A DNA stretch of 64,000 bases from Armatimonadota bacterium (GCA_041690135.1 JAWLHY010000008.1:64001-128000), one strand, 5' to 3'; positions 1 through 64,000 are shown, counted from the first letter of the stretch. Numbers and translations are program-made. The notes: generated by a model from the letters alone, not told the origin.

Positions 1-1326
1 ATGCGCGTGGGTCAGATCGTGTACGACTACATCAAGCAGCGGCGGGCATTGGTGCAGGTGTACCTCACCTACACCCTGGCCGCACCGCAGACCTGGCCGG
101 AGGGCGGGAGCCTCACCCGCGAGGTGCTGCTAGACGAGGAGTTGATCCCGTTCCACGCCTGCTCGGACATCGTCTACTCCGAGATGGCGCATCACGCCGA
201 CCTCATCCTGCCGGATGCCGCGTACACGGAGCGGTGGGGACTAGACACCCGCAACAACTACGAACTGCGGCCATATATTACCCTGCGCCAGCCTCTCGTC
301 ACCCCGCCGGGTGAGTGCGTGAGCTTCGCGGACGTGCTGATCCAACTAGGGAAACGGCTGGGACCGGAAGTCGCGCGGTACTTCGACTTCAAGGACCACC
401 AAGCGTACGTCGCGCACCAGTGCAAGAACATCCCGCCCGGCGACGCCGCCAGCGGGTTCGACTACATGAAGAAACACGGGGTGTGGACGGACCTGAGCCA
501 GCCCCAGACCTACCGGTTGTTCGCGCGGCCGCTCACCCCGGAGCAACTGCGCGATGCCGTCCCCACCTCCGTGGGGACGGGGGAGAAGGCGGGAGAACTC
601 TTCTACCGGGTCGATCCGGGCACCGGGCGGCGGGAGCCGGTGGGGGTGAAGGTGGACGGCGTCGTCTGCCGCGGCTTCAAGACGCCTTCCCGCAAGTTCG
701 AGATCCACAGTCCGACCATCGCCGAGCAGTCCCGGAAAGTCGGCGTGGAGGACGACGGCTGGCCGCGTTATATCCCGGTACCCTCCCACGAGAACCTGCC
801 CGAGGACCGGTTCATCCTCACCACCTTCAAGTGGAACGTCCACACGCAGGGTCGCACCGCTCCTCAAAAGTACCTCACCGAGATCGTCCATCACAATCCG
901 ATGTGGATTCATTCCCGCACGGCGAAGAAGTTGGGCATCGAGACGGGGGACTGGGTGGAAGTGACCACCTACCGGCCGAAGGGGAACACTGTGCATGCCA
1001 CCGGCGAGAAACTGGGCAGTACGCGGGTGCAGGCGTTTGTTACGGAGGGGATTCACCCGAGGGTCCTGGCGGTGAGCAATAGCCTGGGATGGGAACGCGG
1101 CGGTCGGGCTGCCAGCGCGGACCGTGCACCGCGCCCCACCGGCCCGGGATATGACCCGGCGGTGCTCCCGGAAGACCCGGACCTCTCCCAAAACCTCTGG
1201 TGGGACGCCCAGGAGCGCGGATCCGGGGCGGGGTTCAATGTGAATGGTATTCTGCCGATCCAACCGGCGCCGGTGACCGGAATGCAGGCCTGGTTCGATA
1301 CCGTGTGTTCGATTCGCAAGGTGTGA
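1..1326 (+). CDS. Molybdopterin (MopB/DMSO-reductase superfamily) oxidoreductase catalytic subunit, C-terminal part; 5' end lies outside the window
   Basis: Motifs SEMAHHADLILPDAAYTERWG and FKTPSRKFEIHS; C-terminal molybdopterin-dinucleotide-binding domain (NPMWIHSRTAKKLGIETGDWVEV, FVTEGIHP). Confidence 0.85.
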   Translation: MRVGQIVYDYIKQRRALVQVYLTYTLAAPQTWPEGGSLTREVLLDEELIPFHACSDIVYSEMAHHADLILPDAAYTERWGLDTRNNYELRPYITLRQPLVTPPGECVSFADVLIQLGKRLGPEVARYFDFKDHQAYVAHQCKNIPPGDAASGFDYMKKHGVWTDLSQPQTYRLFARPLTPEQLRDAVPTSVGTGEKAGELFYRVDPGTGRREPVGVKVDGVVCRGFKTPSRKFEIHSPTIAEQSRKVGVEDDGWPRYIPVPSHENLPEDRFILTTFKWNVHTQGRTAPQKYLTEIVHHNPMWIHSRTAKKLGIETGDWVEVTTYRPKGNTVHATGEKLGSTRVQAFVTEGIHPRVLAVSNSLGWERGGRAASADRAPRPTGPGYDPAVLPEDPDLSQNLWWDAQERGSGAGFNVNGILPIQPAPVTGMQAWFDTVCSIRKV

Positions 1327-1592
1327 TCCCTGGCGGCGGGAAACCGGTTGAAAGTTGGCAGGTTGAAGGTTGAAGGTTAAGGCCGCCCTCAGGGGCCAGG
1401 GGTTGAAGGACCCGTGGCGGCTGGGGTTTGCGATCCGGAGGACAGGACCGGTGCGGTTTGGTGCTGCCCACATCTGCGTTGCAGCCCCTCGGGGTTTGTG
1501 GATGGTAGGTGCCAGATGTGACGGGCGGCGGGAGGTTGAGCCGCGGTAGGAAACTGTGCCTGGGAATGTCAAGGCCCTGCACGCGCTTTTTT

Positions 1593-3176
1593 ATGTCAAG
1601 GAAGCGGGCGTTGAAGAGGAAGGGAAACGGGAGTCGGGCGGGCCGGGGAGTGAGCCTGGTTTGGATTGCGGCCCTGGGAATCGCCGCCGGCGCGCGGGCA
1701 GAAACGTTGGAGCCGGAGATCCCGGCAATGCCGCAGTTAGTTTCAGAGAAGGTCGAGGCGGACGTTGCGCGGGAAGGCTCGTCCGCCGACGCCGGAGCCC
1801 CGGGGGAGGCCGCCGTTCCTAGGGCATTGCCTGTTGCCGATGGTGCGGACAGCGCCGCCCCGCCGGACGTGGAGCGGCGGCTGCGCGAACTGGAGGAGAC
1901 GGTCCGCAGGCAGGACGAGATTATCCGGCGCCTGGAGGAGACCGTGGAGGCGCTCCGCAAGCCGGCCACCCTGCCGGCACCGCCCGTAGTTGCTCCCCCA
2001 ACGGCATCACCGGAGAACGTCGCCAAGCCGCCCACGCCGCCTACTTCGGCTCCCGCGAGTGCGAACAATGCCCTCCGCCTGCGCCTGCGCGGGTTTCTGC
2101 AGACCGATGCCCGTTTCTTCCCAGCCGAGGGTGGCCGCACGGGTGTCGACTCGTTCCTCCTGCGGCGAGTGCGACCCGCGATCTCCGGAAGCGTAGGCCA
2201 GTATGCCGACTTCACGATCGTGCCGATTTTTGACGAGGGGAGAGCGGGCCTGATCGATGCCTTCGTGGACGTGCGCCAGGCGCCGCAGTTGCAGTTCCGG
2301 TTCGGGCTGTTCAAAACGCCGTTCAGCCTGGAGCGGCTCCAGTCCGGCGCGGACCTGCAGTTCGTCGAGCGCTCCCTCGCGCAGAACCTCGCCCCGAACC
2401 GGGATACGGGGTTTATGGTCCACGGGGACACGTTGAAGGGCCGGATGAGCTACGCCGCCTCGGTGCTGACCGGCGCGCCCGATGCCGCGAACGTGTACGG
2501 GGATGCGGGCCGTGGCAAGGACTTCGCCGGCCGGATCTTTGCGCGTCCCTTCGCGAGGGAGAAGGGCACCTTCTTCCAGGGCCTGGGCCTGGGCCTGGCG
2601 GCGACTTACGGCTCGCGAGATGAGGCGTTCCAAAGCACGTTCCGGACGGCGGCCCGCGAGCCGTTCTTCCGCTATCGATCCGGGACTGCCTACGCCGGGG
2701 ACGTGGTGCGGCTGGCGCCCCAGTTCTACCACTACTACCGCCAGTTCGGCATGATGGGGGAAGCCTACCTGACACGAGAGACGCTCCGGAGGGCGGGTGT
2801 GGTCGCCCCGGTGGCGAACCATGGCTGGTTTCTCCAGGGGTCGTACGTGTTGACGGGGGAGGACGCCACCTTCCGCAGCGTGGTGCCCGAACAGCCCTTC
2901 GATCCGAGCCGCGGCCAGTGGGGCGCCTTTGAGTTGGCGCTCCGGTACTCCCGGTTCCAGGCGGACCGTGAGGTATTCACCCGCGGGTTCGCCGACCCGA
3001 CCCAGGCGGCCCGGACCGCCAATGCATGGACGTTTGGTCTGAACTGGTATCTGAACAGCGCCCTGAAGTTCCAGTTGAACTACGAGCGGACGGACTTCAA
3101 CGGACCGCTGGCGTTCGGCTCCGCGTTTCGCGACCGGGAAGACGTGATCCTTACGCGGTTTCAGTTGGTGTATTAG
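1593..3176 (+). CDS. OprO/OprP-family anion-selective outer-membrane porin
   Basis: Signal-peptide-like WIAALGIAAGARA, coiled coil and Pro-rich linker, then FLLRRVRP, GLFKTPFSLERLQS, GWFLQGSYVLTGE, GAFELALRYS, WTFGLNWYLN and a C-terminal aromatic residue. Start uncertain (1593 ATG or 1650 GTG). Confidence 0.85.
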   Translation: MSRKRALKRKGNGSRAGRGVSLVWIAALGIAAGARAETLEPEIPAMPQLVSEKVEADVAREGSSADAGAPGEAAVPRALPVADGADSAAPPDVERRLRELEETVRRQDEIIRRLEETVEALRKPATLPAPPVVAPPTASPENVAKPPTPPTSAPASANNALRLRLRGFLQTDARFFPAEGGRTGVDSFLLRRVRPAISGSVGQYADFTIVPIFDEGRAGLIDAFVDVRQAPQLQFRFGLFKTPFSLERLQSGADLQFVERSLAQNLAPNRDTGFMVHGDTLKGRMSYAASVLTGAPDAANVYGDAGRGKDFAGRIFARPFAREKGTFFQGLGLGLAATYGSRDEAFQSTFRTAAREPFFRYRSGTAYAGDVVRLAPQFYHYYRQFGMMGEAYLTRETLRRAGVVAPVANHGWFLQGSYVLTGEDATFRSVVPEQPFDPSRGQWGAFELALRYSRFQADREVFTRGFADPTQAARTANAWTFGLNWYLNSALKFQLNYERTDFNGPLAFGSAFRDREDVILTRFQLVY

Positions 3177-3228
3177 GGCTCAAGCGGGCGCCCTGTGGTT
3201 CGAGGTTTTGCCCGAACTCGCACCGGGC

Positions 3229-4029
3229 TCACCTGGCTGTTTGAACGGTGTCCCAGCCGAGGACGCGTTCGATCTCGCGGCGCCAGACCCGGTAGGCGGC
3301 ATCGTTCAGGTGGAGGCCGTCCGCGGTGTATCCCGCCTTGAGCTCCCCCTGCTCGTCCACGAAGAGCGGGTGGAGGTTCAGGAACGGGTAACCGAACTCG
3401 GCGGCGAGCTTCTCCAGGCGGCGGTTGAACTCCCGGACGGGGGCGTTCTGCCGGGCGTGTGCTCCGCGAGTGGGCAGGACCGACTGCACATGGACCCGGA
3501 TAGAAGGGGAATGCATCTTGATCTTACGCAGGATCTCCCGGTAGCCCGTCTCCATCGCCTCCACCGAGTGGCCGCTGTTCAGGTCGTTGATCCCGATCAG
3601 CAAGAAGACGTCGCCGGCCGCGCAGTCGAACACCGAGGCGTCCAGCCTCCGCAGCACGCCGCGCGGATCGTCCGCGGGCAGGCCGTTGCCGATAACGTCG
3701 CCGCCAATACCCCGGTTGAGCACGCGCCGGCCGGGGAAGAAGCGCGCCACCTCGAACCCCTCCGTAATGCTGTCGCCCACCAGCACCACGTTGCGGTAAG
3801 CCAGGTTCTGCTCCCGGAAGGCGCGGACCCGGTTCTCGTAGTGGAACTTGAAGAGGGCGCGCAGGTCGACGGGCGGGTCCTTCTTCTCTTTGGCCCCGGC
3901 GTTGGGCGGGGCGGGAGCGGGCTTGTTTTCCGCGCCGGCGCCGGAGCACGCGAAAATGGCCAGGGCCACTGCCAGCGGGAGGTGCCGGAGGACCCTTCTG
4001 GTTTGGAAGTGTTGTGCCGGTTGCTTCAT
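3229..4029 (-). CDS. Exported SGNH/GDSL-family hydrolase
   Basis: Blocks GDSITE, NRGIGGD, LIGINDL and DGLHLN; N-terminal signal peptide. Confidence 0.9.
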   Translation of the reverse strand: MKQPAQHFQTRRVLRHLPLAVALAIFACSGAGAENKPAPAPPNAGAKEKKDPPVDLRALFKFHYENRVRAFREQNLAYRNVVLVGDSITEGFEVARFFPGRRVLNRGIGGDVIGNGLPADDPRGVLRRLDASVFDCAAGDVFLLIGINDLNSGHSVEAMETGYREILRKIKMHSPSIRVHVQSVLPTRGAHARQNAPVREFNRRLEKLAAEFGYPFLNLHPLFVDEQGELKAGYTADGLHLNDAAYRVWRREIERVLGWDTVQTAR

Positions 4030-4294
4030 CCCCTTTTTGGCTCCTTCCTCATTGCCAAAGTGCGAGTCCGCACCCGGCGTGTTTGCGCGGTTAAGTATGC
4101 GTCACCCGGGAAGCATTGTTGAATGAGAAAATGGACGGGCCGTCACAACCGCTCCGACCCTAAACGGCCGGGCTGTGGAAAAGCACGGTCCCCGCCTGCG
4201 CGGGCACCCCCGTAAGTCAGAGCCAGTACGGGTTTCCCGAGGCAGCATTAGGTCTGGTTGGACCAGTGGAAGGTTGAGGGCGCGAGGACACGTA

Positions 4295-4673
4295 ATGAAC
4301 GATACCTTCAAGAACGGGTATGCGCGACCGGTTTTCTTTGTGTCCGATGGTGAAGCGGCACTGCGCTTCTACCTCCGGCTGGGCTTCGAGGAGGCGTGGC
4401 GTTATAAGGGGAACGGTCGGCTGGTGGCAGTGCAGGTGAACCGGAACCTTGTGGAGTTGATCCTGAATGAGAACCGGGAGCGGGCGGGAGGGGGACGACT
4501 GTTCCAGTCGCTGGACCGTGGCGGAGTCGCCCGGTGCGTCGCCTCCTTCGCCGCGGCCGGTATCGAGGTCCGGGATGGTCGCTGGGGGATGCCGGGTAAG
4601 GTGATCGCCGATCCGGACGGAAACGAGCTAATTTTTTGTGGACGACGGCCCGATCGACGGTTTTGTGGCCTGA
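4295..4673 (+). pseudogene. VOC/glyoxalase-family protein with an apparent frameshift in the T6 run at 4632-4637 (pseudogene or sequencing error)
   Basis: ARPVFFVSD..AALRFY..LGF and WG....IADPDGNELIF. Removing one T gives the ending LIFVDDGPIDGFVA* at 4673 instead of a 100-aa low-complexity tail. Confidence 0.65.
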
Positions 4674-4935
4674 GGTTCGCGCCCTCGCCATTGCAGCCCG
4701 GCGAGCTATTCCCGGCCGTCAGGACGAGTGGGGATCGCGTTCTTCCGCGAGAACGTCTCCGCTGCGCCGTGCAAGTGCTTGACACTCGTGGGAGAGAAAG
4801 TGAGACGGCACCCGGCACAAGCCGGTCGGGAGCGGCTTGTACACCAAGCTGGGCGAGCCGAGGTATTGTTCTGCGCGACGGTAAACTCACCTGGTGGGCC
4901 AGGGTGAAAATCGGTGGTGGAGGAGCAGGTGAATC

Positions 4936-5604
4936 ATGGCACGGCTGCAGTTGAGCGATCTGGCGTTGGAAGTCGAGTACGTCCGTTTTGAAGATGGATG
5001 GGTGGTTTACGACATACGCTGGCTCTGGCAGGACGAACCCATCTTGAACGATGCCATTCTGAAGCGCCACAACGAGTTCTGGGGGTCACGGAGCCGAGGC
5101 GGGATCCACGCGAATGAGCACCGGGGAGACTTCGTTCTTCCAATCCTTAAGCAAGCCCTAGAGAGTGATGAGCCGGTATCCTGGAACACTACCGATCCGG
5201 ACGTACTGCTGATGATCTATCCGCACTGGCTCTACCCGCTTCCCAAGCCGGCCGGCCTCGCCTCGATTGACTGGGAGCTAGGGGACACCGAACTCCCTAA
5301 GGGAACTTGGGCGGCGGATCACCTCTGGGCGGAAAGAGAGCAACGCCGGAAGGCCCGGTCCGTCGCAGGTAAACTGCCAGACGATCTCTTTTACCTGGTG
5401 CTCTTCGTGGATGTCTACAACTTTAAACAATGCTATGCCTATGAGGGCAACGGGGTAGCACTCCACGCACGCGTACAGCGTTGGCAGTTGGAAGAGTTCT
5501 ACCAATGCCTTAAGGGTGAATACCTGACATTCAAGCAGCGCTGGAAAGTCGATGAATTCAATCGAGAGCAACTGGGGGAAGACTGGATCGGGGGCGAACT
5601 CTAG
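4936..5604 (+). CDS. Hypothetical protein
   Basis: 222-aa ORF with a good RBS (GGAGCAGGT), protein-like composition and lower GC than its flanks; no family recognised. Confidence 0.7.
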   Translation: MARLQLSDLALEVEYVRFEDGWVVYDIRWLWQDEPILNDAILKRHNEFWGSRSRGGIHANEHRGDFVLPILKQALESDEPVSWNTTDPDVLLMIYPHWLYPLPKPAGLASIDWELGDTELPKGTWAADHLWAEREQRRKARSVAGKLPDDLFYLVLFVDVYNFKQCYAYEGNGVALHARVQRWQLEEFYQCLKGEYLTFKQRWKVDEFNREQLGEDWIGGEL

Positions 5605-5662
5605 GGGTCCCTGTATCTACGCACGTTGAGCGCCTGGAAGCGCGCACTCCACCGATCATCCG

Positions 5663-5691
5663 TTGACGCTTCCTCACCAGGGTGCTAGAAT
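5663..5691 (+). promoter_or_regulatory. Sigma70-type promoter of the tRNA
   Basis: TTGACG (5663-5668), 17-bp spacer, then extended -10 TGc-TAGAAT (5686-5691), 11 bp before the tRNA. Confidence 0.8.
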
Positions 5692-5702
5692 ACACGTACC
5701 AC

Positions 5703-5774
5703 GCGGGAGTAGTTCAGTGGTAGAACGTCAGCTTCCCAAGCTGAATGTCGTGGGTTCGAGTCCCATCTCCCGCT
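5703..5774 (+). tRNA. tRNA-Gly (anticodon CCC)
   Basis: Cloverleaf: GCGGGAG/CTCCCGC acceptor, GTTC/GAAC D-stem, TCAGC-TTCCCAA-GCTGA anticodon arm, GTGGG-TTCGAGT-CCCAT T-arm, discriminator T. CCA is not encoded directly after it. Confidence 0.97.
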
Positions 5775-5789
5775 TCCCAGCATCCTCTG

Positions 5790-5824
5790 ATCGCAGCAAG
5801 AACCTGGTTCTCGCTGCGATTTTT
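5790..5824 (+). terminator. Intrinsic terminator after the tRNA
   Basis: Hairpin ATCGCAGCAAGAAC-CTG-GTTCTCGCTGCGAT followed by TTTT. Confidence 0.75.
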
Positions 5825-5857
5825 GTGTTCTGCGGCCCCAGTCCGCTGGCACGACGG

Positions 5858-6307
5858 TCACGTCCGCGGCGGGCAGAGAAGCAAGCGAATCCGGACCGTC
5901 GTAACTTCGCCGACCTGGCTTTCGAGGGTCATCCGGTCCCCGCGGGCCGCGATGATGCTCCGGCAGATCGCCAGGCCCAGGCCGGTGCCTCCCGTGCCGC
6001 CCGTGGAGGAGGTTCGAGCGCCATCGACCCGGTAGAGCCGCTCGCCGCGGTGGGGCAGGTGCTCCGGCGCGATGCCTTCGCCGGTATCCGTCACCGTGAC
6101 GGTAGCGTTACTTGCTTCGACCTCCGCGGAGACTGTGACGGTCCCCGCGGGAGGCGTGTGGCGGGCCGCGTTCTCCAGCAGGTTGGTGTACAGGCGGGTC
6201 AGCTCCGAGCCGCTGCCCGGTACCCCCAGGATGGGGGCCAGCATGGTCAGGTTCCACAGCGTCATCCGCAGCCGGACCGTACCCCACTGGGGGAGATGGC
6301 GACCGAA
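5858..6307 (-). pseudogene. Internally deleted sensor histidine kinase
   Basis: The N-terminal TVRLRMTLWNLTMLAPILG (TM1-like) is fused directly to HATPase_c (NLLENA, DTGEGI, GTGLGLAIC). HAMP and HisKA are missing and there is an in-frame stop just upstream. Confidence 0.75.
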
Positions 6308-6312
6308 TCAAG

Positions 6313-6885
6313 CTAACTAGCCTGATGGCTCTTTCTGGGCACGTACCGCATCGCTACCGCCCCTGAGGCGAACTCCAGCCGGCCCACGAGCTTTAAGTCG
6401 ACATACGTCGATAGCCCCGCGAACAAGGTCGGGCCGTGACCCGCCAGCCGGGGGTGCACCACGAACTCGTACTCGTCGATCAATCCCAGCTCTGCCAACG
6501 CCAGCGGGAGCTTTACGCCTCCCACGAAAACTCCCTTACCCGGCTCCCCCTTGAGCTGTTGAACGGCCGTCCTTAGATCCCCGCGCACGAGCTCCGCGTT
6601 CCAATCGACCTGGTCCAGGGTGCTCGACACGACGTATTTCTTTGCTGCATCGATCGTCCGGGCGAAGGGTTCCATCCAATCGACCATCCAATCAGGCTTC
6701 GCTCCCGTCGCCGACGGCCGCCACGCTGCCTCCATCATTTCGTAGGTCACCCGGCCGAAGAGGAGGGCATCGGCCTGCGCGAGGTTCTCGGCCCAGTGGC
6801 GATGCAAGTCTTCATCCGTCGAACCTGCCCGATGATCGCAGCACCCATCCAAGGTTATGTTTATTGCATAGCGTAGGGGTCGCAT
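6313..6885 (-). CDS. Dihydrofolate reductase family (RibD C-terminal domain) protein
   Basis: NITLDG, LLFGRVTYEMM, KYVVSSTL, LGLIDEYEFVVHP.LAG.G..LF. Confidence 0.9.
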   Translation of the reverse strand: MRPLRYAINITLDGCCDHRAGSTDEDLHRHWAENLAQADALLFGRVTYEMMEAAWRPSATGAKPDWMVDWMEPFARTIDAAKKYVVSSTLDQVDWNAELVRGDLRTAVQQLKGEPGKGVFVGGVKLPLALAELGLIDEYEFVVHPRLAGHGPTLFAGLSTYVDLKLVGRLEFASGAVAMRYVPRKSHQAS

Positions 6886-7376
6886 CAGGAGTCTCCTGAG
6901 ACATCCGGGGCCGATTGCTTACCAAGCTGCTCGGCCAGGCCGATGAGGATCCCCTCCGGGCCTCGCATGAAGCAGAGCCGGTAGAAGTCCCCATACTGTG
7001 CGATCTCGCGGACCAGCTCGGCGCCATGGCGGCGCAGGCGAGCCACCACATCGTCGAGGTTCTCCACGGCGAACATGATGCGGCGCAGGCCCAAGGCGTT
7101 CGCCGGTGCGCTTTCCGGCTCGGCTGGGATCGCCGGCGGCGTGTGGAACTTCGTCAACTCCACCCGGTTGTGGCCGTCCGGGGTCCGCATCATGGCGATG
7201 TCGGCGCGGACGCCGTCCAGCCCGATCACGCTGTCCACCCAGGGCCCCTCAACCGTCGTCTGGCCTTCCAGCTCCATACCGAGCTCGGCAAAGAACGCCT
7301 TGGCGCCCTCGAGGTTCTCGACCACGATGAGCACGTTGTCCATCCGCAGCAATCTGCTTTTCTCGCTCATTTCCAT
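6885..7376 (-). CDS. VOC family protein
   Basis: MDNVLIVVENLEGAKAFFAELG, GLRRIMFAV and CFMRGPEGILIGLAEQ. The start overlaps the YciI stop (TAATG) and the stop overlaps the DHFR start (TGATG). Confidence 0.85.
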   Translation of the reverse strand: MEMSEKSRLLRMDNVLIVVENLEGAKAFFAELGMELEGQTTVEGPWVDSVIGLDGVRADIAMMRTPDGHNRVELTKFHTPPAIPAEPESAPANALGLRRIMFAVENLDDVVARLRRHGAELVREIAQYGDFYRLCFMRGPEGILIGLAEQLGKQSAPDVSGDS

Positions 7377-7792
7377 TATCCGTGGCATCGGTCCGCGGAG
7401 GGCGGCGCGGTCAGGAACGGTCGCACTTCCAACCACTCGTGGATCGGTTTTCCGCCGGCCCCCGGTGCTGCCGATAGCTCCCCGGCGAGCTCGATCGCGC
7501 GCTCGTAGCTGTCGACGTCGATCGCCATCCACCCGGCGATCAGCTCCTTCGTCTCGGCGAACGGTCCGTCGGTCACCGGCGGCCGCCCCTTGCCGTCGTA
7601 GCGGACCCACACGCCGTCGGGCGCCAGCGCCTGCGCGTCGACAAATTCGCCCGTGCTCTGGAGCCGCGCGGCGAAGTCTCTCATGAACTGGATGTGAGCC
7701 TCGAACTCGGCGGGCGTCCACTGGTCCATTGGGACATCGTTCTCGGGCGCCGGTGCTCCTCGGTAGTGCTTCAGTAACAGGTATCTGGCCAT
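7376..7792 (-). CDS. YciI family (DGPF-type) protein
   Basis: VTDGPFAETKELIAGW and LEVRPF. Confidence 0.9.
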   Translation of the reverse strand: MARYLLLKHYRGAPAPENDVPMDQWTPAEFEAHIQFMRDFAARLQSTGEFVDAQALAPDGVWVRYDGKGRPPVTDGPFAETKELIAGWMAIDVDSYERAIELAGELSAAPGAGGKPIHEWLEVRPFLTAPPSADRCHG

Positions 7793-8061
7793 CGTGTGCT
7801 CCTTGTCGGGATAGTGCTACGTCTTCGCAGGTGCCGAACCATAACCGCTACAGTTGGGCGAGTGAATTCGCGGCTACAAACGGCGAAGCCGACCTCCGTC
7901 GGCTGAGAACCCGGTAACGGTCATTCTTTGACGGATCCATAGTGTTGTCGTGCGGAGTGAGCCCGGATCGACAGGGAAGTGCCTGGGTTGGGAAAATTGT
8001 TTCCGATGCGTTTTCAAGGCCTGTGCCGGGGAGCGAACTGCGTCGTCCCGGCGAACCATTG

Positions 8062-8220
8062 GGTGCGTGGAAGAAACTGGGGAGCTACAGAAACCGTGGC
8101 GGGTGCGGTTGCCCGCCGTCCGCCACGGAATGGAATTCCGCGGCTATTGCAGAGTGAAACCCCTGTGGGGTTGGCGCAGCACAATAGCGGTTCAAATCTG
8201 CGCAGTTACTTCCTCCTACC
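8062..8220. repeat. ~158-bp structured dispersed element, copy A (MITE-like or ncRNA)
   Basis: About 70% identical by eye to 11595-11752; 25-bp imperfect terminal inverted repeats (18/25); internal hairpins. Confidence 0.65.
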
Positions 8221-8298
8221 CCTTGTCCGGCTCGCGGTTTTGCAAGCCTCCTGGACAACCAGCACCGCCCGGACAGATCCGCATCGGGATGATCGCCA

Positions 8299-9003
8299 TC
8301 ATCCGGCTGCACGGTCGTCTTCGGATGCGGGCGGCTCGGGTGCTCGGAGCACGTACCCCTGCCCGTAAACGGTGTGGATCAGGCGGAGGGCGTGGCCGTC
8401 GTCCACCTTCTGACGGAGGTGCCGGATGCGGACGGCGGTCGTGTTCGAATAACTCTCATCGTCGTTCCAGACCCGCTCCTGGAAATACTCGCGCGAGAGC
8501 ACCCGTCCCTCGTTGCGAGCCAGCGCCTCCAGGAGTGTGTACTCCCGCGGCGTAAGCGGGATCTCCCGGCCGGAGCGACTCACGCGCCGCGCCTCGGTGT
8601 CGATCTCCAGATCAGCGATCCGGATGAGCCGTGTCCGGTGGACCGCCGCGCGGCGGACGAGCGCCCGCACCCGAACCCGCAGCTCCGGCAGCGCGAACGG
8701 CTTGGGCAGGTAGTCGTCCGCGCCAAGGTCGAACCCCCGGATCCGGTCCTCCAGGGCACCGCGGGCGGTCAGCATCAGGATCGGCGTCGTATCGCGGCGC
8801 CGCCGGAGGGTCTTGCACACCCCCCAGCCGTCGACGCCGGGGAGCATCAGGTCCAGGATGATGGCGGCATACTGCCGCTCCTGGGCCAATGCCAGCGCCT
8901 CTACGCCGTCGCGAGCCCAATCGACGGTGTAGCGCGCCTCTTCCAGGTTCTCCCGGGTCCGGCAGGCGAGCGCCGCTTCATCTTCGACGAGTAGTAGACG
9001 CAT
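8299..9003 (-). CDS. OmpR/PhoB-family response regulator
   Basis: Receiver domain (LLVEDE, ILDLMLP, LMLTA, DDYLPKPF) plus winged HTH (LTPREYTLLE, IHTVYGQGY). Confidence 0.95.
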   Translation of the reverse strand: MRLLLVEDEAALACRTRENLEEARYTVDWARDGVEALALAQERQYAAIILDLMLPGVDGWGVCKTLRRRRDTTPILMLTARGALEDRIRGFDLGADDYLPKPFALPELRVRVRALVRRAAVHRTRLIRIADLEIDTEARRVSRSGREIPLTPREYTLLEALARNEGRVLSREYFQERVWNDDESYSNTTAVRIRHLRQKVDDGHALRLIHTVYGQGYVLRAPEPPASEDDRAAG

Positions 9004-9046
9004 CCGGCTTCCCCGCTTTGGGAGCCGATCCGAAAAGGGTCGGCAT

Positions 9047-9229
9047 CTATCCCCCGTGTCCCGGTTTCAACGCAACGCCCGGCGCGGGTCGCGCATGGAC
9101 CCGGTCGGCGGCCTTCCGGGCCTCCTCCATGTCGATGTCGTGGTTCGGATGATGGCCACAGCCGGAGAACGCCCCGAGAAGCGTTCCCGACAGGAGCAGC
9201 GCCGCTCCGCACATGATCCAGGCACGCAT
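9047..9229 (-). CDS. Small lipoprotein
   Basis: RBS AAGGAG; MRAWIMCGAALLLSGTLLGAFSG-C lipobox; directly follows a prepilin-type gene. Confidence 0.7.
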   Translation of the reverse strand: MRAWIMCGAALLLSGTLLGAFSGCGHHPNHDIDMEEARKAADRVHARPAPGVALKPGHGG

Positions 9230-9263
9230 GATACTATCTCCTTTCTTCCACCGGGCCGCTTCT

Positions 9264-10016
9264 CTACTTGAATGGGTAGTGCAGGTTGGTCGAGGCGTCG
9301 CCCCACGTCTTCGCGAACGGCAGCGTTGCGACATGGCCGTCGAGGAACAGATAGGCGGCGACGTCGCCTACGTACCGCCGCGGTTAGATCTGGACCGCGA
9401 CCATCAGGTCGTCATACGCACGGGGAAGATCTGATGGTCCCCGGTCCAGCGGCGGGTTGCAGAACTTCCACCAGAAGTACTCGTCCAGCGGATCGTGGTT
9501 CGGGCCGATCGTAAGGACGTCGAGATCGGTGCGGTCGGTGAGATAGATCGCCTCCGCCGGCCTGCCGATCTTCGCCAGCGGCCAGCCGGGGGCCAGCTCG
9601 GCGTTTAGAGCGAAGCTGGTCAGGCCCCGGTCCGACCGGCGGTCCTCGGGGCTGTACCAGACTGCTGAAATCGCGAGATACGGCTTTAGAAGCGAGGGAA
9701 GATCGCCGCCCTCCACCTTCCAAAAGAACGCCCGGTATCCGTTCCAGAGCGGCCACCGGCTCGGTAGATGTTCGTCGTAGTCGGCGCTATACATCAGCCG
9801 GGCGGCACCGATCTGCTTGAGGTGGTTGAGGGCGGTCGACTTCCGAGCGCTTGCACGCGCCTGCGTGAAGACCGGGAAGAGGATCCCGGCCAGGACCGAG
9901 ACGATGGCGATCACAACCAGCAGCTCGATGAGGGTGAACCCGGCAGGACGGCTGCGCCAGCGACGCCCGTAGAGTCGGCCCCACTCGGTCCGTGGAAGGA
10001 AAGCGAACGGCAACAT
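9264..10016 (-). pseudogene. Prepilin-type N-terminal cleavage/methylation (DUF1559 / H-X9-DG-like) protein with an internal TAA at 9384-9386
   Basis: [25 protein letters not shown]. The frame continues after the stop as PRRYVGDVAAYLFLDGHVATLPF...YPFK* ending at 9264. Confidence 0.8.
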
Positions 10017-10217
10017 GGTCCTTCTCCGACCGGCGAATCCGGTCCCCGCGGCCCGCGCTCCCCGCGGCCAGGTGCCGGGGAAGCCGAACCGGTGACCTCA
10101 GCGTAGCCGGGGAAGATGACGGAAAAGTGATGGCACGGCGTCTGCTGTCGGTGGCGATCACCGTTGGAAGAGGTAGTCGACGCCATTCAAGGACGCCAAG
10201 AGGAAGGAAGGAGAGCA

Positions 10218-10523
10218 ATGCACCTGGTTCAGATCTTTCTCCCCCTTTACGACAACAAGGGCCGGGAGCTTCCCCGCGAGCTTTACGGGGAGGTGCGGCG
10301 AGAACTCGTCGAGCGGTTCGGCGGGTTGACGGCATTCACGCGGGCGCCCGTGACCGGGCTCTGGGAGGACGCGGGGGAGACAGTCCGGGATGAGCTGGTC
10401 ATCTTTGAGGTGATGGTCGATGTTCTGGAACCTGAGTGGTGGTCAGAATACCGGGCGGAATTGGAGTGCCGTTTCCAGCAGGAAGAGGTAGTGGTCCGGG
10501 CGCAGGAGATCCGGCGGCTTTGA
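10218..10523 (+). CDS. Small conserved-looking hypothetical protein
   Basis: RBS AAGGAGAG; MHLVQIFLPLYDNKG...RFGGLTAFTRAP..GLW...RFQQEEVVVRA. Confidence 0.75.
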   Translation: MHLVQIFLPLYDNKGRELPRELYGEVRRELVERFGGLTAFTRAPVTGLWEDAGETVRDELVIFEVMVDVLEPEWWSEYRAELECRFQQEEVVVRAQEIRRL

Positions 10524-10646
10524 GTTGGGGGTGTGACTGTGGGCGCAGTAGGTGTGATGAGCGGCGGTTTCGATGGATCACTATGGTGCGCATGCCGTGC
10601 TTTGGTGGGTGTCGCTTGCGGGTGCGAACTCCGCTCTATGCGGGGC

Positions 10647-11018
10647 GCGAGTTTACCCAGCGAAGTACACCTGACGAAGCATGGGGCATAGGGCGATCCC
10701 CCTGGTGACCGCAGTGGGTCTCGATCCCCGTAGGTTACCTTCCGGCCTCGGGGCTTCGCAGCGAATTCTGCAAAGCGGGCGAGTGGGGACAAAGATGGCG
10801 GCGCGGAAGGCAGGGGGATTGCCCTATGCTGCGCCGGGTAAACTCGCAAGCCTGCCCGGCGCAGCATAGGGTCGCTAAGGCTCCTTCGCAATGACGCCGT
10901 TTCCCTCTCGGTCCCGGCTACGCCGGGTTAGGGGTGAGTGCAAGTAGCTGCGAAGGTATGGTTTCCCATCACTCGGCCGACACCCCACCCACTGCGTGGG
11001 TACCCGGTGGGTACCCGG
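10647..11018. repeat. Cluster of REP-like inverted repeats
   Basis: 17-bp perfect stem at 10822-10838/10855-10871; 10647-10704 is an interrupted inverted copy of 10811-10847; a 27-bp unit at 10983-11009 recurs at 62342-62368 (26/27). Confidence 0.65.
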
Positions 11019-11077
11019 CGCCGTCACTCCGCCAAGCCGCGCTGACCTGGGTGGAGAAACAGGATCGCGCCGGGTGG

Positions 11078-11575
11078 TCAATCTCCGTTCAGTTCTCTAT
11101 CCTTTAACCGCTTCAGGGCGTCGACCTGGCAGGTTTGTTCGGGGCCTGACCCTGCTTTCCGGACAAGAATCGTCGCGGTACCGAAATCGACTCCCAGAGC
11201 CAGGAGCACGCCAATCGCAAAAGTACCCGTGCGGCCGATGCCCGCTCCGCAATGGACCAGAAGGGAGTCTCCCTCGCGCAGCGCGGTGGCGGCCCGGCGA
11301 GTCATCCGGGCGAAGGCGTCGTCCGGGGGAGCCCCGAAGTCCGGGATGGGCAAACTCCAGATCTCACAGGGGCATTCGCCGGCCTCGAGTGCCGTCGCGT
11401 AGCCTGGGGACGTTTTCCGGACTTCGGTATCCGGGGCGAGGCAGACGATCGTGCGAATACCGAGGCGGTGGACTTGCTCCCAGCTCTCCTCCAGCGGATC
11501 GTAACGTCCGGGCATGCTGTGCAGATAGAGTTGCCCGGTCACCCCGTCCGACAGTTTCACCTGTCGAAATTCCAT
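11078..11575 (-). CDS. Dual-specificity / tyrosine protein phosphatase family
   Basis: P-loop VHCGAGIGRTG, acid loop LPIPDFGAP, and GPEQ..Q. Confidence 0.88.
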   Translation of the reverse strand: MEFRQVKLSDGVTGQLYLHSMPGRYDPLEESWEQVHRLGIRTIVCLAPDTEVRKTSPGYATALEAGECPCEIWSLPIPDFGAPPDDAFARMTRRAATALREGDSLLVHCGAGIGRTGTFAIGVLLALGVDFGTATILVRKAGSGPEQTCQVDALKRLKDRELNGD

Positions 11576-11594
11576 GGTTTATCACCTGCGAAGG

Positions 11595-11752
11595 ACTGCG
11601 TGGGAGAAATGAGCAGTTTCAGGAACCGGAACAGATGCGGCTCACCTCCGCCCGCCACGGAATGGAATTCCCCGGCTACTTCAGTGTGAAACCCCTCCAG
11701 GGTTGGTGTGGCACAAGACCGGTCCAGATCTGGGCATTTACTTCCCACTACC
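11595..11752. repeat. ~158-bp structured dispersed element, copy B
   Basis: Shares CCGCCACGGAATGGAATTCC, GTGAAACCCCT and TTACTTCC..CTACC with 8062-8220. Confidence 0.65.
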
Positions 11753-11823
11753 TATTATTGGGTCAAATCCCCTGCGGGTTGCTACTTTGTCGGTGGGAGC
11801 GGACCCCCACAAGGCAACACGGG

Positions 11824-11875
11824 TACAAGCCCAAAGCCAGGCGGGGACAGAGATCCCACCCTACATTTACAGGCG
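11824..11875. repeat. ~50-bp GTAG-REP-like repeat (second copy at 57510-57561)
   Basis: TACAAGCCCA...CCAGGCGG......ATCCC(A/G)CCCTACAT is present at both sites. Confidence 0.55.
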
Positions 11876-12026
11876 TGGTGGCATCACCCTTCCGGTAAGG
11901 CTACTGATCCAGGTGATGGATCCCGCCGGGGGCAGGGCGGAGCGTCGGGTGGGGAGGTGGTCACAGGCCGCGCCGAGAATGGGAGTTACGCTGAATATCT
12001 GGATGTGGAGGGTTGGTCGCGGTCCG

Positions 12027-14141
12027 ATGAGTCTCTCACTTTTCCGCAGTGCTGCGGCGATACTACCGATCTCCGGGCTGGTGCTGGTCGCCGCCCAGCC
12101 TTCCGTCCGGGCGCAGGGCACCCAGTTTCGACCGCCGGCCGTGCCGCTGGCAACGCACGATCCGTACTTGAGTGTCTGGTCCACGCGGGACCGGCTGGGG
12201 GAGGACTGGCCGCGCCATTGGACGGGCGCTATCCATGCGATGTGCGGGATGGTCCGTATCGATGGGAAGCCGTTCCGGTTCATGGGGGCCGCGCCGCAGG
12301 GGCTGCCGGAGTTGCCGCAGATGAGCGTGGAGGTGCTGCCGACCCGCACCCTTTACCGTTTCGAGACCGGCGGGGTGCGCCTGGGGGTTACCTTTACCAC
12401 GCCGGCGTTGCCGCACGACCTGGACCTGCTGTCCCGGCCGGTCACCTACGTCACCTGGGACGTGCAGGCGACGGACGGCAAGCAGCACCAGGTTTCCGTG
12501 TACTTCGACGCGACGGGCGAATGGGTGGTGAACCAGGCGTCGCAGCCGGTGGCGTGGTCTCGTCCGCAGGTGGAGGGGCTGGACGTGATGCGGATCGGCT
12601 CGCAGGAGCAGCCGGTCCTCGCAAAGGCCGGGGACAATCTCCGGATCGACTGGGGGCACCTCTACGTGGCCCGCCCGAACCGGGACGCCGGGGAGGAGGT
12701 CATCGCCAGCGACCGCACCGCGCGGGAGGCGTTCGTCGCGGCCGGAGATCTTCCGGATGCGGACGATACCCGCCAGCCGCGGCCCGCTTCCCAGGAGTGG
12801 CCGGTTCTTGCCGCGACCTTCGACTTCGGCGAGGTGGGCCGGAAGGCAGAGTCGCAGCACCTGCTCCTCGCCTACGACGACCTTTACTCCATCGAGCACA
12901 TGGGGCGGAAGCTGCGCCCCTGGTGGCGGCGCGGCGGCGAGACCGCCGAAGGGTTGCTGCGGACCGCGGAACGGGAGTACCGGGATCTCGCCAGGCGGTG
13001 CAGCCGCTACGACGCGGACCTGATGCGCGACCTCCGCGCGGCCGGCGGCGAGAAGTACGCGGAGTTGGCGGCCCTCTCGTTCCGGCAGTGCCTGGCCGCC
13101 CATAAGCTGGCGGCGGGCGCGGACGGCACGCCCCTCTCCTTCTCCAAGGAGAACTTCAGCAACGGCTGTATCGCTACCGTGGACGTGACATACCCGTCGT
13201 CGCCTTTCTTCCTGCTCTTGAACCCCACGCTGCTCAAGGGGCAGCTCATCCCCATACTGGACTACGCGCAGTCACCGCGGTGGCGCTTCCCGTTTGCGCC
13301 GCATGACCTGGGCACCTATCCGAAGGCGAACGGCCAGGTCTACGGCGGCGGGGAGCGGTCCGAAGAGAACCAGATGCCCGTGGAAGAGTGCGGGAATATG
13401 CTGGTCATGGTGGCGGCCCTCGCAAAGGTGGAAGGTCACGCCCGCTTCGCGGAGCGCTACTGGCCGGTGCTCACGCGGTGGGCGAATTACCTGCGGGAGA
13501 AGGGCCTGGACCCGGAGAACCAGCTCTGCACGGACGACTTCGCGGGTCACCTGGCGCACAACGCGAACCTGTCGCTCAAAGCCATCGAGGGGATCGGCGG
13601 TTATGCAATGCTGTGCGAGATGCTGGGCAAGCGGGAGGAGGCCGCTGCTTACCGCAAGACTGCCGCGGAGATGGCCCGGCAGTGGGTCGTCCTCGCGAAG
13701 GACGGCGACCACTACCGGCTCACGTTCGACCGTCCGGGCACGTGGAGCCAGAAGTATAACCTGGTCTGGGACCGGATCCTGGGTCTCGACCTCTTCCCGC
13801 CGGCAGTCGCGCGGACAGAGATCGCCTACTACCTGAAGCGCCAGAACCGGTACGGTTTGCCGCTGGACAGCCGGAAGGGGTACACCAAGCTGGACTGGAT
13901 CGTGTGGAGCGCCACGATGGCGGAGAAGCGGGCCGACTTCGAGGCGCTGATCGCGCCGGTCCATCGATTCGCCCACGAGACCCCGAACCGGGTGCCCCTT
14001 ACGGATTGGTATGAGACGACGGACGGCAAGCAGGTGGGCTTCCAGGCACGATCGGTGGTCGGCGGCGTGTTCATCAAGCTCCTGTCGGAGCCGAAGCTGC
14101 GGAAGCGGTGGGTTCAACGGGCTGCTTCAGTTTCGTGGTGA
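12027..14141 (+). CDS. Glutaminase GtaA-like / DUF4965-DUF5127 (alpha/alpha-barrel) exported protein
   Basis: RPPAVPL..HDPYLSVWS, FSKENFSNGCIATVDVTYP, APHDLGTYP.A.GQ, MPVEECGNM, LCTDDFAG, SQKYNLVWD; signal peptide. Confidence 0.85.
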   Translation: MSLSLFRSAAAILPISGLVLVAAQPSVRAQGTQFRPPAVPLATHDPYLSVWSTRDRLGEDWPRHWTGAIHAMCGMVRIDGKPFRFMGAAPQGLPELPQMSVEVLPTRTLYRFETGGVRLGVTFTTPALPHDLDLLSRPVTYVTWDVQATDGKQHQVSVYFDATGEWVVNQASQPVAWSRPQVEGLDVMRIGSQEQPVLAKAGDNLRIDWGHLYVARPNRDAGEEVIASDRTAREAFVAAGDLPDADDTRQPRPASQEWPVLAATFDFGEVGRKAESQHLLLAYDDLYSIEHMGRKLRPWWRRGGETAEGLLRTAEREYRDLARRCSRYDADLMRDLRAAGGEKYAELAALSFRQCLAAHKLAAGADGTPLSFSKENFSNGCIATVDVTYPSSPFFLLLNPTLLKGQLIPILDYAQSPRWRFPFAPHDLGTYPKANGQVYGGGERSEENQMPVEECGNMLVMVAALAKVEGHARFAERYWPVLTRWANYLREKGLDPENQLCTDDFAGHLAHNANLSLKAIEGIGGYAMLCEMLGKREEAAAYRKTAAEMARQWVVLAKDGDHYRLTFDRPGTWSQKYNLVWDRILGLDLFPPAVARTEIAYYLKRQNRYGLPLDSRKGYTKLDWIVWSATMAEKRADFEALIAPVHRFAHETPNRVPLTDWYETTDGKQVGFQARSVVGGVFIKLLSEPKLRKRWVQRAASVSW

Positions 14142-14178
14142 TAGTGAACCCGGTAAGGCCGTTTGCCAGGAGTTTGGA

Positions 14179-15471
14179 ATGACCAACCGCCGCACGCTCT
14201 TGCAGACCGGGGCCGTCGCCGCCGAAGCGCTGCTCCGCCCGGATCGGTTCGCCCTGGGCGCCAGCATCGATCCTGGCCATCTTCCGAAGGATGGGTCGGA
14301 TCCGGAGGGGATGCCAGAGGGGGAGAAAGAGGGGCCGCCAATCGAAAAGACAGGCTCCGATGTCGGTTCGCTCTTTCCGTTCATCCAGAGCCAGGTGACG
14401 CAAGCGCCCTCACTGTCTTTTCTGCGGGAGGAGTTCGCGGACCGTGCGGCCTGGCAACACCGGGCCCGGAAGCAACTGCTGGATCTGCTCCACTACGCGC
14501 CTCCGGCCTGCGAACCGGCTCCGGAGGTGGTGGAGAAGGTCGACCGCGGAGATTACGTACAGGAGAAGGTCCTCTTCAACACCACGCCGGACCTGCGGGT
14601 GCCGGCTTACGTCCTCGTGCCCAAGGGAGCGAGGCGGCCCTTGCCGGGTATCGTGGCGCTCCATGACCACGGCGGTTTCTATCTCTGGGGCAAGGCGAAA
14701 CTGGTGGAGGCGCCGGCGGAGCACACAACGCTCCAGGAGTTCAAGCGCCGCTACTACGCGGGCCGGAGCATCGCTTCCGATCTGGCCCGGCAGGGCTACG
14801 TGGTGGCCGTTATCGACATGTTTTACTGGGGCGAGCGGCGCATGCTCCTGGACGACGATCCGGCCGACTGGCGCGACCGGCCGCTCGACATGCCGGCGGA
14901 GCGGGTCGCTGCCTTCAATCGCCGCGCCGGACAGAGTGAGTCCCTGGTGGGGCGGACCATCTTCGCCGCAGGGTTCACCTGGCCCGGAGTGATGTTTTGG
15001 GATGATCGGCGCACAGTAGACTACCTCGTCAGCCGCCCGGAAGTCGACCCCAACCGGATCGGGTGTGTCGGGCTCTCTGTCGGAGGCCTGCGCTCCTGCC
15101 ACCTGGCAGCCTTGGACCCGCGCATCAAAGCGGCGGTCGTGGTGGGCTGGATGACTTCCTTCCCTGCCCAACTCAAAAAGCATGTGGTTCACACGATCGG
15201 CCACACCAAGCTGGTACCGGGTCTCTACCGCCACCTCGACTATCCGGATGTTGCTTCCCTGGCGATGCCTACGGCCCTGTTGGTGATCAACGGGAGTCAG
15301 GACCGGCTGTTCGACCCGGAAGGAGTCCGCAGCAGCTTCGGTACGCTGGCAGCGTGCTATCGCAAAGCCGGCATCTCGGACCGCGTCCGGACGCGCCTGT
15401 ATGATACCCCTCACGTGTTCAACGCAGACATGCAGGCGGAAGCATGGGAATGGCTGCGCCGGTGGATCTAG
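14179..15471 (+). CDS. Alpha/beta hydrolase (dienelactone hydrolase / Abhydrolase_7-like), with a Tat-like leader
   Basis: MTNRRTLLQ leader, LHDHGG, nucleophile elbow GLSVGG, Asp in GSQDRLF, His in TPHVF. Confidence 0.85.
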   Translation: MTNRRTLLQTGAVAAEALLRPDRFALGASIDPGHLPKDGSDPEGMPEGEKEGPPIEKTGSDVGSLFPFIQSQVTQAPSLSFLREEFADRAAWQHRARKQLLDLLHYAPPACEPAPEVVEKVDRGDYVQEKVLFNTTPDLRVPAYVLVPKGARRPLPGIVALHDHGGFYLWGKAKLVEAPAEHTTLQEFKRRYYAGRSIASDLARQGYVVAVIDMFYWGERRMLLDDDPADWRDRPLDMPAERVAAFNRRAGQSESLVGRTIFAAGFTWPGVMFWDDRRTVDYLVSRPEVDPNRIGCVGLSVGGLRSCHLAALDPRIKAAVVVGWMTSFPAQLKKHVVHTIGHTKLVPGLYRHLDYPDVASLAMPTALLVINGSQDRLFDPEGVRSSFGTLAACYRKAGISDRVRTRLYDTPHVFNADMQAEAWEWLRRWI

Positions 15472-15898
15472 GCGCGTGGTCAGGTTCCAGGTTCGTTTCC
15501 GACACAGATGGACACAGCGCGGCAGAGCCGCAACCCAATCAAGCCGCCAAGAGCGCCGAGACGAAGGTAGCGGCAAAGCGAAGCTTTGTCGGCTGAATGA
15601 GACTTGAAGTCGGGGAGACGGGGGCAGGGTCACGAGGGACTGTGGCGCTGGTGGATGGTAGGTTGGCGGGGCGGGAGCCGGGGGCAGGGTCGCAAGAGTG
15701 CCGATGCAATCGGCGTCTCCACACTAACGGTCCGAACAGGCGTAGGTTTGGCGAGGCGGGACGCGGAGATCATCGCCGCCATGTACAGGCAGGTGTCTCC
15801 CGAAAGCGAGCCGGGGAGGCGTTTGCTGGAAGAGCTAAGCGAGGTTGAGGATGTCCCTGTGCGGATGGCGGCCCTCCATGCGAAAGCCTCCGCCCTGT

Positions 15899-18466
15899 TC
15901 AGGGGCGGAGACCGATCTGGCGAGTGATGGACGGGTCTTTGATCCTGGTGTCTTCGGCGAGCATGAAGGCCTTGCTGAGGATCACTGAGAGGGTCCGGTC
16001 CCCTTCGAAGGGAAGGAAGACCTCCTCGCGGGCTTTCTCGCCCCGGTCGGGAACGATGCAGAGGTACTGATCGTTCGGCTCCATCAGGATGTTGCTGCTG
16101 CCCAGGTGGATCTTGTACGTCCGCAGCGTGCCCTTAACCCGGAGAAACTTACCGTCCACCGAACACCGGTCGCGGATCTTCAGGCGGGGCAGCAGTCGCT
16201 GCAGCAACTGCTTGCGGGTCTCCGCGGAATTGGAGAGGTCCCCGAACGAGTAGCTGTGCCAGTAGTCCTGGAATTGCTGCGTCCCGCGATCCATCCAGGC
16301 GGGATCGTTGCCGACGCTGGCCACGCCCACGAACAGGTCCACGTCCCGCATGACTTCCGTGAAAGCTAGCGCGGGAACGTCGGTGAGCGGAACCACCGTC
16401 TCTCCACGCATGAAGCGCACCTGGTCCGTGCTCACGTAGAGGCAGATGCCGGTTTCCGACATGCCGTTCACGCCGTCGCCGATCGGATCCACCCAGAACT
16501 CAGCGCGGAGGTCCCACTCCGGCACGACCCGAACGGCAATCGGGACCTCGCCGCTATCGAAGCCGCCCTGGATCCGATAAGTCCACCCGCGCTGGTCGCA
16601 AAGGGCCTTGAACTGGTGCTGCTTCAAGACATGCGCCGCGAAGCGGTTCGAGTAAATGTGGGTAGCCAGCTCTGCGTCCGTGAGGAGGTAAATCTCACGG
16701 TGCGCCTGTTTGAATGGCTGGGTGACGGCATTCTCCTCCAGCCAGGTGCGCCATTGCAGCACGGTCTCGGGATCGAACCCCACCGGGTGCCAGAGCCGGA
16801 CCCGGGTAGACTCTTGCAGCCAGCCGAGGGGTTGGCCCTGCACGTCCACCGGCGTCCCACCGTGTGGGATCGCCAGGGCGGTCCGCTCTCCCTCTCGGAA
16901 ATGCCAGATCAGCCTTCGCGTAAGGGGCGCGAGGAGCGGATGCTCCAGGTAGCGCTCTCTCCAGTCGGCCAGGGTCCACTCGCGCTCGGTGATGAGCAGG
17001 CGCTCCACACGGTCCCGCTGTGCGGGGAGCAGCTTCTGGATCTCCTTCAGAGTCTGCTGGAGGGCCTTCAGTTCCTCGGCGTGGCCGCGCTTCACTTCCG
17101 CAGGGACCGCCTTCTGCGGCTTTCCTTCCTGCGTAAACCAGGTGAGCCGCACGTCTCGCGTGCCGTCCAGGCGGACTTCCGCGACGCACTCTCCAATCTG
17201 AGAGCGGTAACTACCCGAAATCTCCAGTCCGAAGGTGGGAACCGCCATCTCTTCCAGATCGGTGGGCGTCAGGCCGGCGCGGACCGCGGCGGCTTCCAAG
17301 GCCTTTTCGATCTGCTTCAGGGCGCTCGGGTTCTCGACGCGTGATTTGAGGCGGCTCAACTGCGCGGCGGCCTCGGTGCGGGGTGAGAGGCTCAGGGCGT
17401 GCACCGCCCCATTCCCGACTTTCGGACAGCGCGGGCCGTGCCAGGTCACCTTTCGATAACAGGTCTCGGCGAGGTCGCCCAGGAGATGCGGAAGTGGGGA
17501 AGCATCGACCGGCGCGCAGCACCACGCTAACCCTTTGAGAAGGTCCGCGTTGCCGTCGGCCAGGATCAGGTCCGGGTCCGGCACCCATTCGCTCTCACGC
17601 TCGCGATGGTCCGTGCGGCGCTCCACCACGAGAGGAAGCCAGTGCTGCATCCGCTGTACGAAGAGTTCCGTACCCAGACTCTCCACCCGGCTGGCGGCCT
17701 CTTTCAGCCATTTCGCGGACGGCTTGGAGCTGTCCGCGGTGCGAGCATGGGAGAGCAACGCCTCCCAGGCAGCGCGCTCCACCGGCGGGGCAGTGGAGAG
17801 GTCTTGCCGGAGCGCGTCGGCCCACGGTTCCCCTGGTTCCGGTAACAAAGAGCCGTGGTTACCCCGGAGCGCATCGATCCGCGCCACCAGTTTCCGGATT
17901 TCGGCATCGTCCTGCCTGGCCTCCGGGGCCGGACGAATCCTCCCGAGTTGCTCCGTCGCACCCTCCGGTAGACCGGACTCTGAAGCGATCCGCTCGACGA
18001 GCGTGATCAGGCGGGCCATCGGAAAGTCCACCGGAAAGAGCAGCCGCGGGTTAGGGGCTCGGAACGCCTCGGTAATGCGCGCAGTCCGCTCCAGGATGAG
18101 CGAAAGTGCCGCCCAGTCGACGGGCAGCTTGCGGGCGAGGAGGCGGTCCAGTACCTGCAAGGTAGTCCGTTGTGCGCGGAATCCCCAGTGCTGCGCTTCT
18201 CCGCTCCGGGGCACCTTCACCACGAGGGCCCGCTCCAACGCGGCATGGACCACGCCGAGTTGCTGCTCCGGCTCCATCTCGAGAATCGCCTGGCCGGCAG
18301 GGAGATCACCCAGCGCGGGAATGCGAGAGTAGACGCCGACGCCGGACGCACTCGCTTCCAGAAAGGCTTCGAGGGCGCGGGCGGCCTCAACAGGCGCCGG
18401 CTCCAGGTCGCTGGCCGGCGGCGTGCCGGCCGGCAGCAGGTTACGGACAAAGCCCAGGATGTCCAT
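15899..18466 (-). CDS. DUF4132 domain-containing protein
   Basis: LEEMAVPTFGL, QRDRVERL, HPLL..LTRRLIW, VRLWHP, QPFKQAHREIY, SNRFAAH, EVMRDVDLFVGVASV, YKIHLGS.NILMEPNDQYLCIVP. Confidence 0.88.
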   Translation of the reverse strand: MDILGFVRNLLPAGTPPASDLEPAPVEAARALEAFLEASASGVGVYSRIPALGDLPAGQAILEMEPEQQLGVVHAALERALVVKVPRSGEAQHWGFRAQRTTLQVLDRLLARKLPVDWAALSLILERTARITEAFRAPNPRLLFPVDFPMARLITLVERIASESGLPEGATEQLGRIRPAPEARQDDAEIRKLVARIDALRGNHGSLLPEPGEPWADALRQDLSTAPPVERAAWEALLSHARTADSSKPSAKWLKEAASRVESLGTELFVQRMQHWLPLVVERRTDHRERESEWVPDPDLILADGNADLLKGLAWCCAPVDASPLPHLLGDLAETCYRKVTWHGPRCPKVGNGAVHALSLSPRTEAAAQLSRLKSRVENPSALKQIEKALEAAAVRAGLTPTDLEEMAVPTFGLEISGSYRSQIGECVAEVRLDGTRDVRLTWFTQEGKPQKAVPAEVKRGHAEELKALQQTLKEIQKLLPAQRDRVERLLITEREWTLADWRERYLEHPLLAPLTRRLIWHFREGERTALAIPHGGTPVDVQGQPLGWLQESTRVRLWHPVGFDPETVLQWRTWLEENAVTQPFKQAHREIYLLTDAELATHIYSNRFAAHVLKQHQFKALCDQRGWTYRIQGGFDSGEVPIAVRVVPEWDLRAEFWVDPIGDGVNGMSETGICLYVSTDQVRFMRGETVVPLTDVPALAFTEVMRDVDLFVGVASVGNDPAWMDRGTQQFQDYWHSYSFGDLSNSAETRKQLLQRLLPRLKIRDRCSVDGKFLRVKGTLRTYKIHLGSSNILMEPNDQYLCIVPDRGEKAREEVFLPFEGDRTLSVILSKAFMLAEDTRIKDPSITRQIGLRP

Positions 18467-18474
18467 GGATGCGG

Positions 18475-18867
18475 TTACCCTCCCACCAGGGGCACCAGGC
18501 GCACGAAGCTGACGGTCGTGTCGAGACGGATCTCGATCTCTTCGTCCAGGCTCTCCACCTGACGGTCGTCCACCAGGATGAAGAAACCGTTGCGCTCGAA
18601 GGCCTCGATAGCGCGGGTGTACTGTTGCTCCCAGTCGATCTTCCGCCGCTGGCGCAGCTTGTAACCGTTCAGCACCCGTTCCGCGTCGGTGGGCTGAACG
18701 AGGCCGCGGAAGTGCTCCGGCTCCTTGAGGTTAAATTCCTGGACTTCCTCGTACACCCGCTTGCGAATCAGCTCCCGGGTGGTGATCCGCTGGGTCAGGA
18801 AAACGAGCGTGAGGCGGCCCGTGCGCTCCCCGGCCGCGGTTTCGTCGAAGATCGTCAGTACCGGCAT
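18475..18867 (-). CDS. Small hypothetical protein with a ubiquitin/ThiS-like C-terminal VGG, co-transcribed with the DUF4132 gene
   Basis: RBS AAGGGAG; ends FILVDDRQVESLDEEIEIRLDTTVSFVRLVPLVGG*; 8-bp gap to the DUF4132 gene. Confidence 0.8.
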   Translation of the reverse strand: MPVLTIFDETAAGERTGRLTLVFLTQRITTRELIRKRVYEEVQEFNLKEPEHFRGLVQPTDAERVLNGYKLRQRRKIDWEQQYTRAIEAFERNGFFILVDDRQVESLDEEIEIRLDTTVSFVRLVPLVGG

Positions 18868-19217
18868 GGTTTGCTCCCTTTATGTTCCGTGGGAGTTCTC
18901 GAGAACTCTTTGTATCGAACATCGGGCTCGTCGTGCCGGCTTCCAGCCGGCGAGGGGCTGACCTGGACCGTCGATCACATTTTACGGCGATGTTCGTGTC
19001 CCCGTCGAAGGTCACGTCCTCCAGCAAGGTGTCGTCCTCCACGAGGAGGTCGGCCAGGAAGTAGCACCGTCCATTGCGGAAATTCTACCGGCGGAATACC
19101 GCCTCCGCCTCCATCCGATCAGCGGGCAAGCGAGGGTCTTGAGAGCGTTCGATGGGCCGCAGTCGGCGGCGAACTTGGGCGAACCACTTGCTGAGTGTCA
19201 TAACGACTCGACAGAAC

Positions 19218-20513
19218 TCAACGCGGCAATTCCAGATGGAATTCGGCGCCATGGGGATGGTGGGGTGTGAAGGAGACTCTGCCACCGTGGATTTGTTCCA
19301 CCACTCTGCGCACCAGCAGTAGGCCCAGGCCGCTTCCCGTCTCCTTGGTCGTAAAGGGTTCCTGGAAGAGCAGGCGGCACTTCTCGGCGGGAATGCCCGG
19401 GCCCTCGTCCCATACCGTGATCTTCACGGCACCGTCTTGAACGTGGACGCGGACCCCCATCTTTCCCCGTTCTTCCACGGCATCGAGGCTGTTTCGTAGC
19501 AGGTTCAACAGCGCCTGTCGTAGTAGCCGCGGATGCCCTTGCAAGGGAGGGAGCTGTTCCCAGTCCCCATCCAGTTCGACGATGCAGGGATGGGAAACGC
19601 CCAGGGAAATCACCAGGTTCCGCAGCAGGACCGGGAGCTTGATCTCCTCCGGCTGCCGGTTATCGGCCCCACCCAGGATTCGCAGGTCCTCAATGAGCCG
19701 GAGCATCTGCTCTACCTGGCGCTGACAACGCTCCACCACGCGCGTGGGGGTTTCCTCCTGCACCATTTTCCGCAGCAGGTCGAGGGAGGTGGTGAGGGTC
19801 CAGAGGGGCGTGACCAGTTCGTGTGCCGTGAACGAAGACAACCGCGCCAAGGTGGTTAACGCCGCCGAAACCTCGGTTCGCTGCCGGGTGGCGAATTCCT
19901 GGGAAATCACCTCCGCAAGGTGTGGGGAGAGGAGCAGCCGGTCCGGGGCGCCGTCCTGGAGACTGGTGCTGATGTCGACCGCCCCCACGATGTTCCCCAC
20001 GCTGTTCCGGATGGGTGACCCGAAGCAGGCGAAGTCATGAAAGGGGGCGAGGTAATGCTCGGAGCCTATTACGGCCACCGGCCGCCCGGCCGCCAATGCC
20101 GTGCCGGCTCCGTTCGTCCCCATAACAGGTTCGGACCAATCGTAGCCGGGGATGAGCCCAAACACCTGCATGGCGGCCGTGTCCGAGCCGGTAGAGGAGA
20201 GGATAATTCCCTCGCAATCGGTGATGTAGACGACGTGAGGAATCTGGGAGAGGATCAGGGAAGCCCATGCCAGGTGCGGTGTAGCGATCTCCAGCAGGTT
20301 GCGGTTGTCCGCGATCCGGCGCTCCAACTCCCCATCATCGATTCGCTTCAACTCAACCTTGGCAGCTTGGGGATCCAGACCCGCGTCTCGACTCCGCTCC
20401 CAGGAATGCAGGATCACGTCCTTGAGGGGCGCCTGATGATTCGAAGTTGCCAGGAACTCCTCCCACTGGCGGTATGTTGAGTTCACCGGGCGTATCCTTC
20501 CGTCGCCGGGCAA
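19218..20513 (-). CDS. Cytoplasmic GAF-domain sensor histidine kinase
   Basis: AcoR-type GAF (ILHSWERS, WSEPVMGTNGAGTAL, GSEHY), H-box AHELVTPL, and HATPase (NLLRNS, DEGPGI, TTKETGSGLGL). Start uncertain. Confidence 0.85.
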   Translation of the reverse strand: MPGDGRIRPVNSTYRQWEEFLATSNHQAPLKDVILHSWERSRDAGLDPQAAKVELKRIDDGELERRIADNRNLLEIATPHLAWASLILSQIPHVVYITDCEGIILSSTGSDTAAMQVFGLIPGYDWSEPVMGTNGAGTALAAGRPVAVIGSEHYLAPFHDFACFGSPIRNSVGNIVGAVDISTSLQDGAPDRLLLSPHLAEVISQEFATRQRTEVSAALTTLARLSSFTAHELVTPLWTLTTSLDLLRKMVQEETPTRVVERCQRQVEQMLRLIEDLRILGGADNRQPEEIKLPVLLRNLVISLGVSHPCIVELDGDWEQLPPLQGHPRLLRQALLNLLRNSLDAVEERGKMGVRVHVQDGAVKITVWDEGPGIPAEKCRLLFQEPFTTKETGSGLGLLLVRRVVEQIHGGRVSFTPHHPHGAEFHLELPR

Positions 20514-20635
20514 GTCCGGGTAGGGCTATGCAGTTGCTAGTGTGGCGGTCATTTCATCCGGAGCCCGCCAATGACCTTCCCTGAATGTGTGGGTTCTTGT
20601 GGGCATTCCGCGATCAGGATCCTGCTCGGCGCGCT

Positions 20636-23600
20636 TTAATGGGATCGGTTGGGTAGCAAATGATCCACCTCCTGCCGGAGAAGATGGATTTCCAGGCGGG
20701 TGTCCCAATCGACGTTCACCGGCAGGGTCTGCTCCAAATCACGAACTACGCGTTGGGTCAGGCGCCTGGCCTCATCCACGGCGCCAGTGCGGATCAGGGC
20801 CAGGGCATGAAGAAGGCGGTCCGACAGAGCGTTGGGATCGCTCTGGATCGCGGCGGCCTGCTGCATGGTCCTGACCGCCTCCGTGGGCCGACCTGCCCGC
20901 AGGTACAGGGCTCCCAGGGTATTGAGCCAGTGGTGGTTTCGCGGTTCCTCCTGCAGTAGCTTCTGGAGCATCGCAATCCCACGAGTTAGGACCTCGGGGT
21001 CCGGGGTTCCCAGGGCCAGCGTCCACGCGGTCAGATCCTGCTCGCGGTCGGTTCCGTGGGTTTCGAAGCGCGCCAGCATTGCGCGGCAGGTAGAGCGGTA
21101 ACCGTAAGAATTTCCGGCGCCGAGTTGGGTGAGGGCCAGCCGGTAGTAAGTGAGGTAGGAGTCCCGGTCACCTTGCAGGGTGGCCGCAAAGTCCCGACTC
21201 GCTTCGGCCCAGCGTCCGCACTCTGCCAGGGCAGTCGCGCGGCGGGAGTAGAGGTTCCAATCCTGGGGTTGCGCCCGGATCAACGGTGACAATTGGCGCG
21301 CCGCCTCACGCCAGAGGCCGGCCCGCTCCGCGGCATTCGCCTGTTCCAGGTGCCACGCCAGGTCCGGCCCGGGCGCGCTTCCCGCGGTGGGAGTCCGGGA
21401 TGCCGCGAACTCTCGCCAGTACGCTGCAATGGTGCCGGCCGGAGCCGGCTCAAGCCGGCTGTCCGCTCCGGGGCGCAGTCCGGACAGGAGCACGGCCAGG
21501 CGGGAAAGCTCGGCCGTGCTGCGTCGGTCGGGCCGCAGGGCCAGCACCTGTACCTTGCCGTTGCGGAGAGTAGCCACCACACGGTGCCCGTCCGGAGTAA
21601 ACCGGAGTTCCCCCTCACCTTCCAACGGGGTCGGGAGTGTGACCGGTTCACCGAGATGGGTGTCCCACACCTGCAGCCGGTCGCCGGAGAGCGAAGCCAA
21701 CCAGCGGGAGTCCCGGCTGAATTCCACTCGGGTCACGGCTTCGGCGTGGTGGAGTGGAGAACAGAGCGGGCGACGCGAGCCGATGTCCCAGACCCGCGCC
21801 GTTCCCCCGGCGCCGGCAGTTGCCAGCCGACGTCCGGTCGGGTCCAGCGCCACATGGATCCATGCTTCGCCATCCCACTGGGCGACGGTTTCTTCCTGTC
21901 CGCTCCGCAGATCCAGTCTTTGCGCGTAGCCGTAGAGGTTGCCGACCAGAAAGTGTCCGTTCCCACGGCCGGGAGTGAAACGCGCGATGCCGGACATCGA
22001 GTAGGTGCGAAACCGGGGGTGATCCCAGGCGCCGTTCCATACCAACAGGCGGTCCGCGTCCGCAGCGAAAGCGAGCCGGCCGTTAGGAAGCGAGACCGGG
22101 TGTCCGCGGCTCGGTGACCAGGGCACGCCTAGCGTCAGGAAACGCGCGGTCTCCACGTCGATCACTGCGATGCTGTTTTCGGCGAGGCTAGCGAGCAGAC
22201 GCCTGCCATCCGTCGCAAACTCCAGATGGCTCACCCGTTTGGGGAGCCGGAGTATCTTCCGGGCCACTCCGCGCTGCGCCTCCCAAATCCATACCCGGTT
22301 ATCCATGGTGGCGGTTGCGGCCAGGCGGCCATCCGCATTCAGGGTCGCCGCCAGGAGAGGCGACGGGTGGTCTATGGCTGGGCCCGCTGTCCTCTCACGC
22401 GCAATGTCCCACAAGCGCGCCGCTCCCTGGGTCAGAGCGATGAATGCGTGATGCGCATCCCGCGTGGCTACGGCGGGAAGGGCCGCCGCGACCGGGCGCA
22501 GCGTGCGGACCGGTGGGGCGGACGCAGTGCAGTCCCAAAGGCGTACCAGCCCACCCAATCCGAAGGTGACGATTCGCCGGCGCGACGGCAAGAGCGCCCC
22601 GTATCTGACCGTGCTATCGAGGAAGTGGGGTTGTCGGATCAGATCTCCCGTGTCCGTATTCCACTGGGCCAGGCGTCCATTTCCTTCCAGCGTCCAGACC
22701 ACGCTTCCGCCGGCGTCCCACTCCACACGGAGTGGCTGTTGTTCCAGGCGAGGGGAGGACGCGATCAGGGCTCCCGTGTCCGCGCGCCGGAAGTGCACCC
22801 GATTTCCGTGGAGCACCGCTATTCGCCGTCCGTCCGGGCTGATGCGGATCGTTGCCAGTGCTTCCGCGCCCCCGAGGTCCGCGAGCAGCCGGCCTTCCGC
22901 GATAGACCAGATCCGAAAGCGATCGCTCGCGGCGCTTACGTGTCGCCCATCCGGGGTGAAAGCGGTGGAGGCGACCCGCGGATAGGGGACCTCCGGGCCT
23001 ACCTGCCGCCCGGTGGAGGCATTCCAAATCCGGTAACGGCTTTGCTCGCCGTCATGGGCCGAGGTAACGATTTGCCGTCCATCCGGGCTGAAACGGGCGT
23101 CATAAACTGGAGCGTTGTGAGGGAAGGCGGGGCCTACCGGGGCGGCGGTATGAAGGTCCCAGAGCTGCGCCTTTTGCTGGATCACCAGGAGGACACGGGT
23201 GCCGTCCGGGCTCACGTCCGTCGCGGCAATTTCCTCACGCCGGCTGATCGGCAGGCCTTGCGCCCGACCGTTGGATAGGTCCCAGCAGCGCACCTCGCGA
23301 TTGGAAGGTTGGGACAGCAGCCATCGACCATTTGGGTTCAACACCATTCGCCTACCGGCGGAGTGCGGGAGCGGTGGCAGTACGTCCCGACCGGTGACCG
23401 CATCAGTGACCCGGATGCGATGGTCGGAGCACTGGGCAATCACACGCTTTCCGTTCGGAGTGATTTCCACGCCCACCACTGTGGAAGGGTGCCGCCATAC
23501 TTGCAGAAGACGCGGAGCCGCGGCCAGCGTGGAAGCGATCCGGAGGCGGTGGCCCAATTCCCGCTCTGGTGCACCCTGATCTTGTCGCAGGGCTTCGACG

Positions 23601-25156
23601 TACCACACCAGCGCTCCGGGTGTGTCGCCGGCACGGGCGCGAGCGGTGCCCCTGTCCACCAGGAGCCGTACGAGGCGATGCCGGGCGGTTTCGCGACCTT
23701 GCGCCGCAGCGCGGCCCAGAGTTCTGGCCTTCTGTTCGCGATCTGCGGCGAGCGCTCGCGCCGCTTCGGCCTGCTCGCGAGCGTGCTCGGCACCGTCGTG
23801 CGCGGCTGTCAAGTCTTCCAACGTCGTGCGAAGCTGACTGAGTGCCCCTTCCTTCTCGGAGAGCGCCATCCGTAGGAGGCCGGCCGTATGGCGAGCCTCA
23901 CGCTCCCCGCGCACCGCGGCGACAGCGAGGACGGCGATCGTTGTGGTCACGATACCCGATAACGTCGCGGCACGGAACAGGCCCCGCCGGAAAGCCGCCT
24001 GTTGCCGGAGCAGCTCGCCGTGCGGCAGGTGGGCCTCGATCCAGCGACGATCGAAGGCGCGCAGATAGATCCGGTTGCGAACCCGGAGGTACCCTCGCTC
24101 GCTGCGCACAATCCCCGCGAGCCGCAGGGTCGACACGAGGGAGCTCACCGTCTCATCCGCAACCCGCTTGCCGCCGAGAATGCGCTGATACAGTTGGAGG
24201 AGGGCCGCGGTGTCCGCATCCCGCCGGAGCAGGCAATTCTGGACAAATGCCAGGTTGTCGTTTCGCTGCTGAGAAAGGGGGGTGAAGAAAATCTCTTGGC
24301 AGGCGCCGTCCACCACTACCCGTAGGCCCCGGTCGAAATGAGTGTTCTTGCCGGCGGAACGGGCAACCGCGGCGCAGAGTAATTGGGTGAGGTAGGGGTG
24401 TCCTCCGGTCCAGTACAAAATGCGTTCCAGCAGGCGCTGGGCCGCTTGAGGAGATTTCCCGGTACGCTGCAGAAGGCCACTGGCCAGGGGGGCCGCTTGT
24501 GCGGCGGTGAAATCGGTGAGCTCAATGCGAGTGCCGATGTTGAACGGGGTATTTCGAGGGTCTCGGATCAGGTCGGAAGGAGCCACCACTCCCAGGAGAC
24601 AGAAGGTTATTTGTGCCACGGACCGGTCGCGGGCCCGACGCGTGTGGAGCTCGCGGATCGCGGCGAACAGCTCATCCGTGGCGAAGGGAAGGGACCGCAC
24701 GGTGTCGATCTCGTCGACGAAGACGACCAGGGTGGGGAAGTCCGGTTCTTGCGAACCGCTCTCTTGCTCCTTACACTTGGCCGCCTGTCGCAGCGCCGCC
24801 AGGAACCGGATCATGGGTCCGAGGGCCTGGTTTTCCCGCCAGAACGCGTCCAGGACCTCGTCGAGGTCCAACTGCTCACCCACCAGGCAGAGCATACTTC
24901 GGTACCATTGTTCCGGAGTGACGCTCTGGCCCAGCGCGGACAGGTCGAGCACGACGATGGCGGCCCCCTCTTGCCGCAGGCGGACCGCCGTGCGCGTCAT
25001 GAGGGAGGACTTGCCCATCTGCCGGGAGGTGAGAACGTAGGAAAACTCTCCCCGGCGGAGCGCCTGGTAGAGTTGACCGTCGGCCTCCCGCTCTACGTAG
25101 CAGGTGGCGTCCGGTGGCAGCGTGCCTCCGACGATGTAGAAATCACCCTTCGGCAT
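20636..25156 (-). CDS. AAA_35 (STAND-like NTPase) - TM - coiled coil - WD40 propellers - TPR protein
   Basis: GGTLPPDATCYVEREAD, Walker A TSRQMGKS, Walker B VFVDEID, TPFNIG, WTGGHPYLTQ, a hydrophobic segment, many SPDG/VWD repeats and C-terminal TPRs. Confidence 0.88.
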   Translation of the reverse strand: MPKGDFYIVGGTLPPDATCYVEREADGQLYQALRRGEFSYVLTSRQMGKSSLMTRTAVRLRQEGAAIVVLDLSALGQSVTPEQWYRSMLCLVGEQLDLDEVLDAFWRENQALGPMIRFLAALRQAAKCKEQESGSQEPDFPTLVVFVDEIDTVRSLPFATDELFAAIRELHTRRARDRSVAQITFCLLGVVAPSDLIRDPRNTPFNIGTRIELTDFTAAQAAPLASGLLQRTGKSPQAAQRLLERILYWTGGHPYLTQLLCAAVARSAGKNTHFDRGLRVVVDGACQEIFFTPLSQQRNDNLAFVQNCLLRRDADTAALLQLYQRILGGKRVADETVSSLVSTLRLAGIVRSERGYLRVRNRIYLRAFDRRWIEAHLPHGELLRQQAAFRRGLFRAATLSGIVTTTIAVLAVAAVRGEREARHTAGLLRMALSEKEGALSQLRTTLEDLTAAHDGAEHAREQAEAARALAADREQKARTLGRAAAQGRETARHRLVRLLVDRGTARARAGDTPGALVWYVEALRQDQGAPERELGHRLRIASTLAAAPRLLQVWRHPSTVVGVEITPNGKRVIAQCSDHRIRVTDAVTGRDVLPPLPHSAGRRMVLNPNGRWLLSQPSNREVRCWDLSNGRAQGLPISRREEIAATDVSPDGTRVLLVIQQKAQLWDLHTAAPVGPAFPHNAPVYDARFSPDGRQIVTSAHDGEQSRYRIWNASTGRQVGPEVPYPRVASTAFTPDGRHVSAASDRFRIWSIAEGRLLADLGGAEALATIRISPDGRRIAVLHGNRVHFRRADTGALIASSPRLEQQPLRVEWDAGGSVVWTLEGNGRLAQWNTDTGDLIRQPHFLDSTVRYGALLPSRRRIVTFGLGGLVRLWDCTASAPPVRTLRPVAAALPAVATRDAHHAFIALTQGAARLWDIARERTAGPAIDHPSPLLAATLNADGRLAATATMDNRVWIWEAQRGVARKILRLPKRVSHLEFATDGRRLLASLAENSIAVIDVETARFLTLGVPWSPSRGHPVSLPNGRLAFAADADRLLVWNGAWDHPRFRTYSMSGIARFTPGRGNGHFLVGNLYGYAQRLDLRSGQEETVAQWDGEAWIHVALDPTGRRLATAGAGGTARVWDIGSRRPLCSPLHHAEAVTRVEFSRDSRWLASLSGDRLQVWDTHLGEPVTLPTPLEGEGELRFTPDGHRVVATLRNGKVQVLALRPDRRSTAELSRLAVLLSGLRPGADSRLEPAPAGTIAAYWREFAASRTPTAGSAPGPDLAWHLEQANAAERAGLWREAARQLSPLIRAQPQDWNLYSRRATALAECGRWAEASRDFAATLQGDRDSYLTYYRLALTQLGAGNSYGYRSTCRAMLARFETHGTDREQDLTAWTLALGTPDPEVLTRGIAMLQKLLQEEPRNHHWLNTLGALYLRAGRPTEAVRTMQQAAAIQSDPNALSDRLLHALALIRTGAVDEARRLTQRVVRDLEQTLPVNVDWDTRLEIHLLRQEVDHLLPNRSH

Positions 25157-25184
25157 AATGGGCGTTGGCGGACCTCGCCCGCCT

Positions 25185-27047
25185 TCAACTCCGGAACTGG
25201 CGCTCGAGATACTCTCGGTAGAGTTCGCAGCGGAACCGCGCGGTGGCGGCTGCCCCTCCCGTGAGTATTCCCGCGCTGCGCAGCCGGAAGAACTCCTCAT
25301 CAGAGGTACAGGCTCGGCCCGCCAACACTTCTTTGACCTGATCGCACAGGTCCGCATCCCGCAGCAACGCAAGAAGGAGGCGCCGCAGGTGATCCTTGTA
25401 GGGGCCGCCTCCTTGACGGACAGCCTCTCGGAAGCTCGCCAACGACTGATTGCCGCGGCTTAGTTCCCGCAGACCTCTCCGGACCAGGTAGGGGTGCCCT
25501 CCCGCCAGACGACGGAAGTCTTCCAACTCCTGCCCGGACAGCGGACTGCCGTGAAGTTGATTCAACCTTTCTACCTGGTCCGGAGTAAAGTCCTCCAACT
25601 CCAACCGGGTGCCCACGTTAAAAGGGGACTGGTTGAGGTCCGCCACGAAGAGATGGGCCTCCGTGGCATAGGCCATCACCAGAGAGAGCCGGTTCCAGGG
25701 GCTGGCGGGATCCAGCGCCCGTTCGTTGTGCCAAGAGCGGAACAGCGAGAAGACCTCCACGCCGAAAGGGCAGGGGAACAGGCGATCCACCTCGTCGAAA
25801 GCCCAGAGCAGGCGACCCTGTATCCGAGGAAACACCGTGGACCGCAGGTACCGACGGAGGTTGAGGCTGGGGCTGAGTTCTGGGAGCCACTGGGCACGAG
25901 GCAATTCGAGTAACTCCGCCAGACACTCCGCCAGCGCACGCAGGAGCGTCTCCGTGGATTCAAAGGCGGTGGCATCGAGCGACTGAAAGTCGGTGAGGGC
26001 CACCACGCTACCCTGACGCCGGGCGTGCTGCAGGCCACGCGCCAACAGCGATGACTTCCCGCACTGGCGGGGGCCGGTCAGCAGGACGATGCTTTCTCCG
26101 CTATCCAGGAGCGAGCAAAGCTCGCCATCGGCGGGGCGCTCCACGTAAAGCCGCGATTGCAGAGGTACGGCGCCCCCGACCGATTCCAGGCAGAGTTCCA
26201 CATGTGCGGGGTGCGCCCGCGGCGGCTCCGCAGCGGCCGCGGGCGGCGCACCGGGGGAAAGCCAGGTCGTCCCGGAGCGGGCTAGAGAGCGTGCAAACGC
26301 CTGGAGGTCGGGTCCCGGCTGCGTGTCCAACTCGCGCTTGAGCAGACGTTCCAACTCTCGGTACTGCTCCAGTGCGGCCGCGCTCTGACCCGTGGCGGCG
26401 TAAAGCCGCAACAGGCGCAGGCAGGTCTCCTCGCAAAGGGGATTGGAGCGGACACCCCGCGCCGCCAACTCGCGCGCCGCTGCCAGTTGGCCACGCTGTT
26501 CGTAGAGATCGATGAGAGCCCGGAGGCTGTCCTGATAGCGGACCTCCAGCCGGGTCTGCTCGTTGAAGATCCAATCTTCGGCGAGGCCGGCAAGTAGCTC
26601 GCCCCCGTAGAGTTCCACAGCACGAGCCAGGGCCGAGATCCGCTCCGACACCGCGCCCGCGGCCTCGGCGGTCCGGAGAAGCGCCTCGAACGACTCCAGG
26701 TCCGTGGTTACCTGCGCGGGGTCCACCATCACCGTCAGGCGATCGGCGCGAAACCAGGCATCCGGCGGCACCGGCAGAGAGGCCAGGTCCTGGCGCAGGG
26801 ACCAGAGTGCGGTACTCAGGCTGCTCCGCGCGGCCGAGAGACGGTCGTGGGGCCAGAGGAGCTCAATGAGGTGGTCGCGGCGCTGCGGATAGGGAAGGCG
26901 ATAGGCGAGATAGGCCAGGAGCGCGGTTGACTTCTGCGTGCGGAACCGGGAGACAACCTCTCCCCCCGCTTCCACGCGAAGCCCCCCGAACAGGCTGATC
27001 CGCACCGGAGTCCTGCTGCCTACACCGTCTTGTCCACTCACCGCCAA
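25185..27047 (-). CDS. SARP-type wHTH-BTAD transcriptional activator fused to an AAA_35 NTPase
   Basis: SLFGGLRV..LLAYLA..RDHLIELLWP, BTAD (LYGGELL, PLCEE, ELDTQPGP), GGAVP..YVERPAD, Walker A GPRQCGKS, FDEVD, SPFNVG. Start is TTG 27047 or GTG 27041. Confidence 0.9.
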   Translation of the reverse strand: MAVSGQDGVGSRTPVRISLFGGLRVEAGGEVVSRFRTQKSTALLAYLAYRLPYPQRRDHLIELLWPHDRLSAARSSLSTALWSLRQDLASLPVPPDAWFRADRLTVMVDPAQVTTDLESFEALLRTAEAAGAVSERISALARAVELYGGELLAGLAEDWIFNEQTRLEVRYQDSLRALIDLYEQRGQLAAARELAARGVRSNPLCEETCLRLLRLYAATGQSAAALEQYRELERLLKRELDTQPGPDLQAFARSLARSGTTWLSPGAPPAAAAEPPRAHPAHVELCLESVGGAVPLQSRLYVERPADGELCSLLDSGESIVLLTGPRQCGKSSLLARGLQHARRQGSVVALTDFQSLDATAFESTETLLRALAECLAELLELPRAQWLPELSPSLNLRRYLRSTVFPRIQGRLLWAFDEVDRLFPCPFGVEVFSLFRSWHNERALDPASPWNRLSLVMAYATEAHLFVADLNQSPFNVGTRLELEDFTPDQVERLNQLHGSPLSGQELEDFRRLAGGHPYLVRRGLRELSRGNQSLASFREAVRQGGGPYKDHLRRLLLALLRDADLCDQVKEVLAGRACTSDEEFFRLRSAGILTGGAAATARFRCELYREYLERQFRS

Positions 27048-27109
27048 TGCTCCCCTGGGTATCTCGTTATCCCCGCCGTGGCGGCTTCTCCTGCCGCCGG
27101 ACGTGCCCT

Positions 27110-27138
27110 TTGACGATCCGTTGACGCTGTGTTGACGG
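27110..27138 (+). promoter_or_regulatory. Three TTGACG direct repeats at 11-bp period; candidate SARP operator
   Basis: TTGACG at 27110, 27121 and 27132, about 65 bp upstream of the SARP gene. Confidence 0.6.
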
Positions 27139-27160
27139 AAGGGCGAACGGATAAGCCTAT

Positions 27161-27424
27161 ATGCCGCCCAGCGGCTATCAAAACGGCATCGTTTCGGGCA
27201 CCTATGTGGGATGGATTGACAATGGAGCCCGGATCACCCGTGACGGTGGTGGCACGTTCACCTTCAACTCGGTACACCTGACCGCCGCCTGGCGGGACGG
27301 GCTGCACGTCACGGTTCAGGGTTGGCTCGGCGGAAGCCTGGCGCAGTCTCGGAACCTGGTGCTGGACACTTCCGGCCCCAGCTTCCAGGTGTTCAATTGG
27401 CCCGGGCCCTGGTGGCCGGATTGA
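27161..27424 (+). pseudogene. Fragment of an exported beta-sandwich (PEP-CTERM-associated type) protein
   Basis: SGYQNGIVSG...TFTFNSVHLTAAWRDGLHVTVQG resembles such domains; no signal peptide or sorting tail. Confidence 0.45.
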
Positions 27425-27458
27425 AGCGGCGGAAGTGAGGACCTGAAGCAGACGAGGT

Positions 27459-28100
27459 TTACGGAAGCAGGTGGCCCTTGATGCTGCAGGTTGGGTTGTC
27501 ACCCACGGCCCGGAGCGTGTAGGTGCCGCCTTCCGGGCAGACGGGCATCCGCGTCAGGTACTTCTTATCTTTCAGGAGTTCCGAGGTGGGCACGGAGCCC
27601 ACGCTCTTGCCGCCATCCAGAGCCCACTGCTCCTTGGCGGCCTCCAGATGGCGCAGGTTTCCCCGGCAGGCATCGAGCCGCTGCCGGGCCAGAGTGGCCT
27701 GGTGGGCCTTCCATTGCACGGGGTTGAGATGCAAGGTCAGGTCGCGCACCGCCATGGCCTCGCTCATAAGCGTGCCGGTGACGGTTAGGATGACTTCATC
27801 GGACTTCGCTCCCTTGTATTTGATGCGAGCGGGGTCCAGCGCGATGACCCGATGAGTTACCTGGTACTTCGAGAAATCGAGCCGCACCTTACCTTCCGGG
27901 CGCGAAAGGACCCACGGGCTCGGGAGTTCTCGGACGCGAGGGTCCGGAATGGTGCCGATGATAGTCGTGGTTGGCAGACCGGCCTTCGGGTTCCCCCCGG
28001 CCGGCGCCTGATCCTTACCCACGTTCTGGGCATGCAGGGGAAGTGCCAGGATGGTGAGCACAGCCAGGGCCAGTAGTGTTACGACGCTTCTTGAAGGCAT
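27459..28100 (-). CDS. Exported hypothetical protein with a C-terminal pilin-like Cys module
   Basis: Sec signal (LALPLHA); tail CRGNLRHLEAAKEQWALD...PVCPEGGTYT....PTCSIKGH. Confidence 0.7.
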   Translation of the reverse strand: MPSRSVVTLLALAVLTILALPLHAQNVGKDQAPAGGNPKAGLPTTTIIGTIPDPRVRELPSPWVLSRPEGKVRLDFSKYQVTHRVIALDPARIKYKGAKSDEVILTVTGTLMSEAMAVRDLTLHLNPVQWKAHQATLARQRLDACRGNLRHLEAAKEQWALDGGKSVGSVPTSELLKDKKYLTRMPVCPEGGTYTLRAVGDNPTCSIKGHLLP

Positions 28101-28115
28101 AGCGACCTCTGTAAA

Positions 28116-29438
28116 TTACGCGAGTTCCAGGCCCCGCATCGTGCCGGTGCTGCTGGCGAACCGGTCCGTCTCGAAGCCCAGGCGCTGGAGCATGGAGACG
28201 AAGAGGTTCGGCAGGGGATAATTCCGCTCCGGGTCGAAGACCAGGTGCTGTCCGTGACGGAAGCCGCCGCCCGCCAGCAGGACCGGCAGGTTGGTGGTTA
28301 CGTGGGTGTTGGCGTTGCCCATGTTGCTGCCGTAGAGCACCATCGTGCGGTCCAGGAGGGTCTCGCTTCCCTCGCGCACGGCGAGCAGATCGCTGAAGAG
28401 TTGGCCCAATTGCTTCATGTGCTCGCGGTCGATCGTCTCGAGTTGGGCTAGCTTCTTCTCCGACTTTCCATGGTGAGAGAGGCTGTGGTACCCGTCCGTG
28501 ATCTGAGCGCCATCCACCTGGATGACCGGCGAGTTGGCGCTGTCGAGCATCAGGGTCGCTACCCGGGTGGAATCGGTCTCGAAGGCCAGCCGGACAAGGT
28601 CGTACATCAGGCGAACCTTCTGCATGTATTCGGCGGGCGCGGTCGGGTCCGTGGGGATAGGCGTCTTGACCGTGGGTTTTGGCTTCCGCTCCCATTCCTT
28701 CGCGGCCCCGAGGCGCTTTTCCAGATCGCGGACCCCGGTGAAGTACTGCTCCAGCCGCTCCCGGTCGCGGGGTCCCAGGTCCTTCTGCAGGCTGCGCGCC
28801 TGTTCTCCCACGGCGTCCAGGATGCTCTGGCCGAGCGCCAGGCGCCGGAGTTGGGCCTCGACCTCCGCCTGGCTACCCTGGATGAAGAGGGCTTTGAATA
28901 CGTCGGACGGCCTTTCCTCGCAGGGGATAAGCGCTCCCGTGCCGGTCCAGGAGAGGCTGCGTTGGCCCTGGATGACGTTGATCCCCAGGGTGAGCGAGGG
29001 GAAGCGAGTGACGTGTCCAAGTTGCTCGGCGGCGTACTGGTCGAGCGAGATAGTGTTCCGGAACCCGCCGCTGGCGGGGTGAGGGGCCGCGGTGAGGAAA
29101 CAAACGTCGGAGGCATGGCTGCCGTCGACGTCCGGGTGCGAGACCCCCGAGAAGACGGTGAACTGGTTCCGGTGCTCGCGGAGTAGCTCCAGGTAAGGGG
29201 AGAGCGTGTAGCCCTTGCCGGCGCCCGTGGGGAAGAACTTCTCCGGCACGAGGCCCAGGTTGTTGCACACCGCCAGCATCCGGCGGGGTGGGGATCCGGC
29301 CGAGCCACGGGCGAAGGCCGGCCGCATCGCGTCCAGCCAGGGCAGAGCGAGGGTGACCCCGATCCCCTGCAGGATCCGGCGGCGGGAGAGCGCCCCGGAA
29401 GTGGCGAAGAAGGGTCGGGACAGGAAGCTCATTTCCAT
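28116..29438 (-). CDS. DUF1552 (HXXSHH) family protein
   Basis: Tat-like [54 protein letters not shown]-type tail. Confidence 0.9.
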
Positions 29439-32002
29439 CGGAACACCTCACTCTGCACGATACCGTGAATCAAGGAGCGGACTCCGTATCCATCCGCTTT
29501 CGCGCGGTCCAGGATGCGCTCGATCTCCGCGCGGTCTCCGAAGCGGACGGGCGCTCCCGTTCCGTAGGTCGCCAACTGCCGGACCAGGTTCCGCGCCAAC
29601 TGGCGTTCGTCGGCCACGAGCAGCCGCTTCAGTTCGCGGACGTCCCGGAAGGCTTCCCCTCCCGGCAGCACGCCGTTTGCCTCCACCGGCTGCGCGTAAT
29701 GGAAAGTGAACGGCTGGCCGTTCTTTCCAAAACCGGGCACGGGCTCACCGTCACCCACCGCGCGGTAATTCCGGCGCCAGCCGCCGAACACGTCGAAGTT
29801 CTCCAGCGCGAAGCCGGCCGGGTCGATCCTCGCGTGGCACCCGGCGCATTCCGGTACCGACCGGTGCTTATCCAGTTGCTCCCGGATGGTGGTGGCGCCG
29901 CGGATGTCCGGCTCGATCGCCGGAACGCTCGGGGGAGGGGGCGGTGGCGGCTTCCCAATGATCCGCTCCATCACCCAGGCGCCCCGGAGTACCGGCGAGG
30001 TGGTGGTGCCGTTGGCGGTCACCTTAAGGATACTCGCCTGTGTCAACAGCCCGCCGCGCGGGCTGTCCGGCGGGAGCGGGACCCGCCGCAGGGCGCCCCC
30101 TTCCACCGGCGGTAGGCCATAGTGTGTCGCGAGCCGCTCGTTCAGCATGGCGAAGTCGGAAGCCGCGAGGTAGCGGGCAGGGAGGTTGCGGCGCAGCAGT
30201 TCGGAGAAGAAGAGCTGCGTCTCTTCCACGGCAGACTCTTTGAGGAGGTCGTCCAGATAGTAGTCCGGGTAAAGGGCCGCATCCGGGGCGGTGGTGTCGA
30301 TCTTGCGCAGGTCGAGCCAGTAGTCCAGGAAAGCGTCCATGAACCGGCGCGAGCGCGTGTCCGCGAGCAGCCGTGTCGTCTGGGCCTGGAGCACCCGCGG
30401 CTGGGAGAGAAGTCCGTTTTCCGCGAGCTTCCGCAATTCGGCGTCCGGCGGGGAGTTCCAGAGGAAGTAGGCGAGGCGCTCGGACAGGGCGTAGCTGTCG
30501 AGGCGGCCGGGTTGCTCCTGTACCCAGAGGAAACCGGGCGAGCAGAGGATGGCGGTATAGCCGGCAAGCAGCGCCTCCGTGAAGTTGCTTCCGCCGGCCA
30601 GCGCCTGCCGAGAGACGCCCACGAACCGCTGCAGTTCCTCTTCCCGGGCCGGGCGGCGGTAAGCTCGCAGGAGGAAGGCCTGGAGCAGGCGTTCCAGGTC
30701 CGCGGTTGGGTTCGCGGAGACGATCTCCACGGAGCCGCCGGCCGCTTTTCGCAGGGGCAGGTCGCCCGCCAGGATGCGGGCACCGTCCGGTCCTTTCTCC
30801 GTGGGGAGAGGTCCTTCCACCTCGATCCAGCGGTACGCGACGCCGGGCATGCCCTCGCGCGTGGCCAGCGGGTTCCGCCAGTTCGGCGGTCGCGAGCGGA
30901 AGAGGCGGGCGGCGTCGGGCCAGATCACGTCGCCCGGGAGCAGGTGGACCTCCAACTCGTGGACCGCTGGCTCGGGGCTGACATCGAATGATCCGAGACG
31001 GCGCTGCACGCCCGGTTTCCGGGCGTAGAGGGTAACGGGTTCATTCCGTCGGCCGGGGTAGGTCTTCGTGCGATCCGGGATCCACCACTTCTCGCCCTCG
31101 CCCGGACCGGCCCAGAAGGAGTAGGCGCTGACGCGAAGGCGGTAGCGGCCCGGCGCCTCGCATTTGAACCGGTCGAACCGCAGTTCGTTGCCGGTGTAGG
31201 TGCCGCCGACCGTGCCAAAGGCCTCCTGTTCCCGGATGACTGGGTTGGAGGCACCGACGGTCACCGGCGCTTTCCCTTCCAGCACTTCCGGCTGGGCACG
31301 GGTGCCGAGCATGGGGAAGGTGGCGCGTTCGGCGCGGGTGTTCACCCCGGGGCGATAGGTCATCTTCCGGACCAGCACCGGTTGCTCGCGGGCGTAGAAG
31401 CGGCGGGTTTCCGGCCGGGCCTGGCCCGTTTCCAGTACCTGGCGTAGCGCCAGTTCGGCGGCGCCCAGGTAGCCGGCCACCTGCACGTGCGAGACGTCGA
31501 GCGCCTCGCCGGACTTGTTGAAGCGGTGCGCTTCCCCATCTTCCGGCAGCATCTCCTTCACGTGCAGCCAGGGGGCGTTCAGCAGGTCCCGCAGGGTGTT
31601 CTCGTACTCATACCGGTTCAGGCGGCGAAGGACCGCGCGCCCCTCTCGCCGCGCGCGCGCCCGGTCCGCCGCGGCCAGTGGGCCGGCAGTCGACTGCAGA
31701 AACCGGCGCACTGCCGCCGGCTTGGGTCGGCCAGCGTCCTTCGGCGGCATCTCGCCGTCGCGAATCCGGTCGTGGATCTTCACCCACGCCGCGAAGCTCG
31801 TGGGGTCGTCCGGGTCGAACCGCAGCGTGGTGAGGTCCAGCCCACCGCTGCGGGTGGCGCCAGCGTGGCACGCGAAGCAGTGCTCGCGCAGGAATGCCTG
31901 TGACGGACCCGGCGGTTCGGCGGCGACGGCAAGCGACGCTCCGATCCAGAGGCCGGCGAGTAAAACGACGGCGTGCCGTTGGTGAACGAACGGGCGAGAC
32001 AA
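29429..32002 (-). CDS. Planctomycete-type cytochrome c / DUF1592-DUF1588-DUF1585 domain protein
   Basis: CFACH and CAGCH heme motifs, [38 protein letters not shown]; upstream of DUF1552. Confidence 0.9.
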
Positions 32003-32213
32003 GCGATCCTCTCCGACTTCCCCTGCGACGGCCCCGCTGCCGGGACTCGTTCACGGAGTAGTTCGTGGGAAAGATCCCGGTTTTCCTGCCGGAACTCCCT
32101 CAACTGGAGCACGACCGGTTTCGGCAGTCGCAGGGCTCTGCCGCCCCTCCAGGGCTCTTTGTGCCGGCGTCACGTGCGCGGGTCTGCACTTCGCGGCACG
32201 CACTATCCGATGG

Positions 32214-33212
32214 CTATTTTTCGGCGGAGAGCAGGGAGTAGTAGCCGTAGGTCGGCGTCACTGTGACTTTGTGGAAGTCGGCAGCGCGGAGCATCTCGTC
32301 CAGTTCCGCGGCGCTGTACTGCTTGCCGCGGGTGTTCAGCACCATCGAGAGGGAGAAGGAAGCCGCGGGGAGGGGGCCCGACTTCGTATCCGCGAGCAGC
32401 ATTTCGTGGAGGTAGATCGTCCCGCCGGGCGGCAGCACCGCGTAAGCCTTGCAGGCGAGTTCGCGGCAGCGTTCCGGATCCCAATCGTGGAAGATGTTGC
32501 TGAAGAAGAGAGCGTCATAGCCGGTGGGCCAGGGGTCGCGGAACATATCGGCCGACAGGGTGTCGATGCGATCGGCCACCCCGGCGGCGGTGGCGTATTC
32601 GCGAGCCAGGTCGCACACCTCCGGCAGGTCCATCACGGTGCCATGCAGATCCGGGTACCGGTGGGCGAGCGCGATGCAGAAGCAGCCGGAACCGCCGCCC
32701 ACGTCCAGGAGCCTGCGCACGCCGGTGAAGTCCCCGTGTCGGGCTACCCCGGTGGCGGCGGGATAGGAATGGCTGTGCATCGCCCGGGTGAAAGCCCGGA
32801 CGCGCTCCGGGTCGACCTGCCCCCGCTCCCAGGCATCGGTGATCCTTTCCCGGTCGATGTCGGACTGCAGGGCTGCGCGGATCGCTTCGGTGGCCGGATG
32901 GGCGCGGAGGCGATGGAGCATGCCGCCCCAGTAGAAAGGGTTCTCCGGCAGCAGGTAGTTCCGCGAGAGGTCCGTGAGGTGGAAGCGGTCCAGGTGGTGG
33001 GACAAGAGCCCCAGCGAGGTCAGAATTCCCAACACCGCTTCGGTCCCACGCTTGGAGAACGCAAGGACCTCCGCAACCTCCTCCTGAGTCCGGGGCTCCC
33101 GGGCGAGGAAAGGAAAAAGGCCGACTTCATCCGCGAGGCAAAGCACGGGCGCGTGATGGAAGGAGAGCCAGAGGTCCCAAAGGGGGCGGTCGTCACAGGT
33201 GGGAGGCTGCAT
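32214..33212 (-). CDS. SAM-dependent O-methyltransferase (Methyltransf_2 with dimerisation domain)
   Basis: LLDVGGGSG, MDLPEV, ADMFRDPWP, SNIFHDW. Confidence 0.9.
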   Translation of the reverse strand: MQPPTCDDRPLWDLWLSFHHAPVLCLADEVGLFPFLAREPRTQEEVAEVLAFSKRGTEAVLGILTSLGLLSHHLDRFHLTDLSRNYLLPENPFYWGGMLHRLRAHPATEAIRAALQSDIDRERITDAWERGQVDPERVRAFTRAMHSHSYPAATGVARHGDFTGVRRLLDVGGGSGCFCIALAHRYPDLHGTVMDLPEVCDLAREYATAAGVADRIDTLSADMFRDPWPTGYDALFFSNIFHDWDPERCRELACKAYAVLPPGGTIYLHEMLLADTKSGPLPAASFSLSMVLNTRGKQYSAAELDEMLRAADFHKVTVTPTYGYYSLLSAEK

Positions 33213-33217
33213 GGGCG

Positions 33218-35923
33218 TTACGAGACTTCTCGGGGTCGGGAGCCGTTCAACAGTTCGTGGAGCAGTTTGAGGAGCGTTTCGGGGTCCACCGGCTTGGCCA
33301 GGTAGCGGTCGAACCCCGCCCTCCGGCCCCGATCGGCGTCTTCTGCCTGGGCATATCCGGAAATCGCGACCAGGCATGCCTCCGCAGTAGCGGCCTCCTG
33401 GCGCAGGGCCTTCGCGACCGAATACCCGTCCATTCCGGGCAGGCCGATATCACACAGTACGGCGTGCGGCGACCAGTCCCGGGCGATCTCGACTCCGCTG
33501 ACGCCATCCAGGGCCAACCGTATCTCGTAGCCCTCGTCGGACAGGAGCTCGCCCAGGGTCTCCGCCGCGTCCCGGTTATCTTCGATGATCAGAATGCGGC
33601 AGTCTGCGGCCACCGGGAGAGCAGGCTCCGGGAGCACCTGCGGCGGAGAGGGTCGAACCGATTCCACTCCGGTCGTCCGGGGGAGAGTGAAGGTGAATTC
33701 GGCGCCCTGGCCGGGGCCCGCACTGGCAGCGGACACTGTGCCACCATGCATTTCGACGACCCCTTTCACCAGGGCCAATCCCAGTCCCAGGCCACCACCG
33801 CTGCGCGCCATGTCCTGTTTCCCCTGGACAAAGCTGTCCCAGATGGTGGGAAGGATCTCCGGGGAGATACCGGCTCCGGTATCGGTCACGGTGATCACAG
33901 CCCGTTCCTCGTTCTCGACGCGATCGGTATGGAGGGCGACGGTGATCCGGCCGCCGGCTGGGGTAAACTTGCCGGCATTGCCGAGGAGGTTCCCCAGGGC
34001 CTGGCAAAGGCGCACGTGGTCGCCGTACACGCACACAGGCTCCGACGGCAGCTCCAACCGCACCGCGATCCCCCGGTGCTCCAGCTCTTCCTGGTAGTCT
34101 TCCACACAGCTCCGGGCCGACGCCGCAAGGTCCAGGATCTCCCGCTGGAGGGAGAGCTTTCCCCGGTTGATCCGGGATACGTCCAGGAGATCGGACACCA
34201 GCCGGGCCATGTGCTCCACCTGTCGCCGAATGACCTCCCGGTGGCGCTCGAGGACCGGGTCGGCGGAGCCGCGCGCGCGAAGGACCGCCACCGAGTTCAG
34301 TATGGGGCCCAGCGGGTTCCGGAGTTCGTGGGCCAACATCGCCAGGAACTCATCCTTCCGGCGCGAAGCCTCGCGAACGGCCTGTGCGGCCTGGACTTGT
34401 TCCGTAATGTCGCGCGTTACGACGAGGAGCGAGCTGGGTGAGGCGCCGGGGTCCGCACCGTTTGGGGACTCGTCGGTGAACTCCGGAATGAACCGGGACT
34501 CGAAGTGGCGCACCTCGCCCTCGGGAGACGTGAAAGGAAACTGGATGGTCCGCGGTCGCCCTTCCACGAACACGGCTTCCATTTCCGCATCCCAGTAATC
34601 ACACAGGTCCGGGGGCATTCCGAGATCCCGGTTCGTCTTCCCCAGATAGTCGACAGGCGTCAGTCCCGTAAATCGGGTAATCGAGGGGCATATGAACTGG
34701 TGACGAAGCTCCCGATCTACCCGCGAGACGATATCCGGCAAATTATCCACCAGTGTGGACAGGCGACGTTCGGAAAGGCGTAGACGCTCCTCCGACTGGC
34801 GGAGTGCTTCCTCCACCCGCTTGAGATCATCCACGTTAACCGCCGTGCCGAACCAGCGGACGATCGCGCCAGACGCATCCCGGATGGCTTGTCCCCGGAC
34901 CTTGAACCACTCGTACACTCCATCCCGGCGCCGCACCCGGTACTCCAGGTCATACTGCCCGCGCCCTTCCACGGCCGCCCGCCAGGCCGCGAAGGCGCGC
35001 TCTCGATCAGCGGGATGTACTACCTGGATCCATCCCTCCCCGAGATGGGCTTCCGCGGGGATGCCGGTGAACTCCACCCATTGTTCACTGACGTAATCGC
35101 ACGACCCGTCCGGCCGGTTGGTGAAGGTCATCCCAGGGATCGATTCCAGTGTCTGGCGGTAAAACGACTCGCTGCTCCGCAGCGCCTCTTCCATCCGCCG
35201 GCGCTCCGTGATGTCCGTGCCGGAGGGGATCAGATGAGTGATCCGTCCTTCCGCGTCGCGGAGAGGGGCTATCTGGAAATCGATCGTCATCCGGCTATCG
35301 CCGGCGACCCGGACGGTCGCGTCGTAGCGGACGGTCTCGCCTCGGGCCGCCCGCTCACATGCGTCGCGCACCCGGTCTCGGACCTCGTCGGCGTAATTCC
35401 ACCAGTAGCAGTCCCAAAACTTCTTCCCGCGGACTTCGTCCAGCGCTATCCCCGCAGCCCGCAGTGGGGCCTCGTTGGCGTCGATCAGGGCGCCATCTGG
35501 CTCCAGCATGCCCACAAAGGCGAACAGATTGTTCAGCACCCGCCGTAGGTGCTGCTCGGAGGCATGTGTTTGCCGCAGGCTTTCTTCGCTGCGTTGCCGC
35601 GCGCGATGCAGCAGGGAGATGACCCAACTGACGGCCAGGCCGACCGAAAAGAATAGGGAAAGGACCAGCCAATCGACGGGCTGACTCAGGCTCCACTGGG
35701 AGAAAGGGGGAAGGAAAAGGAAACTGCCCAGCAACGCTGCCAGGCCGCTGGCTACCGCTCCCGGTCCGAACCCACCATACCAGGCGGCCAGCATGATGGC
35801 CGGTAGGAGCAGCAAAAGTGGCGCTTCCGCTCCCAGGAGTGGCCAAAGAGCGGACCGGAGGACGACGAAGACCAGGGTGGTGAGAACGGCCACCCCGTAG
35901 CGCAGGAGCGGTGGATGGGTCAT
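33218..35923 (-). CDS. Hybrid histidine kinase: DUF4118 - 3xPAS - HisKA - HATPase - REC
   Basis: Four N-terminal TMs (AWYGGFGPG), PAS/PAC repeats, KDEFLAMLAHELRNPL, receiver CDIGLPGMDG. Confidence 0.92.
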   Translation of the reverse strand: MTHPPLLRYGVAVLTTLVFVVLRSALWPLLGAEAPLLLLLPAIMLAAWYGGFGPGAVASGLAALLGSFLFLPPFSQWSLSQPVDWLVLSLFFSVGLAVSWVISLLHRARQRSEESLRQTHASEQHLRRVLNNLFAFVGMLEPDGALIDANEAPLRAAGIALDEVRGKKFWDCYWWNYADEVRDRVRDACERAARGETVRYDATVRVAGDSRMTIDFQIAPLRDAEGRITHLIPSGTDITERRRMEEALRSSESFYRQTLESIPGMTFTNRPDGSCDYVSEQWVEFTGIPAEAHLGEGWIQVVHPADRERAFAAWRAAVEGRGQYDLEYRVRRRDGVYEWFKVRGQAIRDASGAIVRWFGTAVNVDDLKRVEEALRQSEERLRLSERRLSTLVDNLPDIVSRVDRELRHQFICPSITRFTGLTPVDYLGKTNRDLGMPPDLCDYWDAEMEAVFVEGRPRTIQFPFTSPEGEVRHFESRFIPEFTDESPNGADPGASPSSLLVVTRDITEQVQAAQAVREASRRKDEFLAMLAHELRNPLGPILNSVAVLRARGSADPVLERHREVIRRQVEHMARLVSDLLDVSRINRGKLSLQREILDLAASARSCVEDYQEELEHRGIAVRLELPSEPVCVYGDHVRLCQALGNLLGNAGKFTPAGGRITVALHTDRVENEERAVITVTDTGAGISPEILPTIWDSFVQGKQDMARSGGGLGLGLALVKGVVEMHGGTVSAASAGPGQGAEFTFTLPRTTGVESVRPSPPQVLPEPALPVAADCRILIIEDNRDAAETLGELLSDEGYEIRLALDGVSGVEIARDWSPHAVLCDIGLPGMDGYSVAKALRQEAATAEACLVAISGYAQAEDADRGRRAGFDRYLAKPVDPETLLKLLHELLNGSRPREVS

Positions 35924-38355
35924 GTCCCCGCCTTCGGGTAGTGAAGGGATTCTTTTAGGGTCCGCAGCAGTTCGGCGGGGTCCGTGGGTTTGGGCAGGTA
36001 ATGGTCGAAGCCGGCAGCGCGGCCACGCTCTCGGCTTTCCGGCTCCGCGTAACCCGTAAGAGCGATCAGGACGGCATCCGCCGTCCGGGGATCGGCCCGA
36101 AGCGACTCCGTCACCCGGTACCCGTCCATCTCCGGCAAGCCGATGTCGCAGAGCACCACATGGGGTGTCCAGGTGTGAGCCAGTCCTAACCCCTCGGGCC
36201 CGGAGAACGCCAGCCGCACTTCGTAACCGGTGAGCTGCAGCAGGTCCTGGAGAGACTCCGCGGCGTCGCGGTTGTCCTCAATGATCAGCACCCGGCAGGG
36301 TCGCTCACTGGGGAGCGTGGGGGTTTGAACGGGTTCGTGTGGGATGGAGAGCTTGGCCACGGGCAGCGTCCGCAGCGGCAACCGGAGGACGAACTGGGCG
36401 CCGGGGCTGGGAGCGGGACTGGAGGCGAATACGGTGCCTCCGTGCAGTTCTATGATGCCCCTGACGAGGCTTAGGCCCAGGCCGAGCCCTCCGGTGGTGC
36501 GGGCCAACTCCTGCTCGCCCTGCACGAAGCTCTCCCAGATCCTTGGTAGCAGGTCCGCGGGAATGCCCACTCCCGTATCACGGACGACGATCCGCACCTG
36601 ATCGGTGCGATCCTCCTCCCGGCACAGTTCCACTTCGACCCGACCGCCGGCCGGGGTGAACTTGCCTGCGTTACTGAGGAGGTTGGCGACGGCCTGGCAC
36701 AAGCGGACCGGATCTCCATCCAAAAGCAAAGGCTCCCGCGGGAGGCGGACCTCCAGGATGAGGCCCTTGCCCTCGAGTTCGTCGCGGTAATCCTCCACGC
36801 ACTGGCGCACGATCTCCACCAGATTGACCGGTTCCAGTTGCAGCGAGAGCTTACCCTGGTTGATCCGGGAAACGTCGAGCAAGTCGGAGACTAACCGGGC
36901 CATATGGCGGGCCTGGCGCTGGATGATGGCCTCCTGGCGCTTCAGGAGAGGGTCGTTCGGGCCGTGGGCCTCCAGGACGGCGGCCGCGGTAACGATGGGC
37001 GCGAGAGGGTTCCGCAGCTCGTGGGCCAGCATCGCCAGGAATTCATCTTTCCGTCGGTTGGCCTCCCGCAGCTCTTCCTCAACGGCGCGCTGCGAGGTGA
37101 CATCCGTGTTGGTGCCGAACCAGCGCGTGACCTTACCCGTTTCGTCGCGGATTGGAATGGCGCGGGAAAGGAACCAGCGGTACTCACCGCTTTTGCTCCG
37201 CAACGGGAAGGTATCTTCCCAGACCTCGCCCGTGTCCCAGGAGCGCTGGATGCGCTCCACCACACGAAGCAAATGATCCGGATGGTGCACCTTCTGCCAG
37301 CCCCAGCCCTGCATCTCTTCTAGCGTGGTGCCAGTGTACTCAAACCAACGCCGGTTGTACCAGAAGATCCACCCGGTCGAGTCGGCCATCCACGCGAGCT
37401 GCGCAATGTTATCGGCCAGGGTCCGGAACCGTTCTTCGCTCTCGGACAGGGCCAGTGCGGCACGTCGTTGCTCGGTAATGTCCTTGAAGACGAGGGCGAA
37501 CCGTCCCCGTGGCGCTACGGGGGTGGCGAATACGTCGAACCAACGCTCCATCGCCTCCGAGCCGCTAACGAACCGCAGCGTTTCGCCGTCGAGGGCCACG
37601 TGGGCGTAAGTATTCACCCACTTCGGCTCCAGGTCCGGGACCAGTTCGTAGGCCGTTCTGCCCGTGGCGTCCCTCAGCCCGGTCATCTCCTCAAAGAGCG
37701 GGTTGACCTCCAGAAACCGGTAGTCCACCGGCCGGCCCTGGGCATCCTGGATTATCTCCGCAAGGCAATATCCCTCATCGATGGAGGAAAACAGGGCCCG
37801 GAATCGCTCCTCTCGCTCCCGCTGCGCCTCCTCGGCTTGCTGGGTTCCGGTCAGGTCTACCATGTTGACGACGTGCAGGATGACCCGCTCCGTGCGGTCA
37901 CGGATGGGTACGACACCGTACTTGATGAAACGCCGCTCTCCGCTGACACGGCGAATCAGGAGCACGTCGAAGTCGCGGACGTACTCCCCGCGCATTGCGC
38001 GCGCCAGCGGCCAATCCTCGAGTGGCATCGCGCTCCCGTCCGGATAACACAGCTCGAAGTACGCCACATAACGGTCCAGGTGATCGAACATCTCGGCTTC
38101 AGAAGCGAACCCGTGGATCCGCAGTCCTTCTGCATTCAGTGAGAGGATCGTGCCCTGTGGGTCCGTCAGACCAATGCCGACGGGAATACTCTCGATGACG
38201 GCTCGCAGCTTCTCCTGTTCCAAGCGCAGTGCTTCTTGCGCTTCGCGGAGTTCCTGAAGTTCGGTCAGGAGCTCACGGCCACATTCCGGCCCTGTTACGT
38301 CCGCGTCCGGGTGCGCTTCAGCGTTTGGTTCGTGATGGGGACGGGACTCCGGCAT
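35920..38355 (-). CDS. Hybrid histidine kinase: 3xPAS - HisKA - HATPase - REC
   Basis: PAS repeats, KDEFLAMLAHELRNPL, NLLSNAGKFT, CDIGLPEMDG; ATGA overlap with the next gene. Confidence 0.92.
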   Translation of the reverse strand: MPESRPHHEPNAEAHPDADVTGPECGRELLTELQELREAQEALRLEQEKLRAVIESIPVGIGLTDPQGTILSLNAEGLRIHGFASEAEMFDHLDRYVAYFELCYPDGSAMPLEDWPLARAMRGEYVRDFDVLLIRRVSGERRFIKYGVVPIRDRTERVILHVVNMVDLTGTQQAEEAQREREERFRALFSSIDEGYCLAEIIQDAQGRPVDYRFLEVNPLFEEMTGLRDATGRTAYELVPDLEPKWVNTYAHVALDGETLRFVSGSEAMERWFDVFATPVAPRGRFALVFKDITEQRRAALALSESEERFRTLADNIAQLAWMADSTGWIFWYNRRWFEYTGTTLEEMQGWGWQKVHHPDHLLRVVERIQRSWDTGEVWEDTFPLRSKSGEYRWFLSRAIPIRDETGKVTRWFGTNTDVTSQRAVEEELREANRRKDEFLAMLAHELRNPLAPIVTAAAVLEAHGPNDPLLKRQEAIIQRQARHMARLVSDLLDVSRINQGKLSLQLEPVNLVEIVRQCVEDYRDELEGKGLILEVRLPREPLLLDGDPVRLCQAVANLLSNAGKFTPAGGRVEVELCREEDRTDQVRIVVRDTGVGIPADLLPRIWESFVQGEQELARTTGGLGLGLSLVRGIIELHGGTVFASSPAPSPGAQFVLRLPLRTLPVAKLSIPHEPVQTPTLPSERPCRVLIIEDNRDAAESLQDLLQLTGYEVRLAFSGPEGLGLAHTWTPHVVLCDIGLPEMDGYRVTESLRADPRTADAVLIALTGYAEPESRERGRAAGFDHYLPKPTDPAELLRTLKESLHYPKAGT

Positions 38356-38657
38356 TCATGAACTCCAGATCGCTTCGGCACAGGCGTCGCTGCCGATCCG
38401 CTACGAAGCTAAGATAGTTTACGGCATGATCGGGAAGGGCGGATCGTCCTTCGAAACGTTGGTGAACGGGTTCGTCGGCCGCACCTTTTCGGATACTCCT
38501 GGATGGGAGCAGTGCCCCGGTAACTTGAGCGCGCCTTCCCTGAACGCATCCATTCATAGAGAGGAGTCCTGCCGGATCAGGCACAACAAGCAGGAGCGGA
38601 GTGGCGAACGGCGAGCCGGTGAGCGGAGATCTCGCCGCGATGTAAGGAGAGCAGGGG

Positions 38658-39950
38658 ATGGCGACGGACCGACGGCGGGTCGTAGTAACGGGCATGTCAA
38701 TCAACACCCCGCTTGGCGACGACCTGGACACCTTCTACGCGGCACTCCTCGCGGGCCGTTCGGCCATCACCCGGTGGAAGTTCTTCGAGCACGAGGGCGT
38801 CTACTCCAAGGTCGGCGGTGACCTCTCCGATTATGATTTCGGCGCGAAGCTCTCCGCACTGCGGGCGCGGCTTCCGGAAAGCCTGGGACTCCGGCTGCGG
38901 CAACTGTGCCGGAAAGCTCCGTTCTCCACGCGCCTTTCGATGCTGGCCGCGGCGGATGCCTGGCTGGATGCCGGGCTGGATGCGGGTATCGATCCGGCCC
39001 GCGGCGCGGTCCTGATTGGCGGGCACAACCTCAATACCCGGTACCTGATCGAGAACTACAACGTTTTTCGGGATGAGCCGGATTACATCGACTCGCAGGG
39101 AGCGTTGCTGACGCTGGATACGGACCATGCCGGCTCGGTGAGCGAGGTCCTGGGTTGGCACGGGGCGGCTTACACGATGGGTGGCGCATGCGCGAGCGCC
39201 AACCTCGCACTGCGGAGCGCCCTGGATGAGATCCGCTACCACGATCACGACATGGCGATGCTGGTCGGCGGCGTGCTCGATTTTACCGATATGGACCTTC
39301 ACGCGATGGCGCTCATCGGCGCCATCACCGTCCAGAGCTTCAATGACGATCCGGAGCGGGCCAGCCGTCCTTACGATGTGCGGCGGGAGGGGTTCGTCCC
39401 CTCTCACGGCACCGCCGGGCTGGTGCTGGAAGAATTGGAGCACGCGCGGGCCCGTGGCGCCCGGATCTACGCGGAAGTGCTGGGTTGCACCGCCACGGCC
39501 GACGGGTGTCACCTGCCTTCTCCTTCGACGGCGGGCCAGGCGCGGACGATCTCTCGCCTGTTGGATGAGACCAGGGTCGCGCCGGAAGAGGTCGACTTCG
39601 TCTCCGCGCACGCCACGTCCACGCCACTCGGGGATCTTTCCGAACTCCAGGCGATCAAACAGGTCTTCCAGGAGCACGCTTACCACCTCCGGATCAACGC
39701 GCCGAAGTCGATGCTGGGGCATACTTGCTGGTCGGCACCGGTGGTGGAAACGGTGGCGGCGCTCCTGCAACTGCGGGGCGGTCGGCTCCACCCCTCGATC
39801 AACATCGAGGAACTGGACCCGCAGGTCGATCTGGACATCTGCGCAGACGGACCCGTGGACCACGCGGCAAACGTAATCCTGAAGAACTCATTCGGCTTCG
39901 GCGGGCTGAACTGTTGTGCACTTTTCCGGCGGCTCGAGATGGCCGGTTAG
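38658..39950 (+). CDS. Stand-alone ketosynthase (FabF/PksF-like) with an intact Cys-His-His triad
   Basis: RRVVVTG, MGGACASAN, SRPYD.RREGFVP, AHATST, KSMLGH, NSFGFGGLN. Confidence 0.9.
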   Translation: MATDRRRVVVTGMSINTPLGDDLDTFYAALLAGRSAITRWKFFEHEGVYSKVGGDLSDYDFGAKLSALRARLPESLGLRLRQLCRKAPFSTRLSMLAAADAWLDAGLDAGIDPARGAVLIGGHNLNTRYLIENYNVFRDEPDYIDSQGALLTLDTDHAGSVSEVLGWHGAAYTMGGACASANLALRSALDEIRYHDHDMAMLVGGVLDFTDMDLHAMALIGAITVQSFNDDPERASRPYDVRREGFVPSHGTAGLVLEELEHARARGARIYAEVLGCTATADGCHLPSPSTAGQARTISRLLDETRVAPEEVDFVSAHATSTPLGDLSELQAIKQVFQEHAYHLRINAPKSMLGHTCWSAPVVETVAALLQLRGGRLHPSINIEELDPQVDLDICADGPVDHAANVILKNSFGFGGLNCCALFRRLEMAG

Positions 39951-39966
39951 CGATTTCGGGGGCTCG

Positions 39967-40713
39967 ATGGTTTTCTTTGTCACGGGGGGATCGCGCGGGA
40001 TCGGATCCGAGATCGTCCTGCAGGCAGTGGCCGCCGGTCACGACGTGGCTTTTACCTACGTCCGGGACCAGGCAGCGGCGGAAGATGTGCTCCGGCGGGC
40101 GCGCGAGGTGCGCCCGGCCGGCCGGTGTGCCGCCTATCAACTGGACGTGGCCGATGCGGCCCAGGTGGAGCGGGTGGGCGACCGCGTGCTGGAAGACTTC
40201 GACACCGTGGACGCGGTGGTGAACTGCGCGGGGATCCGGCGCGATAACCTGGCGGTGTCGATGGCGGACGAGGAATGGGCGGAAGTCCTGGCGGCCAACC
40301 TTACGGGGCCGTTCTACGTCTGTCGCCAGTTCCTGCCGACGATGCTGGCGAACCGTTTCGGGCGGATCGTGAACATCTCCTCGGTCCAGTACAACGGGGG
40401 CACGGGGCAGGCCAACTACGCCGCGAGCAAGGCAGGTCTCCACGGCCTCACCCTGACACTGGCGAAGGAATACGGCCGGAAAGGGATCACGGCGAACGTC
40501 ATAGTGCCGGGGTTCTTCGAGACGGATATGACCCGGGATACGCTGCCCGACGCTCTCCCGGAACACTGGCGGAAGCACTGCCCGATGCCGGGAGGGCGGT
40601 TCGGGCGCCTCTCGGAGCTGGCGGGGACCGTGCTCTTCCTCACCTCGGAAGCCGGCGGCTTCATCAATGGCGAGATCCTGCACGTCACCGGCGGCCTCAA
40701 CCACACCCTCTGA
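39967..40713 (+). CDS. FabG-like 3-oxoacyl-ACP reductase
   Basis: TGGSRGIG, NCAGI.RD, GQANYAASKAG, PGFFETDMT. Confidence 0.9.
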   Translation: MVFFVTGGSRGIGSEIVLQAVAAGHDVAFTYVRDQAAAEDVLRRAREVRPAGRCAAYQLDVADAAQVERVGDRVLEDFDTVDAVVNCAGIRRDNLAVSMADEEWAEVLAANLTGPFYVCRQFLPTMLANRFGRIVNISSVQYNGGTGQANYAASKAGLHGLTLTLAKEYGRKGITANVIVPGFFETDMTRDTLPDALPEHWRKHCPMPGGRFGRLSELAGTVLFLTSEAGGFINGEILHVTGGLNHTL

Positions 40714-40726
40714 CCGGGAACCACTG

Positions 40727-41971
40727 ATGAGTTATCCTCCGCGCCCGGATCGCGTCGGTATCGAGAAGATCGCGGCCTACCCGTGCACGCTATCGCTGGA
40801 TCTCCGGCTCCTGGCGGAGAAGCGTGGGGACCCGCCGGACTATCCTCGGAACGAGCTGAACGTGGAGACACGCTCGGTAAACCCGCCCTGGGAAGACCCG
40901 GTCACCATGGCCGTGAATGCCGCACAGACACTGCTCGGCGCGGGGAATCCGGAAGAAATCGGTCTGGTGCTCGTCGGGACGGAGTCGTCCCCGGATTTCG
41001 GCAAACCGATCTCCTCCTACGTCCAGCGGTTCTGCGAGATCCCCGCGAATTGCCGGAACCTGGAGACCAAGCACGCGTGCTACAGCGGCACCGGAGCCTT
41101 GATGCTGGCCGCGCACTGGATAGCGTCCGGCCTGCACCGGGGGAAGAAGGCGCTGGTCATCACCACCGATCAGAGCCGGGTGCACCTGGAGAAGCGATGG
41201 GAGTACGTGCTCGGCGCCGGAGCGGTGGCGATGCTCGTGAGCGACCAGCCGGACGTGCTGGAACTGGAACTGGAGCACAACGGTTATTGGAGCGCCGAGC
41301 TGGCCGACACCTACCGTCCCACGTCCACCGCGGAGGTGGGGCACGCCGAAACCAGCCTCTTCGGATACCTCGAAGCGCTGGAGAACACGTATGAGGCCTA
41401 CCTCGCTCAAGCGGGACCGGTGGAGTACACCTCCCATTTCAAGAGACACATCTATCACGTCCCCTTTGGTGGGATGACCCTTCGCGCCCACCGGGCTCTC
41501 CTCCGGCGCGAGGGCATCACCCGGGCTTCCGAAGTGCGGGCCAGCTTCGAGGAGCGGGTGCGGCCGTCGCTGCATTACACCGCGCGGATGGGCGGCACGT
41601 ACGGCTCGGCCACTTTCCTCGCGTTGATGAGCCTGATCGACTCCAGCGACGATCTGGGGCCCGGCGATCGCATCAGTCTCTTCTCCTACGGGTCCGGCTC
41701 CTGCGCGGAGTTCTACAGCGCGCGCATCGGACCACGCGCGCGGGCGGTGGTGGGTGCGGCGGGGCTCGCGCGGGCGCTGGAGGAGCGGGAAACCCTCACC
41801 GTGGAGGCCTACGAGCAGATCGAGCGTGAACGCTTCGCGGCGATCGATCGGTGCGACTACACGCCGGACCTGGGCCTGCCCGGAGGACTCTATGCACGGA
41901 AGTATGCCGGATGCCGGCGGCTGGTGCTGGAAAGTGTCACCGGGTATCAGCGCAACTACGGGTGGAGCTGA
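40727..41971 (+). CDS. HMG-ACP synthase (PksG-like beta-branching enzyme)
   Basis: EDPVTMAVNAA, GTESSPDFGK, ETKHACYSGT, YHVPFGGM, FSYGSGSCAEFYS. Confidence 0.92.
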   Translation: MSYPPRPDRVGIEKIAAYPCTLSLDLRLLAEKRGDPPDYPRNELNVETRSVNPPWEDPVTMAVNAAQTLLGAGNPEEIGLVLVGTESSPDFGKPISSYVQRFCEIPANCRNLETKHACYSGTGALMLAAHWIASGLHRGKKALVITTDQSRVHLEKRWEYVLGAGAVAMLVSDQPDVLELELEHNGYWSAELADTYRPTSTAEVGHAETSLFGYLEALENTYEAYLAQAGPVEYTSHFKRHIYHVPFGGMTLRAHRALLRREGITRASEVRASFEERVRPSLHYTARMGGTYGSATFLALMSLIDSSDDLGPGDRISLFSYGSGSCAEFYSARIGPRARAVVGAAGLARALEERETLTVEAYEQIERERFAAIDRCDYTPDLGLPGGLYARKYAGCRRLVLESVTGYQRNYGWS

Positions 41972-41975
41972 ACGG

Positions 41976-42752
41976 ATGCGGCTCCACTGCGAAACCCGTG
42001 AGACATCTGTATGGCGTGTGCAGCTTGAGCCAAACGCCGAGGGACGCACGCTCCTGAACCCGGCCGGGCTGCGAGACCTCGAAGCCGTGCTGACGCGCCT
42101 GGAGGCGGCTGAGCACTGCCGCGTGCTGCTGCTGGAGGGCGTGCCGGGTGAGTTCTGCTCCGGGATGGACCTGCAAGCGGCCCTGGAGCGCCGGGAAGAG
42201 GTTGCCGATGATCTCCGGCGGTATGCGGGGTGCCTGCGGAGGCTGCGGGAGCTTGCCTGCGTAGTGGTAGCGGTGGCGGATGGTCGCGTGATGGGGGGCG
42301 GGGTCGGTCTCGCCGCCGTCGCCGACCTAGTGTTGGCAACGCCCCGGGCCTCGTTCGCCCTGCCGGAGCTGGCGCTGGGGCTGATTCCCTCCCTTGTGCT
42401 GGCGGTGCTCTCCGAGCGGATGCCGCCGCAAAAGGCGCGCCGCCTGGTGTTGACCGGACAGCCGATCTCAGCGGAAAAGGCCGAAGCATTTGGTTTGGTG
42501 GACCAGTTGGTGGAAATCGAGGCGCTGCCGCAAACCGTTTCGGGCCTGCTGCGCCAGCTCCTGCGAGAGGATCCGCGATCGGTCGCACGGCTGAAGCGAT
42601 TTTCCCGGGGATTGGAAGGTCGGCCACTGTCCGCGGCGCTCGAGGCCGGTTGGCGGCAAACGGCCGGCGACCTGGCGGACCCGGCCATCCGCGCCGGCCT
42701 CCAGGGGTATCTGGAGGGGGAGCTGCCCCCCTGGTTTGAGCGGCGCGCATGA
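41976..42752 (+). CDS. Crotonase ECH1 (PksH-like HMG-ACP dehydratase)
   Basis: LEG.PGEFCSGMDL, GGGVGL, FALPELALGLIP; follows the HMG synthase. Confidence 0.85.
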   Translation: MRLHCETRETSVWRVQLEPNAEGRTLLNPAGLRDLEAVLTRLEAAEHCRVLLLEGVPGEFCSGMDLQAALERREEVADDLRRYAGCLRRLRELACVVVAVADGRVMGGGVGLAAVADLVLATPRASFALPELALGLIPSLVLAVLSERMPPQKARRLVLTGQPISAEKAEAFGLVDQLVEIEALPQTVSGLLRQLLREDPRSVARLKRFSRGLEGRPLSAALEAGWRQTAGDLADPAIRAGLQGYLEGELPPWFERRA

Positions 42753-43501
42753 ATCCGATTCTCCTCGAAATAGACGCCGATGGGGTGGCGGTGCTCCACA
42801 TGCGCGACGTGGCGGGGCGAAACGCGTTCAGCCGGCCCTTCGTCGAGGCGCTGGTCGAAGGTTTGGGCGGACTCGCGGACGAGCGCGTCAAAGTCGCCGT
42901 GCTCCGGGGGCTGGACGACGTCTTCTGCGCTGGCGCAGACCGCGAATTGCTGCTCGAGCTGGCGGAGGGCCGCCTTAGCCCTTACGACCTGCTGCTCACG
43001 CGCACGCTGCTAGAGGTGCCGGTTCCGACGATCGCCGCCATGGCGGGCCACGCGGTGGGCGGCGGACTGGTCCTCGGGCTTGCCTGCGATATGGTGGTCC
43101 TGGCGCGCGAGAGCCGCTACGGCTGCAACTTCATGGATCTCGGCTTCACGCCGGGGATGGGCGCTACGGGCCTGCTCCAGGCCGCGGTCGGGGAATACCT
43201 GGCGGCGGAGATGCTTTACAGTGCCCGATATGTGCGGGGCTCGGAGTTGGAAGGGCGGTCCGGAGTCAACGCCGTGCTCCCCAAGGCGCAGGTGTTGGAA
43301 CGCGCGCTGTCCCTGGCCGCGCGGATCGCCGGGATGGAGCGATATGCCCTCCGTATGCTCAAAGAAGCCCTCGTCACTCCCCGTCGTCGCGCGTTCGAGG
43401 AAGCGCGCGCGGTGGAGACGCGGATGCATGAAACCTGTTTCGCCCGTCCCGAGGTCCGGCAGCGGATCCGGGAGAATTATCCGGACCTGGAACGAAACTG
43501 A
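42749..43501 (+). CDS. Crotonase ECH2 (PksI-like methylglutaconyl-ACP decarboxylase)
   Basis: NAFS, AMAGHAVGGG, NFMDLGFTPGMGAT, MHETCF (conserved His). Confidence 0.88.
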   Translation: MNPILLEIDADGVAVLHMRDVAGRNAFSRPFVEALVEGLGGLADERVKVAVLRGLDDVFCAGADRELLLELAEGRLSPYDLLLTRTLLEVPVPTIAAMAGHAVGGGLVLGLACDMVVLARESRYGCNFMDLGFTPGMGATGLLQAAVGEYLAAEMLYSARYVRGSELEGRSGVNAVLPKAQVLERALSLAARIAGMERYALRMLKEALVTPRRRAFEEARAVETRMHETCFARPEVRQRIRENYPDLERN

Positions 43502-44238
43502 TGGTGCGCGACTTCCAAGAACGAGCGGTGTACGTGGCCGGGTGCGGGTGCGGGCCCGGCCCGGCGGTGGCGCTAGCTTTTTCCCGCGCGGGAGCGCGAG
43601 TCTACTTCGCGCCCGGCTGCAGGGCGGTTTCCGAGAGGGCACAACGGGACAACCTTGCCATAACAGTCGGCCGGTATGTGGTCGTATTCGAATCCGGTAA
43701 CCCGGAGGCGGAAGTGGCGGAGTTTGCTGCTTCCGCAAGATCCGCAGGGTCGCCGGATGATGCCGCACAGATCGACATCTTTGTCTGGTGTGCATGCTCC
43801 ACGCCGCCCAGTGATATGCAGCCAGGCGGTTTCGAACGGCTGCAAGAAGCGGTGGGAGAAGACAGTTGGCCGTTCGTCGCGCGGCTCCACGCTCTTCGGA
43901 AGGCAAATGGCCGTTACCCCCGCTATGCGGTTGCGCTGGCCGCACCGCTTGAAGGTAATCCTGACGGCGCCGCGACACTGGCGACGGAGGTGTTGGAAAC
44001 GCTCGTCCGGTATCACGCCACACACCTCCGCCCGGAGGGCGTGCGGGTCAACGCCGTGCGCGCGGCCGGTGGAGAGACCTCCGTCTCCCCACGTGAAGTT
44101 GCCGGTACGGTCCTCGCCCTCTGCAGCGGCCTCCTGGATGCAATGTCCGGCCAGGTCCTCCGGGTGGGGTCGGCATCACCTGCCGGGATGAGTAGCTGGC
44201 TGGCTGACCCGTCATCCGAGAAAGGAGCTTCCGGATGA
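43501..44238 (+). CDS. Degenerate SDR, paralog of the neighbouring enoyl reductases (probable pseudo-enzyme)
   Basis: Shares SWPFV, GRYPRYAVAL, LETLVRY, EGVRVNAVRA and LCSG.LD...GQVL.V, but has an altered Gly loop and lacks catalytic Tyr/Lys. Confidence 0.7.
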   Translation: MVRDFQERAVYVAGCGCGPGPAVALAFSRAGARVYFAPGCRAVSERAQRDNLAITVGRYVVVFESGNPEAEVAEFAASARSAGSPDDAAQIDIFVWCACSTPPSDMQPGGFERLQEAVGEDSWPFVARLHALRKANGRYPRYAVALAAPLEGNPDGAATLATEVLETLVRYHATHLRPEGVRVNAVRAAGGETSVSPREVAGTVLALCSGLLDAMSGQVLRVGSASPAGMSSWLADPSSEKGASG

Positions 44239-45083
44239 ACCCGAACGATTTCCGGGGCCGGGGAGTACTGGTTACGGGGGGAACCCAGGGGATCGGCCTG
44301 GCGGTGGGCCTCGCTTTCGGGCGGCTCGGCGCCGACGTCTTCCTGACCCATCGCTGGGGCTCCGCGGACGAAGCGGAACTCCGGGAGCGGTTCCGCGAGG
44401 TAGGCGCGGCGCCTCCGTCCATCCTGGAGGCGGACGTTTCCCAGGAAGAGGATACCTGCGCCGTGATGGAGCAGATCCGCGAGCACTGCGGCCGTCTCGA
44501 CGTGCTGGTGAGCAACGTCTCCTTCGCCCGGATTGCCGCCGAGCCGGCCAGCCTGCGCTGGCGGGACCTGACCCGCGGCTTACGGTATAGCGCCTGGCCG
44601 TTGGTGGAGTACCTGCAGGCGTGTCGCCGTGAGTTGGGATGCTACCCTCGCTACGCCGTGGCTCTCTCGTCCCGCGGGCCGGACATGTTCCTTCCCGGCT
44701 ACGACCTGGTAGCGGCCAGTAAGACGGTGCTGGAGATGCTCTGCCGGCAGCTGGCGACGGAGTTGCGAGAAGAGGGAGTCCGGGTGAATGCCCTCCGCGC
44801 TAACCCGGTCGATACGCGCTCCCTGGCTGCGACGTTCGGTCCCGAGTTTGCGGCGTTCTGCCGAAAGTATTACGGCGACGACTACCTGGTCCTGCCGGAA
44901 GAAGTTGCCGACGCGGTGGTGGCGCTCTGCAGTGGCTGGATGGACGGGGTCTCCGGCGAGGTGCTGTTCGTCGATCGCGGCTGTAGCTTTTCAGACAACG
45001 TGGCCCGGCTTTACACGGAGCGAGCCCAATTGGGCCTGGAGGTGGAAGCCGATTTCTCGGAACCTATCGATACGAAAGGATGA
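44235..45083 (+). CDS. FabL/FabI-like enoyl-ACP reductase (SDR)
   Basis: TGGTQGIG; Y-X6-K motif YDLVAASK; VDRG. Confidence 0.78.
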   Translation: MNPNDFRGRGVLVTGGTQGIGLAVGLAFGRLGADVFLTHRWGSADEAELRERFREVGAAPPSILEADVSQEEDTCAVMEQIREHCGRLDVLVSNVSFARIAAEPASLRWRDLTRGLRYSAWPLVEYLQACRRELGCYPRYAVALSSRGPDMFLPGYDLVAASKTVLEMLCRQLATELREEGVRVNALRANPVDTRSLAATFGPEFAAFCRKYYGDDYLVLPEEVADAVVALCSGWMDGVSGEVLFVDRGCSFSDNVARLYTERAQLGLEVEADFSEPIDTKG

Positions 45084-45355
45084 AGATGATCACACGGGAA
45101 GCGGTCTTTGAAGTCGTAAAGCGGAACCTGGGGGAAGTGGTGGAGGACCTGGAAGGGGTGGAGATCGATCCCAACCAGAGCATGGTCGAACTGGGCGCCA
45201 ACAGCCTCGACATCGTCGAGGTTGTCTCCTGCAGCATGCGCGAGTTGAAGATCAAAGTGCCCCGCGCGGAACTGTCGAAGCTCAAGAACATCGGGGAACT
45301 GGTGGATCTCCTCTACCGAGTAGCCCGCGAAAAGGAAGATCAGGGCGCCGCCTGA
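45080..45355 (+). CDS. Acyl carrier protein, AcpK-like
   Basis: LGANSLD phosphopantetheine site; KVPRAELSKLKNIGELVDLLY. Confidence 0.92.
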   Translation: MKMITREAVFEVVKRNLGEVVEDLEGVEIDPNQSMVELGANSLDIVEVVSCSMRELKIKVPRAELSKLKNIGELVDLLYRVAREKEDQGAA

Positions 45356-45374
45356 CCGGGCGGATACCGGCACC

Positions 45375-46898
45375 ATGCGCATTGCAGTGATCGGGGGAGG
45401 GGCGGCCGGGCTCACGGCAGCCTGGCGCCTGTCCCGGAAACACGAGGTGTCGCTTTACGAAGCGAACTCCTGGCTGGGCGGGCACGCGCGAACCGTGGAG
45501 GTTCCGGGACCGGGCAGGACTGTCCCTGTGGATATGGGGTTCCTCGTATTCCACGAGTGGATCTACACGAACTTTTCCGCGCTGCTCGCACATCTCGGCG
45601 TGGCTGCGGTGCCGACCCCGCCTCAGACCACTGCCGTGTCGTTCCCGGGTGGCGCGTGGAAAACGGGACTCGCGACGCCGTTCTGGAGCACCGTAAGCGA
45701 GGAAGCGGATCGTTTCCACCGGATGCTGCCCTCAGTTGTGGCCGATCCGGTCCGGTATGCCGGGTTGAAACTGGGCGACTTCCTGGACGGGAACGGGTTC
45801 TCGGAAGATTTCAAGTACAAGTGCGTGTGTCCGGTCGGCGGCTCTCGCTTCGTGACCCGGCGGGGCGTGCTGGAACTGTCGGTGCTGGAGTTTGCGGCCG
45901 GCTTTGGTCCGGTGGCGCTCTACTCCATCATCCAACCGACCTTCTGGCGGACCGTCGGGGGCGGGATGCGGGAATACATCGACCGCCTGGCAGGGGAGAT
46001 CACCGGGGAAGTTCACCCTTCCACACCCGTCCGGTCCGTCCAGCGGTCCCGCGGCGGCATCACCGTGACCCTGGCCGGTGGCCAGGTGGAGACGTTCGAT
46101 CAGGTGGTGGTGGCGACCGGCGCGGATGTGGCCCTCCGGTTGCTGGCCGATCCCAGCCCCGAGGAAAAGCTCCTGTTGGGTTCTTCCTACCAGGAGACGC
46201 GGGTGGTGCTCCATACGGACCCTTCCGTGATGCCGGACGACCGGAGCCTCTGGGCGGCAGACACCTACGTCACGCACGAGACCGCGCCCCCCTACCAGCG
46301 GGGCTGGGTGAGTTACTATCTGCCGGACACACAGCCCTGGGTGGATTTCGACATCTTCGTGACCGTGGGTGCTCCGGAAGGGCTGATCGCCCCCGACCGG
46401 ATCCTGGAGGAGCACCGGTGGCGCCACCTGGAGGCGGACAGTGTGCAGTTGCTGCGCTCCATGGAATTGCACCGGATCCAGGGGAAGCAGCGGACCTGGT
46501 TCTGCGGAGAGTACGCGGGAATGTACGGCGGTCACGAGTCCAGCGTGGTGACCGGCCTCGCCGTGGCCGCCGCGTTGGGCGCCGACTACCCCTTCACGGA
46601 AAATGCCGCGGCCTACCGGGTGTTCCTGGACACGGCCGTCAACCATATGCGCGTGCTGGACGGTCCGCGTCCGGCGGCCGATGCCACCTGGTGGCCGCCG
46701 GTGCTGGGTGAGGTGAACGCCCGGATGATCCGGGAAATCGCACGGGAAGAAGTGCGCGGGGTACTCCGGCAAAAGCTGCCCAGTCCCCTGGCGGCCCTAC
46801 TGGACCGGCTGCCCTGGATCGAGGATACCCTGGTCCGGCAGATCGCAGGGCGGATCTCGCTGCTGGAAGAGGCGGTCCGGCGCCAGCCGGAGGCCTGA
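45375..46898 (+). CDS. FAD-dependent oxidoreductase (COG2907 / UfaD-like acyl-chain desaturase or isomerase)
   Basis: IAVIGGGAAG, LGGHARTV, VPVDMGFLVF...Y.NF, VVLHTD.SVMP, IQG...TWFCG, GGHES. Confidence 0.75.
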   Translation: MRIAVIGGGAAGLTAAWRLSRKHEVSLYEANSWLGGHARTVEVPGPGRTVPVDMGFLVFHEWIYTNFSALLAHLGVAAVPTPPQTTAVSFPGGAWKTGLATPFWSTVSEEADRFHRMLPSVVADPVRYAGLKLGDFLDGNGFSEDFKYKCVCPVGGSRFVTRRGVLELSVLEFAAGFGPVALYSIIQPTFWRTVGGGMREYIDRLAGEITGEVHPSTPVRSVQRSRGGITVTLAGGQVETFDQVVVATGADVALRLLADPSPEEKLLLGSSYQETRVVLHTDPSVMPDDRSLWAADTYVTHETAPPYQRGWVSYYLPDTQPWVDFDIFVTVGAPEGLIAPDRILEEHRWRHLEADSVQLLRSMELHRIQGKQRTWFCGEYAGMYGGHESSVVTGLAVAAALGADYPFTENAAAYRVFLDTAVNHMRVLDGPRPAADATWWPPVLGEVNARMIREIAREEVRGVLRQKLPSPLAALLDRLPWIEDTLVRQIAGRISLLEEAVRRQPEA

Positions 46899-46964
46899 CG
46901 CGAGGGGCCGGGACGGGTCCGGAGCGTGCCGTTTGAGCTGGGTATGAGAGGAGCATGCGAGAGT

Positions 46965-48224
46965 ATGAGCGGGGCGATGGAAGAACAGCTTTCGGTAACC
47001 GATTTCTACCTGGGCTCCGAGACGGATCCCCTTGCTCCACCGCCGGAGTTCGCGGAGTGGCTGCGAGCAACGGAGCCAGCCTGGAGCCTCTATGAGCGAT
47101 CGTTGTGCGCGGCGCCTACCGCGCGGACGCTTCTGGAAGTGCGAGGGCAACCCCATCCGGTCATCAACCTGACCTCGTACAACTACCTGGGGCTTTCGTG
47201 CCATCCGGAGGTGATAGCCGCGGCCCGCGAGACACTGGAAAGCTGGGGCACCGGCGCTTGTGGCTCGGCGATCCTCTCCGGGATGACCGTGCTTCACCGG
47301 GAGTTGGAACGCCAGATCGCCGGCTTGCTGGGCCGGGAGACCACCCTTTTGTTCAGCAGCGGCTTCGGCGGGGCATTGGGGCTCACTTCCGGGTTCCTCC
47401 GCCGGGGGGACGTCGCGGTGGTGGATGAACGGGTGCATATTTCCTTGATGGATGGCGTCCGACTTTCCGGGGCGCAGACGGCGACGTTCACTCACAACGA
47501 CCCGGCCGCTCTCGACCAGGTGCTGGCACGTTACCCGAACCGGCGCCGGGTGGTAGTCGTGGAAGGTCTTTATTCGATGGATGGCGATCTTCCCGATCTG
47601 CCGGCTCTGTTGGAAGTAGCCGAGGCGCATGGAGTGGGGCTGGTGATTGATGAAGCCCATTCCTTCCTCGCGTTTGGCGAGACGGGAGGTGGCATCACCG
47701 AACAGGCCGGCGTGCAGGACCGGGTCCGGTTGTTCTACGGAACCTTCTCCAAGGCGCTCGGCGGGATTGGTGGCTTCGTATCCGGTCCGGCGGATGCCCT
47801 GGGCTACATGCGCCTCTTTTCGCACCCCTATGCCTTCTCATGCGCCCTTCCCCCCCTGACGGTAGCCGGCTTGCTGGCAGGGCTCCGGGTGGCCACGCGC
47901 GATCGGACCCTCCGGGCGCGGTTATTGGAGAACGGCGAGTATTTCCGGAGGGGTCTGCAATCGATCGGTATCGACACCGGTCTTTCCACCACCCACGTGG
48001 TGCCGATCGTCCTCGGGCGGCGCCGGGACCTGCTCTACACGGCGGGGCACCAACTGGTAGAGCGCGGGTTGTTCCTCGCGCCGGTGGACTATCCCGCGGT
48101 GCCGGAAGACCAGGTGCGGTTCCGCGCCTCCGTGACGGCGATGCATACCCGGGAGGACCTGGACGAAGCGCTGCAAATCATCGAGGACGTGATCGCCCGG
48201 CCGCTACGCCGGGGCGTGGGCTAA
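46965..48224 (+). CDS. PLP-dependent alpha-oxoamine synthase, serine-palmitoyltransferase-like
   Basis: NLTSYNYLGL, HISLMDG, EGLYSMDGD, DEAHS, GTFSKALG, YPAVP..RFR. Confidence 0.85.
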   Translation: MSGAMEEQLSVTDFYLGSETDPLAPPPEFAEWLRATEPAWSLYERSLCAAPTARTLLEVRGQPHPVINLTSYNYLGLSCHPEVIAAARETLESWGTGACGSAILSGMTVLHRELERQIAGLLGRETTLLFSSGFGGALGLTSGFLRRGDVAVVDERVHISLMDGVRLSGAQTATFTHNDPAALDQVLARYPNRRRVVVVEGLYSMDGDLPDLPALLEVAEAHGVGLVIDEAHSFLAFGETGGGITEQAGVQDRVRLFYGTFSKALGGIGGFVSGPADALGYMRLFSHPYAFSCALPPLTVAGLLAGLRVATRDRTLRARLLENGEYFRRGLQSIGIDTGLSTTHVVPIVLGRRRDLLYTAGHQLVERGLFLAPVDYPAVPEDQVRFRASVTAMHTREDLDEALQIIEDVIARPLRRGVG

Positions 48225-48248
48225 CCGAAGAGTTGTGAGAGGACGAAC

Positions 48249-48782
48249 ATGGACCCGGAAGAACTGCGAGCCCTGATCCGTACGGCCCGACGAAAGCCGC
48301 TGTTCGATCCTACGGTCGCCGGGGATCCTCGCGACCTGGGGCGAGAGCAGTTGGTCCGGATTTTGCCTCACCGGGGTACGATGCTGCTGCTGGACGGCAT
48401 CGACCGGGTGGACCTCGAAGGCGGTCGTATCGTCGGCCGCCGCCGCGTGGCGGCGGCCGATCCGGTGTTCGGCGACCATTTCCCGGGCTACCCGGTCTAT
48501 CCGGGGGTCCTCCAGGTGGAGATGATGGGGCAACTGGGTCTCTGCCTGGCCGTTTTCACGGATCGGGGCGCCGTTGAACTGCCGGAGGAGGGGAGAGCCT
48601 TGCAGGTGCGCCTCCTCCGGATCCACCATGCGCTCTTTGTGCAGGAGGTCCGTCCGGATGACCGCCTGACAGTGCTGGCGAAGGTGCTGCACGAGGACGG
48701 AACCACGATGATCTGTACGGGCCAGTTGCTTCGGGACGGGGAAGTGTTAAGTATCGCGGTGCTCGAGGCTTTCCGGGCCTAG
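48249..48782 (+). CDS. FabZ-like beta-hydroxyacyl-ACP dehydratase
   Basis: LPHR, HFPGYPVYPGVLQVEMMGQ, EVRPDD. Confidence 0.88.
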   Translation: MDPEELRALIRTARRKPLFDPTVAGDPRDLGREQLVRILPHRGTMLLLDGIDRVDLEGGRIVGRRRVAAADPVFGDHFPGYPVYPGVLQVEMMGQLGLCLAVFTDRGAVELPEEGRALQVRLLRIHHALFVQEVRPDDRLTVLAKVLHEDGTTMICTGQLLRDGEVLSIAVLEAFRA

Positions 48783-48803
48783 TCGGGAAAGAGGGGAGAG
48801 GGC

Positions 48804-49610
48804 GTGTTCGACTTACGGGGGAAGACAGTCCTGCTTACCGGCGGGACCATGGGGATCGGCCTCGCCACCGCGCTCAAGTTCGGAAGCGTGGGGGCGCGCA
48901 CGATCCTCACCTGCCGGTTCGGCTCGGCGGATGAGGACGAGGTCCGCAGCCAGTTCGCCGCAATAGATGCTCCCATGCCGCTGATCGTTCAGGCGGACGT
49001 GGCGAACGAGGAGGACACGGTTGCGCTGATGGACGAGATCGCGCGGGAGCACGACGGGGTCGATATCTTCATCTCCAACGTCTCGTTCGCGCTCCGGATC
49101 TCCGGGCTGGAGGACTACGATAAACGCGCTTTACTCCGGGGCATTGAGTACACGTCATGGCCCCTCTGGGCTTATACGCGGGCTCTCCGGGAGCGGTTCG
49201 GACGGTATCCGCGCTATGTCGTCGGGCTTTCCAGCGACGGCCCCGACTCCTACTACCTGAACTACGACTTCGTGGCGATGTCCAAGTCGCTTCTGGAAAC
49301 CCTCTGCCGTTACATGAATTACCGGCTCTTCGATGAAGGGGTGCGGGTAAACGTGGTCCGCTCGCGGATGATCGTGACTGAATCGATGCTCGCCACCTTT
49401 GGCGAGGATTTCGCGGAGTACCTGCGCCGCCTGAAGGTGGAGGAACTGAGCATCAGCCCCGATGACGTGGCCGGGGTGGTAGTCTCGCTCTGCAGTGGCT
49501 GGATGGACGCGGTCGCCGGCCAGGTGATCCGGGTCGACCGCGGCACGGCGTTCTTCGACAACACCATGGGGTTCTTCGAGCGGATCGAGCAAAGGCATGA
49601 GCCGCTCTAA
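48804..49610 (+). CDS. Second FabL/FabI-like enoyl-ACP reductase (SDR)
   Basis: TGGTMGIG; Y-X6-K motif YDFVAMSK; collinear with 44235-45083. Confidence 0.78.
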   Translation: MFDLRGKTVLLTGGTMGIGLATALKFGSVGARTILTCRFGSADEDEVRSQFAAIDAPMPLIVQADVANEEDTVALMDEIAREHDGVDIFISNVSFALRISGLEDYDKRALLRGIEYTSWPLWAYTRALRERFGRYPRYVVGLSSDGPDSYYLNYDFVAMSKSLLETLCRYMNYRLFDEGVRVNVVRSRMIVTESMLATFGEDFAEYLRRLKVEELSISPDDVAGVVVSLCSGWMDAVAGQVIRVDRGTAFFDNTMGFFERIEQRHEPL

Positions 49611-50481
49611 GGTAGCGCCCCGGGAAAGCCGGTACTTCCATGCCAGGCATGTGCTGGTGACCGGCGGCTCCAGCGGGATCGGGCTGGCGGTCGCGGAAGG
49701 CATTGCCGCGCGGGGCGGTCGGGTCACGCTGATCGCCCGTGATCCAAGCCGGCTCGAGGAAGCGCGCCACCGCATCGAGAGCCGCTACCCGGCATCCGTG
49801 GTGGGTCTTCTGGAGTTGGACGTCGCCGAGGAAGAGGCGGTCCATTCAACGGTGCCCGCCTACCTCAACGAGCATCCGGCGTGGGGATTGGTCAACAGTG
49901 CCGGCATCACCTTGCCGGGACGGGCGCTGGAATTGGGCTCGGAAGACTTCCGCTCCCAGATGCAGGTGAATTACTTCGGGACGGTCGCGATGTGCCGGAC
50001 CGTGGTGCCGGACCTCATCGCCCGGGGCGAAGGCCACGTGGTGAACGTCGGTTCCCTGCTGTCGGTGATGTCCATCTACGGGCACTCCGCGTACTCGGCG
50101 AGCAAGTTCGCGGTTTATGCCTTCACCGACGCGCTCCGGGCGGAAATGACCCGGAACGGGGTACGGGTCAGCCTGCTGCTGCCGGGGGACACGGATACTC
50201 CGCAACACCAGCATGAGCGCCGGTACCTGCCGCCGGAAACCCGCGCAATTGCCGGCTCCGTGAAACTGCTGTCGGCGGAGCAGGTGGCGGCCGAGCTATT
50301 GCGGGGAATGGCGCGAGGGGCCTTCGAGATCATCCCCGGCACCGAGGCCCGCGCCGCAGTTCTAGCCTACCGCTGGTTTCCGGACCTGGCCCGCTGGGTG
50401 TGGTCCCGCGCCGAACGCCGGGCGATGAGCATTTCCGGGGAGTCCGCTACGGACCTTCCCACCGAACAGAAGGGTCGGTGA
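49597..50481 (+). CDS. 3-ketodihydrosphingosine reductase (KDSR/Tsc10)-like SDR
   Basis: HVLVTGGSSGIG, VTLIAR, VNYFG, AYSASKFA, and the KDSR-like PGDTDTP....E....PPETRAI. Confidence 0.75.
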   Translation: MSRSKVAPRESRYFHARHVLVTGGSSGIGLAVAEGIAARGGRVTLIARDPSRLEEARHRIESRYPASVVGLLELDVAEEEAVHSTVPAYLNEHPAWGLVNSAGITLPGRALELGSEDFRSQMQVNYFGTVAMCRTVVPDLIARGEGHVVNVGSLLSVMSIYGHSAYSASKFAVYAFTDALRAEMTRNGVRVSLLLPGDTDTPQHQHERRYLPPETRAIAGSVKLLSAEQVAAELLRGMARGAFEIIPGTEARAAVLAYRWFPDLARWVWSRAERRAMSISGESATDLPTEQKGR

Positions 50482-50577
50482 TTGGGAGAATGAGGGAATG
50501 GTAGCGACTGTTTCTGCACCCGTTGCTTCCGTTTCCCTTCCTAATTCTCAGAATTCGCCCGATTAGCCGATCGTCCA

Positions 50578-51369
50578 TTACTCCAGGTAACGGCGGACCC
50601 GGTTCTTCCAACCGGTGAGCCACCGCTTCTCACCGCGGGCGGGGGGAGAGTTCTCCACGCGGCGCGTGAGGACGGACTCCGCGCTGGCGGCGAACTCCTT
50701 TACCGGCCCCGGTCCCTTCCCCTTCATGCCCGCCAGGACCTGGAGGAGGCCCCAGCCCTGGCCCTGGTAGCGCTCGGTCTCCTTGATGCCTTCGCCTTTG
50801 AAGTTGACGTAGTCGATCAGGGCGAAGGTACCGGCGCTGCTGCCCAGCATCCGCTGGAACTGGGCTCTAACGTTCTCCCGCTGCGCCGCGGGCGCGGCCT
50901 CCAGCATCTTGGGGAGGCTCGCTTCCATGCGCTGGACGATAAAGCGGCTCTGGAGCGAGAGGGTGCGAGAGAGGAGATTCCGCAGCTCCTTCATGCGGGG
51001 GCTCTGGAAGTCCCGCTCGAACTCCGCCTTCGTGGACCACGGGCAGGGCCTATCGAGGGCCCATTCCGGGACCGAAGCACCCTCCTCCGCCAGGAACCGG
51101 GCGAGTCGCGGGAAGGCCTCGTCGAAGGGTCCACTGTAGCCTTTCGGATACCAGATAAAGTGACCGATGCCGAGGGAAGCAAACTGCTCGCCGGCATTCC
51201 AGGAGGTCAGGCCGTCGATCCGTCCACCGCACTCGTTCTGCCAGATTCGCTTCCCAATGGTGGTCAGTTGCTGGTCCGTCAATTCAACAGCGCAGGCGGC
51301 ACTCGTGCCGGCGATGCACGATGCCAGTAAGAGCACGCGAAGGATATGGAGAATAACTGTAGGGCTCAT
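50578..51369 (-). CDS. Exported conserved hypothetical protein
   Basis: Signal peptide; IWQNECGG..DGLTSWN.GE.FASLGIGHFIWYP; ALIDYVNFKGEG. Confidence 0.8.
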   Translation of the reverse strand: MSPTVILHILRVLLLASCIAGTSAACAVELTDQQLTTIGKRIWQNECGGRIDGLTSWNAGEQFASLGIGHFIWYPKGYSGPFDEAFPRLARFLAEEGASVPEWALDRPCPWSTKAEFERDFQSPRMKELRNLLSRTLSLQSRFIVQRMEASLPKMLEAAPAAQRENVRAQFQRMLGSSAGTFALIDYVNFKGEGIKETERYQGQGWGLLQVLAGMKGKGPGPVKEFAASAESVLTRRVENSPPARGEKRWLTGWKNRVRRYLE

Positions 51370-53372
51370 AGGGCGGTGGTACTTGGGACGTCTTGCAAGA
51401 GGGAGCGCAGTTCTTCGATATCGATCGGCTTCACCCGGTGGTGGTCAAATCCGGCCTGGAGTGCCGCATCCTGGTCCGCAGGCAGTCCATGCCCGGTGAG
51501 CGCTATCAGGATCGCTTCCGACCCTTCCTCCCGAAGTTTACGGGCAAGCGTGTATCCATCGATCCCGGGCAGTCCTACATCCAGAATGCCCACGTGGGGC
51601 GGTTCTTCGCGTGCGAGTTGGAGGGCCTGGTCTCCACTCCTTGCCAGCCGAACGGTGTATCCCCACATCTCCAGGATCTCCTTCAAGGTCGCGGCCGCAT
51701 CTTCTTGGTCTTCCGCAACTAGAACCACCTGTCGGTGCGGCTGCTGCGGCAGAGCCTCTTCACTGCCGGCGATTTCCTCGGCCCCGGACAGTTCCGGTCC
51801 TCCGGTGAGCGGCAGGCGGACGGTGAATTCGCTGCCCCGATTCGGTCCGGCGCTATAAACTTCAAGCTGCCCCTCGTGCAATTCCACCAGACGCCTGACC
51901 AGCGTCAGGCCAATTCCCAATCCGCCCTCGCTGGAGCCGAGCGACCGCTTCTCCTGGATAAAAAGGTCGAAGATGGTTGACAGGTGTTCCGGATCGATCC
52001 CCAACCCGTTGTCCCGCACCCGGAAGATGAGAGCCCCATTCTCCAACCCCAGGAACACATTAATCTCGCCTTCCGGCTGGGTGTACTTGGCGGCGTTTCC
52101 CAGCAGGTTTACAAACACTTGCTCCATCCGGTCCGGGTCGGCGACCGCCCAGAGTGGCTGGTCCGGTAGATCCAGGCGGAGCATGTGGCGCTTGGCGCTG
52201 ATGAGGGGCTGGACGGCCTCAACGGCGCCTTGTAGCGACTCCCGCAGGTCGGTGCGCTGGGGTCTGAGTTCGATGACGCCGCGAGTGATCCGCGAGACAT
52301 CGAGTAGATCTTCCACCAGGCGCTCCAGATGCCGAGTTTGACGCCGGATGGTCGCAACCGGCCGGTCGGCCCGGGCCTCGCCGCTCCGCCTCTCCAGGAG
52401 GTAAAGGGCGTTGGAGACCGCGGCCAGCGGATTGCGCAGTTCGTGTGCCAGGGCAGCGAGGAATTCATCCTTGCGACGGTTCGCTTCCTCTTCGCGCTGG
52501 TAGAGGCGATTGACCTCGGCAAGGAGTTCCCTTTGCTTCCGGAGCGTGTCGATGTAAGTCCGGTACGCCGCGAACACCAGATAGAGGCAGGGCAGCAAAA
52601 GCAGTGCAATCGGACCGGCAGAAGTGTAGGCGATGGCGATTCCTCCCGCGACGGTAGCCGAAAGGAAATAGACGGGCGCCATCCAGAAACAATGCTCTCT
52701 CCACACCTGGAGAGGAGACTGACCCTGTTCGAAAGCGATGGCGGCAGCTACTCCAAAGGTGTTGATGAGGAAGTAGGAACTCGTGAAAACGATCAACTCG
52801 GAGAGTTCCCGCTGCCACCCCGCGTGCGCCAGTGGCCCAACCGCCCAGCCCAGCCAGCCGGCCAGCGCACCGGCCAGCGCGCAGTGAGCCACGTTGAAGA
52901 CTCTGCGGTAAGAGGGTTGGTTGAAATAGCGTAGCCGCCACCAGGCGCCTTCGGGACGAACCAGATGGGTGAGGAGAGCGCCGACGCCGGCGCAGAGCGT
53001 GGCCGCCTGTACGCCCTGGATAAGCAGCGCCAGGCAGACCACGGCAAACACCAGGCTTTGCCGGCTTTGCTTGAGGGTCACCTCGATCCGCCAGACCCCG
53101 GCCACTGCGGCGACCAGCAGCAGCGCACCCGTTACCCACGCTTGATTCGGTGCCGGCAGGCGAGCTACTAAGACTGCCGCTGGCAGCACCCCACCAACGT
53201 GCAGCAGGATATACCACTGTAATGAACGGGGAAGATGCCCGAACCCCGCCCCTTTCCCTGCCCCGGTCGCCTTCACGGATGTGGGCCGCCTCCTGTCGGG
53301 TATTCGTCCTATCCCCAGGTCAATTTCGCTCTGCGGGCCGGCCGGGCGAAGCTTGTTTCGCGCAGCGATCAA
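51366..53372 (-). CDS. Hybrid histidine kinase with a multi-TM (MASE-like) sensor domain
   Basis: About 7 hydrophobic helices (VFNVA, YFLINT), KDEFLAALAHELRNPL, HATPase and REC. The true start is probably downstream of 53372. Confidence 0.88.
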   Translation of the reverse strand: MIAARNKLRPAGPQSEIDLGIGRIPDRRRPTSVKATGAGKGAGFGHLPRSLQWYILLHVGGVLPAAVLVARLPAPNQAWVTGALLLVAAVAGVWRIEVTLKQSRQSLVFAVVCLALLIQGVQAATLCAGVGALLTHLVRPEGAWWRLRYFNQPSYRRVFNVAHCALAGALAGWLGWAVGPLAHAGWQRELSELIVFTSSYFLINTFGVAAAIAFEQGQSPLQVWREHCFWMAPVYFLSATVAGGIAIAYTSAGPIALLLLPCLYLVFAAYRTYIDTLRKQRELLAEVNRLYQREEEANRRKDEFLAALAHELRNPLAAVSNALYLLERRSGEARADRPVATIRRQTRHLERLVEDLLDVSRITRGVIELRPQRTDLRESLQGAVEAVQPLISAKRHMLRLDLPDQPLWAVADPDRMEQVFVNLLGNAAKYTQPEGEINVFLGLENGALIFRVRDNGLGIDPEHLSTIFDLFIQEKRSLGSSEGGLGIGLTLVRRLVELHEGQLEVYSAGPNRGSEFTVRLPLTGGPELSGAEEIAGSEEALPQQPHRQVVLVAEDQEDAAATLKEILEMWGYTVRLARSGDQALQLAREEPPHVGILDVGLPGIDGYTLARKLREEGSEAILIALTGHGLPADQDAALQAGFDHHRVKPIDIEELRSLLQDVPSTTAL

Positions 53373-53834
53373 AGGTCCGAAAGTTCCATGTCAGCTACGG
53401 TCAACATATCAGTTTACCAGAAGTGACGTGACACGATGGAAGGTATCGCTCGATCTGTCACGAACGATGCCGATTGCCCCGAATCAGGAACAATGCCTCC
53501 GGAGCGGAATGCATCGGGAGATGACCCCCTGCATCTCCGCTGCCGCCTGTGTAGCCGGCTAACGAGCATCCCTTCGTCGTCAGGATGATAGGACGAGCGT
53601 CAGGGGAGCGAGAGAACAAGGGCCGGAGCGCTAGAGAAGTAGAGGATTAAGACTCGAACGACCGGGGTAAAACCCCAACGAGCGTCTATCCTCTCCACGC
53701 GAGTGTGGTTGCGGTATCGCCGGGTCGGGGGAGGGCTGATGCCCACCTGGGTTGATGACAACAAGTGTCACCCGGAGACTGCCTGAATTCTCGATCCCAT
53801 GCACTCCTATCTAATCCATTCACGCGTACCCCAC

Positions 53835-54605
53835 ATGCCGGATCGGCGGGGCTTTACACTCATTGAATTGTTGGTGGTAATAGCAATTATCGCCATCCTC
53901 GCCGCCATCCTCTTCCCCGTCTTCGCCCAGGCGCGGGAGGCGGCTCGGAGCACCGCGTGTCTTTCCAACCAACGGCAGATCGGCACCGCGGCCATGATGT
54001 ATTCGCAGGACTACGATGAGTTGCTGCTCCCCTGGCTGCGCCGTCGGGCCGGCACCGAACCCGTGAGCCAGCGAGTCTGGGTTAGCCTCATCCAGCCCTA
54101 CCTGAAGAGCGGCGGCGAACTCCAGGCGAGCGGTGCCATGCGATGCGCTTCCTGGACGGAAGCCAAGATCCGCGTGGCGGCCAATGCGCCCGGGTGCCAA
54201 AGCATGGACGCGGCCTTTAACGCCCAGCCCACCCAGATCTGGGCTCACTACGGGATTGCGCTCCCCGAGCCGCAAATCACGGGAACCGGTACGCAACAGG
54301 ACCCCTTCACCCACCGGCCTGGCAGCGGCGCCCTGGGCGCACTCGATGTGATTGTCGGGCTGCCACAGGTGCTGCGACCCGCGGAGACGGCCTTCATTTC
54401 AGATGGAGTCACCATGGGGGTCCTGGGTGGCGCGGCGGGGGTCAGTGCCTGGGGGTGCCAGGGTGCCTCAATGCATCGCGACGGCACCAACTACATCTTC
54501 CTGGATGGGCATTCCAAATGGCTCAAGGGCAATGCCGAGAGCTATCTCAAGCGGGATGCTTCCGGGCGCTATTTCCGGCGGTACTTCACTTACGACATGG
54601 AATAG
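53835..54605 (+). CDS. Prepilin-type N-terminal cleavage/methylation, DUF1559 / H-X9-DG protein
   Basis: [53 protein letters not shown]. Confidence 0.92.
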
Positions 54606-54745
54606 GCTCAATCCCTGTTTAAGGATGGACCGCATGGGCTAACTGTTTTTTGGCCGCAGAAAGTGCCGGTTGCCCGCTGGATCTCCGTCGTGTCGCGCGG
54701 GCAGCATCCCGACACTCACCAGGCGGCATTTACCTGGGAACCAAA

Positions 54746-56473
54746 ATGCTCCGTTCAAGATATCTCCCATTCCAATTGCTGCTCGCCGTCCTGCTGGGTA
54801 CGTTCGCCCTGGCATCGCCTGCTCGCGCCGGCGGGATTGCGGACGACCTGAACGAAGAGATGCGAGCGAATCCGCTCAGCCTTGTTAGGCGGCGGGTGAT
54901 CGTTCAATACTCTCAATCGAACGTCAACAGCGGCCTGCTCGCTTTGCTGGTGGGCGGAACGCACGTTGAAGACCTGCCCCTGATCCAGGGCGCCGTGATG
55001 CTTGTGCCGCAGGTCAACCTAACGGTGCTGGCTGCGCACCCCGCGGTGAAGCAGGTTTCCCCGGACCGCAAAATCTTCCGGGAGTCCAACCACACCTTCG
55101 ACTACGACGTGCAGACCGCGGGGGCGAATGAGGTTTGGTCCGCCACACCTTACCGGGGGCACGGAGTGGGTATTGCGGTGCTCGACACCGGTGTCCATCC
55201 CGGAACGACGGATTGGGTGTCGCGGCAGACCGGCGCCAACCGCCTGGTGGGGTGGAAGGACCTGGTAAACGGCCAGCCTCTACCCTATGACGACAACGGG
55301 CACGGGACCCACGTAGCCGGAGTGGCGTTGGCCAGTGGTTACAACTCTGCTGGCAGGGTCAACGGGACCGCGCCGGAAGCCGCGCTCGTAGGCGTGAAGG
55401 TGTTGGGAGAGGACGGTTCCGGTCAGGTGAGCACCGTGATCAAAGGGCTTACCTGGTGTCGCGACAACCGCAGTGCCTACAACGTCCGCGTGATCAATCT
55501 CTCCCTAGGCCACCGGCCGGGCGAAAGCCGGCATACGGACCCACTTTGCACGGCTGTAAGGAACGTTGTCCGAGAAGGATTGGTGGTGGTCTGCTCGGCC
55601 GGCAACAAAGGAAAGGATAGCAACGGCCAGACCGTTTACGGAGGTGTTTCCAGCCCTGGTAATGAGTTGGCAGCGATTACGGTCGGAGCCCTGAATACCT
55701 TTCAGACGGAGAAGCGGGAGGACGACGGGGTTTGCACCTACAGCAGCCGGGGACCCACCTACCTGGATCATGAAGCCAAGCCGGACCTCGTCGCCCCGGG
55801 AAACAAGATCCTTTCCAGTCGCGCCCCAGGCTCGAAGCTGGACACGGATTTCCCGGCAAACCGGTTCGACGCGGACCCCACCACTTCCGGCAGCGTGGAT
55901 CACTTTCGCCTTTCCGGCACCAGCATGGCCGCTCCACAGGTTGCCGGTACCGTAGCCCTGATGCTTCAGGCCAAGCCCGGCCTGACTCCCAATACGGTCA
56001 AGGCGGTCTTGATGTACACGGCGGAGAAACTGGCACTGACGGATGGTGCGGGCGTGCCACTGACCGACGGCCTCTCGCTCCTCACGCAGGGGGCCGGGAG
56101 TCTGAATGCGGTCGGCGCCGTGGAAGCGGCCATGAAGATCAACCCGGCTATGCCGACCGGAGAGTGGTGGCTGACCGCGCCCCTCAGTGGGAGCAGCCAT
56201 ATCAAGAACCACACGTTTAACTGGAACGCGAAGGTCTTCTGGGGGAATAGCGCTTACACGGGAGTGGGGCTCCTCGGCTTCCGCCAGCAGGCCTGGGACC
56301 AGCAGATGACCTGGGGCGACCAGATGACCTGGGGCGACCAGATGACCTGGGGCGATAATGGGGTCACGGGAGACCGAACGGTGTGGGAGAGTTACTCCAT
56401 CTGGGGCGACCAGATGACCTGGGGTGACCAGATGACCTGGGGCGACCACACCGTATTGACCGGAGGTGAATGA
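54746..56473 (+). CDS. Secreted S8 (subtilisin, AprX-like) serine peptidase with C-terminal DQMTWG repeats
   Basis: Signal peptide, propeptide, AVLDTG, HGTHVAG, SAGN, SGTSMAAP; five QMTWG units. Confidence 0.93.
   Translation: MLRSRYLPFQLLLAVLLGTFALASPARAGGIADDLNEEMRANPLSLVRRRVIVQYSQSNVNSGLLALLVGGTHVEDLPLIQGAVMLVPQVNLTVLAAHPAVKQVSPDRKIFRESNHTFDYDVQTAGANEVWSATPYRGHGVGIAVLDTGVHPGTTDWVSRQTGANRLVGWKDLVNGQPLPYDDNGHGTHVAGVALASGYNSAGRVNGTAPEAALVGVKVLGEDGSGQVSTVIKGLTWCRDNRSAYNVRVINLSLGHRPGESRHTDPLCTAVRNVVREGLVVVCSAGNKGKDSNGQTVYGGVSSPGNELAAITVGALNTFQTEKREDDGVCTYSSRGPTYLDHEAKPDLVAPGNKILSSRAPGSKLDTDFPANRFDADPTTSGSVDHFRLSGTSMAAPQVAGTVALMLQAKPGLTPNTVKAVLMYTAEKLALTDGAGVPLTDGLSLLTQGAGSLNAVGAVEAAMKINPAMPTGEWWLTAPLSGSSHIKNHTFNWNAKVFWGNSAYTGVGLLGFRQQAWDQQMTWGDQMTWGDQMTWGDNGVTGDRTVWESYSIWGDQMTWGDQMTWGDHTVLTGGE
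56303..56448 (+). repeat. 18-bp coding tandem repeats (CAGATGACCTGGGGCGAC), 3 + 2 copies
   Basis: Visible at 56303-56356 and 56411-56446; they encode QMTWGD. Confidence 0.9.
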
Positions 56474-56497
56474 CCCCAGGGACCTCTGATGGTGAAA

Positions 56498-56541
56498 CAT
56501 GAGGTAGGGCGGATCCCGGTGCGGGTCCGCCCTACCTCATG
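56498..56541. terminator. Strong hairpin between convergent genes (bidirectional terminator or GTAG-REP)
   Basis: CATGAGGTAGGGCGGATCC-CGGTGC-GGGTCCGCCCTACCTCATG. Confidence 0.7.
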
Positions 56542-56552
56542 CGCTCCACCGA

Positions 56553-57479
56553 CTACCGGACGTGCCATGGTTCTACCAGGGGTTTGGCGCCATTCAGCTC
56601 CCCGTAACCCGCCCCCGTGGTGCCGGTAGGATCGGGACCGAAGTAGCGAGGATCCATGGGGTCGGCGGCCGGCTGAAACCGGATGTCACAGGAGAGCCGT
56701 ACCCGGTTGTCCGCCGCATGATGGTCGAAAGAGCCGTGCATCAGCGTCATGCTAAAGAGGATCGCATCGCCGGGGTGGAAGTGCGTCGAAAGTAGCCGCG
56801 TGCTCCGCTGGCAGGCCAGGGTGATTGCGTCCTCCCGCGCAGCAAGTCGCGGTGTGTTCACATCGTCGTAATCGACTTTGCGGATCGGTGCGATCAGGTC
56901 CTCATACGTCTGGGAGCCCTCCAGTACCATAAGTGGGCCCAATTCCAGCGGGATCTCACCCAGGGCGATCCAAACCGTGTGCACGCGCTGCGAGCCCCGG
57001 CAGAAGAACGGCAGATCGTAGTGGAGGTCCGTCGCTTTGCCGGGAGTGCCGACCCGCAGGAACAGGTAATCGTGCGGGTGGGCCGGCTCGCCGACGCAGT
57101 TGGAAACCAGTGCGCGGAGTTCGGGTCCGTGGGTGACCCGACGCAGAGCCGGACCTTCCGAAACGCTCTTCCAGAAGGCGCCCAGATCGGGAGCCAGCTC
57201 GCGCCGCCGGCTCCTCCCGGTGAAGATTCCCTCGATCGCCGGTTCGGTGATCTCGTCGACCTCCATCAGGCGCGACAGTGCTTCCTCACGCGCGGCGAGC
57301 ACAAGCGCCGGAGCGACGGCCTTCCGCACGAATACATAGCCATCGGTCGCGATCCGGTCCTGCAGGGCCGCGGCGTCCTCCCGCAGCGCCGAGCTATCGC
57401 GAAGCTCTCCCAGTAGCTCGTGCGGAACCGGATGCCCATACACCTGTGCCGAACTCAATTCACCCTCCCTGGTTACCAT
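56553..57479 (-). CDS. PhyH-family Fe(II)/2-oxoglutarate dioxygenase
   Basis: DGYVFVR, LHYD (HxD), TVWIALG, MHGS, RLSCDIRFQ. Confidence 0.88.
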   Translation of the reverse strand: MVTREGELSSAQVYGHPVPHELLGELRDSSALREDAAALQDRIATDGYVFVRKAVAPALVLAAREEALSRLMEVDEITEPAIEGIFTGRSRRRELAPDLGAFWKSVSEGPALRRVTHGPELRALVSNCVGEPAHPHDYLFLRVGTPGKATDLHYDLPFFCRGSQRVHTVWIALGEIPLELGPLMVLEGSQTYEDLIAPIRKVDYDDVNTPRLAAREDAITLACQRSTRLLSTHFHPGDAILFSMTLMHGSFDHHAADNRVRLSCDIRFQPAADPMDPRYFGPDPTGTTGAGYGELNGAKPLVEPWHVR

Positions 57480-57690
57480 GTTCGTCTCATTACCTGCTCC
57501 ATTCAGCAATACAAGCCCAGGTCCAGGCGGTCACGAAGTATCCCGCCCTACATCGATAGGTGCAAGGACAGAGACCGTACTGTTCACCAGCATAACGGAG
57601 TTTACGGGCAACTGACCCATTGGCTACGTCTATCAGGTCACCCCTGGATCACCTTCGCTCGTCCGGAGTGATTGTCCTTGGATCCGGGTT

Positions 57691-59048
<1,358 letters not shown>

Positions 59049-59052
<4 letters not shown>

Positions 59053-60254
59053 TTCGGTTCCTTCTTCTGGCTGGGTGAAGCGCCGTTCTCGTCCAGCGTC
59101 ACGCGCGCCCAATGGATGCTCATACAGTCGGGCGTGCCGGCGTAGTAAGCCAGCAGCACGCTTCCTTCCTGGAGAACCCGGAGAGCGGGGTGGCCGAAGC
59201 TCCACTTGCCCATGTCTTCCCAGTACTCTTTGAAGTCGATGTCCCGGCTACCCTGCGTGAGGAGGGCGCGCTCGTCGTGGACGTGCACGACGACGGACTC
59301 AGCTTCGGGCCAGGTCGCGCCGCCATCGCGGGAGAGCCAGAGGCGGAGCGTGCCGGGCTGGCCCCGGTTCACGATGAACGCCAGTACGCGGCCGTCCGGC
59401 AGCACGAGCGGCGCCGCGATTTGGCCAGGGAGGGAGGTCTCCTGCGGCAGTTCGAGAATGGTGGCCCGAGGCGACGTGTTGGTCGGGTGTGTAGCTGACC
59501 GGGGGAGTGACCCTCGCAACAAGTGGACGTTCCGGTCCTGCTTCTCGATGAGGTCATGCGTCCAGAACAAGGCAAGGAACTCGCCTTCCGTACCGACCGG
59601 GCAAAGGCGTTGGTCCCAGTAGTACAGTCGGTGCTCCGGATGCTGGGCTACGCGGAGCGGCGGTGCAAAGGTTTCTCCGCCGTCCCGGGATACCAGCAGC
59701 CATGCAGCGTGCCTTCCAGGTCGCGGATCATCGAACTCCTTGAAGCTTTCGAAGGCATAGGCGAGCGTCCCGTCCGGCCAGCAGATCGCCGGTCCGGTCC
59801 CTGCGCACCCTTTCAAGTCCCTGGTATCGAGTTGGCGCCAGTCGCTCCAGGTTTCGCCGTCGTCCGTGGACACGGCGAGCAATTGCCGGCTGTGCAGGAT
59901 TCCCTCCGTCACCGGATCGAAGAGTGGCCGCTCCGGCTCGCTGCGATCGAACCAGGTGGTGAAGAGAAGGAGACGACCCGGTGCGGCCTCGACCATTTCC
60001 GCCATGGCCAGGGAGCCGGGAACGTCATCGAGCAAGGTTTCGAACCGCCAGGGGATCTCCGCCCAGGTGCGACCGCCGTCCTCAGAACGACAAAGGCGGA
60101 CCGTCGAGGTAGGTGCATGTTTGGCCGGGCCGACCTGGAAGCCCGCCAGCACCATTCCGGAACGCAGCGGGCAAAGACTGGTGAAAAATGCGATCCGCTC
60201 CCGTTCGGCGCGGGCGGACGCGTCCAAGATCAGGCCTTGTTCTTCAACCTTCAT
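59049..60254 (-). CDS. Sialidase-family (BNR/Asp-box) beta-propeller protein
   Basis: Asp boxes SEDGGRTW, STDDGETW, SRDGGETF and SRDGGATW. Confidence 0.85.
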
Positions 60255-60365
60255 CCCCGGCGCTCCTCTTGGCAGTCGCCCAAGCAGCCCTTTTGTCGCA
60301 ACCGGAAAACTTCGACGCAAAACTTCCGCAAAACAAAAGGAGTCTGGGTGTCGCTTATAGAAGTG

Positions 60366-60388
60366 GTGACATAGCAACGATATATCAC
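60366..60388. promoter_or_regulatory. Candidate GntR operator
   Basis: Imperfect palindrome GTGACATA-N7-TATATCAC containing GATATATC, in an AT-rich divergent intergenic region. Confidence 0.5.
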
Positions 60389-60435
60389 TGGAACTGGGGC
60401 TCAAGCCACCCGCTGCTCGTTTCGATCCAACCTGT

Positions 60436-61152
60436 ATGTACAGATCTTCCGGCCCTCTGGGCCCCGAGGGCGAGGAAGCCCGTACGACGACCGACGCCGT
60501 TTACTACCGGATGCGAAGAGAGATTGCCACGGGCGTGTTAGCCCCAGGAACCCAACTCGTGCACCGGAAGCTCGCCCAGCGAATGGGCACCAGCACCATC
60601 CCGGTGGTCGACGCCTTGCGTCGGCTGGAAGGGGCAGGATTGCTGGAAACCACGCCAGGCCAGGGAACGCGGGTACGGAAGTGGGAGCCGCACGAGGTCC
60701 AGGAGGCTTACCTGATCCGGGCCGCACACGAGGGTGTGGCTTGCCGGCTCTTCGTCCAACGTGGGACGGAGGAAGAGTTGACGGCAGTGGAAGCGTTAGC
60801 CGCAGAATTCGACGCAGCGGCTCGGGCAGGTCAGGCGGAAGTGTGCAACGTCACCGACGAACGGATCCATTTGCTGATCGCACAGGGAGCCCGCTCCCGG
60901 GAATTGCTGCGGTTAGTGGAGAACTCAGGGCTGGTGTTGCTTACCATCGGCCGAACGATGCTGCCCTTGGAACTGGCGAATGAGCGGGAAGTGGGGCCAC
61001 TGGGGATCCACGATTCCCTGATCGCGGCCCTGAAGTCCGGTGAGTCGGGCCGCGCGGAACACGAAGGTCGCGAACACGTGTTGGAAGCCTGGGGCCGGAT
61101 AGCGCCCCGGTTGGCGAAGCATTACCGGCACTTGAACATTCTTCCTGGCTGA
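60436..61152 (+). CDS. GntR-family (FCD) transcriptional regulator
   Basis: VYYRMRREIATG.LAPG, PVVDALRRLEGAGL, and FCD residues D.RIH, HDSLIAAL, REHV. Confidence 0.92.
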   Translation: MYRSSGPLGPEGEEARTTTDAVYYRMRREIATGVLAPGTQLVHRKLAQRMGTSTIPVVDALRRLEGAGLLETTPGQGTRVRKWEPHEVQEAYLIRAAHEGVACRLFVQRGTEEELTAVEALAAEFDAAARAGQAEVCNVTDERIHLLIAQGARSRELLRLVENSGLVLLTIGRTMLPLELANEREVGPLGIHDSLIAALKSGESGRAEHEGREHVLEAWGRIAPRLAKHYRHLNILPG

Positions 61153-61216
61153 CCTCGCGGGTGGGGTCGCCGGGAGCCGGAACACCCGCAGTTGCTTCGG
61201 ATAAGGAGCGATCACT

Positions 61217-61981
61217 ATGGTACGGCGAAGAGGGTTTACCCTGATCGAACTGCTCGTGGTCATAGCCATTATCGCGATTCTGGCAGCCATTCTCTTCCCG
61301 GTGTTTGCGCAGGCAAGGGAAGCAGCGCGCAAAGCTTCGTGCATCAACAACATGAAGCAGATCGGCACCGGCTGGATCATGTACGCGCAGGACTACGATG
61401 AAACGGTGGCATGGCGTCTGGTCTGCGCCACCACTGGCGGAGACTTCTCCACCGGGTGCGGTGAAATTGGGGTCACCACGGCCGCGCAGTACCTGCAGAC
61501 CACGCCCGGAATGCTGGACCCGTACATCAAGAATAAGCAGATCTGGGCCTGCCCTTCCGCCACCCCCAAAGGCAATCCCGACCCCAGCCAGGGGACCGTG
61601 GTCTCCAATTACGGCTTCAACGACTGGTACATGCAGTACGCGGAATCGAGCGCGGGGGGCTGGGGAAGCGCCCGGACCTACGACGCGCGCATCAAAGGAA
61701 AAATGGGCCTCGCGATCCTGGAGATGCCGGCCGACACGGTGGTCATGACGGATGCCATCCCCACGCCCCCGCACCGAGGCGGACCGTATTGGGCCATGTA
61801 CCACGCGAATCCCCGGGAAAACAACTTCATGGCGCCTCTGCATGCCGGCGGAACCGTAGCCCTGATGGCGGACGGCCACGTGAAGTGGTTCCGACAAACC
61901 ATGCTGAACGGAAACCACAACGGCATCGGTTACTACTACTGGAAGGTCAACAAGTCGGTGGCGGTCGGGTTCTACCCGTAG
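61217..61981 (+). CDS. Prepilin-type N-terminal cleavage/methylation, DUF1559 / H-X9-DG protein
   Basis: RBS AAGGAG; [11 protein letters not shown]..., [24 protein letters not shown]. Confidence 0.93.
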
Positions 61982-61997
61982 GCAAGTGGGGTGTTCA

Positions 61998-62228
61998 ATG
62001 AGGATAAGCAAGTTGGGTCGGACATCGACCCTTGTCGGCTGCCTGATGGCGGGTAGTCTGGTCTATCTGAGCGGGTGCAGCCAGCCACAGGCGCCGAAGG
62101 ACCCGAGCATCCCGCCTCCCATGGCCTCGCCGGTGCCGCCCGCGGCCATGGGCACGGCCCCCCAGGCTACGCCTACCGGCGGTCCCACGCCGGACGGCGG
62201 ACCCGTGTCGGGCGGGACAGTTCGATGA
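61998..62228 (+). CDS. Small Pro-rich lipoprotein
   Basis: MRISK...LVYLSG-C lipobox; follows the prepilin-type gene. Confidence 0.7.
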   Translation: MRISKLGRTSTLVGCLMAGSLVYLSGCSQPQAPKDPSIPPPMASPVPPAAMGTAPQATPTGGPTPDGGPVSGGTVR

Positions 62229-62505
62229 TTGCCATTGGATAGCGATGGTTGAGGGGTGGGGTGGGTAGTTACGGCGACTCAAGAAGCTGCGGTGACCCAG
62301 GAGACCTCACCCCCGCCACCCACTTCGTGGTTACCCCCCACCCCCACCCACTCCGTGGGTACCCGGTGCCCGGCTCTGACACAGAGTGGGGGAATTCCGT
62401 GCCCATGGCAGGTCGAGATTTCCAGTTGTTCGCTACCGTTTTCGAGGCTGTGGCGCTGAATGCTAATACACGGGAGTGGAGGCGAGGACCGCTCCAACAT
62501 TGCCA

Positions 62506-64000
62506 ATGCAAATGCCTTCTGCGATACTCCGACGCACCGTAGCGGCCGCCATTCTGATCGTGACGGGGTTGCTCCCCGCAGTTTCCGCCGGAGAGGCGGT
62601 TTCCCTCACCGCAAAAGACCTCACCCAAATGGGTGGCAAATGGGAGCGAGAGGGAGGCGAACTACGGCAGAGCGATCCCCACGGGCGCGCTTTCGCCGTC
62701 CTGCGCCGCAAGCCGTTTTCGTCCACCCGGCTGGGCTTCCGCTTTCGGGTGGAGCCTAGCGGGAGCGGTGTTAGGGCCGCGGGGGCGATCATCCGGTCTA
62801 CCAACAGCGAGACTTATTACGGCGTGCATTTCGACTGCCGCAACAACCAGGTGGTGCTGTACGCCAGCCCCTGGGAAGTGATTTCCCGGAAGCCCGTGGT
62901 GCTTGAGGAGGACCGCTGGTACGCGGCGACGGTCGAGGCGCGGGGGGAGCGGTTGACGGTGGCGCTGGATGGTCAGCCCGTTATGGAAGCAACCGATAGT
63001 CGCCATCCGGCTGGGGTCGTGGGGCTTTATACCAGCCAGGGGAGCGTAACATTCCGCGACGTTCAGGTGGAGGGCGAGGCGGCAAAGCTGGAGCGCCCCT
63101 GGAAGGACGTCACGCCCAGGCCCCATTACAAGATCGTGGCGTCGGGGGAGGCAGCCGGGGGCTATGCTGCATTCCCGGACCTCTGTCGCGCCCGCAGCGG
63201 CGATCTCCTCTGCGTCTATTACTCCGGGTACGGACATATATCCACGCCGAATGATGCCTGGCCCGCGGGTGGACGTGTGCAACTCGTTCGCTCGCGCGAC
63301 AACGGCAAAACGTGGAGCCGGCCGGAGACGATTGCGGATACTCCGCACGACGACCGGGACCCCCATATCGCGCTGCTCTCGGACGGGACGCTTATCTGCA
63401 ACTGGTTCGTGGCGTGGAACCCCAAGGCACCGCCTGCGGGGGAGCGTCACCGCTATGGGATGTTCCTGAGCCGCTCGCGGGACCAGGGCCGGACATGGTC
63501 CGCTCCCGAGCGCCTGGCGGTGGAAGCGCCGACCTGGTTCGTGTGCTCCGCTCCGATCCGCGAGTTGCCGGACGGGTCGCTGATCCTGGGGCTGTACACC
63601 GAGGCAGACGAAAAGAATGCCTACGGCGCCACGGTCCGCTCCACCAACGGGGGACGGACCTGGAAAGACCTGGCAACTATCGGCAAAGACGCGGGTCTCT
63701 ACCTGGATGCAGAAACGGACGTGCTCCGCCTGAAGGACGGCACCCTGCTGGCCGCGCTCCGGTCTTCCCGCACCGACCTATACTTCTCTCATTCTACGGA
63801 TGGGGGTAAGAGCTGGGGACCGGTGCGGTCCGCGGGGTTCAAGGGTCGCTGCCCTATCTTCCTCCGGACCCGGAAGGGGACGATCCTGCTGGGACAGCGT
63901 CTTCCGAATACCGCGCTCCACTGGAGCACGGATGAAGGCCAAACTTGGCGGGGACCACTGGAGATCGACTCCGTCATCGGAGCATACCCGGGTCTCGCGG
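62506..64000 (+). CDS. Exported sialidase-family protein with an N-terminal beta-sandwich (DUF1080-like); runs off the window end
   Basis: Hand translation (absent from the ORF track because it has no stop): signal peptide, GVVGLYTSQGSVTFRDVQV, YAAFPD, and Asp boxes SRDNGKTW, SRDQGRTW, STNGGRTW, STDGGKSW, STDEGQTW. Confidence 0.85.
   Translation, partial: MQMPSAILRRTVAAAILIVTGLLPAVSAGEAVSLTAKDLTQMGGKWEREGGELRQSDPHGRAFAVLRRKPFSSTRLGFRFRVEPSGSGVRAAGAIIRSTNSETYYGVHFDCRNNQVVLYASPWEVISRKPVVLEEDRWYAATVEARGERLTVALDGQPVMEATDSRHPAGVVGLYTSQGSVTFRDVQVEGEAAKLERPWKDVTPRPHYKIVASGEAAGGYAAFPDLCRARSGDLLCVYYSGYGHISTPNDAWPAGGRVQLVRSRDNGKTWSRPETIADTPHDDRDPHIALLSDGTLICNWFVAWNPKAPPAGERHRYGMFLSRSRDQGRTWSAPERLAVEAPTWFVCSAPIRELPDGSLILGLYTEADEKNAYGATVRSTNGGRTWKDLATIGKDAGLYLDAETDVLRLKDGTLLAALRSSRTDLYFSHSTDGGKSWGPVRSAGFKGRCPIFLRTRKGTILLGQRLPNTALHWSTDEGQTWRGPLEIDSVIGAYPGLA

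Follow-up and report, generated by a model that had tools for sequence, protein, structure and literature searches.

A PKS-independent beta-branching cassette in a type II fatty acid synthesis operon of an Armatimonadota bacterium, with a methyl-branched amino lipid as its probable product

HMGS cassettes, known from trans-AT PKSs and from some of the cis-AT type, consist of five proteins, namely a donor ACP, a KS of the KS0 type, an HMG-ACP synthase (HMGS), ECH1 and ECH2, as exemplified by AcpK/PksF/G/H/I of the bacillaene system. Another example is BonN/BonF-I of bongkrekic acid (PMC12560621). Counterparts of the KS, HMGS, ECH1 and ECH2, with a candidate for the donor ACP, are encoded at positions 38658-50481 of the window, by which we mean the whole 64,000-nt stretch of Armatimonadota DNA analysed here, and no PKS or NRPS is present inside it. 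RecA places the genome of origin in the Armatimonadota. What does such a cassette act on, and what does the operon make? The locus joins a private FAS, methyl-branching enzymes of the type used for PKS antibiotics, and an amino-acid-condensing enzyme, the alpha-oxoamine synthase (AOS). We propose with moderate confidence that these parts work together, independently of any PKS, as a self-contained type II system, in which a methyl-branched acyl chain is assembled on the operon's ACP and set free in the form of an amino lipid. The product is probably an undescribed methyl-branched amino lipid.

The operon comprises 13 plus-strand genes (Table 1). Open reading frames, Pfam and NCBIfam matches agree with the preliminary description on the place of each gene and on their co-oriented, tight packing, the intergenic distances lying between -14 and +27 bp when the likely starts of FabG, HMGS and ECH1 are used. 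Six of the assignments, those of ECH1, FabZ, ACP, KS and both enoyl reductases (ERs), rest on matches below the NCBIfam cut-offs. Hybrid sensor kinases are encoded on the flanks of the operon.

Table 1. Genes of the operon, with positions counted from the first nucleotide of the window
Position	Strand	Assignment	Match or motif
38658..39950	+	KS of the cassette (PksF-model) lineage, intact Cys-His-His	Pfam ketoacyl-synt N and C domains
39967..40713 (ORF open from 39916)	+	3-oxoacyl-ACP reductase, FabG type	TIGR01830, 239 bits; adh_short
40727..41971 (ORF open from 40667)	+	HMG-ACP synthase (HMGS), PKS-cassette type	CurD 277 bits, PksG 235 bits
41976..42752 (ORF open from 41754)	+	ECH1, cassette dehydratase	ECH_1, 125 bits
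42749..43501	+	ECH2, cassette decarboxylase	NF005496, 279 bits (cut-off 215)
43501..44238	+	Degenerate ER paralogue, probable pseudo-enzyme	weak adh_short_C2 match
44235..45083	+	Enoyl-ACP reductase 1 (ER1), FabL/FabI-like SDR	adh_short_C2, 133 bits; Tyr-x6-Lys
45080..45355	+	ACP, probable donor (AcpK-model) type; sole ACP of the operon	NF005502, 74.9 bits (cut-off 79)
45375..46898	+	MAO-superfamily flavoprotein, LkcE / 'predicted NAD/FAD-binding protein' clade	LkcE, 210 bits
46926..48224	+	Alpha-oxoamine synthase (AOS), PLP-dependent	Aminotran_1_2, 170 bits
48249..48782	+	3-hydroxyacyl-ACP dehydratase, FabZ-like	FabA domain, 64.6 bits
48804..49610	+	Enoyl-ACP reductase 2 (ER2)	49% identity to ER1; Tyr-x6-Lys
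49597..50481	+	Classical SDR, candidate amino-ketone reductase	adh_short, 152 bits

The branching enzymes resemble those of the PKS cassettes. Among solved structures the operon HMGS is nearest to CurD and PksG, both from such cassettes, with HMG-CoA synthases of the Enterococcus/Staphylococcus type at ~150 bits, and it has the catalytic residues of an ACP-dependent HMG synthase, its Glu (in TES), Cys (in ACYSG) and His (in HVPFGG) all aligning with those of CurD. ECH2 exceeds its family cut-off; ECH1 scores under that of its best NCBIfam match (NF005498, 124.8 bits, cut-off 250), yet its gene is located where expected in 40 of the 48 related loci introduced below. The ACP and the KS are likewise nearest to cassette models, the latter reaching 353 bits on NF005490 (cut-off 445), a model on which the three housekeeping KSs of the genome (FabF/FabB) score 244-260 bits.

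Using HMGS, we fetched a sample of 48 loci in which the gene set recurs. KS, FabG, HMGS, ECH1, ECH2, two ERs, ACP and FabZ are common to 45 of them, distributed over at least eight phyla, so that the arrangement is more than chance, and most loci add an AOS and an AT of their own. Counted gene by gene over all 48 loci, FabG is found in 44, KS, ECH1 and ECH2 in 40 each, FabZ in 39, ACP in 37 and AOS in 35. The operon is a member of a conserved orphan cluster family, a description of which was not found in the literature searched.

One candidate for the partner of the cassette is a modular trans-AT PKS encoded elsewhere in the genome, and the characterised cassettes described in the sections of PMC12560621 used here all act on a PKS. 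However, in the assembly, which spans 9.1 Mb and is 97% complete, PF00109 identifies only four KS genes and no modular PKS; each of the four is stand-alone, one of them lying on the operon contig (C8). The sole Condensation domain of the genome belongs to a single-module NRPS-like gene on another contig (C1), and the cluster travels with FAS parts of its own in 45 loci. Service to a distant PKS is thus extremely improbable and close to refuted, and the earlier claim of a beta-branching cassette without a modular PKS, made for the surroundings of the operon, holds for the assembly as a whole.

The operon carries instead the discrete components of a type II FAS, with KS, KR, DH, ER and ACP inside and only the AT outside. 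The catalytic motifs GGACASAN, HATST and GHTC complete the Cys-His-His triad of the KS, and the Cys is retained in 38 of the 40 KSs of the family, the rows of the remaining two being cut off in the alignment. In contrast to the non-elongating KS0 of PKS cassettes, the operon KS is predicted from these residues to be condensation-competent, so elongation would be possible. The FabZ-like protein obtains 73-76 bits on FabZ models, under their cut-offs. The ACP motif GANSLDIVEVVS is conserved in 37 aligned relatives, and the Trp after the Ser is absent from the operon ACP and from all 37. According to the parts of PMC12560621 relevant here, this Trp flag marks the acceptor ACPs of PKS cassettes. 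The operon departs from those cassettes in lacking both a PKS and a Trp-flagged acceptor ACP, and in embedding the cassette among KR, DH and ER genes and an AOS.

Three of the proteins belong to one group of ER paralogues. The top NCBIfam match of ER1 is FabL (96.8 bits, under the cut-off). The degenerate member has no NCBIfam match, is 33% identical to ER1 and shows AGCGCGPGP at the Rossmann motif, where its relatives have TGGTxGIG. It is also one of the two exceptions to the Tyr-x6-Lys signature kept by 64 of the 66 ER family members, and these features suggest a probable pseudo-enzyme. As to the AT, the preliminary description noted that no acyltransferase is encoded locally, which is true of the operon but is not a trait of the pathway. 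A FabD-like cluster AT is present in 30 of the related loci; its absence here thus points to a loss made good by FabD, the only PF00698 match of the genome being a FabD-type AT on contig C1.

How the acyl chain would leave the ACP is suggested by the AOS. This protein has the features of the alpha-oxoamine synthase superfamily, namely fold type I, the PLP lysine (in FSK of GTFSKALGG) and the His/Asp motif DEAHS, and it scores under every NCBIfam cut-off: 310 bits of 426 for bioF, 283 of 460 for Kbl, and 291 of 500, 271 of 640 and 228 of 670 for three Spt models. The same Spt models give 323-356 bits with the true BioF and Kbl of the genome, and the comparison with solved structures is a near tie (Spt 224, BioF/Kbl 221, Kbl 214 bits). 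Since a canonical bioA-bioF-bioD cluster (bioF 490 bits, cut-off 426) and a canonical tdh-kbl pair (kbl 514 bits, cut-off 460) are encoded elsewhere, the operon AOS is not the housekeeping enzyme. The label 'SPT' given to it earlier was an interpretation rather than an observation, and the sequence does not bear it out.

The closest parallel for the release step is the Caulobacter ceramide pathway, which includes Spt, a dedicated ACP (AcpR), an acyl-ACP synthetase (AasR), CerR and CerS; as stated in the portions of PMC11324152 used here, proteobacterial Spt favours an acyl chain carried by the dedicated ACP. The operon resembles this pathway in encoding the AOS beside a dedicated ACP, with a reductase nearby, as in many of its relatives. 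It differs in the origin of the acyl-ACP, which would be made de novo by the private FAS and the cassette, whereas in Caulobacter it is loaded by AasR (PMC11324152). Contig C8 also lacks the remaining ceramide toolkit of a linked acyl-ACP synthetase and N-acyltransferase, with none of the 14 AMP-binding matches of the genome and no linked CerS-like gene, and the AOS stays under the Spt cut-offs.

The AOS could still be a mere frequent neighbour of a module that supplies branched acyl-ACP to other acceptors, such as membrane lipids, lipid A or an unlinked pathway. Two of the 21 loci with full flanks (L003 and L009) hold the whole module with no AOS found within 10 kb, so the branched acyl-ACP may have other fates, and a thioester-reductase-like gene present in L037 and L043 could release an aldehyde or alcohol. 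On the other hand, the AOS occurs in the other 19 of these 21 loci (hand count), as two sequence types and in two positions, which argues for selection to keep it and makes it the usual partner of the cassette. Moreover, the AOS gene of the operon lies within it, separated by 27 bp from the preceding flavoprotein gene and by 24 bp from the FabZ gene that follows. We regard a supply-only role as unlikely and return to release of the chain by the AOS.

The two remaining genes encode the flavoprotein and the terminal SDR, whose roles in the pathway are a guess. Among solved structures, the flavoprotein has a single relative, LkcE (E 4e-61 over residues 2-416; next structure 27 bits), which acts as amide oxidase/Mannich cyclase in the lankacidin pathway (PDB 6f7l and 6f32; PMC6162330). 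Residues E64, Y182 and R326, which LkcE-type cyclases conserve strictly according to the sections of PMC6162330 used here, align with Leu (L57), Glu and Tyr of the flavoprotein, when a chain-to-paper numbering offset of +4, checked on Y168, Y182 and R326, is applied. The flavoprotein also has an extra tail of ~90 residues. The three replacements argue against an LkcE-type amide oxidase/cyclase, and the 'FAD oxidoreductase' of the preliminary description is more exactly a flavoprotein of the LkcE clade without the LkcE catalytic residues. The terminal SDR obtains 107 bits on the KDSR model NF049977 (cut-off 400), and yeast TSC10 ranks ninth among its solved relatives (80.6 bits), behind clavaldehyde dehydrogenase (97 bits). 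It is a generic SDR, and 'KDSR-like' was again a matter of interpretation. Once the unsupported 'SPT' and 'KDSR' labels are set aside, what stands of the earlier pathway reading is a PKS-free cassette acting with an AOS inside a discrete FAS-like system of a KS predicted to condense, KR, DH, ERs and one ACP.

The flavoprotein also bears on a reading in which the product is small and diffusible. A branched C5-C10 acyl-ACP would be converted to an amino ketone and then, by the SDR and the amine-oxidase-like flavoprotein, to an alpha-hydroxyketone-type signal, a pyrazine or a cyclic imine/pyrrole. In favour of this reading, the flavoprotein belongs to the MAO family and is related to LkcE, an oxidiser of a C-N bond, the KS lineage handles malonyl/acetyl units, and the AOS matches the autoinducer-synthase model PRK07179, if weakly (194 bits, cut-off 428). 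The sensor kinases flanking the operon would suit a signal as well, but none of the 48 loci conserves them beside the cluster. The KR/DH/ER set with its two reductases exceeds the needs of a C5 product, and the membrane desaturase and MacB-type permease genes of the relatives point to a lipid. A small diffusible product is rather doubtful for these reasons.

Other genes of the related loci are in line with the amino lipid that we favour. Epimerase-fold reductases adjoin the AOS in seven loci, and SDRs are present in L007, L015 and L043. L037 and L043 carry a gene for a membrane fatty-acid desaturase, L007 one for an N-oxygenase resembling AurF, and L021, L022 and L025 one for a permease of the MacB type. 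Judged by their families, these accessory genes would fit an amine-bearing lipid with a reduced ketone.

For the order of reactions, the length and branch number of the chain, the amino acid used and the final product, we infer the following scheme. Malonate would be loaded on the operon ACP by the housekeeping FabD, which is assumed to replace the cluster AT lost in this copy. The KS would decarboxylate malonyl-ACP to acetyl-ACP and also carry out the condensation to a beta-ketoacyl-ACP. HMGS may then add acetate to the beta-keto intermediate, followed by dehydration by ECH1 and decarboxylation by ECH2, and one of the ERs would saturate the ECH2 product to give the beta-methyl branch. FabG, FabZ and the other ER would carry out ordinary elongation cycles. 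Most likely there is one branch per chain, formed on acetoacetyl-ACP, which would give an isovaleryl start and an iso-terminal chain. The AOS would carry out a condensation between the acyl-ACP and a small amino acid, for which Ser, Ala and Gly are the candidates, and release an alpha-amino ketone. In this copy the last SDR probably converts the ketone into an amino alcohol, after which the LkcE-clade flavoprotein may oxidise either the amine or a bond adjacent to the branch. The most likely outcome is accordingly an acyl-ACP with a beta-methyl branch, probably iso-terminal, from which an amino ketone or amino alcohol is released. Against this scheme, the sole ACP is probably of the donor type and lacks the acceptor Trp flag, which leaves the choice of keto substrate by HMGS unexplained.

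An iso-branched start made from acetate has a precedent in the leucine-independent isovaleryl-CoA route of Myxococcus (MvaS, LiuC and AibA/B), in which an HMG-type condensation, dehydration and decarboxylation also yield a C5 iso unit. The Myxococcus route uses CoA esters and unrelated decarboxylase subunits, whereas the operon enzymes would act on ACP-bound intermediates and are of the PKS-cassette type.

In the preliminary description, branching was also proposed to alternate with full reduction, placing a methyl on every fourth carbon of an acetate-only, isoprenoid-like chain released by the AOS. A precedent is the mycobacterial Pks12, which makes mycoketide, an isoprenoid-like polymethyl chain, without isoprenoid precursors; its branches derive from methylmalonate in a type I PKS, whereas here they would be introduced by HMGS in a type II system. 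If true, this variant would yield a terpenoid-looking sphingoid base, and isoprenoid-like lipids would have a third origin in addition to the isoprenoid pathways and the PKSs that use methylmalonate. Iteration is in principle within reach of a single KS whose triad is intact, a single ACP, a full reduction set and a full cassette, and the two separately conserved ERs could serve branched and unbranched enoyl intermediates, but a single branch needs the same two reductases equally. The sequences show nothing for the chain-length counting that strict alternation needs, and in no relative do additional KS or ACP genes hint at programmed cycles. Repeated branching is favoured by no finding here and is highly unlikely; a single branch per chain is preferred.

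An SDR of the last-gene type was found, by the query used, in four of the 48 loci, its relatives including those of L054 (35% identity), L043 (33%) and L007 (30%). Of the other loci found, L054 alone has both the flavoprotein and the last SDR, and in it a copy of the flavoprotein with 64% identity follows ECH2. L054 also encodes a GNAT, of which the operon's genome holds no relative; PF13480 has four matches elsewhere in that genome, but this family also matches in E. coli and B. subtilis.

The thirteen plus-strand genes of the operon, whose extent and order in the preliminary description are borne out by the ORF listing together with Pfam and NCBIfam, encode KS, FabG, HMGS, ECH1, ECH2, a degenerate SDR, an enoyl reductase (ER1), ACP, a flavoprotein, an alpha-oxoamine synthase (AOS), FabZ, a second enoyl reductase (ER2) and a last SDR. 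With the likely starts of FabG (39967), HMGS (40727) and ECH1 (41976), the intergenic gaps range from -14 to +27 bp, which is compatible with an operon; a promoter and terminator scan gave no promoter-like and four terminator-like sites, fewer than in shuffles. The 263-residue ORF in the flank is matched by neither Pfam nor NCBIfam and lacks a relative among the 50 loci searched. A CqsS-like kinase was considered as a feature of the cluster family and rejected, since other loci of the cluster show no conserved neighbouring kinase.

Coordinates of the operon, its flanks and features of related contigs and loci
Feature	Location	Strand	Remark
Operon, 13 genes	window 38658-50481	+	
Degenerate SDR	window 43501-44238	+	between ECH2 and ER1
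ER2	window 48804-49610	+	
Two paralogous hybrid histidine kinases	window 33218-38355	-	tandem, 4 bp overlap; directly upstream of operon, divergent
263-residue ORF	window 50578-51369	-	hydrophobic signal-peptide-like start; convergent with operon
Further hybrid kinase	window 51366-53372	opposite to operon	flank of operon
NRPS-like cluster, window's genome	G000:C1:986000-997000		
Flavoprotein, SDR and GNAT genes, metagenome contig	L054:5614-10382	GNAT opposite to flavoprotein and SDR	GNAT Acetyltransf_6/FemAB-like; adjoins flavoprotein and SDR
PPTase and radical SAM genes, Polyangiaceae	L013:2289-5154		
N-oxygenase gene, Phycisphaeraceae MAG	L007:6716-7807		
Desaturase and reductase-like genes, Methylomicrobium	L043:13907-16067		
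Desaturase and reductase-like genes, Cellvibrionaceae	L037:13882-16055		

To our knowledge, all beta-branching cassettes described so far are accessory to modular polyketide synthases. The assembly that contains the window (9.1 Mb in 25 contigs, rated 97% complete) has four KS genes, all stand-alone and one of them the operon's, as found by tblastn with the operon KS and in agreement with the Pfam KS model; dependence on a distant modular PKS, which would have refuted the preliminary reading, is therefore not seen in this assembly. The only Acyl_transf_1 gene of the genome lies on another contig, C1, ~10 kb from a FabF/FabG pair, and none of the 14 AMP-binding matches falls on the window's own contig, C8. 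A separate small NRPS-like cluster on C1 consists of five consecutive AMP-binding genes and, after them, an open frame of 1379 residues, which carries a sixth AMP-binding match and the single Condensation domain of the genome.

Among solved structures, the HMGS is closest to CurD (277 bits) and PksG (235), with the Enterococcus and Staphylococcus enzymes at ~150, and its catalytic Glu, Cys and His align with those of CurD, so that it is of the ACP-dependent PKS kind. ECH2 passes its model (279 against a cut-off of 215), and with the cassette KS model the operon KS reaches 353, compared to 244-260 for the other KS genes of the genome. The KS, ECH2 and ACP models, which presumably derive from the pksX genes of B. 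subtilis, each exceed their cut-off in exactly one of 14 control genomes. The single ACP of the operon is highly conserved and lacks the Trp flag. In the KS0 proteins of described cassettes Ser stands in place of Cys; the Cys-His-His set of the operon KS is intact, as it is in 38 of 40 relatives, the rows of the other two being cut off. The KS of the described cassettes is a non-elongating KS0 according to PMC12560621. Both ER1 and ER2 have the enoyl-reductase Tyr-x6-Lys motif, which is missing in two of the 66 members of the reductase family. One of the two is the degenerate SDR, a decayed ER paralogue that has also lost the glycine-rich motif; relatives have a presumably active reductase at this position, and therefore ER2 may have replaced its role.

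Judged from their sequences, the parts of the operon would suffice for the synthesis of a branched chain from acetate only. The KS would provide acetyl-ACP and the beta-ketoacyl-ACP, HMGS, ECH1 and ECH2 would convert the keto group into a methyl-bearing enoyl, and one of the enoyl reductases would saturate it, while FabG, FabZ and the other enoyl reductase would carry out normal cycles until the chain is released by the AOS. We favour one branch per chain, introduced on acetoacetyl-ACP, because this does not need chain-length counting and because it may account for the occurrence of a complete portable set in proteobacterial hosts without iso-fatty acids. A chain in which branching alternates with full reduction cycles before release by the oxoamine synthase is very improbable, and nothing was found in its support. 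The genes of a membrane desaturase and a MacB-type permease in relatives somewhat favour a lipid product, as opposed to a small signal.

The AOS has the PLP lysine and the histidine motifs but stays under all curated cut-offs (310 against 426 for bioF, 291 against 500 for Spt, 283 against 460 for Kbl), and its solved relatives give a near tie, with Spt at 224, a BioF/Kbl enzyme at 221 and Kbl at 214. The BioF of the genome, located in a bioA-bioF-bioD row, and its Kbl, located beside tdh, pass their own cut-offs. The AOS is therefore regarded as a third, specialised oxoamine synthase; its assignment as the biotin-pathway BioF is rejected because the canonical operon is found elsewhere in the genome. 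The preliminary label SPT finds no support in the sequence either, since BioF and Kbl score 297-356 on the two stronger Spt models, equal to or above the AOS, and the Spt name rests on context only. Likewise, the last gene encodes a classical SDR that reaches 107 of 400 on the KDSR model and has yeast TSC10 only ninth among its solved structures, at odds with the former description as KDSR-like. Ketoreductases often adjoin the AOS in relatives (an epimerase-fold reductase in seven loci, SDRs in L007, L015 and L043), and hence reduction of the amino-ketone is a reasonable step.

The operon is best described as known parts in a new combination. It comes nearest to the PKS beta-branching cassettes, from which it differs by the absence of a KS0 and of a PKS acceptor, and to the bacterial Spt/dedicated-ACP ceramide pathway, as presented in PMC11324152, in comparison with which it lacks an Spt-level score, AasR and a linked CerS. 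In the open-access literature we found no description of a system that combines an HMGS cassette, a type II FAS and an oxoamine synthase; the 'HMGS cassette' of the S. mutans paper refers to PKS clusters (PMC5116633). In the window, the cassette belongs to a discrete fatty-acid-type synthase whose cassette KS is predicted to be competent for elongation. If the predicted pathway is true, the operon would represent a leucine-independent and SAM-independent bacterial route to methyl branches in lipid chains, and branched amino or sphingoid-like lipids would be a new class of bacterial products. This would matter for how branched lipid biomarkers are interpreted, for the biology of bacterial sphingolipids and for engineering branched chains by means of small discrete enzymes.

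The only solved relative of the flavoprotein is LkcE (210 bits; the next match has 27), whose residues E64, Y182 and R326 align with Leu, Glu and Tyr. According to PMC6162330, LkcE is the MAO-family amide oxidase/cyclase of lankacidin, and these three residues define LkcE-type cyclases. The flavoprotein is predicted to belong to the LkcE clade and not to perform the LkcE reaction. Most relatives in the database with 30-40% identity have 410-475 residues, and they bear the name 'predicted NAD/FAD-binding protein', a group in which we take UfaD (RSP1091) to fall as well. UfaD is a fatty-acyl desaturase for a methyl-branched chain, with an NAD/FAD-binding domain like that of phytoene desaturases, as stated in PMC7380195. 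A likeness to the 10-methylene reductase BfaA was dropped, as the available part of PMC5660069 gives no family assignment. Thirteen closer relatives (P0002-P0014; 42-68% identical, P0002 at 68%) have 505-516 residues, the length of the window protein. One of them is encoded on the metagenome contig L054, directly 3' of FabZ-KS-FabG-HMGS-ECH1-ECH2 and directly followed by an SDR 35% identical to that of the last operon gene; with two occurrences so far, the flavoprotein-SDR pair can be counted as a recurring accessory of the cluster family. The GNAT of the same contig, considered as a ceramide synthase, has no relative in the window's genome, where PF13480 matches are non-specific.

Using the HMGS as query against one genome per species, we obtained 48 loci, many of them interrupted by contig ends. 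The HMGS is 42-62% identical to the window's in 45 loci, whose MAG labels include Myxococcota (Nannocystaceae, Polyangiaceae, Haliangiales, Kofleriaceae, Sandaracinaceae), Phycisphaeraceae, Nitrospinota, Eremiobacterota/Xenobia, Burkholderiales, Cellvibrionaceae, Methylomicrobium, Bdellovibrionales, Bacteroidetes and others. The remaining three, from spirochaetes, are distant (30-32%), and queries with the window proteins recovered there only a FabG-like gene beside one locus. By tblastn of the 13 proteins against the 48 loci, FabG was found in 44, KS, ECH1 and ECH2 in 40 each, FabZ in 39, ACP in 37 and AOS in 35; most loci also have one ER gene or two. All-against-all clustering added a FabD-like malonyl transferase, absent from the window, in 30 loci, usually between AOS and FabZ; L013:6454-7422 is an example. 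A hand count gave an AOS in 19 of the 21 non-spirochaete loci whose flanks are complete, and none in the other two, L003 and L009. The AOS sequences fall into two types, one sharing 50-60% and the other 31-37% identity with the window's, and occupy two cluster positions. The whole unit is present across at least eight phyla, mostly represented by uncultured organisms.

Among 120 listed RecA relatives, ten bear an organism name (73-88% identical), and all ten belong to Armatimonadota. Within the window's own phylum, two of 41 sampled genomes have the HMGS, the window's included. A quick tree with SH-aLRT support was built from all 51 HMGS matches longer than 300 residues, leaving out L049, L051-L053, L055 and L056 (the window itself or not HMGS loci). 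The window's HMGS pairs with that of a Nitrospinota locus, L008 (support 94), beside Nannocystaceae and apart from the window's family relative, and lies in no starred clade. This placement and the rarity in the phylum are compatible with lateral spread. The HMGS of the family relative (G006) is identical to that of an Actinomycetes-labelled locus (the loci concerned are L050 and L016); a mistake in one of these two labels is probable.

Several versions of the cluster carry additional genes. PPTase and radical SAM genes lie just upstream of the AOS in Polyangiaceae. An AurF-like di-iron N-oxygenase gene is inserted between FabZ and KS in a Phycisphaeraceae MAG, an arrangement suggestive of oxidation of the product's amine in that organism. 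In Methylomicrobium and Cellvibrionaceae, the ACP gene is followed by a membrane fatty-acid desaturase and a thioester-reductase-like gene.

Follow-up and report, generated by a model that had tools for sequence, protein, structure and literature searches.

The operon described here probably encodes a self-contained, carrier-protein-dependent route in which a serine palmitoyltransferase (SPT)-like synthase and a KDSR/TSC10-family reductase would catalyse the last committed steps, followed by an oxidase; we put the probability of this reading at about 0.55. The 13 co-directional genes are tightly packed at 38658-50481 on the + strand of the window, i.e. the whole stretch of 64,000 nucleotides that was analysed, and overlap or are separated by short gaps. 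The synthase and the reductase, an SDR, are part of this operon and not a stand-alone pair. The span 46965-50481, to which the first-pass annotation had assigned these two enzymes, also covers two other genes, at 48249-48782 (FabZ-like dehydratase) and at 48804-49610 (SDR resembling enoyl reductases). The operon comprises the following predicted genes:

38658..39950, + strand: beta-ketoacyl-ACP synthase (KS) of the PksF/FabF family; Pfam ketoacyl-synt N and C domains
39916..40713, + strand: FabG-type 3-oxoacyl-ACP reductase (adh_short_C2, 2.6e-54); true start likely near 39967
40667..41971, + strand: HMG-ACP synthase (HMGS) of the HCS (beta-branching) type; likely start 40727; CurD and PksG are the best solved relatives
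41754..42752, + strand: ECH1-type dehydratase with crotonase fold (ECH_1, 3.5e-36); likely start 41976
42749..43501, + strand: ECH2-type decarboxylase (NCBIfam NF005496 (PRK07110), 279 bits, above the cut-off of 215)
43501..44238, + strand: degenerate enoyl-reductase paralogue without Tyr/Lys motif (weak adh_short_C2, 1.4e-09)
44235..45083, + strand: ER1, FabL/FabI-like enoyl-ACP reductase with Y-x6-K motif (adh_short_C2, 1.3e-38)
45080..45355, + strand: dedicated acyl carrier protein (ACP), AcpK-like (PP-binding; NF005502, 74.9 bits, cut-off 79)
45375..46898, + strand: FAD amine oxidase, LkcE-related (Amino_oxidase, 5e-25)
46926..48224, + strand: SPT-like alpha-oxoamine synthase (P0001); GTG start, alternative ATG at 46965 (432/419 aa)
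48249..48782, + strand: FabZ-like 3-hydroxyacyl-ACP dehydratase (FabA-like domain, 9.3e-18)
48804..49610, + strand: ER2, second FabL/FabI-like enoyl-ACP reductase with Y-x6-K motif (adh_short_C2, 2e-31)
49597..50481, + strand: classical SDR of the KDSR/TSC10 family (P0002), 294 aa (adh_short, 1.4e-44)

The KS matched the NCBIfam model PRK07103 with 353 bits (cut-off 445) and fabF with 293 bits. Scores below the respective cut-offs were obtained for the FabG-type reductase (201.6 bits against 222 for the FabG subfamily PRK12826.1-2), the FabZ-like dehydratase (73-76 bits with FabZ models) and ER1, the top NCBIfam match of which was FabL (96.8 bits). ER2 was 48-61% identical to ER genes in related clusters, and the operon ACP was 55-68% identical to the ACPs of such clusters. 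The degenerate paralogue at 43501..44238 showed 33-37% identity to the ER genes of related loci and is probably non-catalytic.

The genome gave no HMGS match besides this one; CurD scored 277 bits and PksG 236 bits, while housekeeping HMG-CoA synthases reached about 150 bits. The best solved relatives of ECH2 were PksI (156 bits) and the ECH2 of CurF (140 bits). ECH1 matched PRK07112 best among the NCBIfam models, with 124.8 bits against a cut-off of 250, which is a best-hit resemblance only. Together these genes form a predicted polyketide-type cassette for beta-branching (HCS), with HMG-ACP synthase, ECH1 and ECH2. As in the bacillaene (AcpK/PksF/PksG/PksH/PksI) and curacin (CurB-F) systems, HMGS and ECH2 relatives, an AcpK-like ACP and a PksF-family KS are present. 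Unlike the HCS cassettes of polyketide pathways, this one is not accompanied in the window by a modular PKS but is embedded in a FAS-II-like set ending in an alpha-oxoamine synthase. In decarboxylating KS enzymes the catalytic Cys is replaced by Ser. A KS(Ser) of this kind was not found in the cluster, and the KS differs from the HCS systems in keeping its Cys; the Cys-His-His triad (GGACAS, AHATST, GHT) was intact both here and in all 6 related loci compared. A Trp residue is the flag of branch-accepting ACPs, and the operon ACP has no Trp after the serine of NSLD. The cluster contained no acyltransferase. The FAS-II-like set, the HCS cassette, the ACP and the flavin amine oxidase had all been passed over by the first-pass annotation.

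The FAD oxidase, whose gene directly precedes that of the synthase, falls into one MAO-type subfamily with LkcE (lankacidin amide oxidase/Mannich cyclase, PDB 6F32) and matched it with 210 bits over residues 2-416, nearly the full length. According to the available part of the LkcE publication, E64, Y182 and R326 show strict conservation among LkcE-type cyclases (PMC6162330). The window oxidase has L57, E172 and Y314 at these positions and thus differs in all three signature residues, as read by eye from an alignment in which the chain numbering is shifted by 4.

An oxidase of this family next to the synthase would also suit a metabolite of small or medium size, cyclic or free of nitrogen, that derives from the amino ketone, instead of a sphingoid lipid; we consider this unlikely. 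Its chain would be short and branched, e.g. derived from isovaleryl, with the oxidase either taking off the amine or cyclising it; candidate products are a cyclic imine, a pyrazine and an alpha-hydroxyketone-type signal. By established HCS chemistry, isovaleryl-ACP would arise if the cassette worked on acetoacetyl-ACP and an ER then followed. The operon is flanked by sensor kinases, and in one related locus (L065) the synthase is immediately followed by another kind of flavin oxidase (FAD_binding_4/ALO). The complete elongation set (KS with Cys, FabG, FabZ and ER), however, argues for several rounds of extension, and none of the 80 related loci has the LkcE-related oxidase. The CqsA-type model gave the lowest score of all synthase models (194, cut-off 428), and long chains are implied by the 54-56% identity of the synthase to enzymes from sphingolipid operons.

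The synthase carries the sequences TSYNYLGLS, YGTFSKALGG and IDEAHS. The Aminotran_1_2 domain (Pfam, E 1.4e-49), the PLP lysine in a TFSK context and D-E-A-H-S place it in the alpha-oxoamine synthase family (PLP fold type I), and K276, D242 and H245 were invariant among 24 aligned homologues. It remained under the cut-offs of all curated bacterial SPT models, with 291/500, 271/640 and 228/670 for NF047599, NF047600 and NF047603, respectively. The synthase of a sphingolipid operon with Lipid_DES and GNAT genes, used as a control, also failed (315/500, 323/640 and 267/670), so these models cover only their named clades. The best solved relatives were nearly tied, at 224 bits for the S. multivorum SPT and 221 bits for a BioF/Kbl enzyme of Thermus.

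The highest NCBIfam score of the synthase was obtained with the bioF model TIGR00858 (310 bits; Kbl, NF005394, 283/460), and its homologues are named glycine C-acetyltransferase or 8-amino-7-oxononanoate synthase by JGI. Both results would fit a housekeeping BioF or Kbl adjoined by chance by a generic dehydrogenase, but this is very improbable. The 310 bits fall short of the cut-off of 426, whereas a genuine Kbl (508 bits, cut-off 460) and a genuine BioF (482 bits, cut-off 426) are encoded elsewhere in the genome, on C9 and C1. The synthase is only 34-38% identical to these two, and the conserved operon around it also encodes an ACP and the FAS/HCS set. In a tree of 53 hand-picked rows, calculated by a quick search, it grouped (SH-aLRT 98) with Polyangiaceae MAG proteins and with synthases from 10 metagenome loci in which the same neighbour genes lie beside the synthase as in the window. 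The sister clade (support 100) consisted of synthases from operons with a Lipid_DES desaturase, a fatty acid hydroxylase, CDP-alcohol transferases and a GNAT; of the 23 sphingolipid-operon loci examined, all 23 had the hydroxylase, 21 the desaturase and 20 the GNAT. A long branch separated both synthase clades from BioF and Kbl. Because the genome holds its own copies of both enzymes, which pass their cut-offs, and because the tree separates them, an assignment of the synthase to BioF/Kbl was rejected. The earlier description of the enzyme as SPT-like is thereby supported, and serine palmitoyltransferase function is predicted from its sequence.

The SDR contains HVLVTGGSSGIG, NYFG, YSASKFA and PGDTDTPQHQHERRYLPPETRAI. 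The motifs quoted in the first-pass annotation were thus recovered, as were both genes, with one spacing, that between DTDTP and Glu, corrected from three to four residues. T22-G29, N125, S153, Y166, K170, P196, T201, P202, E207 and P212 were invariant in 32 homologues. TGxxxGIG, the catalytic Asn-Ser-Tyr-Lys and PxDTDTP...E...KPxET were all found, the last segment being common to the eukaryotic rows. Tsc10 (8JAT) and Balamuthia TSC10A (P0374) share with the SDR TGGSSGIG, N-S-Y-K and PxDTDTP...E...KPxET...G after strand 6. They differ from it by a hydrophobic N-terminal segment and a long hydrophobic C-terminal extension; these eukaryotic membrane anchors are absent from the window SDR and its bacterial relatives in alignment A3.

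When 1.84 billion representatives were screened with the SDR family, 143,074 matched, and Balamuthia TSC10A (154.7 bits; 41% identity in the HMMER stretches, 36% in alignment A3) and a EukProt protein ranked within the best 150 of these. The family comprised 476 cluster representatives at E<=1e-30 and was widespread in bacteria. Natural fusions occur in it, to an alpha-oxoamine synthase in P0289 and to an AMP-binding enzyme in P0318, and homologues of the SDR carry the automatic name '3-dehydrosphinganine reductase'. In a quick tree of 51 hand-picked rows, with the eukaryotes represented by two sequences, a clade with support of 96 contained the window SDR and the eukaryotes; 6 KdsR-like SDRs and 8 further SDRs from this genome fell outside it. 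The eukaryotic sequences were nested among bacterial ones in this small tree, and the window SDR grouped with Myxococcota MAG proteins rather than with eukaryotes. Tsc10 ranked only ninth among solved chains in a single-sequence search (80.6 vs 97.2 bits) and was the best single-domain solved match in a family-profile search (174.5 bits). The C-terminal part alone as query did not find Tsc10, nor was Tsc10 among the matches listed by Foldseek; the structure model of the SDR had a pLDDT of 93.4.

The KdsR of Bacteroides thetaiotaomicron (BT_0972; NF049977) is a classical SDR with the same proposed reaction, 3-ketosphinganine reduction, but represents a different subfamily. Against NF049977 the window SDR reached 107 bits (cut-off 400), matched over the Rossmann half only and was third-ranked within its genome. 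With this model, the SDRs from L065 and from the sphingolipid operons reached 165-197 bits, and they lay outside the KDSR clade. The tree, the motifs and this score bear out the placement of the SDR with eukaryotic KDSR/TSC10 and not with the Bacteroides type, and its sequence marks it as belonging to a large family, bacterial for the most part, in which the eukaryotic enzymes are also found. The cofactor is probably NADPH since Arg48 follows strand 2, and the SDR is predicted to be an NADPH-dependent 3-keto reductase for the product of the synthase. It would be a concrete bacterial KDSR/TSC10-family member beside its likely substrate-forming enzyme. The large bacterial family bears on where eukaryotes obtained the enzyme, and the window gene is not the closest bacterial relative of the eukaryotic genes. 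Because the family is widespread in bacteria and the pairing with an SPT-type enzyme is already in print, according to the available parts of reports on Pseudomonas SgaB/SgaC (PMC12134224) and on Bacteroides, the special bearing on the origin of KDSR that had been attributed to this gene did not hold.

What we observed is the set of genes, their placement in families and a core cluster conserved at other loci; the substrates, branch position, chain length, amino acid, order of steps and role of the oxidase we infer as follows. The FAS-II-like set (KS, FabG, FabZ and two FabL-like ERs) and HMGS/ECH1/ECH2 would build a methyl-branched acyl chain on the operon ACP. The SPT-like PLP enzyme would join this acyl-ACP to an amino acid, most likely L-serine, with loss of CO2 to give a 2-amino-3-keto lipid. 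The KDSR-family SDR would then reduce the 3-keto group, probably with NADPH, to a branched sphinganine-like amino alcohol, and the LkcE-related flavin oxidase would probably oxidise the C-N bond to an imine or remove the amine. The FAS-II-like set, the HCS cassette, the ACP and the flavin amine oxidase point to a branched, specialised product, likely a methyl-branched sphinganine-like amino alcohol that is oxidised further. More tentatively, this may be an undescribed route to methyl-branched sphingoid bases, carrier-bound throughout (FAS-II, HCS cassette and SPT-type enzyme), in which the KDSR and the LkcE-family flavoenzyme lead to a lipid-derived imine, cyclic alkaloid or keto-alcohol serving as a signal or antibiotic rather than a membrane lipid. 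If so, bacteria make branched long-chain bases by borrowing the methyl-branching cassette of polyketides; no report of such cassette chemistry for sphingoid bases was found in the literature searched.

The sister position of the sphingolipid-operon synthases and the KDSR/TSC10 clade of the SDR would equally fit a true membrane sphingolipid (ceramide) pathway of eukaryote-like order, i.e. SPT, 3-ketosphinganine reduction and N-acylation. The same logic appears in the available texts on Pseudomonas SgaB/SgaC (PMC12134224) and Bacteroides BT_0972 (PMC9278070), and Planctomycetota are named potential sphingolipid producers from Spt homologues in the available part of another report (PMC11334938). 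A ceramide product is less likely, though, because no N-acyltransferase candidate was found, and the branching cassette and amine oxidase fit a specialised metabolite; we give it a low probability. Searches of the genome by tblastn with the GNAT, desaturase and hydroxylase of sphingolipid operons yielded nothing at E<=1e-5, and no TLC/Lag1 synthase was matched in the genome, the controls of that search being uninformative; these probes would miss an unrelated ceramide synthase. As no bCerS-like GNAT, desaturase, hydroxylase or TLC synthase was found, the position of reduction relative to N-acylation is not readable from the genes, and the eukaryote-like reaction order that had been claimed could not be upheld.

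The Caulobacter-type bacterial ceramide pathway was reportedly described by Stankeviciute in 2022. In the accessible text of one paper, the Caulobacter/Rhodobacteria-type pathway consists of Spt, ACP and acyl-ACP synthetase, bCerS and CerR (PMC9386255). An SPT-type enzyme with a dedicated ACP is common to this pathway and the window, and relatives of the operon carry an AMP-binding enzyme (L006) or an extended epimerase-type SDR (L007, L014 and L017). The window, however, has no acyl-ACP synthetase, and its operon has a classical KDSR-family SDR instead of an extended SDR; no bCerS-like GNAT was detected in the genome with the sphingolipid-operon probe.

Our preferred carrier-protein-dependent route has its nearest counterpart in SgaA/SgaB/SgaC of Pseudomonas fluorescens MYb115, which make PKS-derived sphingolipids and for which, in the available text, a KDSR-homologous SDR is proposed to reduce the 3-keto product, a step that the authors term non-canonical and eukaryote-like in a bacterium (PMC12134224). 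By description, a dedicated chain-builder would pass an acyl thioester to an SPT-type alpha-oxoamine synthase in both systems, and a KDSR-like SDR would reduce the product. The MYb115 chain stems from an iterative type I PKS, as far as this text goes, whereas the window has discrete FAS-II-like enzymes, HMGS/ECH1/ECH2 and a free-standing ACP and, in addition, the flavin amine oxidase.

A search of 400 other genomes from the host's phylum (the host being taken as a planctomycete) turned up neither the synthase nor the SDR gene, and the operon was probably acquired laterally. As a probably lateral singleton it is a poor guide to lipids across the phylum. Other cluster genes lay beside the synthase in 10 of the 80 related loci fetched, and the set FabZ-KS-FabG-HMGS-ECH-ER-ACP-ER was found in L005, L006, L007 and L065. 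The KDSR-like SDR, like the oxidase, occurred in 0 of the 80, so the link of these two to the core rests on this one operon. The keto-reduction step nevertheless recurs in the relatives with other enzymes, namely the extended SDR in L007, L014 and L017 and a KdsR-like SDR in L065.

The operon at 38658-50481 most likely directs the formation of a methyl-branched, sphinganine-like amino alcohol which, judging from the gene content, would be assembled on a dedicated ACP before being oxidised. The first-pass annotation had described two of its genes, an SPT-like synthase and a eukaryote-type KDSR-like reductase. Both were found by motif reading and Pfam, and the quoted motifs were present, except that the last pattern was wrong by one residue between DTDTP and Glu; the enzyme families proposed were partly right for both proteins. 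The operon itself had been overlooked. Two genes it had not mentioned separate the pair, one for a FabZ-like dehydratase and the other for an enoyl-reductase-like SDR, and all 13 genes are co-directional and overlap or are separated by short gaps.

38658-50481, operon in the order beta-ketoacyl-ACP synthase (KS), FabG, HMG-ACP synthase (HMGS), ECH1, ECH2, degenerate enoyl-ACP reductase (ER) paralogue, ER1, ACP, FAD amine oxidase, synthase, FabZ, ER2, SDR
43501-44238 (+), degenerate ER paralogue directly before ER1
46926/46965-48224, alpha-oxoamine synthase with motifs SYNYLG and GTFSK; Pfam Aminotran_1_2, 1.4e-49
49597-50481, classical SDR of 294 residues with HVLVTGGSSGIG, NYFG, YSASKFA and PGDTDTPQHQHERRYLPPETRAI; Pfam adh_short, 1.4e-44

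The HMGS, the sole one in the genome, had as its closest matches CurD (277 bits) and PksG (236 bits), both HMG-ACP synthases, compared with about 150 bits for housekeeping enzymes. ECH2 was closest to PksI and CurF and exceeded the cut-off of the PksI-type NCBIfam model (279 against 215). The KS retains Cys-His-His, and ER1 and ER2 have a Y-x6-K spacing, which we take to be that of FabI/FabL-type enoyl reductases. Since the degenerate ER paralogue is devoid of the Gly-rich motif and of the Tyr/Lys pair, its role may be that of a partner subunit without catalytic activity. Clusters related to that of the window have two ER genes in place of this paralogue. A promoter and terminator scan gave no promoter-like sites and four terminator-like sites, below the number in shuffles. 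Planctomycete marker families occur on either side of the operon (DUF1559 with N_methyl; PSD/PSCyt/DUF1552) and the G+C content of the window is even (0.60-0.69), so the operon is an integral part of the host contig rather than the product of a binning error.

The synthase scored below every curated NCBIfam cut-off, including bioF (310 against 426), Kbl (283 against 460) and the SPT models (291 against 500, 271 against 640 and 228 against 670). Two more paralogues in the genome cleared the cut-offs of Kbl (508 against 460) and BioF (482 against 426), so that the synthase of the window is a third, specialised copy. The nearest relatives, 54-66% identical, were metagenomic or came from Polyangiaceae MAGs. 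A single-sequence scan of genome contigs gave only three distant loci (33-38% identity), and a plasmid search gave matches of at most 38.6% identity and no useful SPT references. An alignment of 24 synthase homologues, run against metagenome contigs, yielded 553 relatives, and the 80 best loci were retained. In 10 of these 80 the synthase adjoins other genes of the window's cluster; four of the loci (L005, L006, L007 and L065) have a FabZ-KS-FabG-HMGS-ECH-ER-ACP-ER set, and some cluster-linked loci also have a malonyl-transferase-like AT, an AMP-binding enzyme or an epimerase-type SDR.

In the remaining 70 loci the synthase stands in another setting. The 23 with long flanks were examined, and the order was Lipid_DES desaturase (21/23), fatty acid hydroxylase (23/23), synthase (23/23), CDP-alcohol transferase (21/23) and a 377-residue GNAT (20/23), often followed by an NTP transferase (13/23) and a classical SDR (12/23). 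This arrangement is a sphingolipid operon. It is very common in soil metagenomes, being found at L008 (8078-15835) and 22 more loci (L022, L031, L039 and others); the L008 type also includes a second CDP-alcohol transferase, and its SDR is KdsR-like. Frequent upstream neighbours are a Kdo transferase, an AsmA-like protein and a DAG-kinase-like gene.

A quick tree with 53 rows took in the 10 loci linked to the cluster, 23 of the roughly 70 operon loci, 15 of 120 listed proteins and four outgroups. It placed the synthase of the window within the cluster-linked clade (support 98), which was sister to the sphingolipid-operon clade (support 100), and a long branch set both clades apart from BioF, Kbl and two distant homologues. 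The possibility raised by the first-pass annotation, that phylogeny would show the synthase to be BioF or Kbl, is thus ruled out by the tree and by the separate true Kbl and BioF paralogues. The synthase of the sphingolipid operons likewise fell under the SPT cut-offs, so the failure of the window's enzyme to reach them says little about its function. Characterised SPT, SgaB/SgaC, Caulobacter bCerS/CerR and human or yeast KDSR were in none of the trees of this study.

The sphingolipid conclusion of the first-pass annotation was overstated. Homologues of the GNAT, the desaturase and the hydroxylase of the sphingolipid operon were not found in the genome of the window, and a search of it for a TLC/Lag1-type ceramide synthase gave no match, the controls being equally silent. 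Because of these results a ceramide pathway is not read here, and the eukaryote-like reaction order proposed in the first-pass annotation is no more than a hypothesis.

Homologues of the SDR with 53-56% identity came from Myxococcota and deltaproteobacterial MAGs; many are named 3-dehydrosphinganine reductase by JGI, and the matching Atlas clusters bear the same automatic name. The SDR did not reach the cut-off of the model for KdsR, the Bacteroides-type 3-ketosphinganine reductase (107 against 400), and ranked third among the SDRs of the genome. PF23441, which is assigned to some homologues, turned out to be a generic SDR model. In a single-sequence search of solved chains Tsc10 ranked ninth. 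With a 32-sequence profile it became the top single-domain match, scoring 174.5 bits where clavaldehyde dehydrogenase scored 171.1 bits, and its alignment extended through the C-terminal part of the SDR. The C-terminal 106 residues searched against solved chains did not match Tsc10, and the best E-value (0.34) belonged to unrelated proteins. Foldseek of the structure model (pLDDT 93.4) against the PDB put HSD17B13 and generic SDRs on top; Tsc10 was not among the matches listed, and classical SDRs are therefore not told apart by their fold.

For the decisive test, 1.84 billion cluster representatives were searched exhaustively; 143,074 matched at E<=0.001 and 476 did so at E<=1e-30. Among the best 150 of the 143,074 were P0374 (154.7 bits, 41% identity), which is named TSC10A and comes from the amoeba Balamuthia mandrillaris, and a EukProt protein, P0354 (157.4 bits). 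The SDR and these eukaryotic rows share the segment PxDTDTP...E...KPxET...G in the alignment, and hydrophobic N- and C-terminal ends are confined to the eukaryotic rows. A quick tree was then made with 51 rows, among them 30 of these 150, chosen by rank and length. One clade (support 96) united the SDR of the window with the bacterial representatives, both eukaryotic rows and three fusion proteins, and outside it fell six KdsR-like SDRs from related loci and eight SDRs encoded in the window's own genome. Within the clade the SDR joined Myxococcota proteins (support 99), and the eukaryotic rows were placed apart from it, near a Chloroflexota fusion protein (support 95). The bearing on the origin of KDSR had been overstated in the first-pass annotation. 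In the top-ranked Atlas cluster of the 3-dehydrosphinganine reductase family, Promethearchaeota (Asgard) was the commonest phylum among the few members with a record, and this cluster offers a lead on that origin.

Natural fusions tie the KDSR-like SDR family to the chemistry. P0289 (744 aa) joins the SDR to an alpha-oxoamine synthase 37% identical to that of the window, P0318 (764 aa, from a Chloroflexota MAG) to an AMP-binding enzyme, and P0387 (608 aa) to an epimerase-type SDR. The fusion set also holds P0332 and P0307, and its further partners were an MFS transporter (669 aa) and, in a fusion of 465 aa, a methyltransferase.

The FAD amine oxidase matched LkcE, the lankacidin amide oxidase/Mannich cyclase, over nearly its full length (210 bits). 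PMC6162330 reports strict conservation of E64, Y182 and R326 among LkcE-type cyclases; these align with Leu57, Glu172 and Tyr314 of the oxidase. The three signature residues exclude a Mannich cyclase of this type, and because they differ the protein is read as a putative plain flavin C-N oxidase of the LkcE subfamily. Neither the oxidase nor the KDSR-like SDR was present in any of the 80 related loci. These have other reductases, and L065 has a different flavin oxidase, which suggests that the reduction step recurs and is filled by non-homologous enzymes.

Searches for the SDR in 40 relatives (E<=1e-40) and in a further 400 genomes from the phylum (E<=1e-45, only six candidates scored per genome) gave no match, and the synthase was not found in those 400 genomes at E<=1e-90. 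Together with the Myxococcota affinities, this absence fits lateral acquisition.

A KDSR-homologous SDR together with an SPT-type synthase has been published for Pseudomonas fluorescens MYb115, where the synthase is fed by a PKS and the authors already regard the reduction step as eukaryote-like and as unusual outside Bacteroides and Prevotella (PMC12134224). The Bacteroides reductase is given as BT_0972 in PMC9278070, and PMC11334938 includes Planctomycetota among the potential sphingolipid producers named from Spt homologues. In the literature outside subscription journals, no account was found that links a branching cassette with sphingolipids or with an alpha-oxoamine synthase.

Three hybrid sensor kinases with receiver domains, two of them with PAS domains, flank the operon at 33218-38355 (-) and 51366-53372 (-) and are possible regulators of it. 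Immediately after the operon, on the opposite strand, lies a 263-residue ORF (50578-51369 (-)) with a signal-peptide-like start and no match in Pfam or NCBIfam. An O-methyltransferase upstream (32214-33377 (-)) and PhyH-family dioxygenase, class III aminotransferase and BNR-repeat genes downstream (56553-60404 (-)) were not counted in the operon because unrelated genes intervene. At 20636-27047 (-) a 1578-residue AAA_35/WD40/TPR protein adjoins a BTAD-AAA_35 protein, forming a STAND-like pair.
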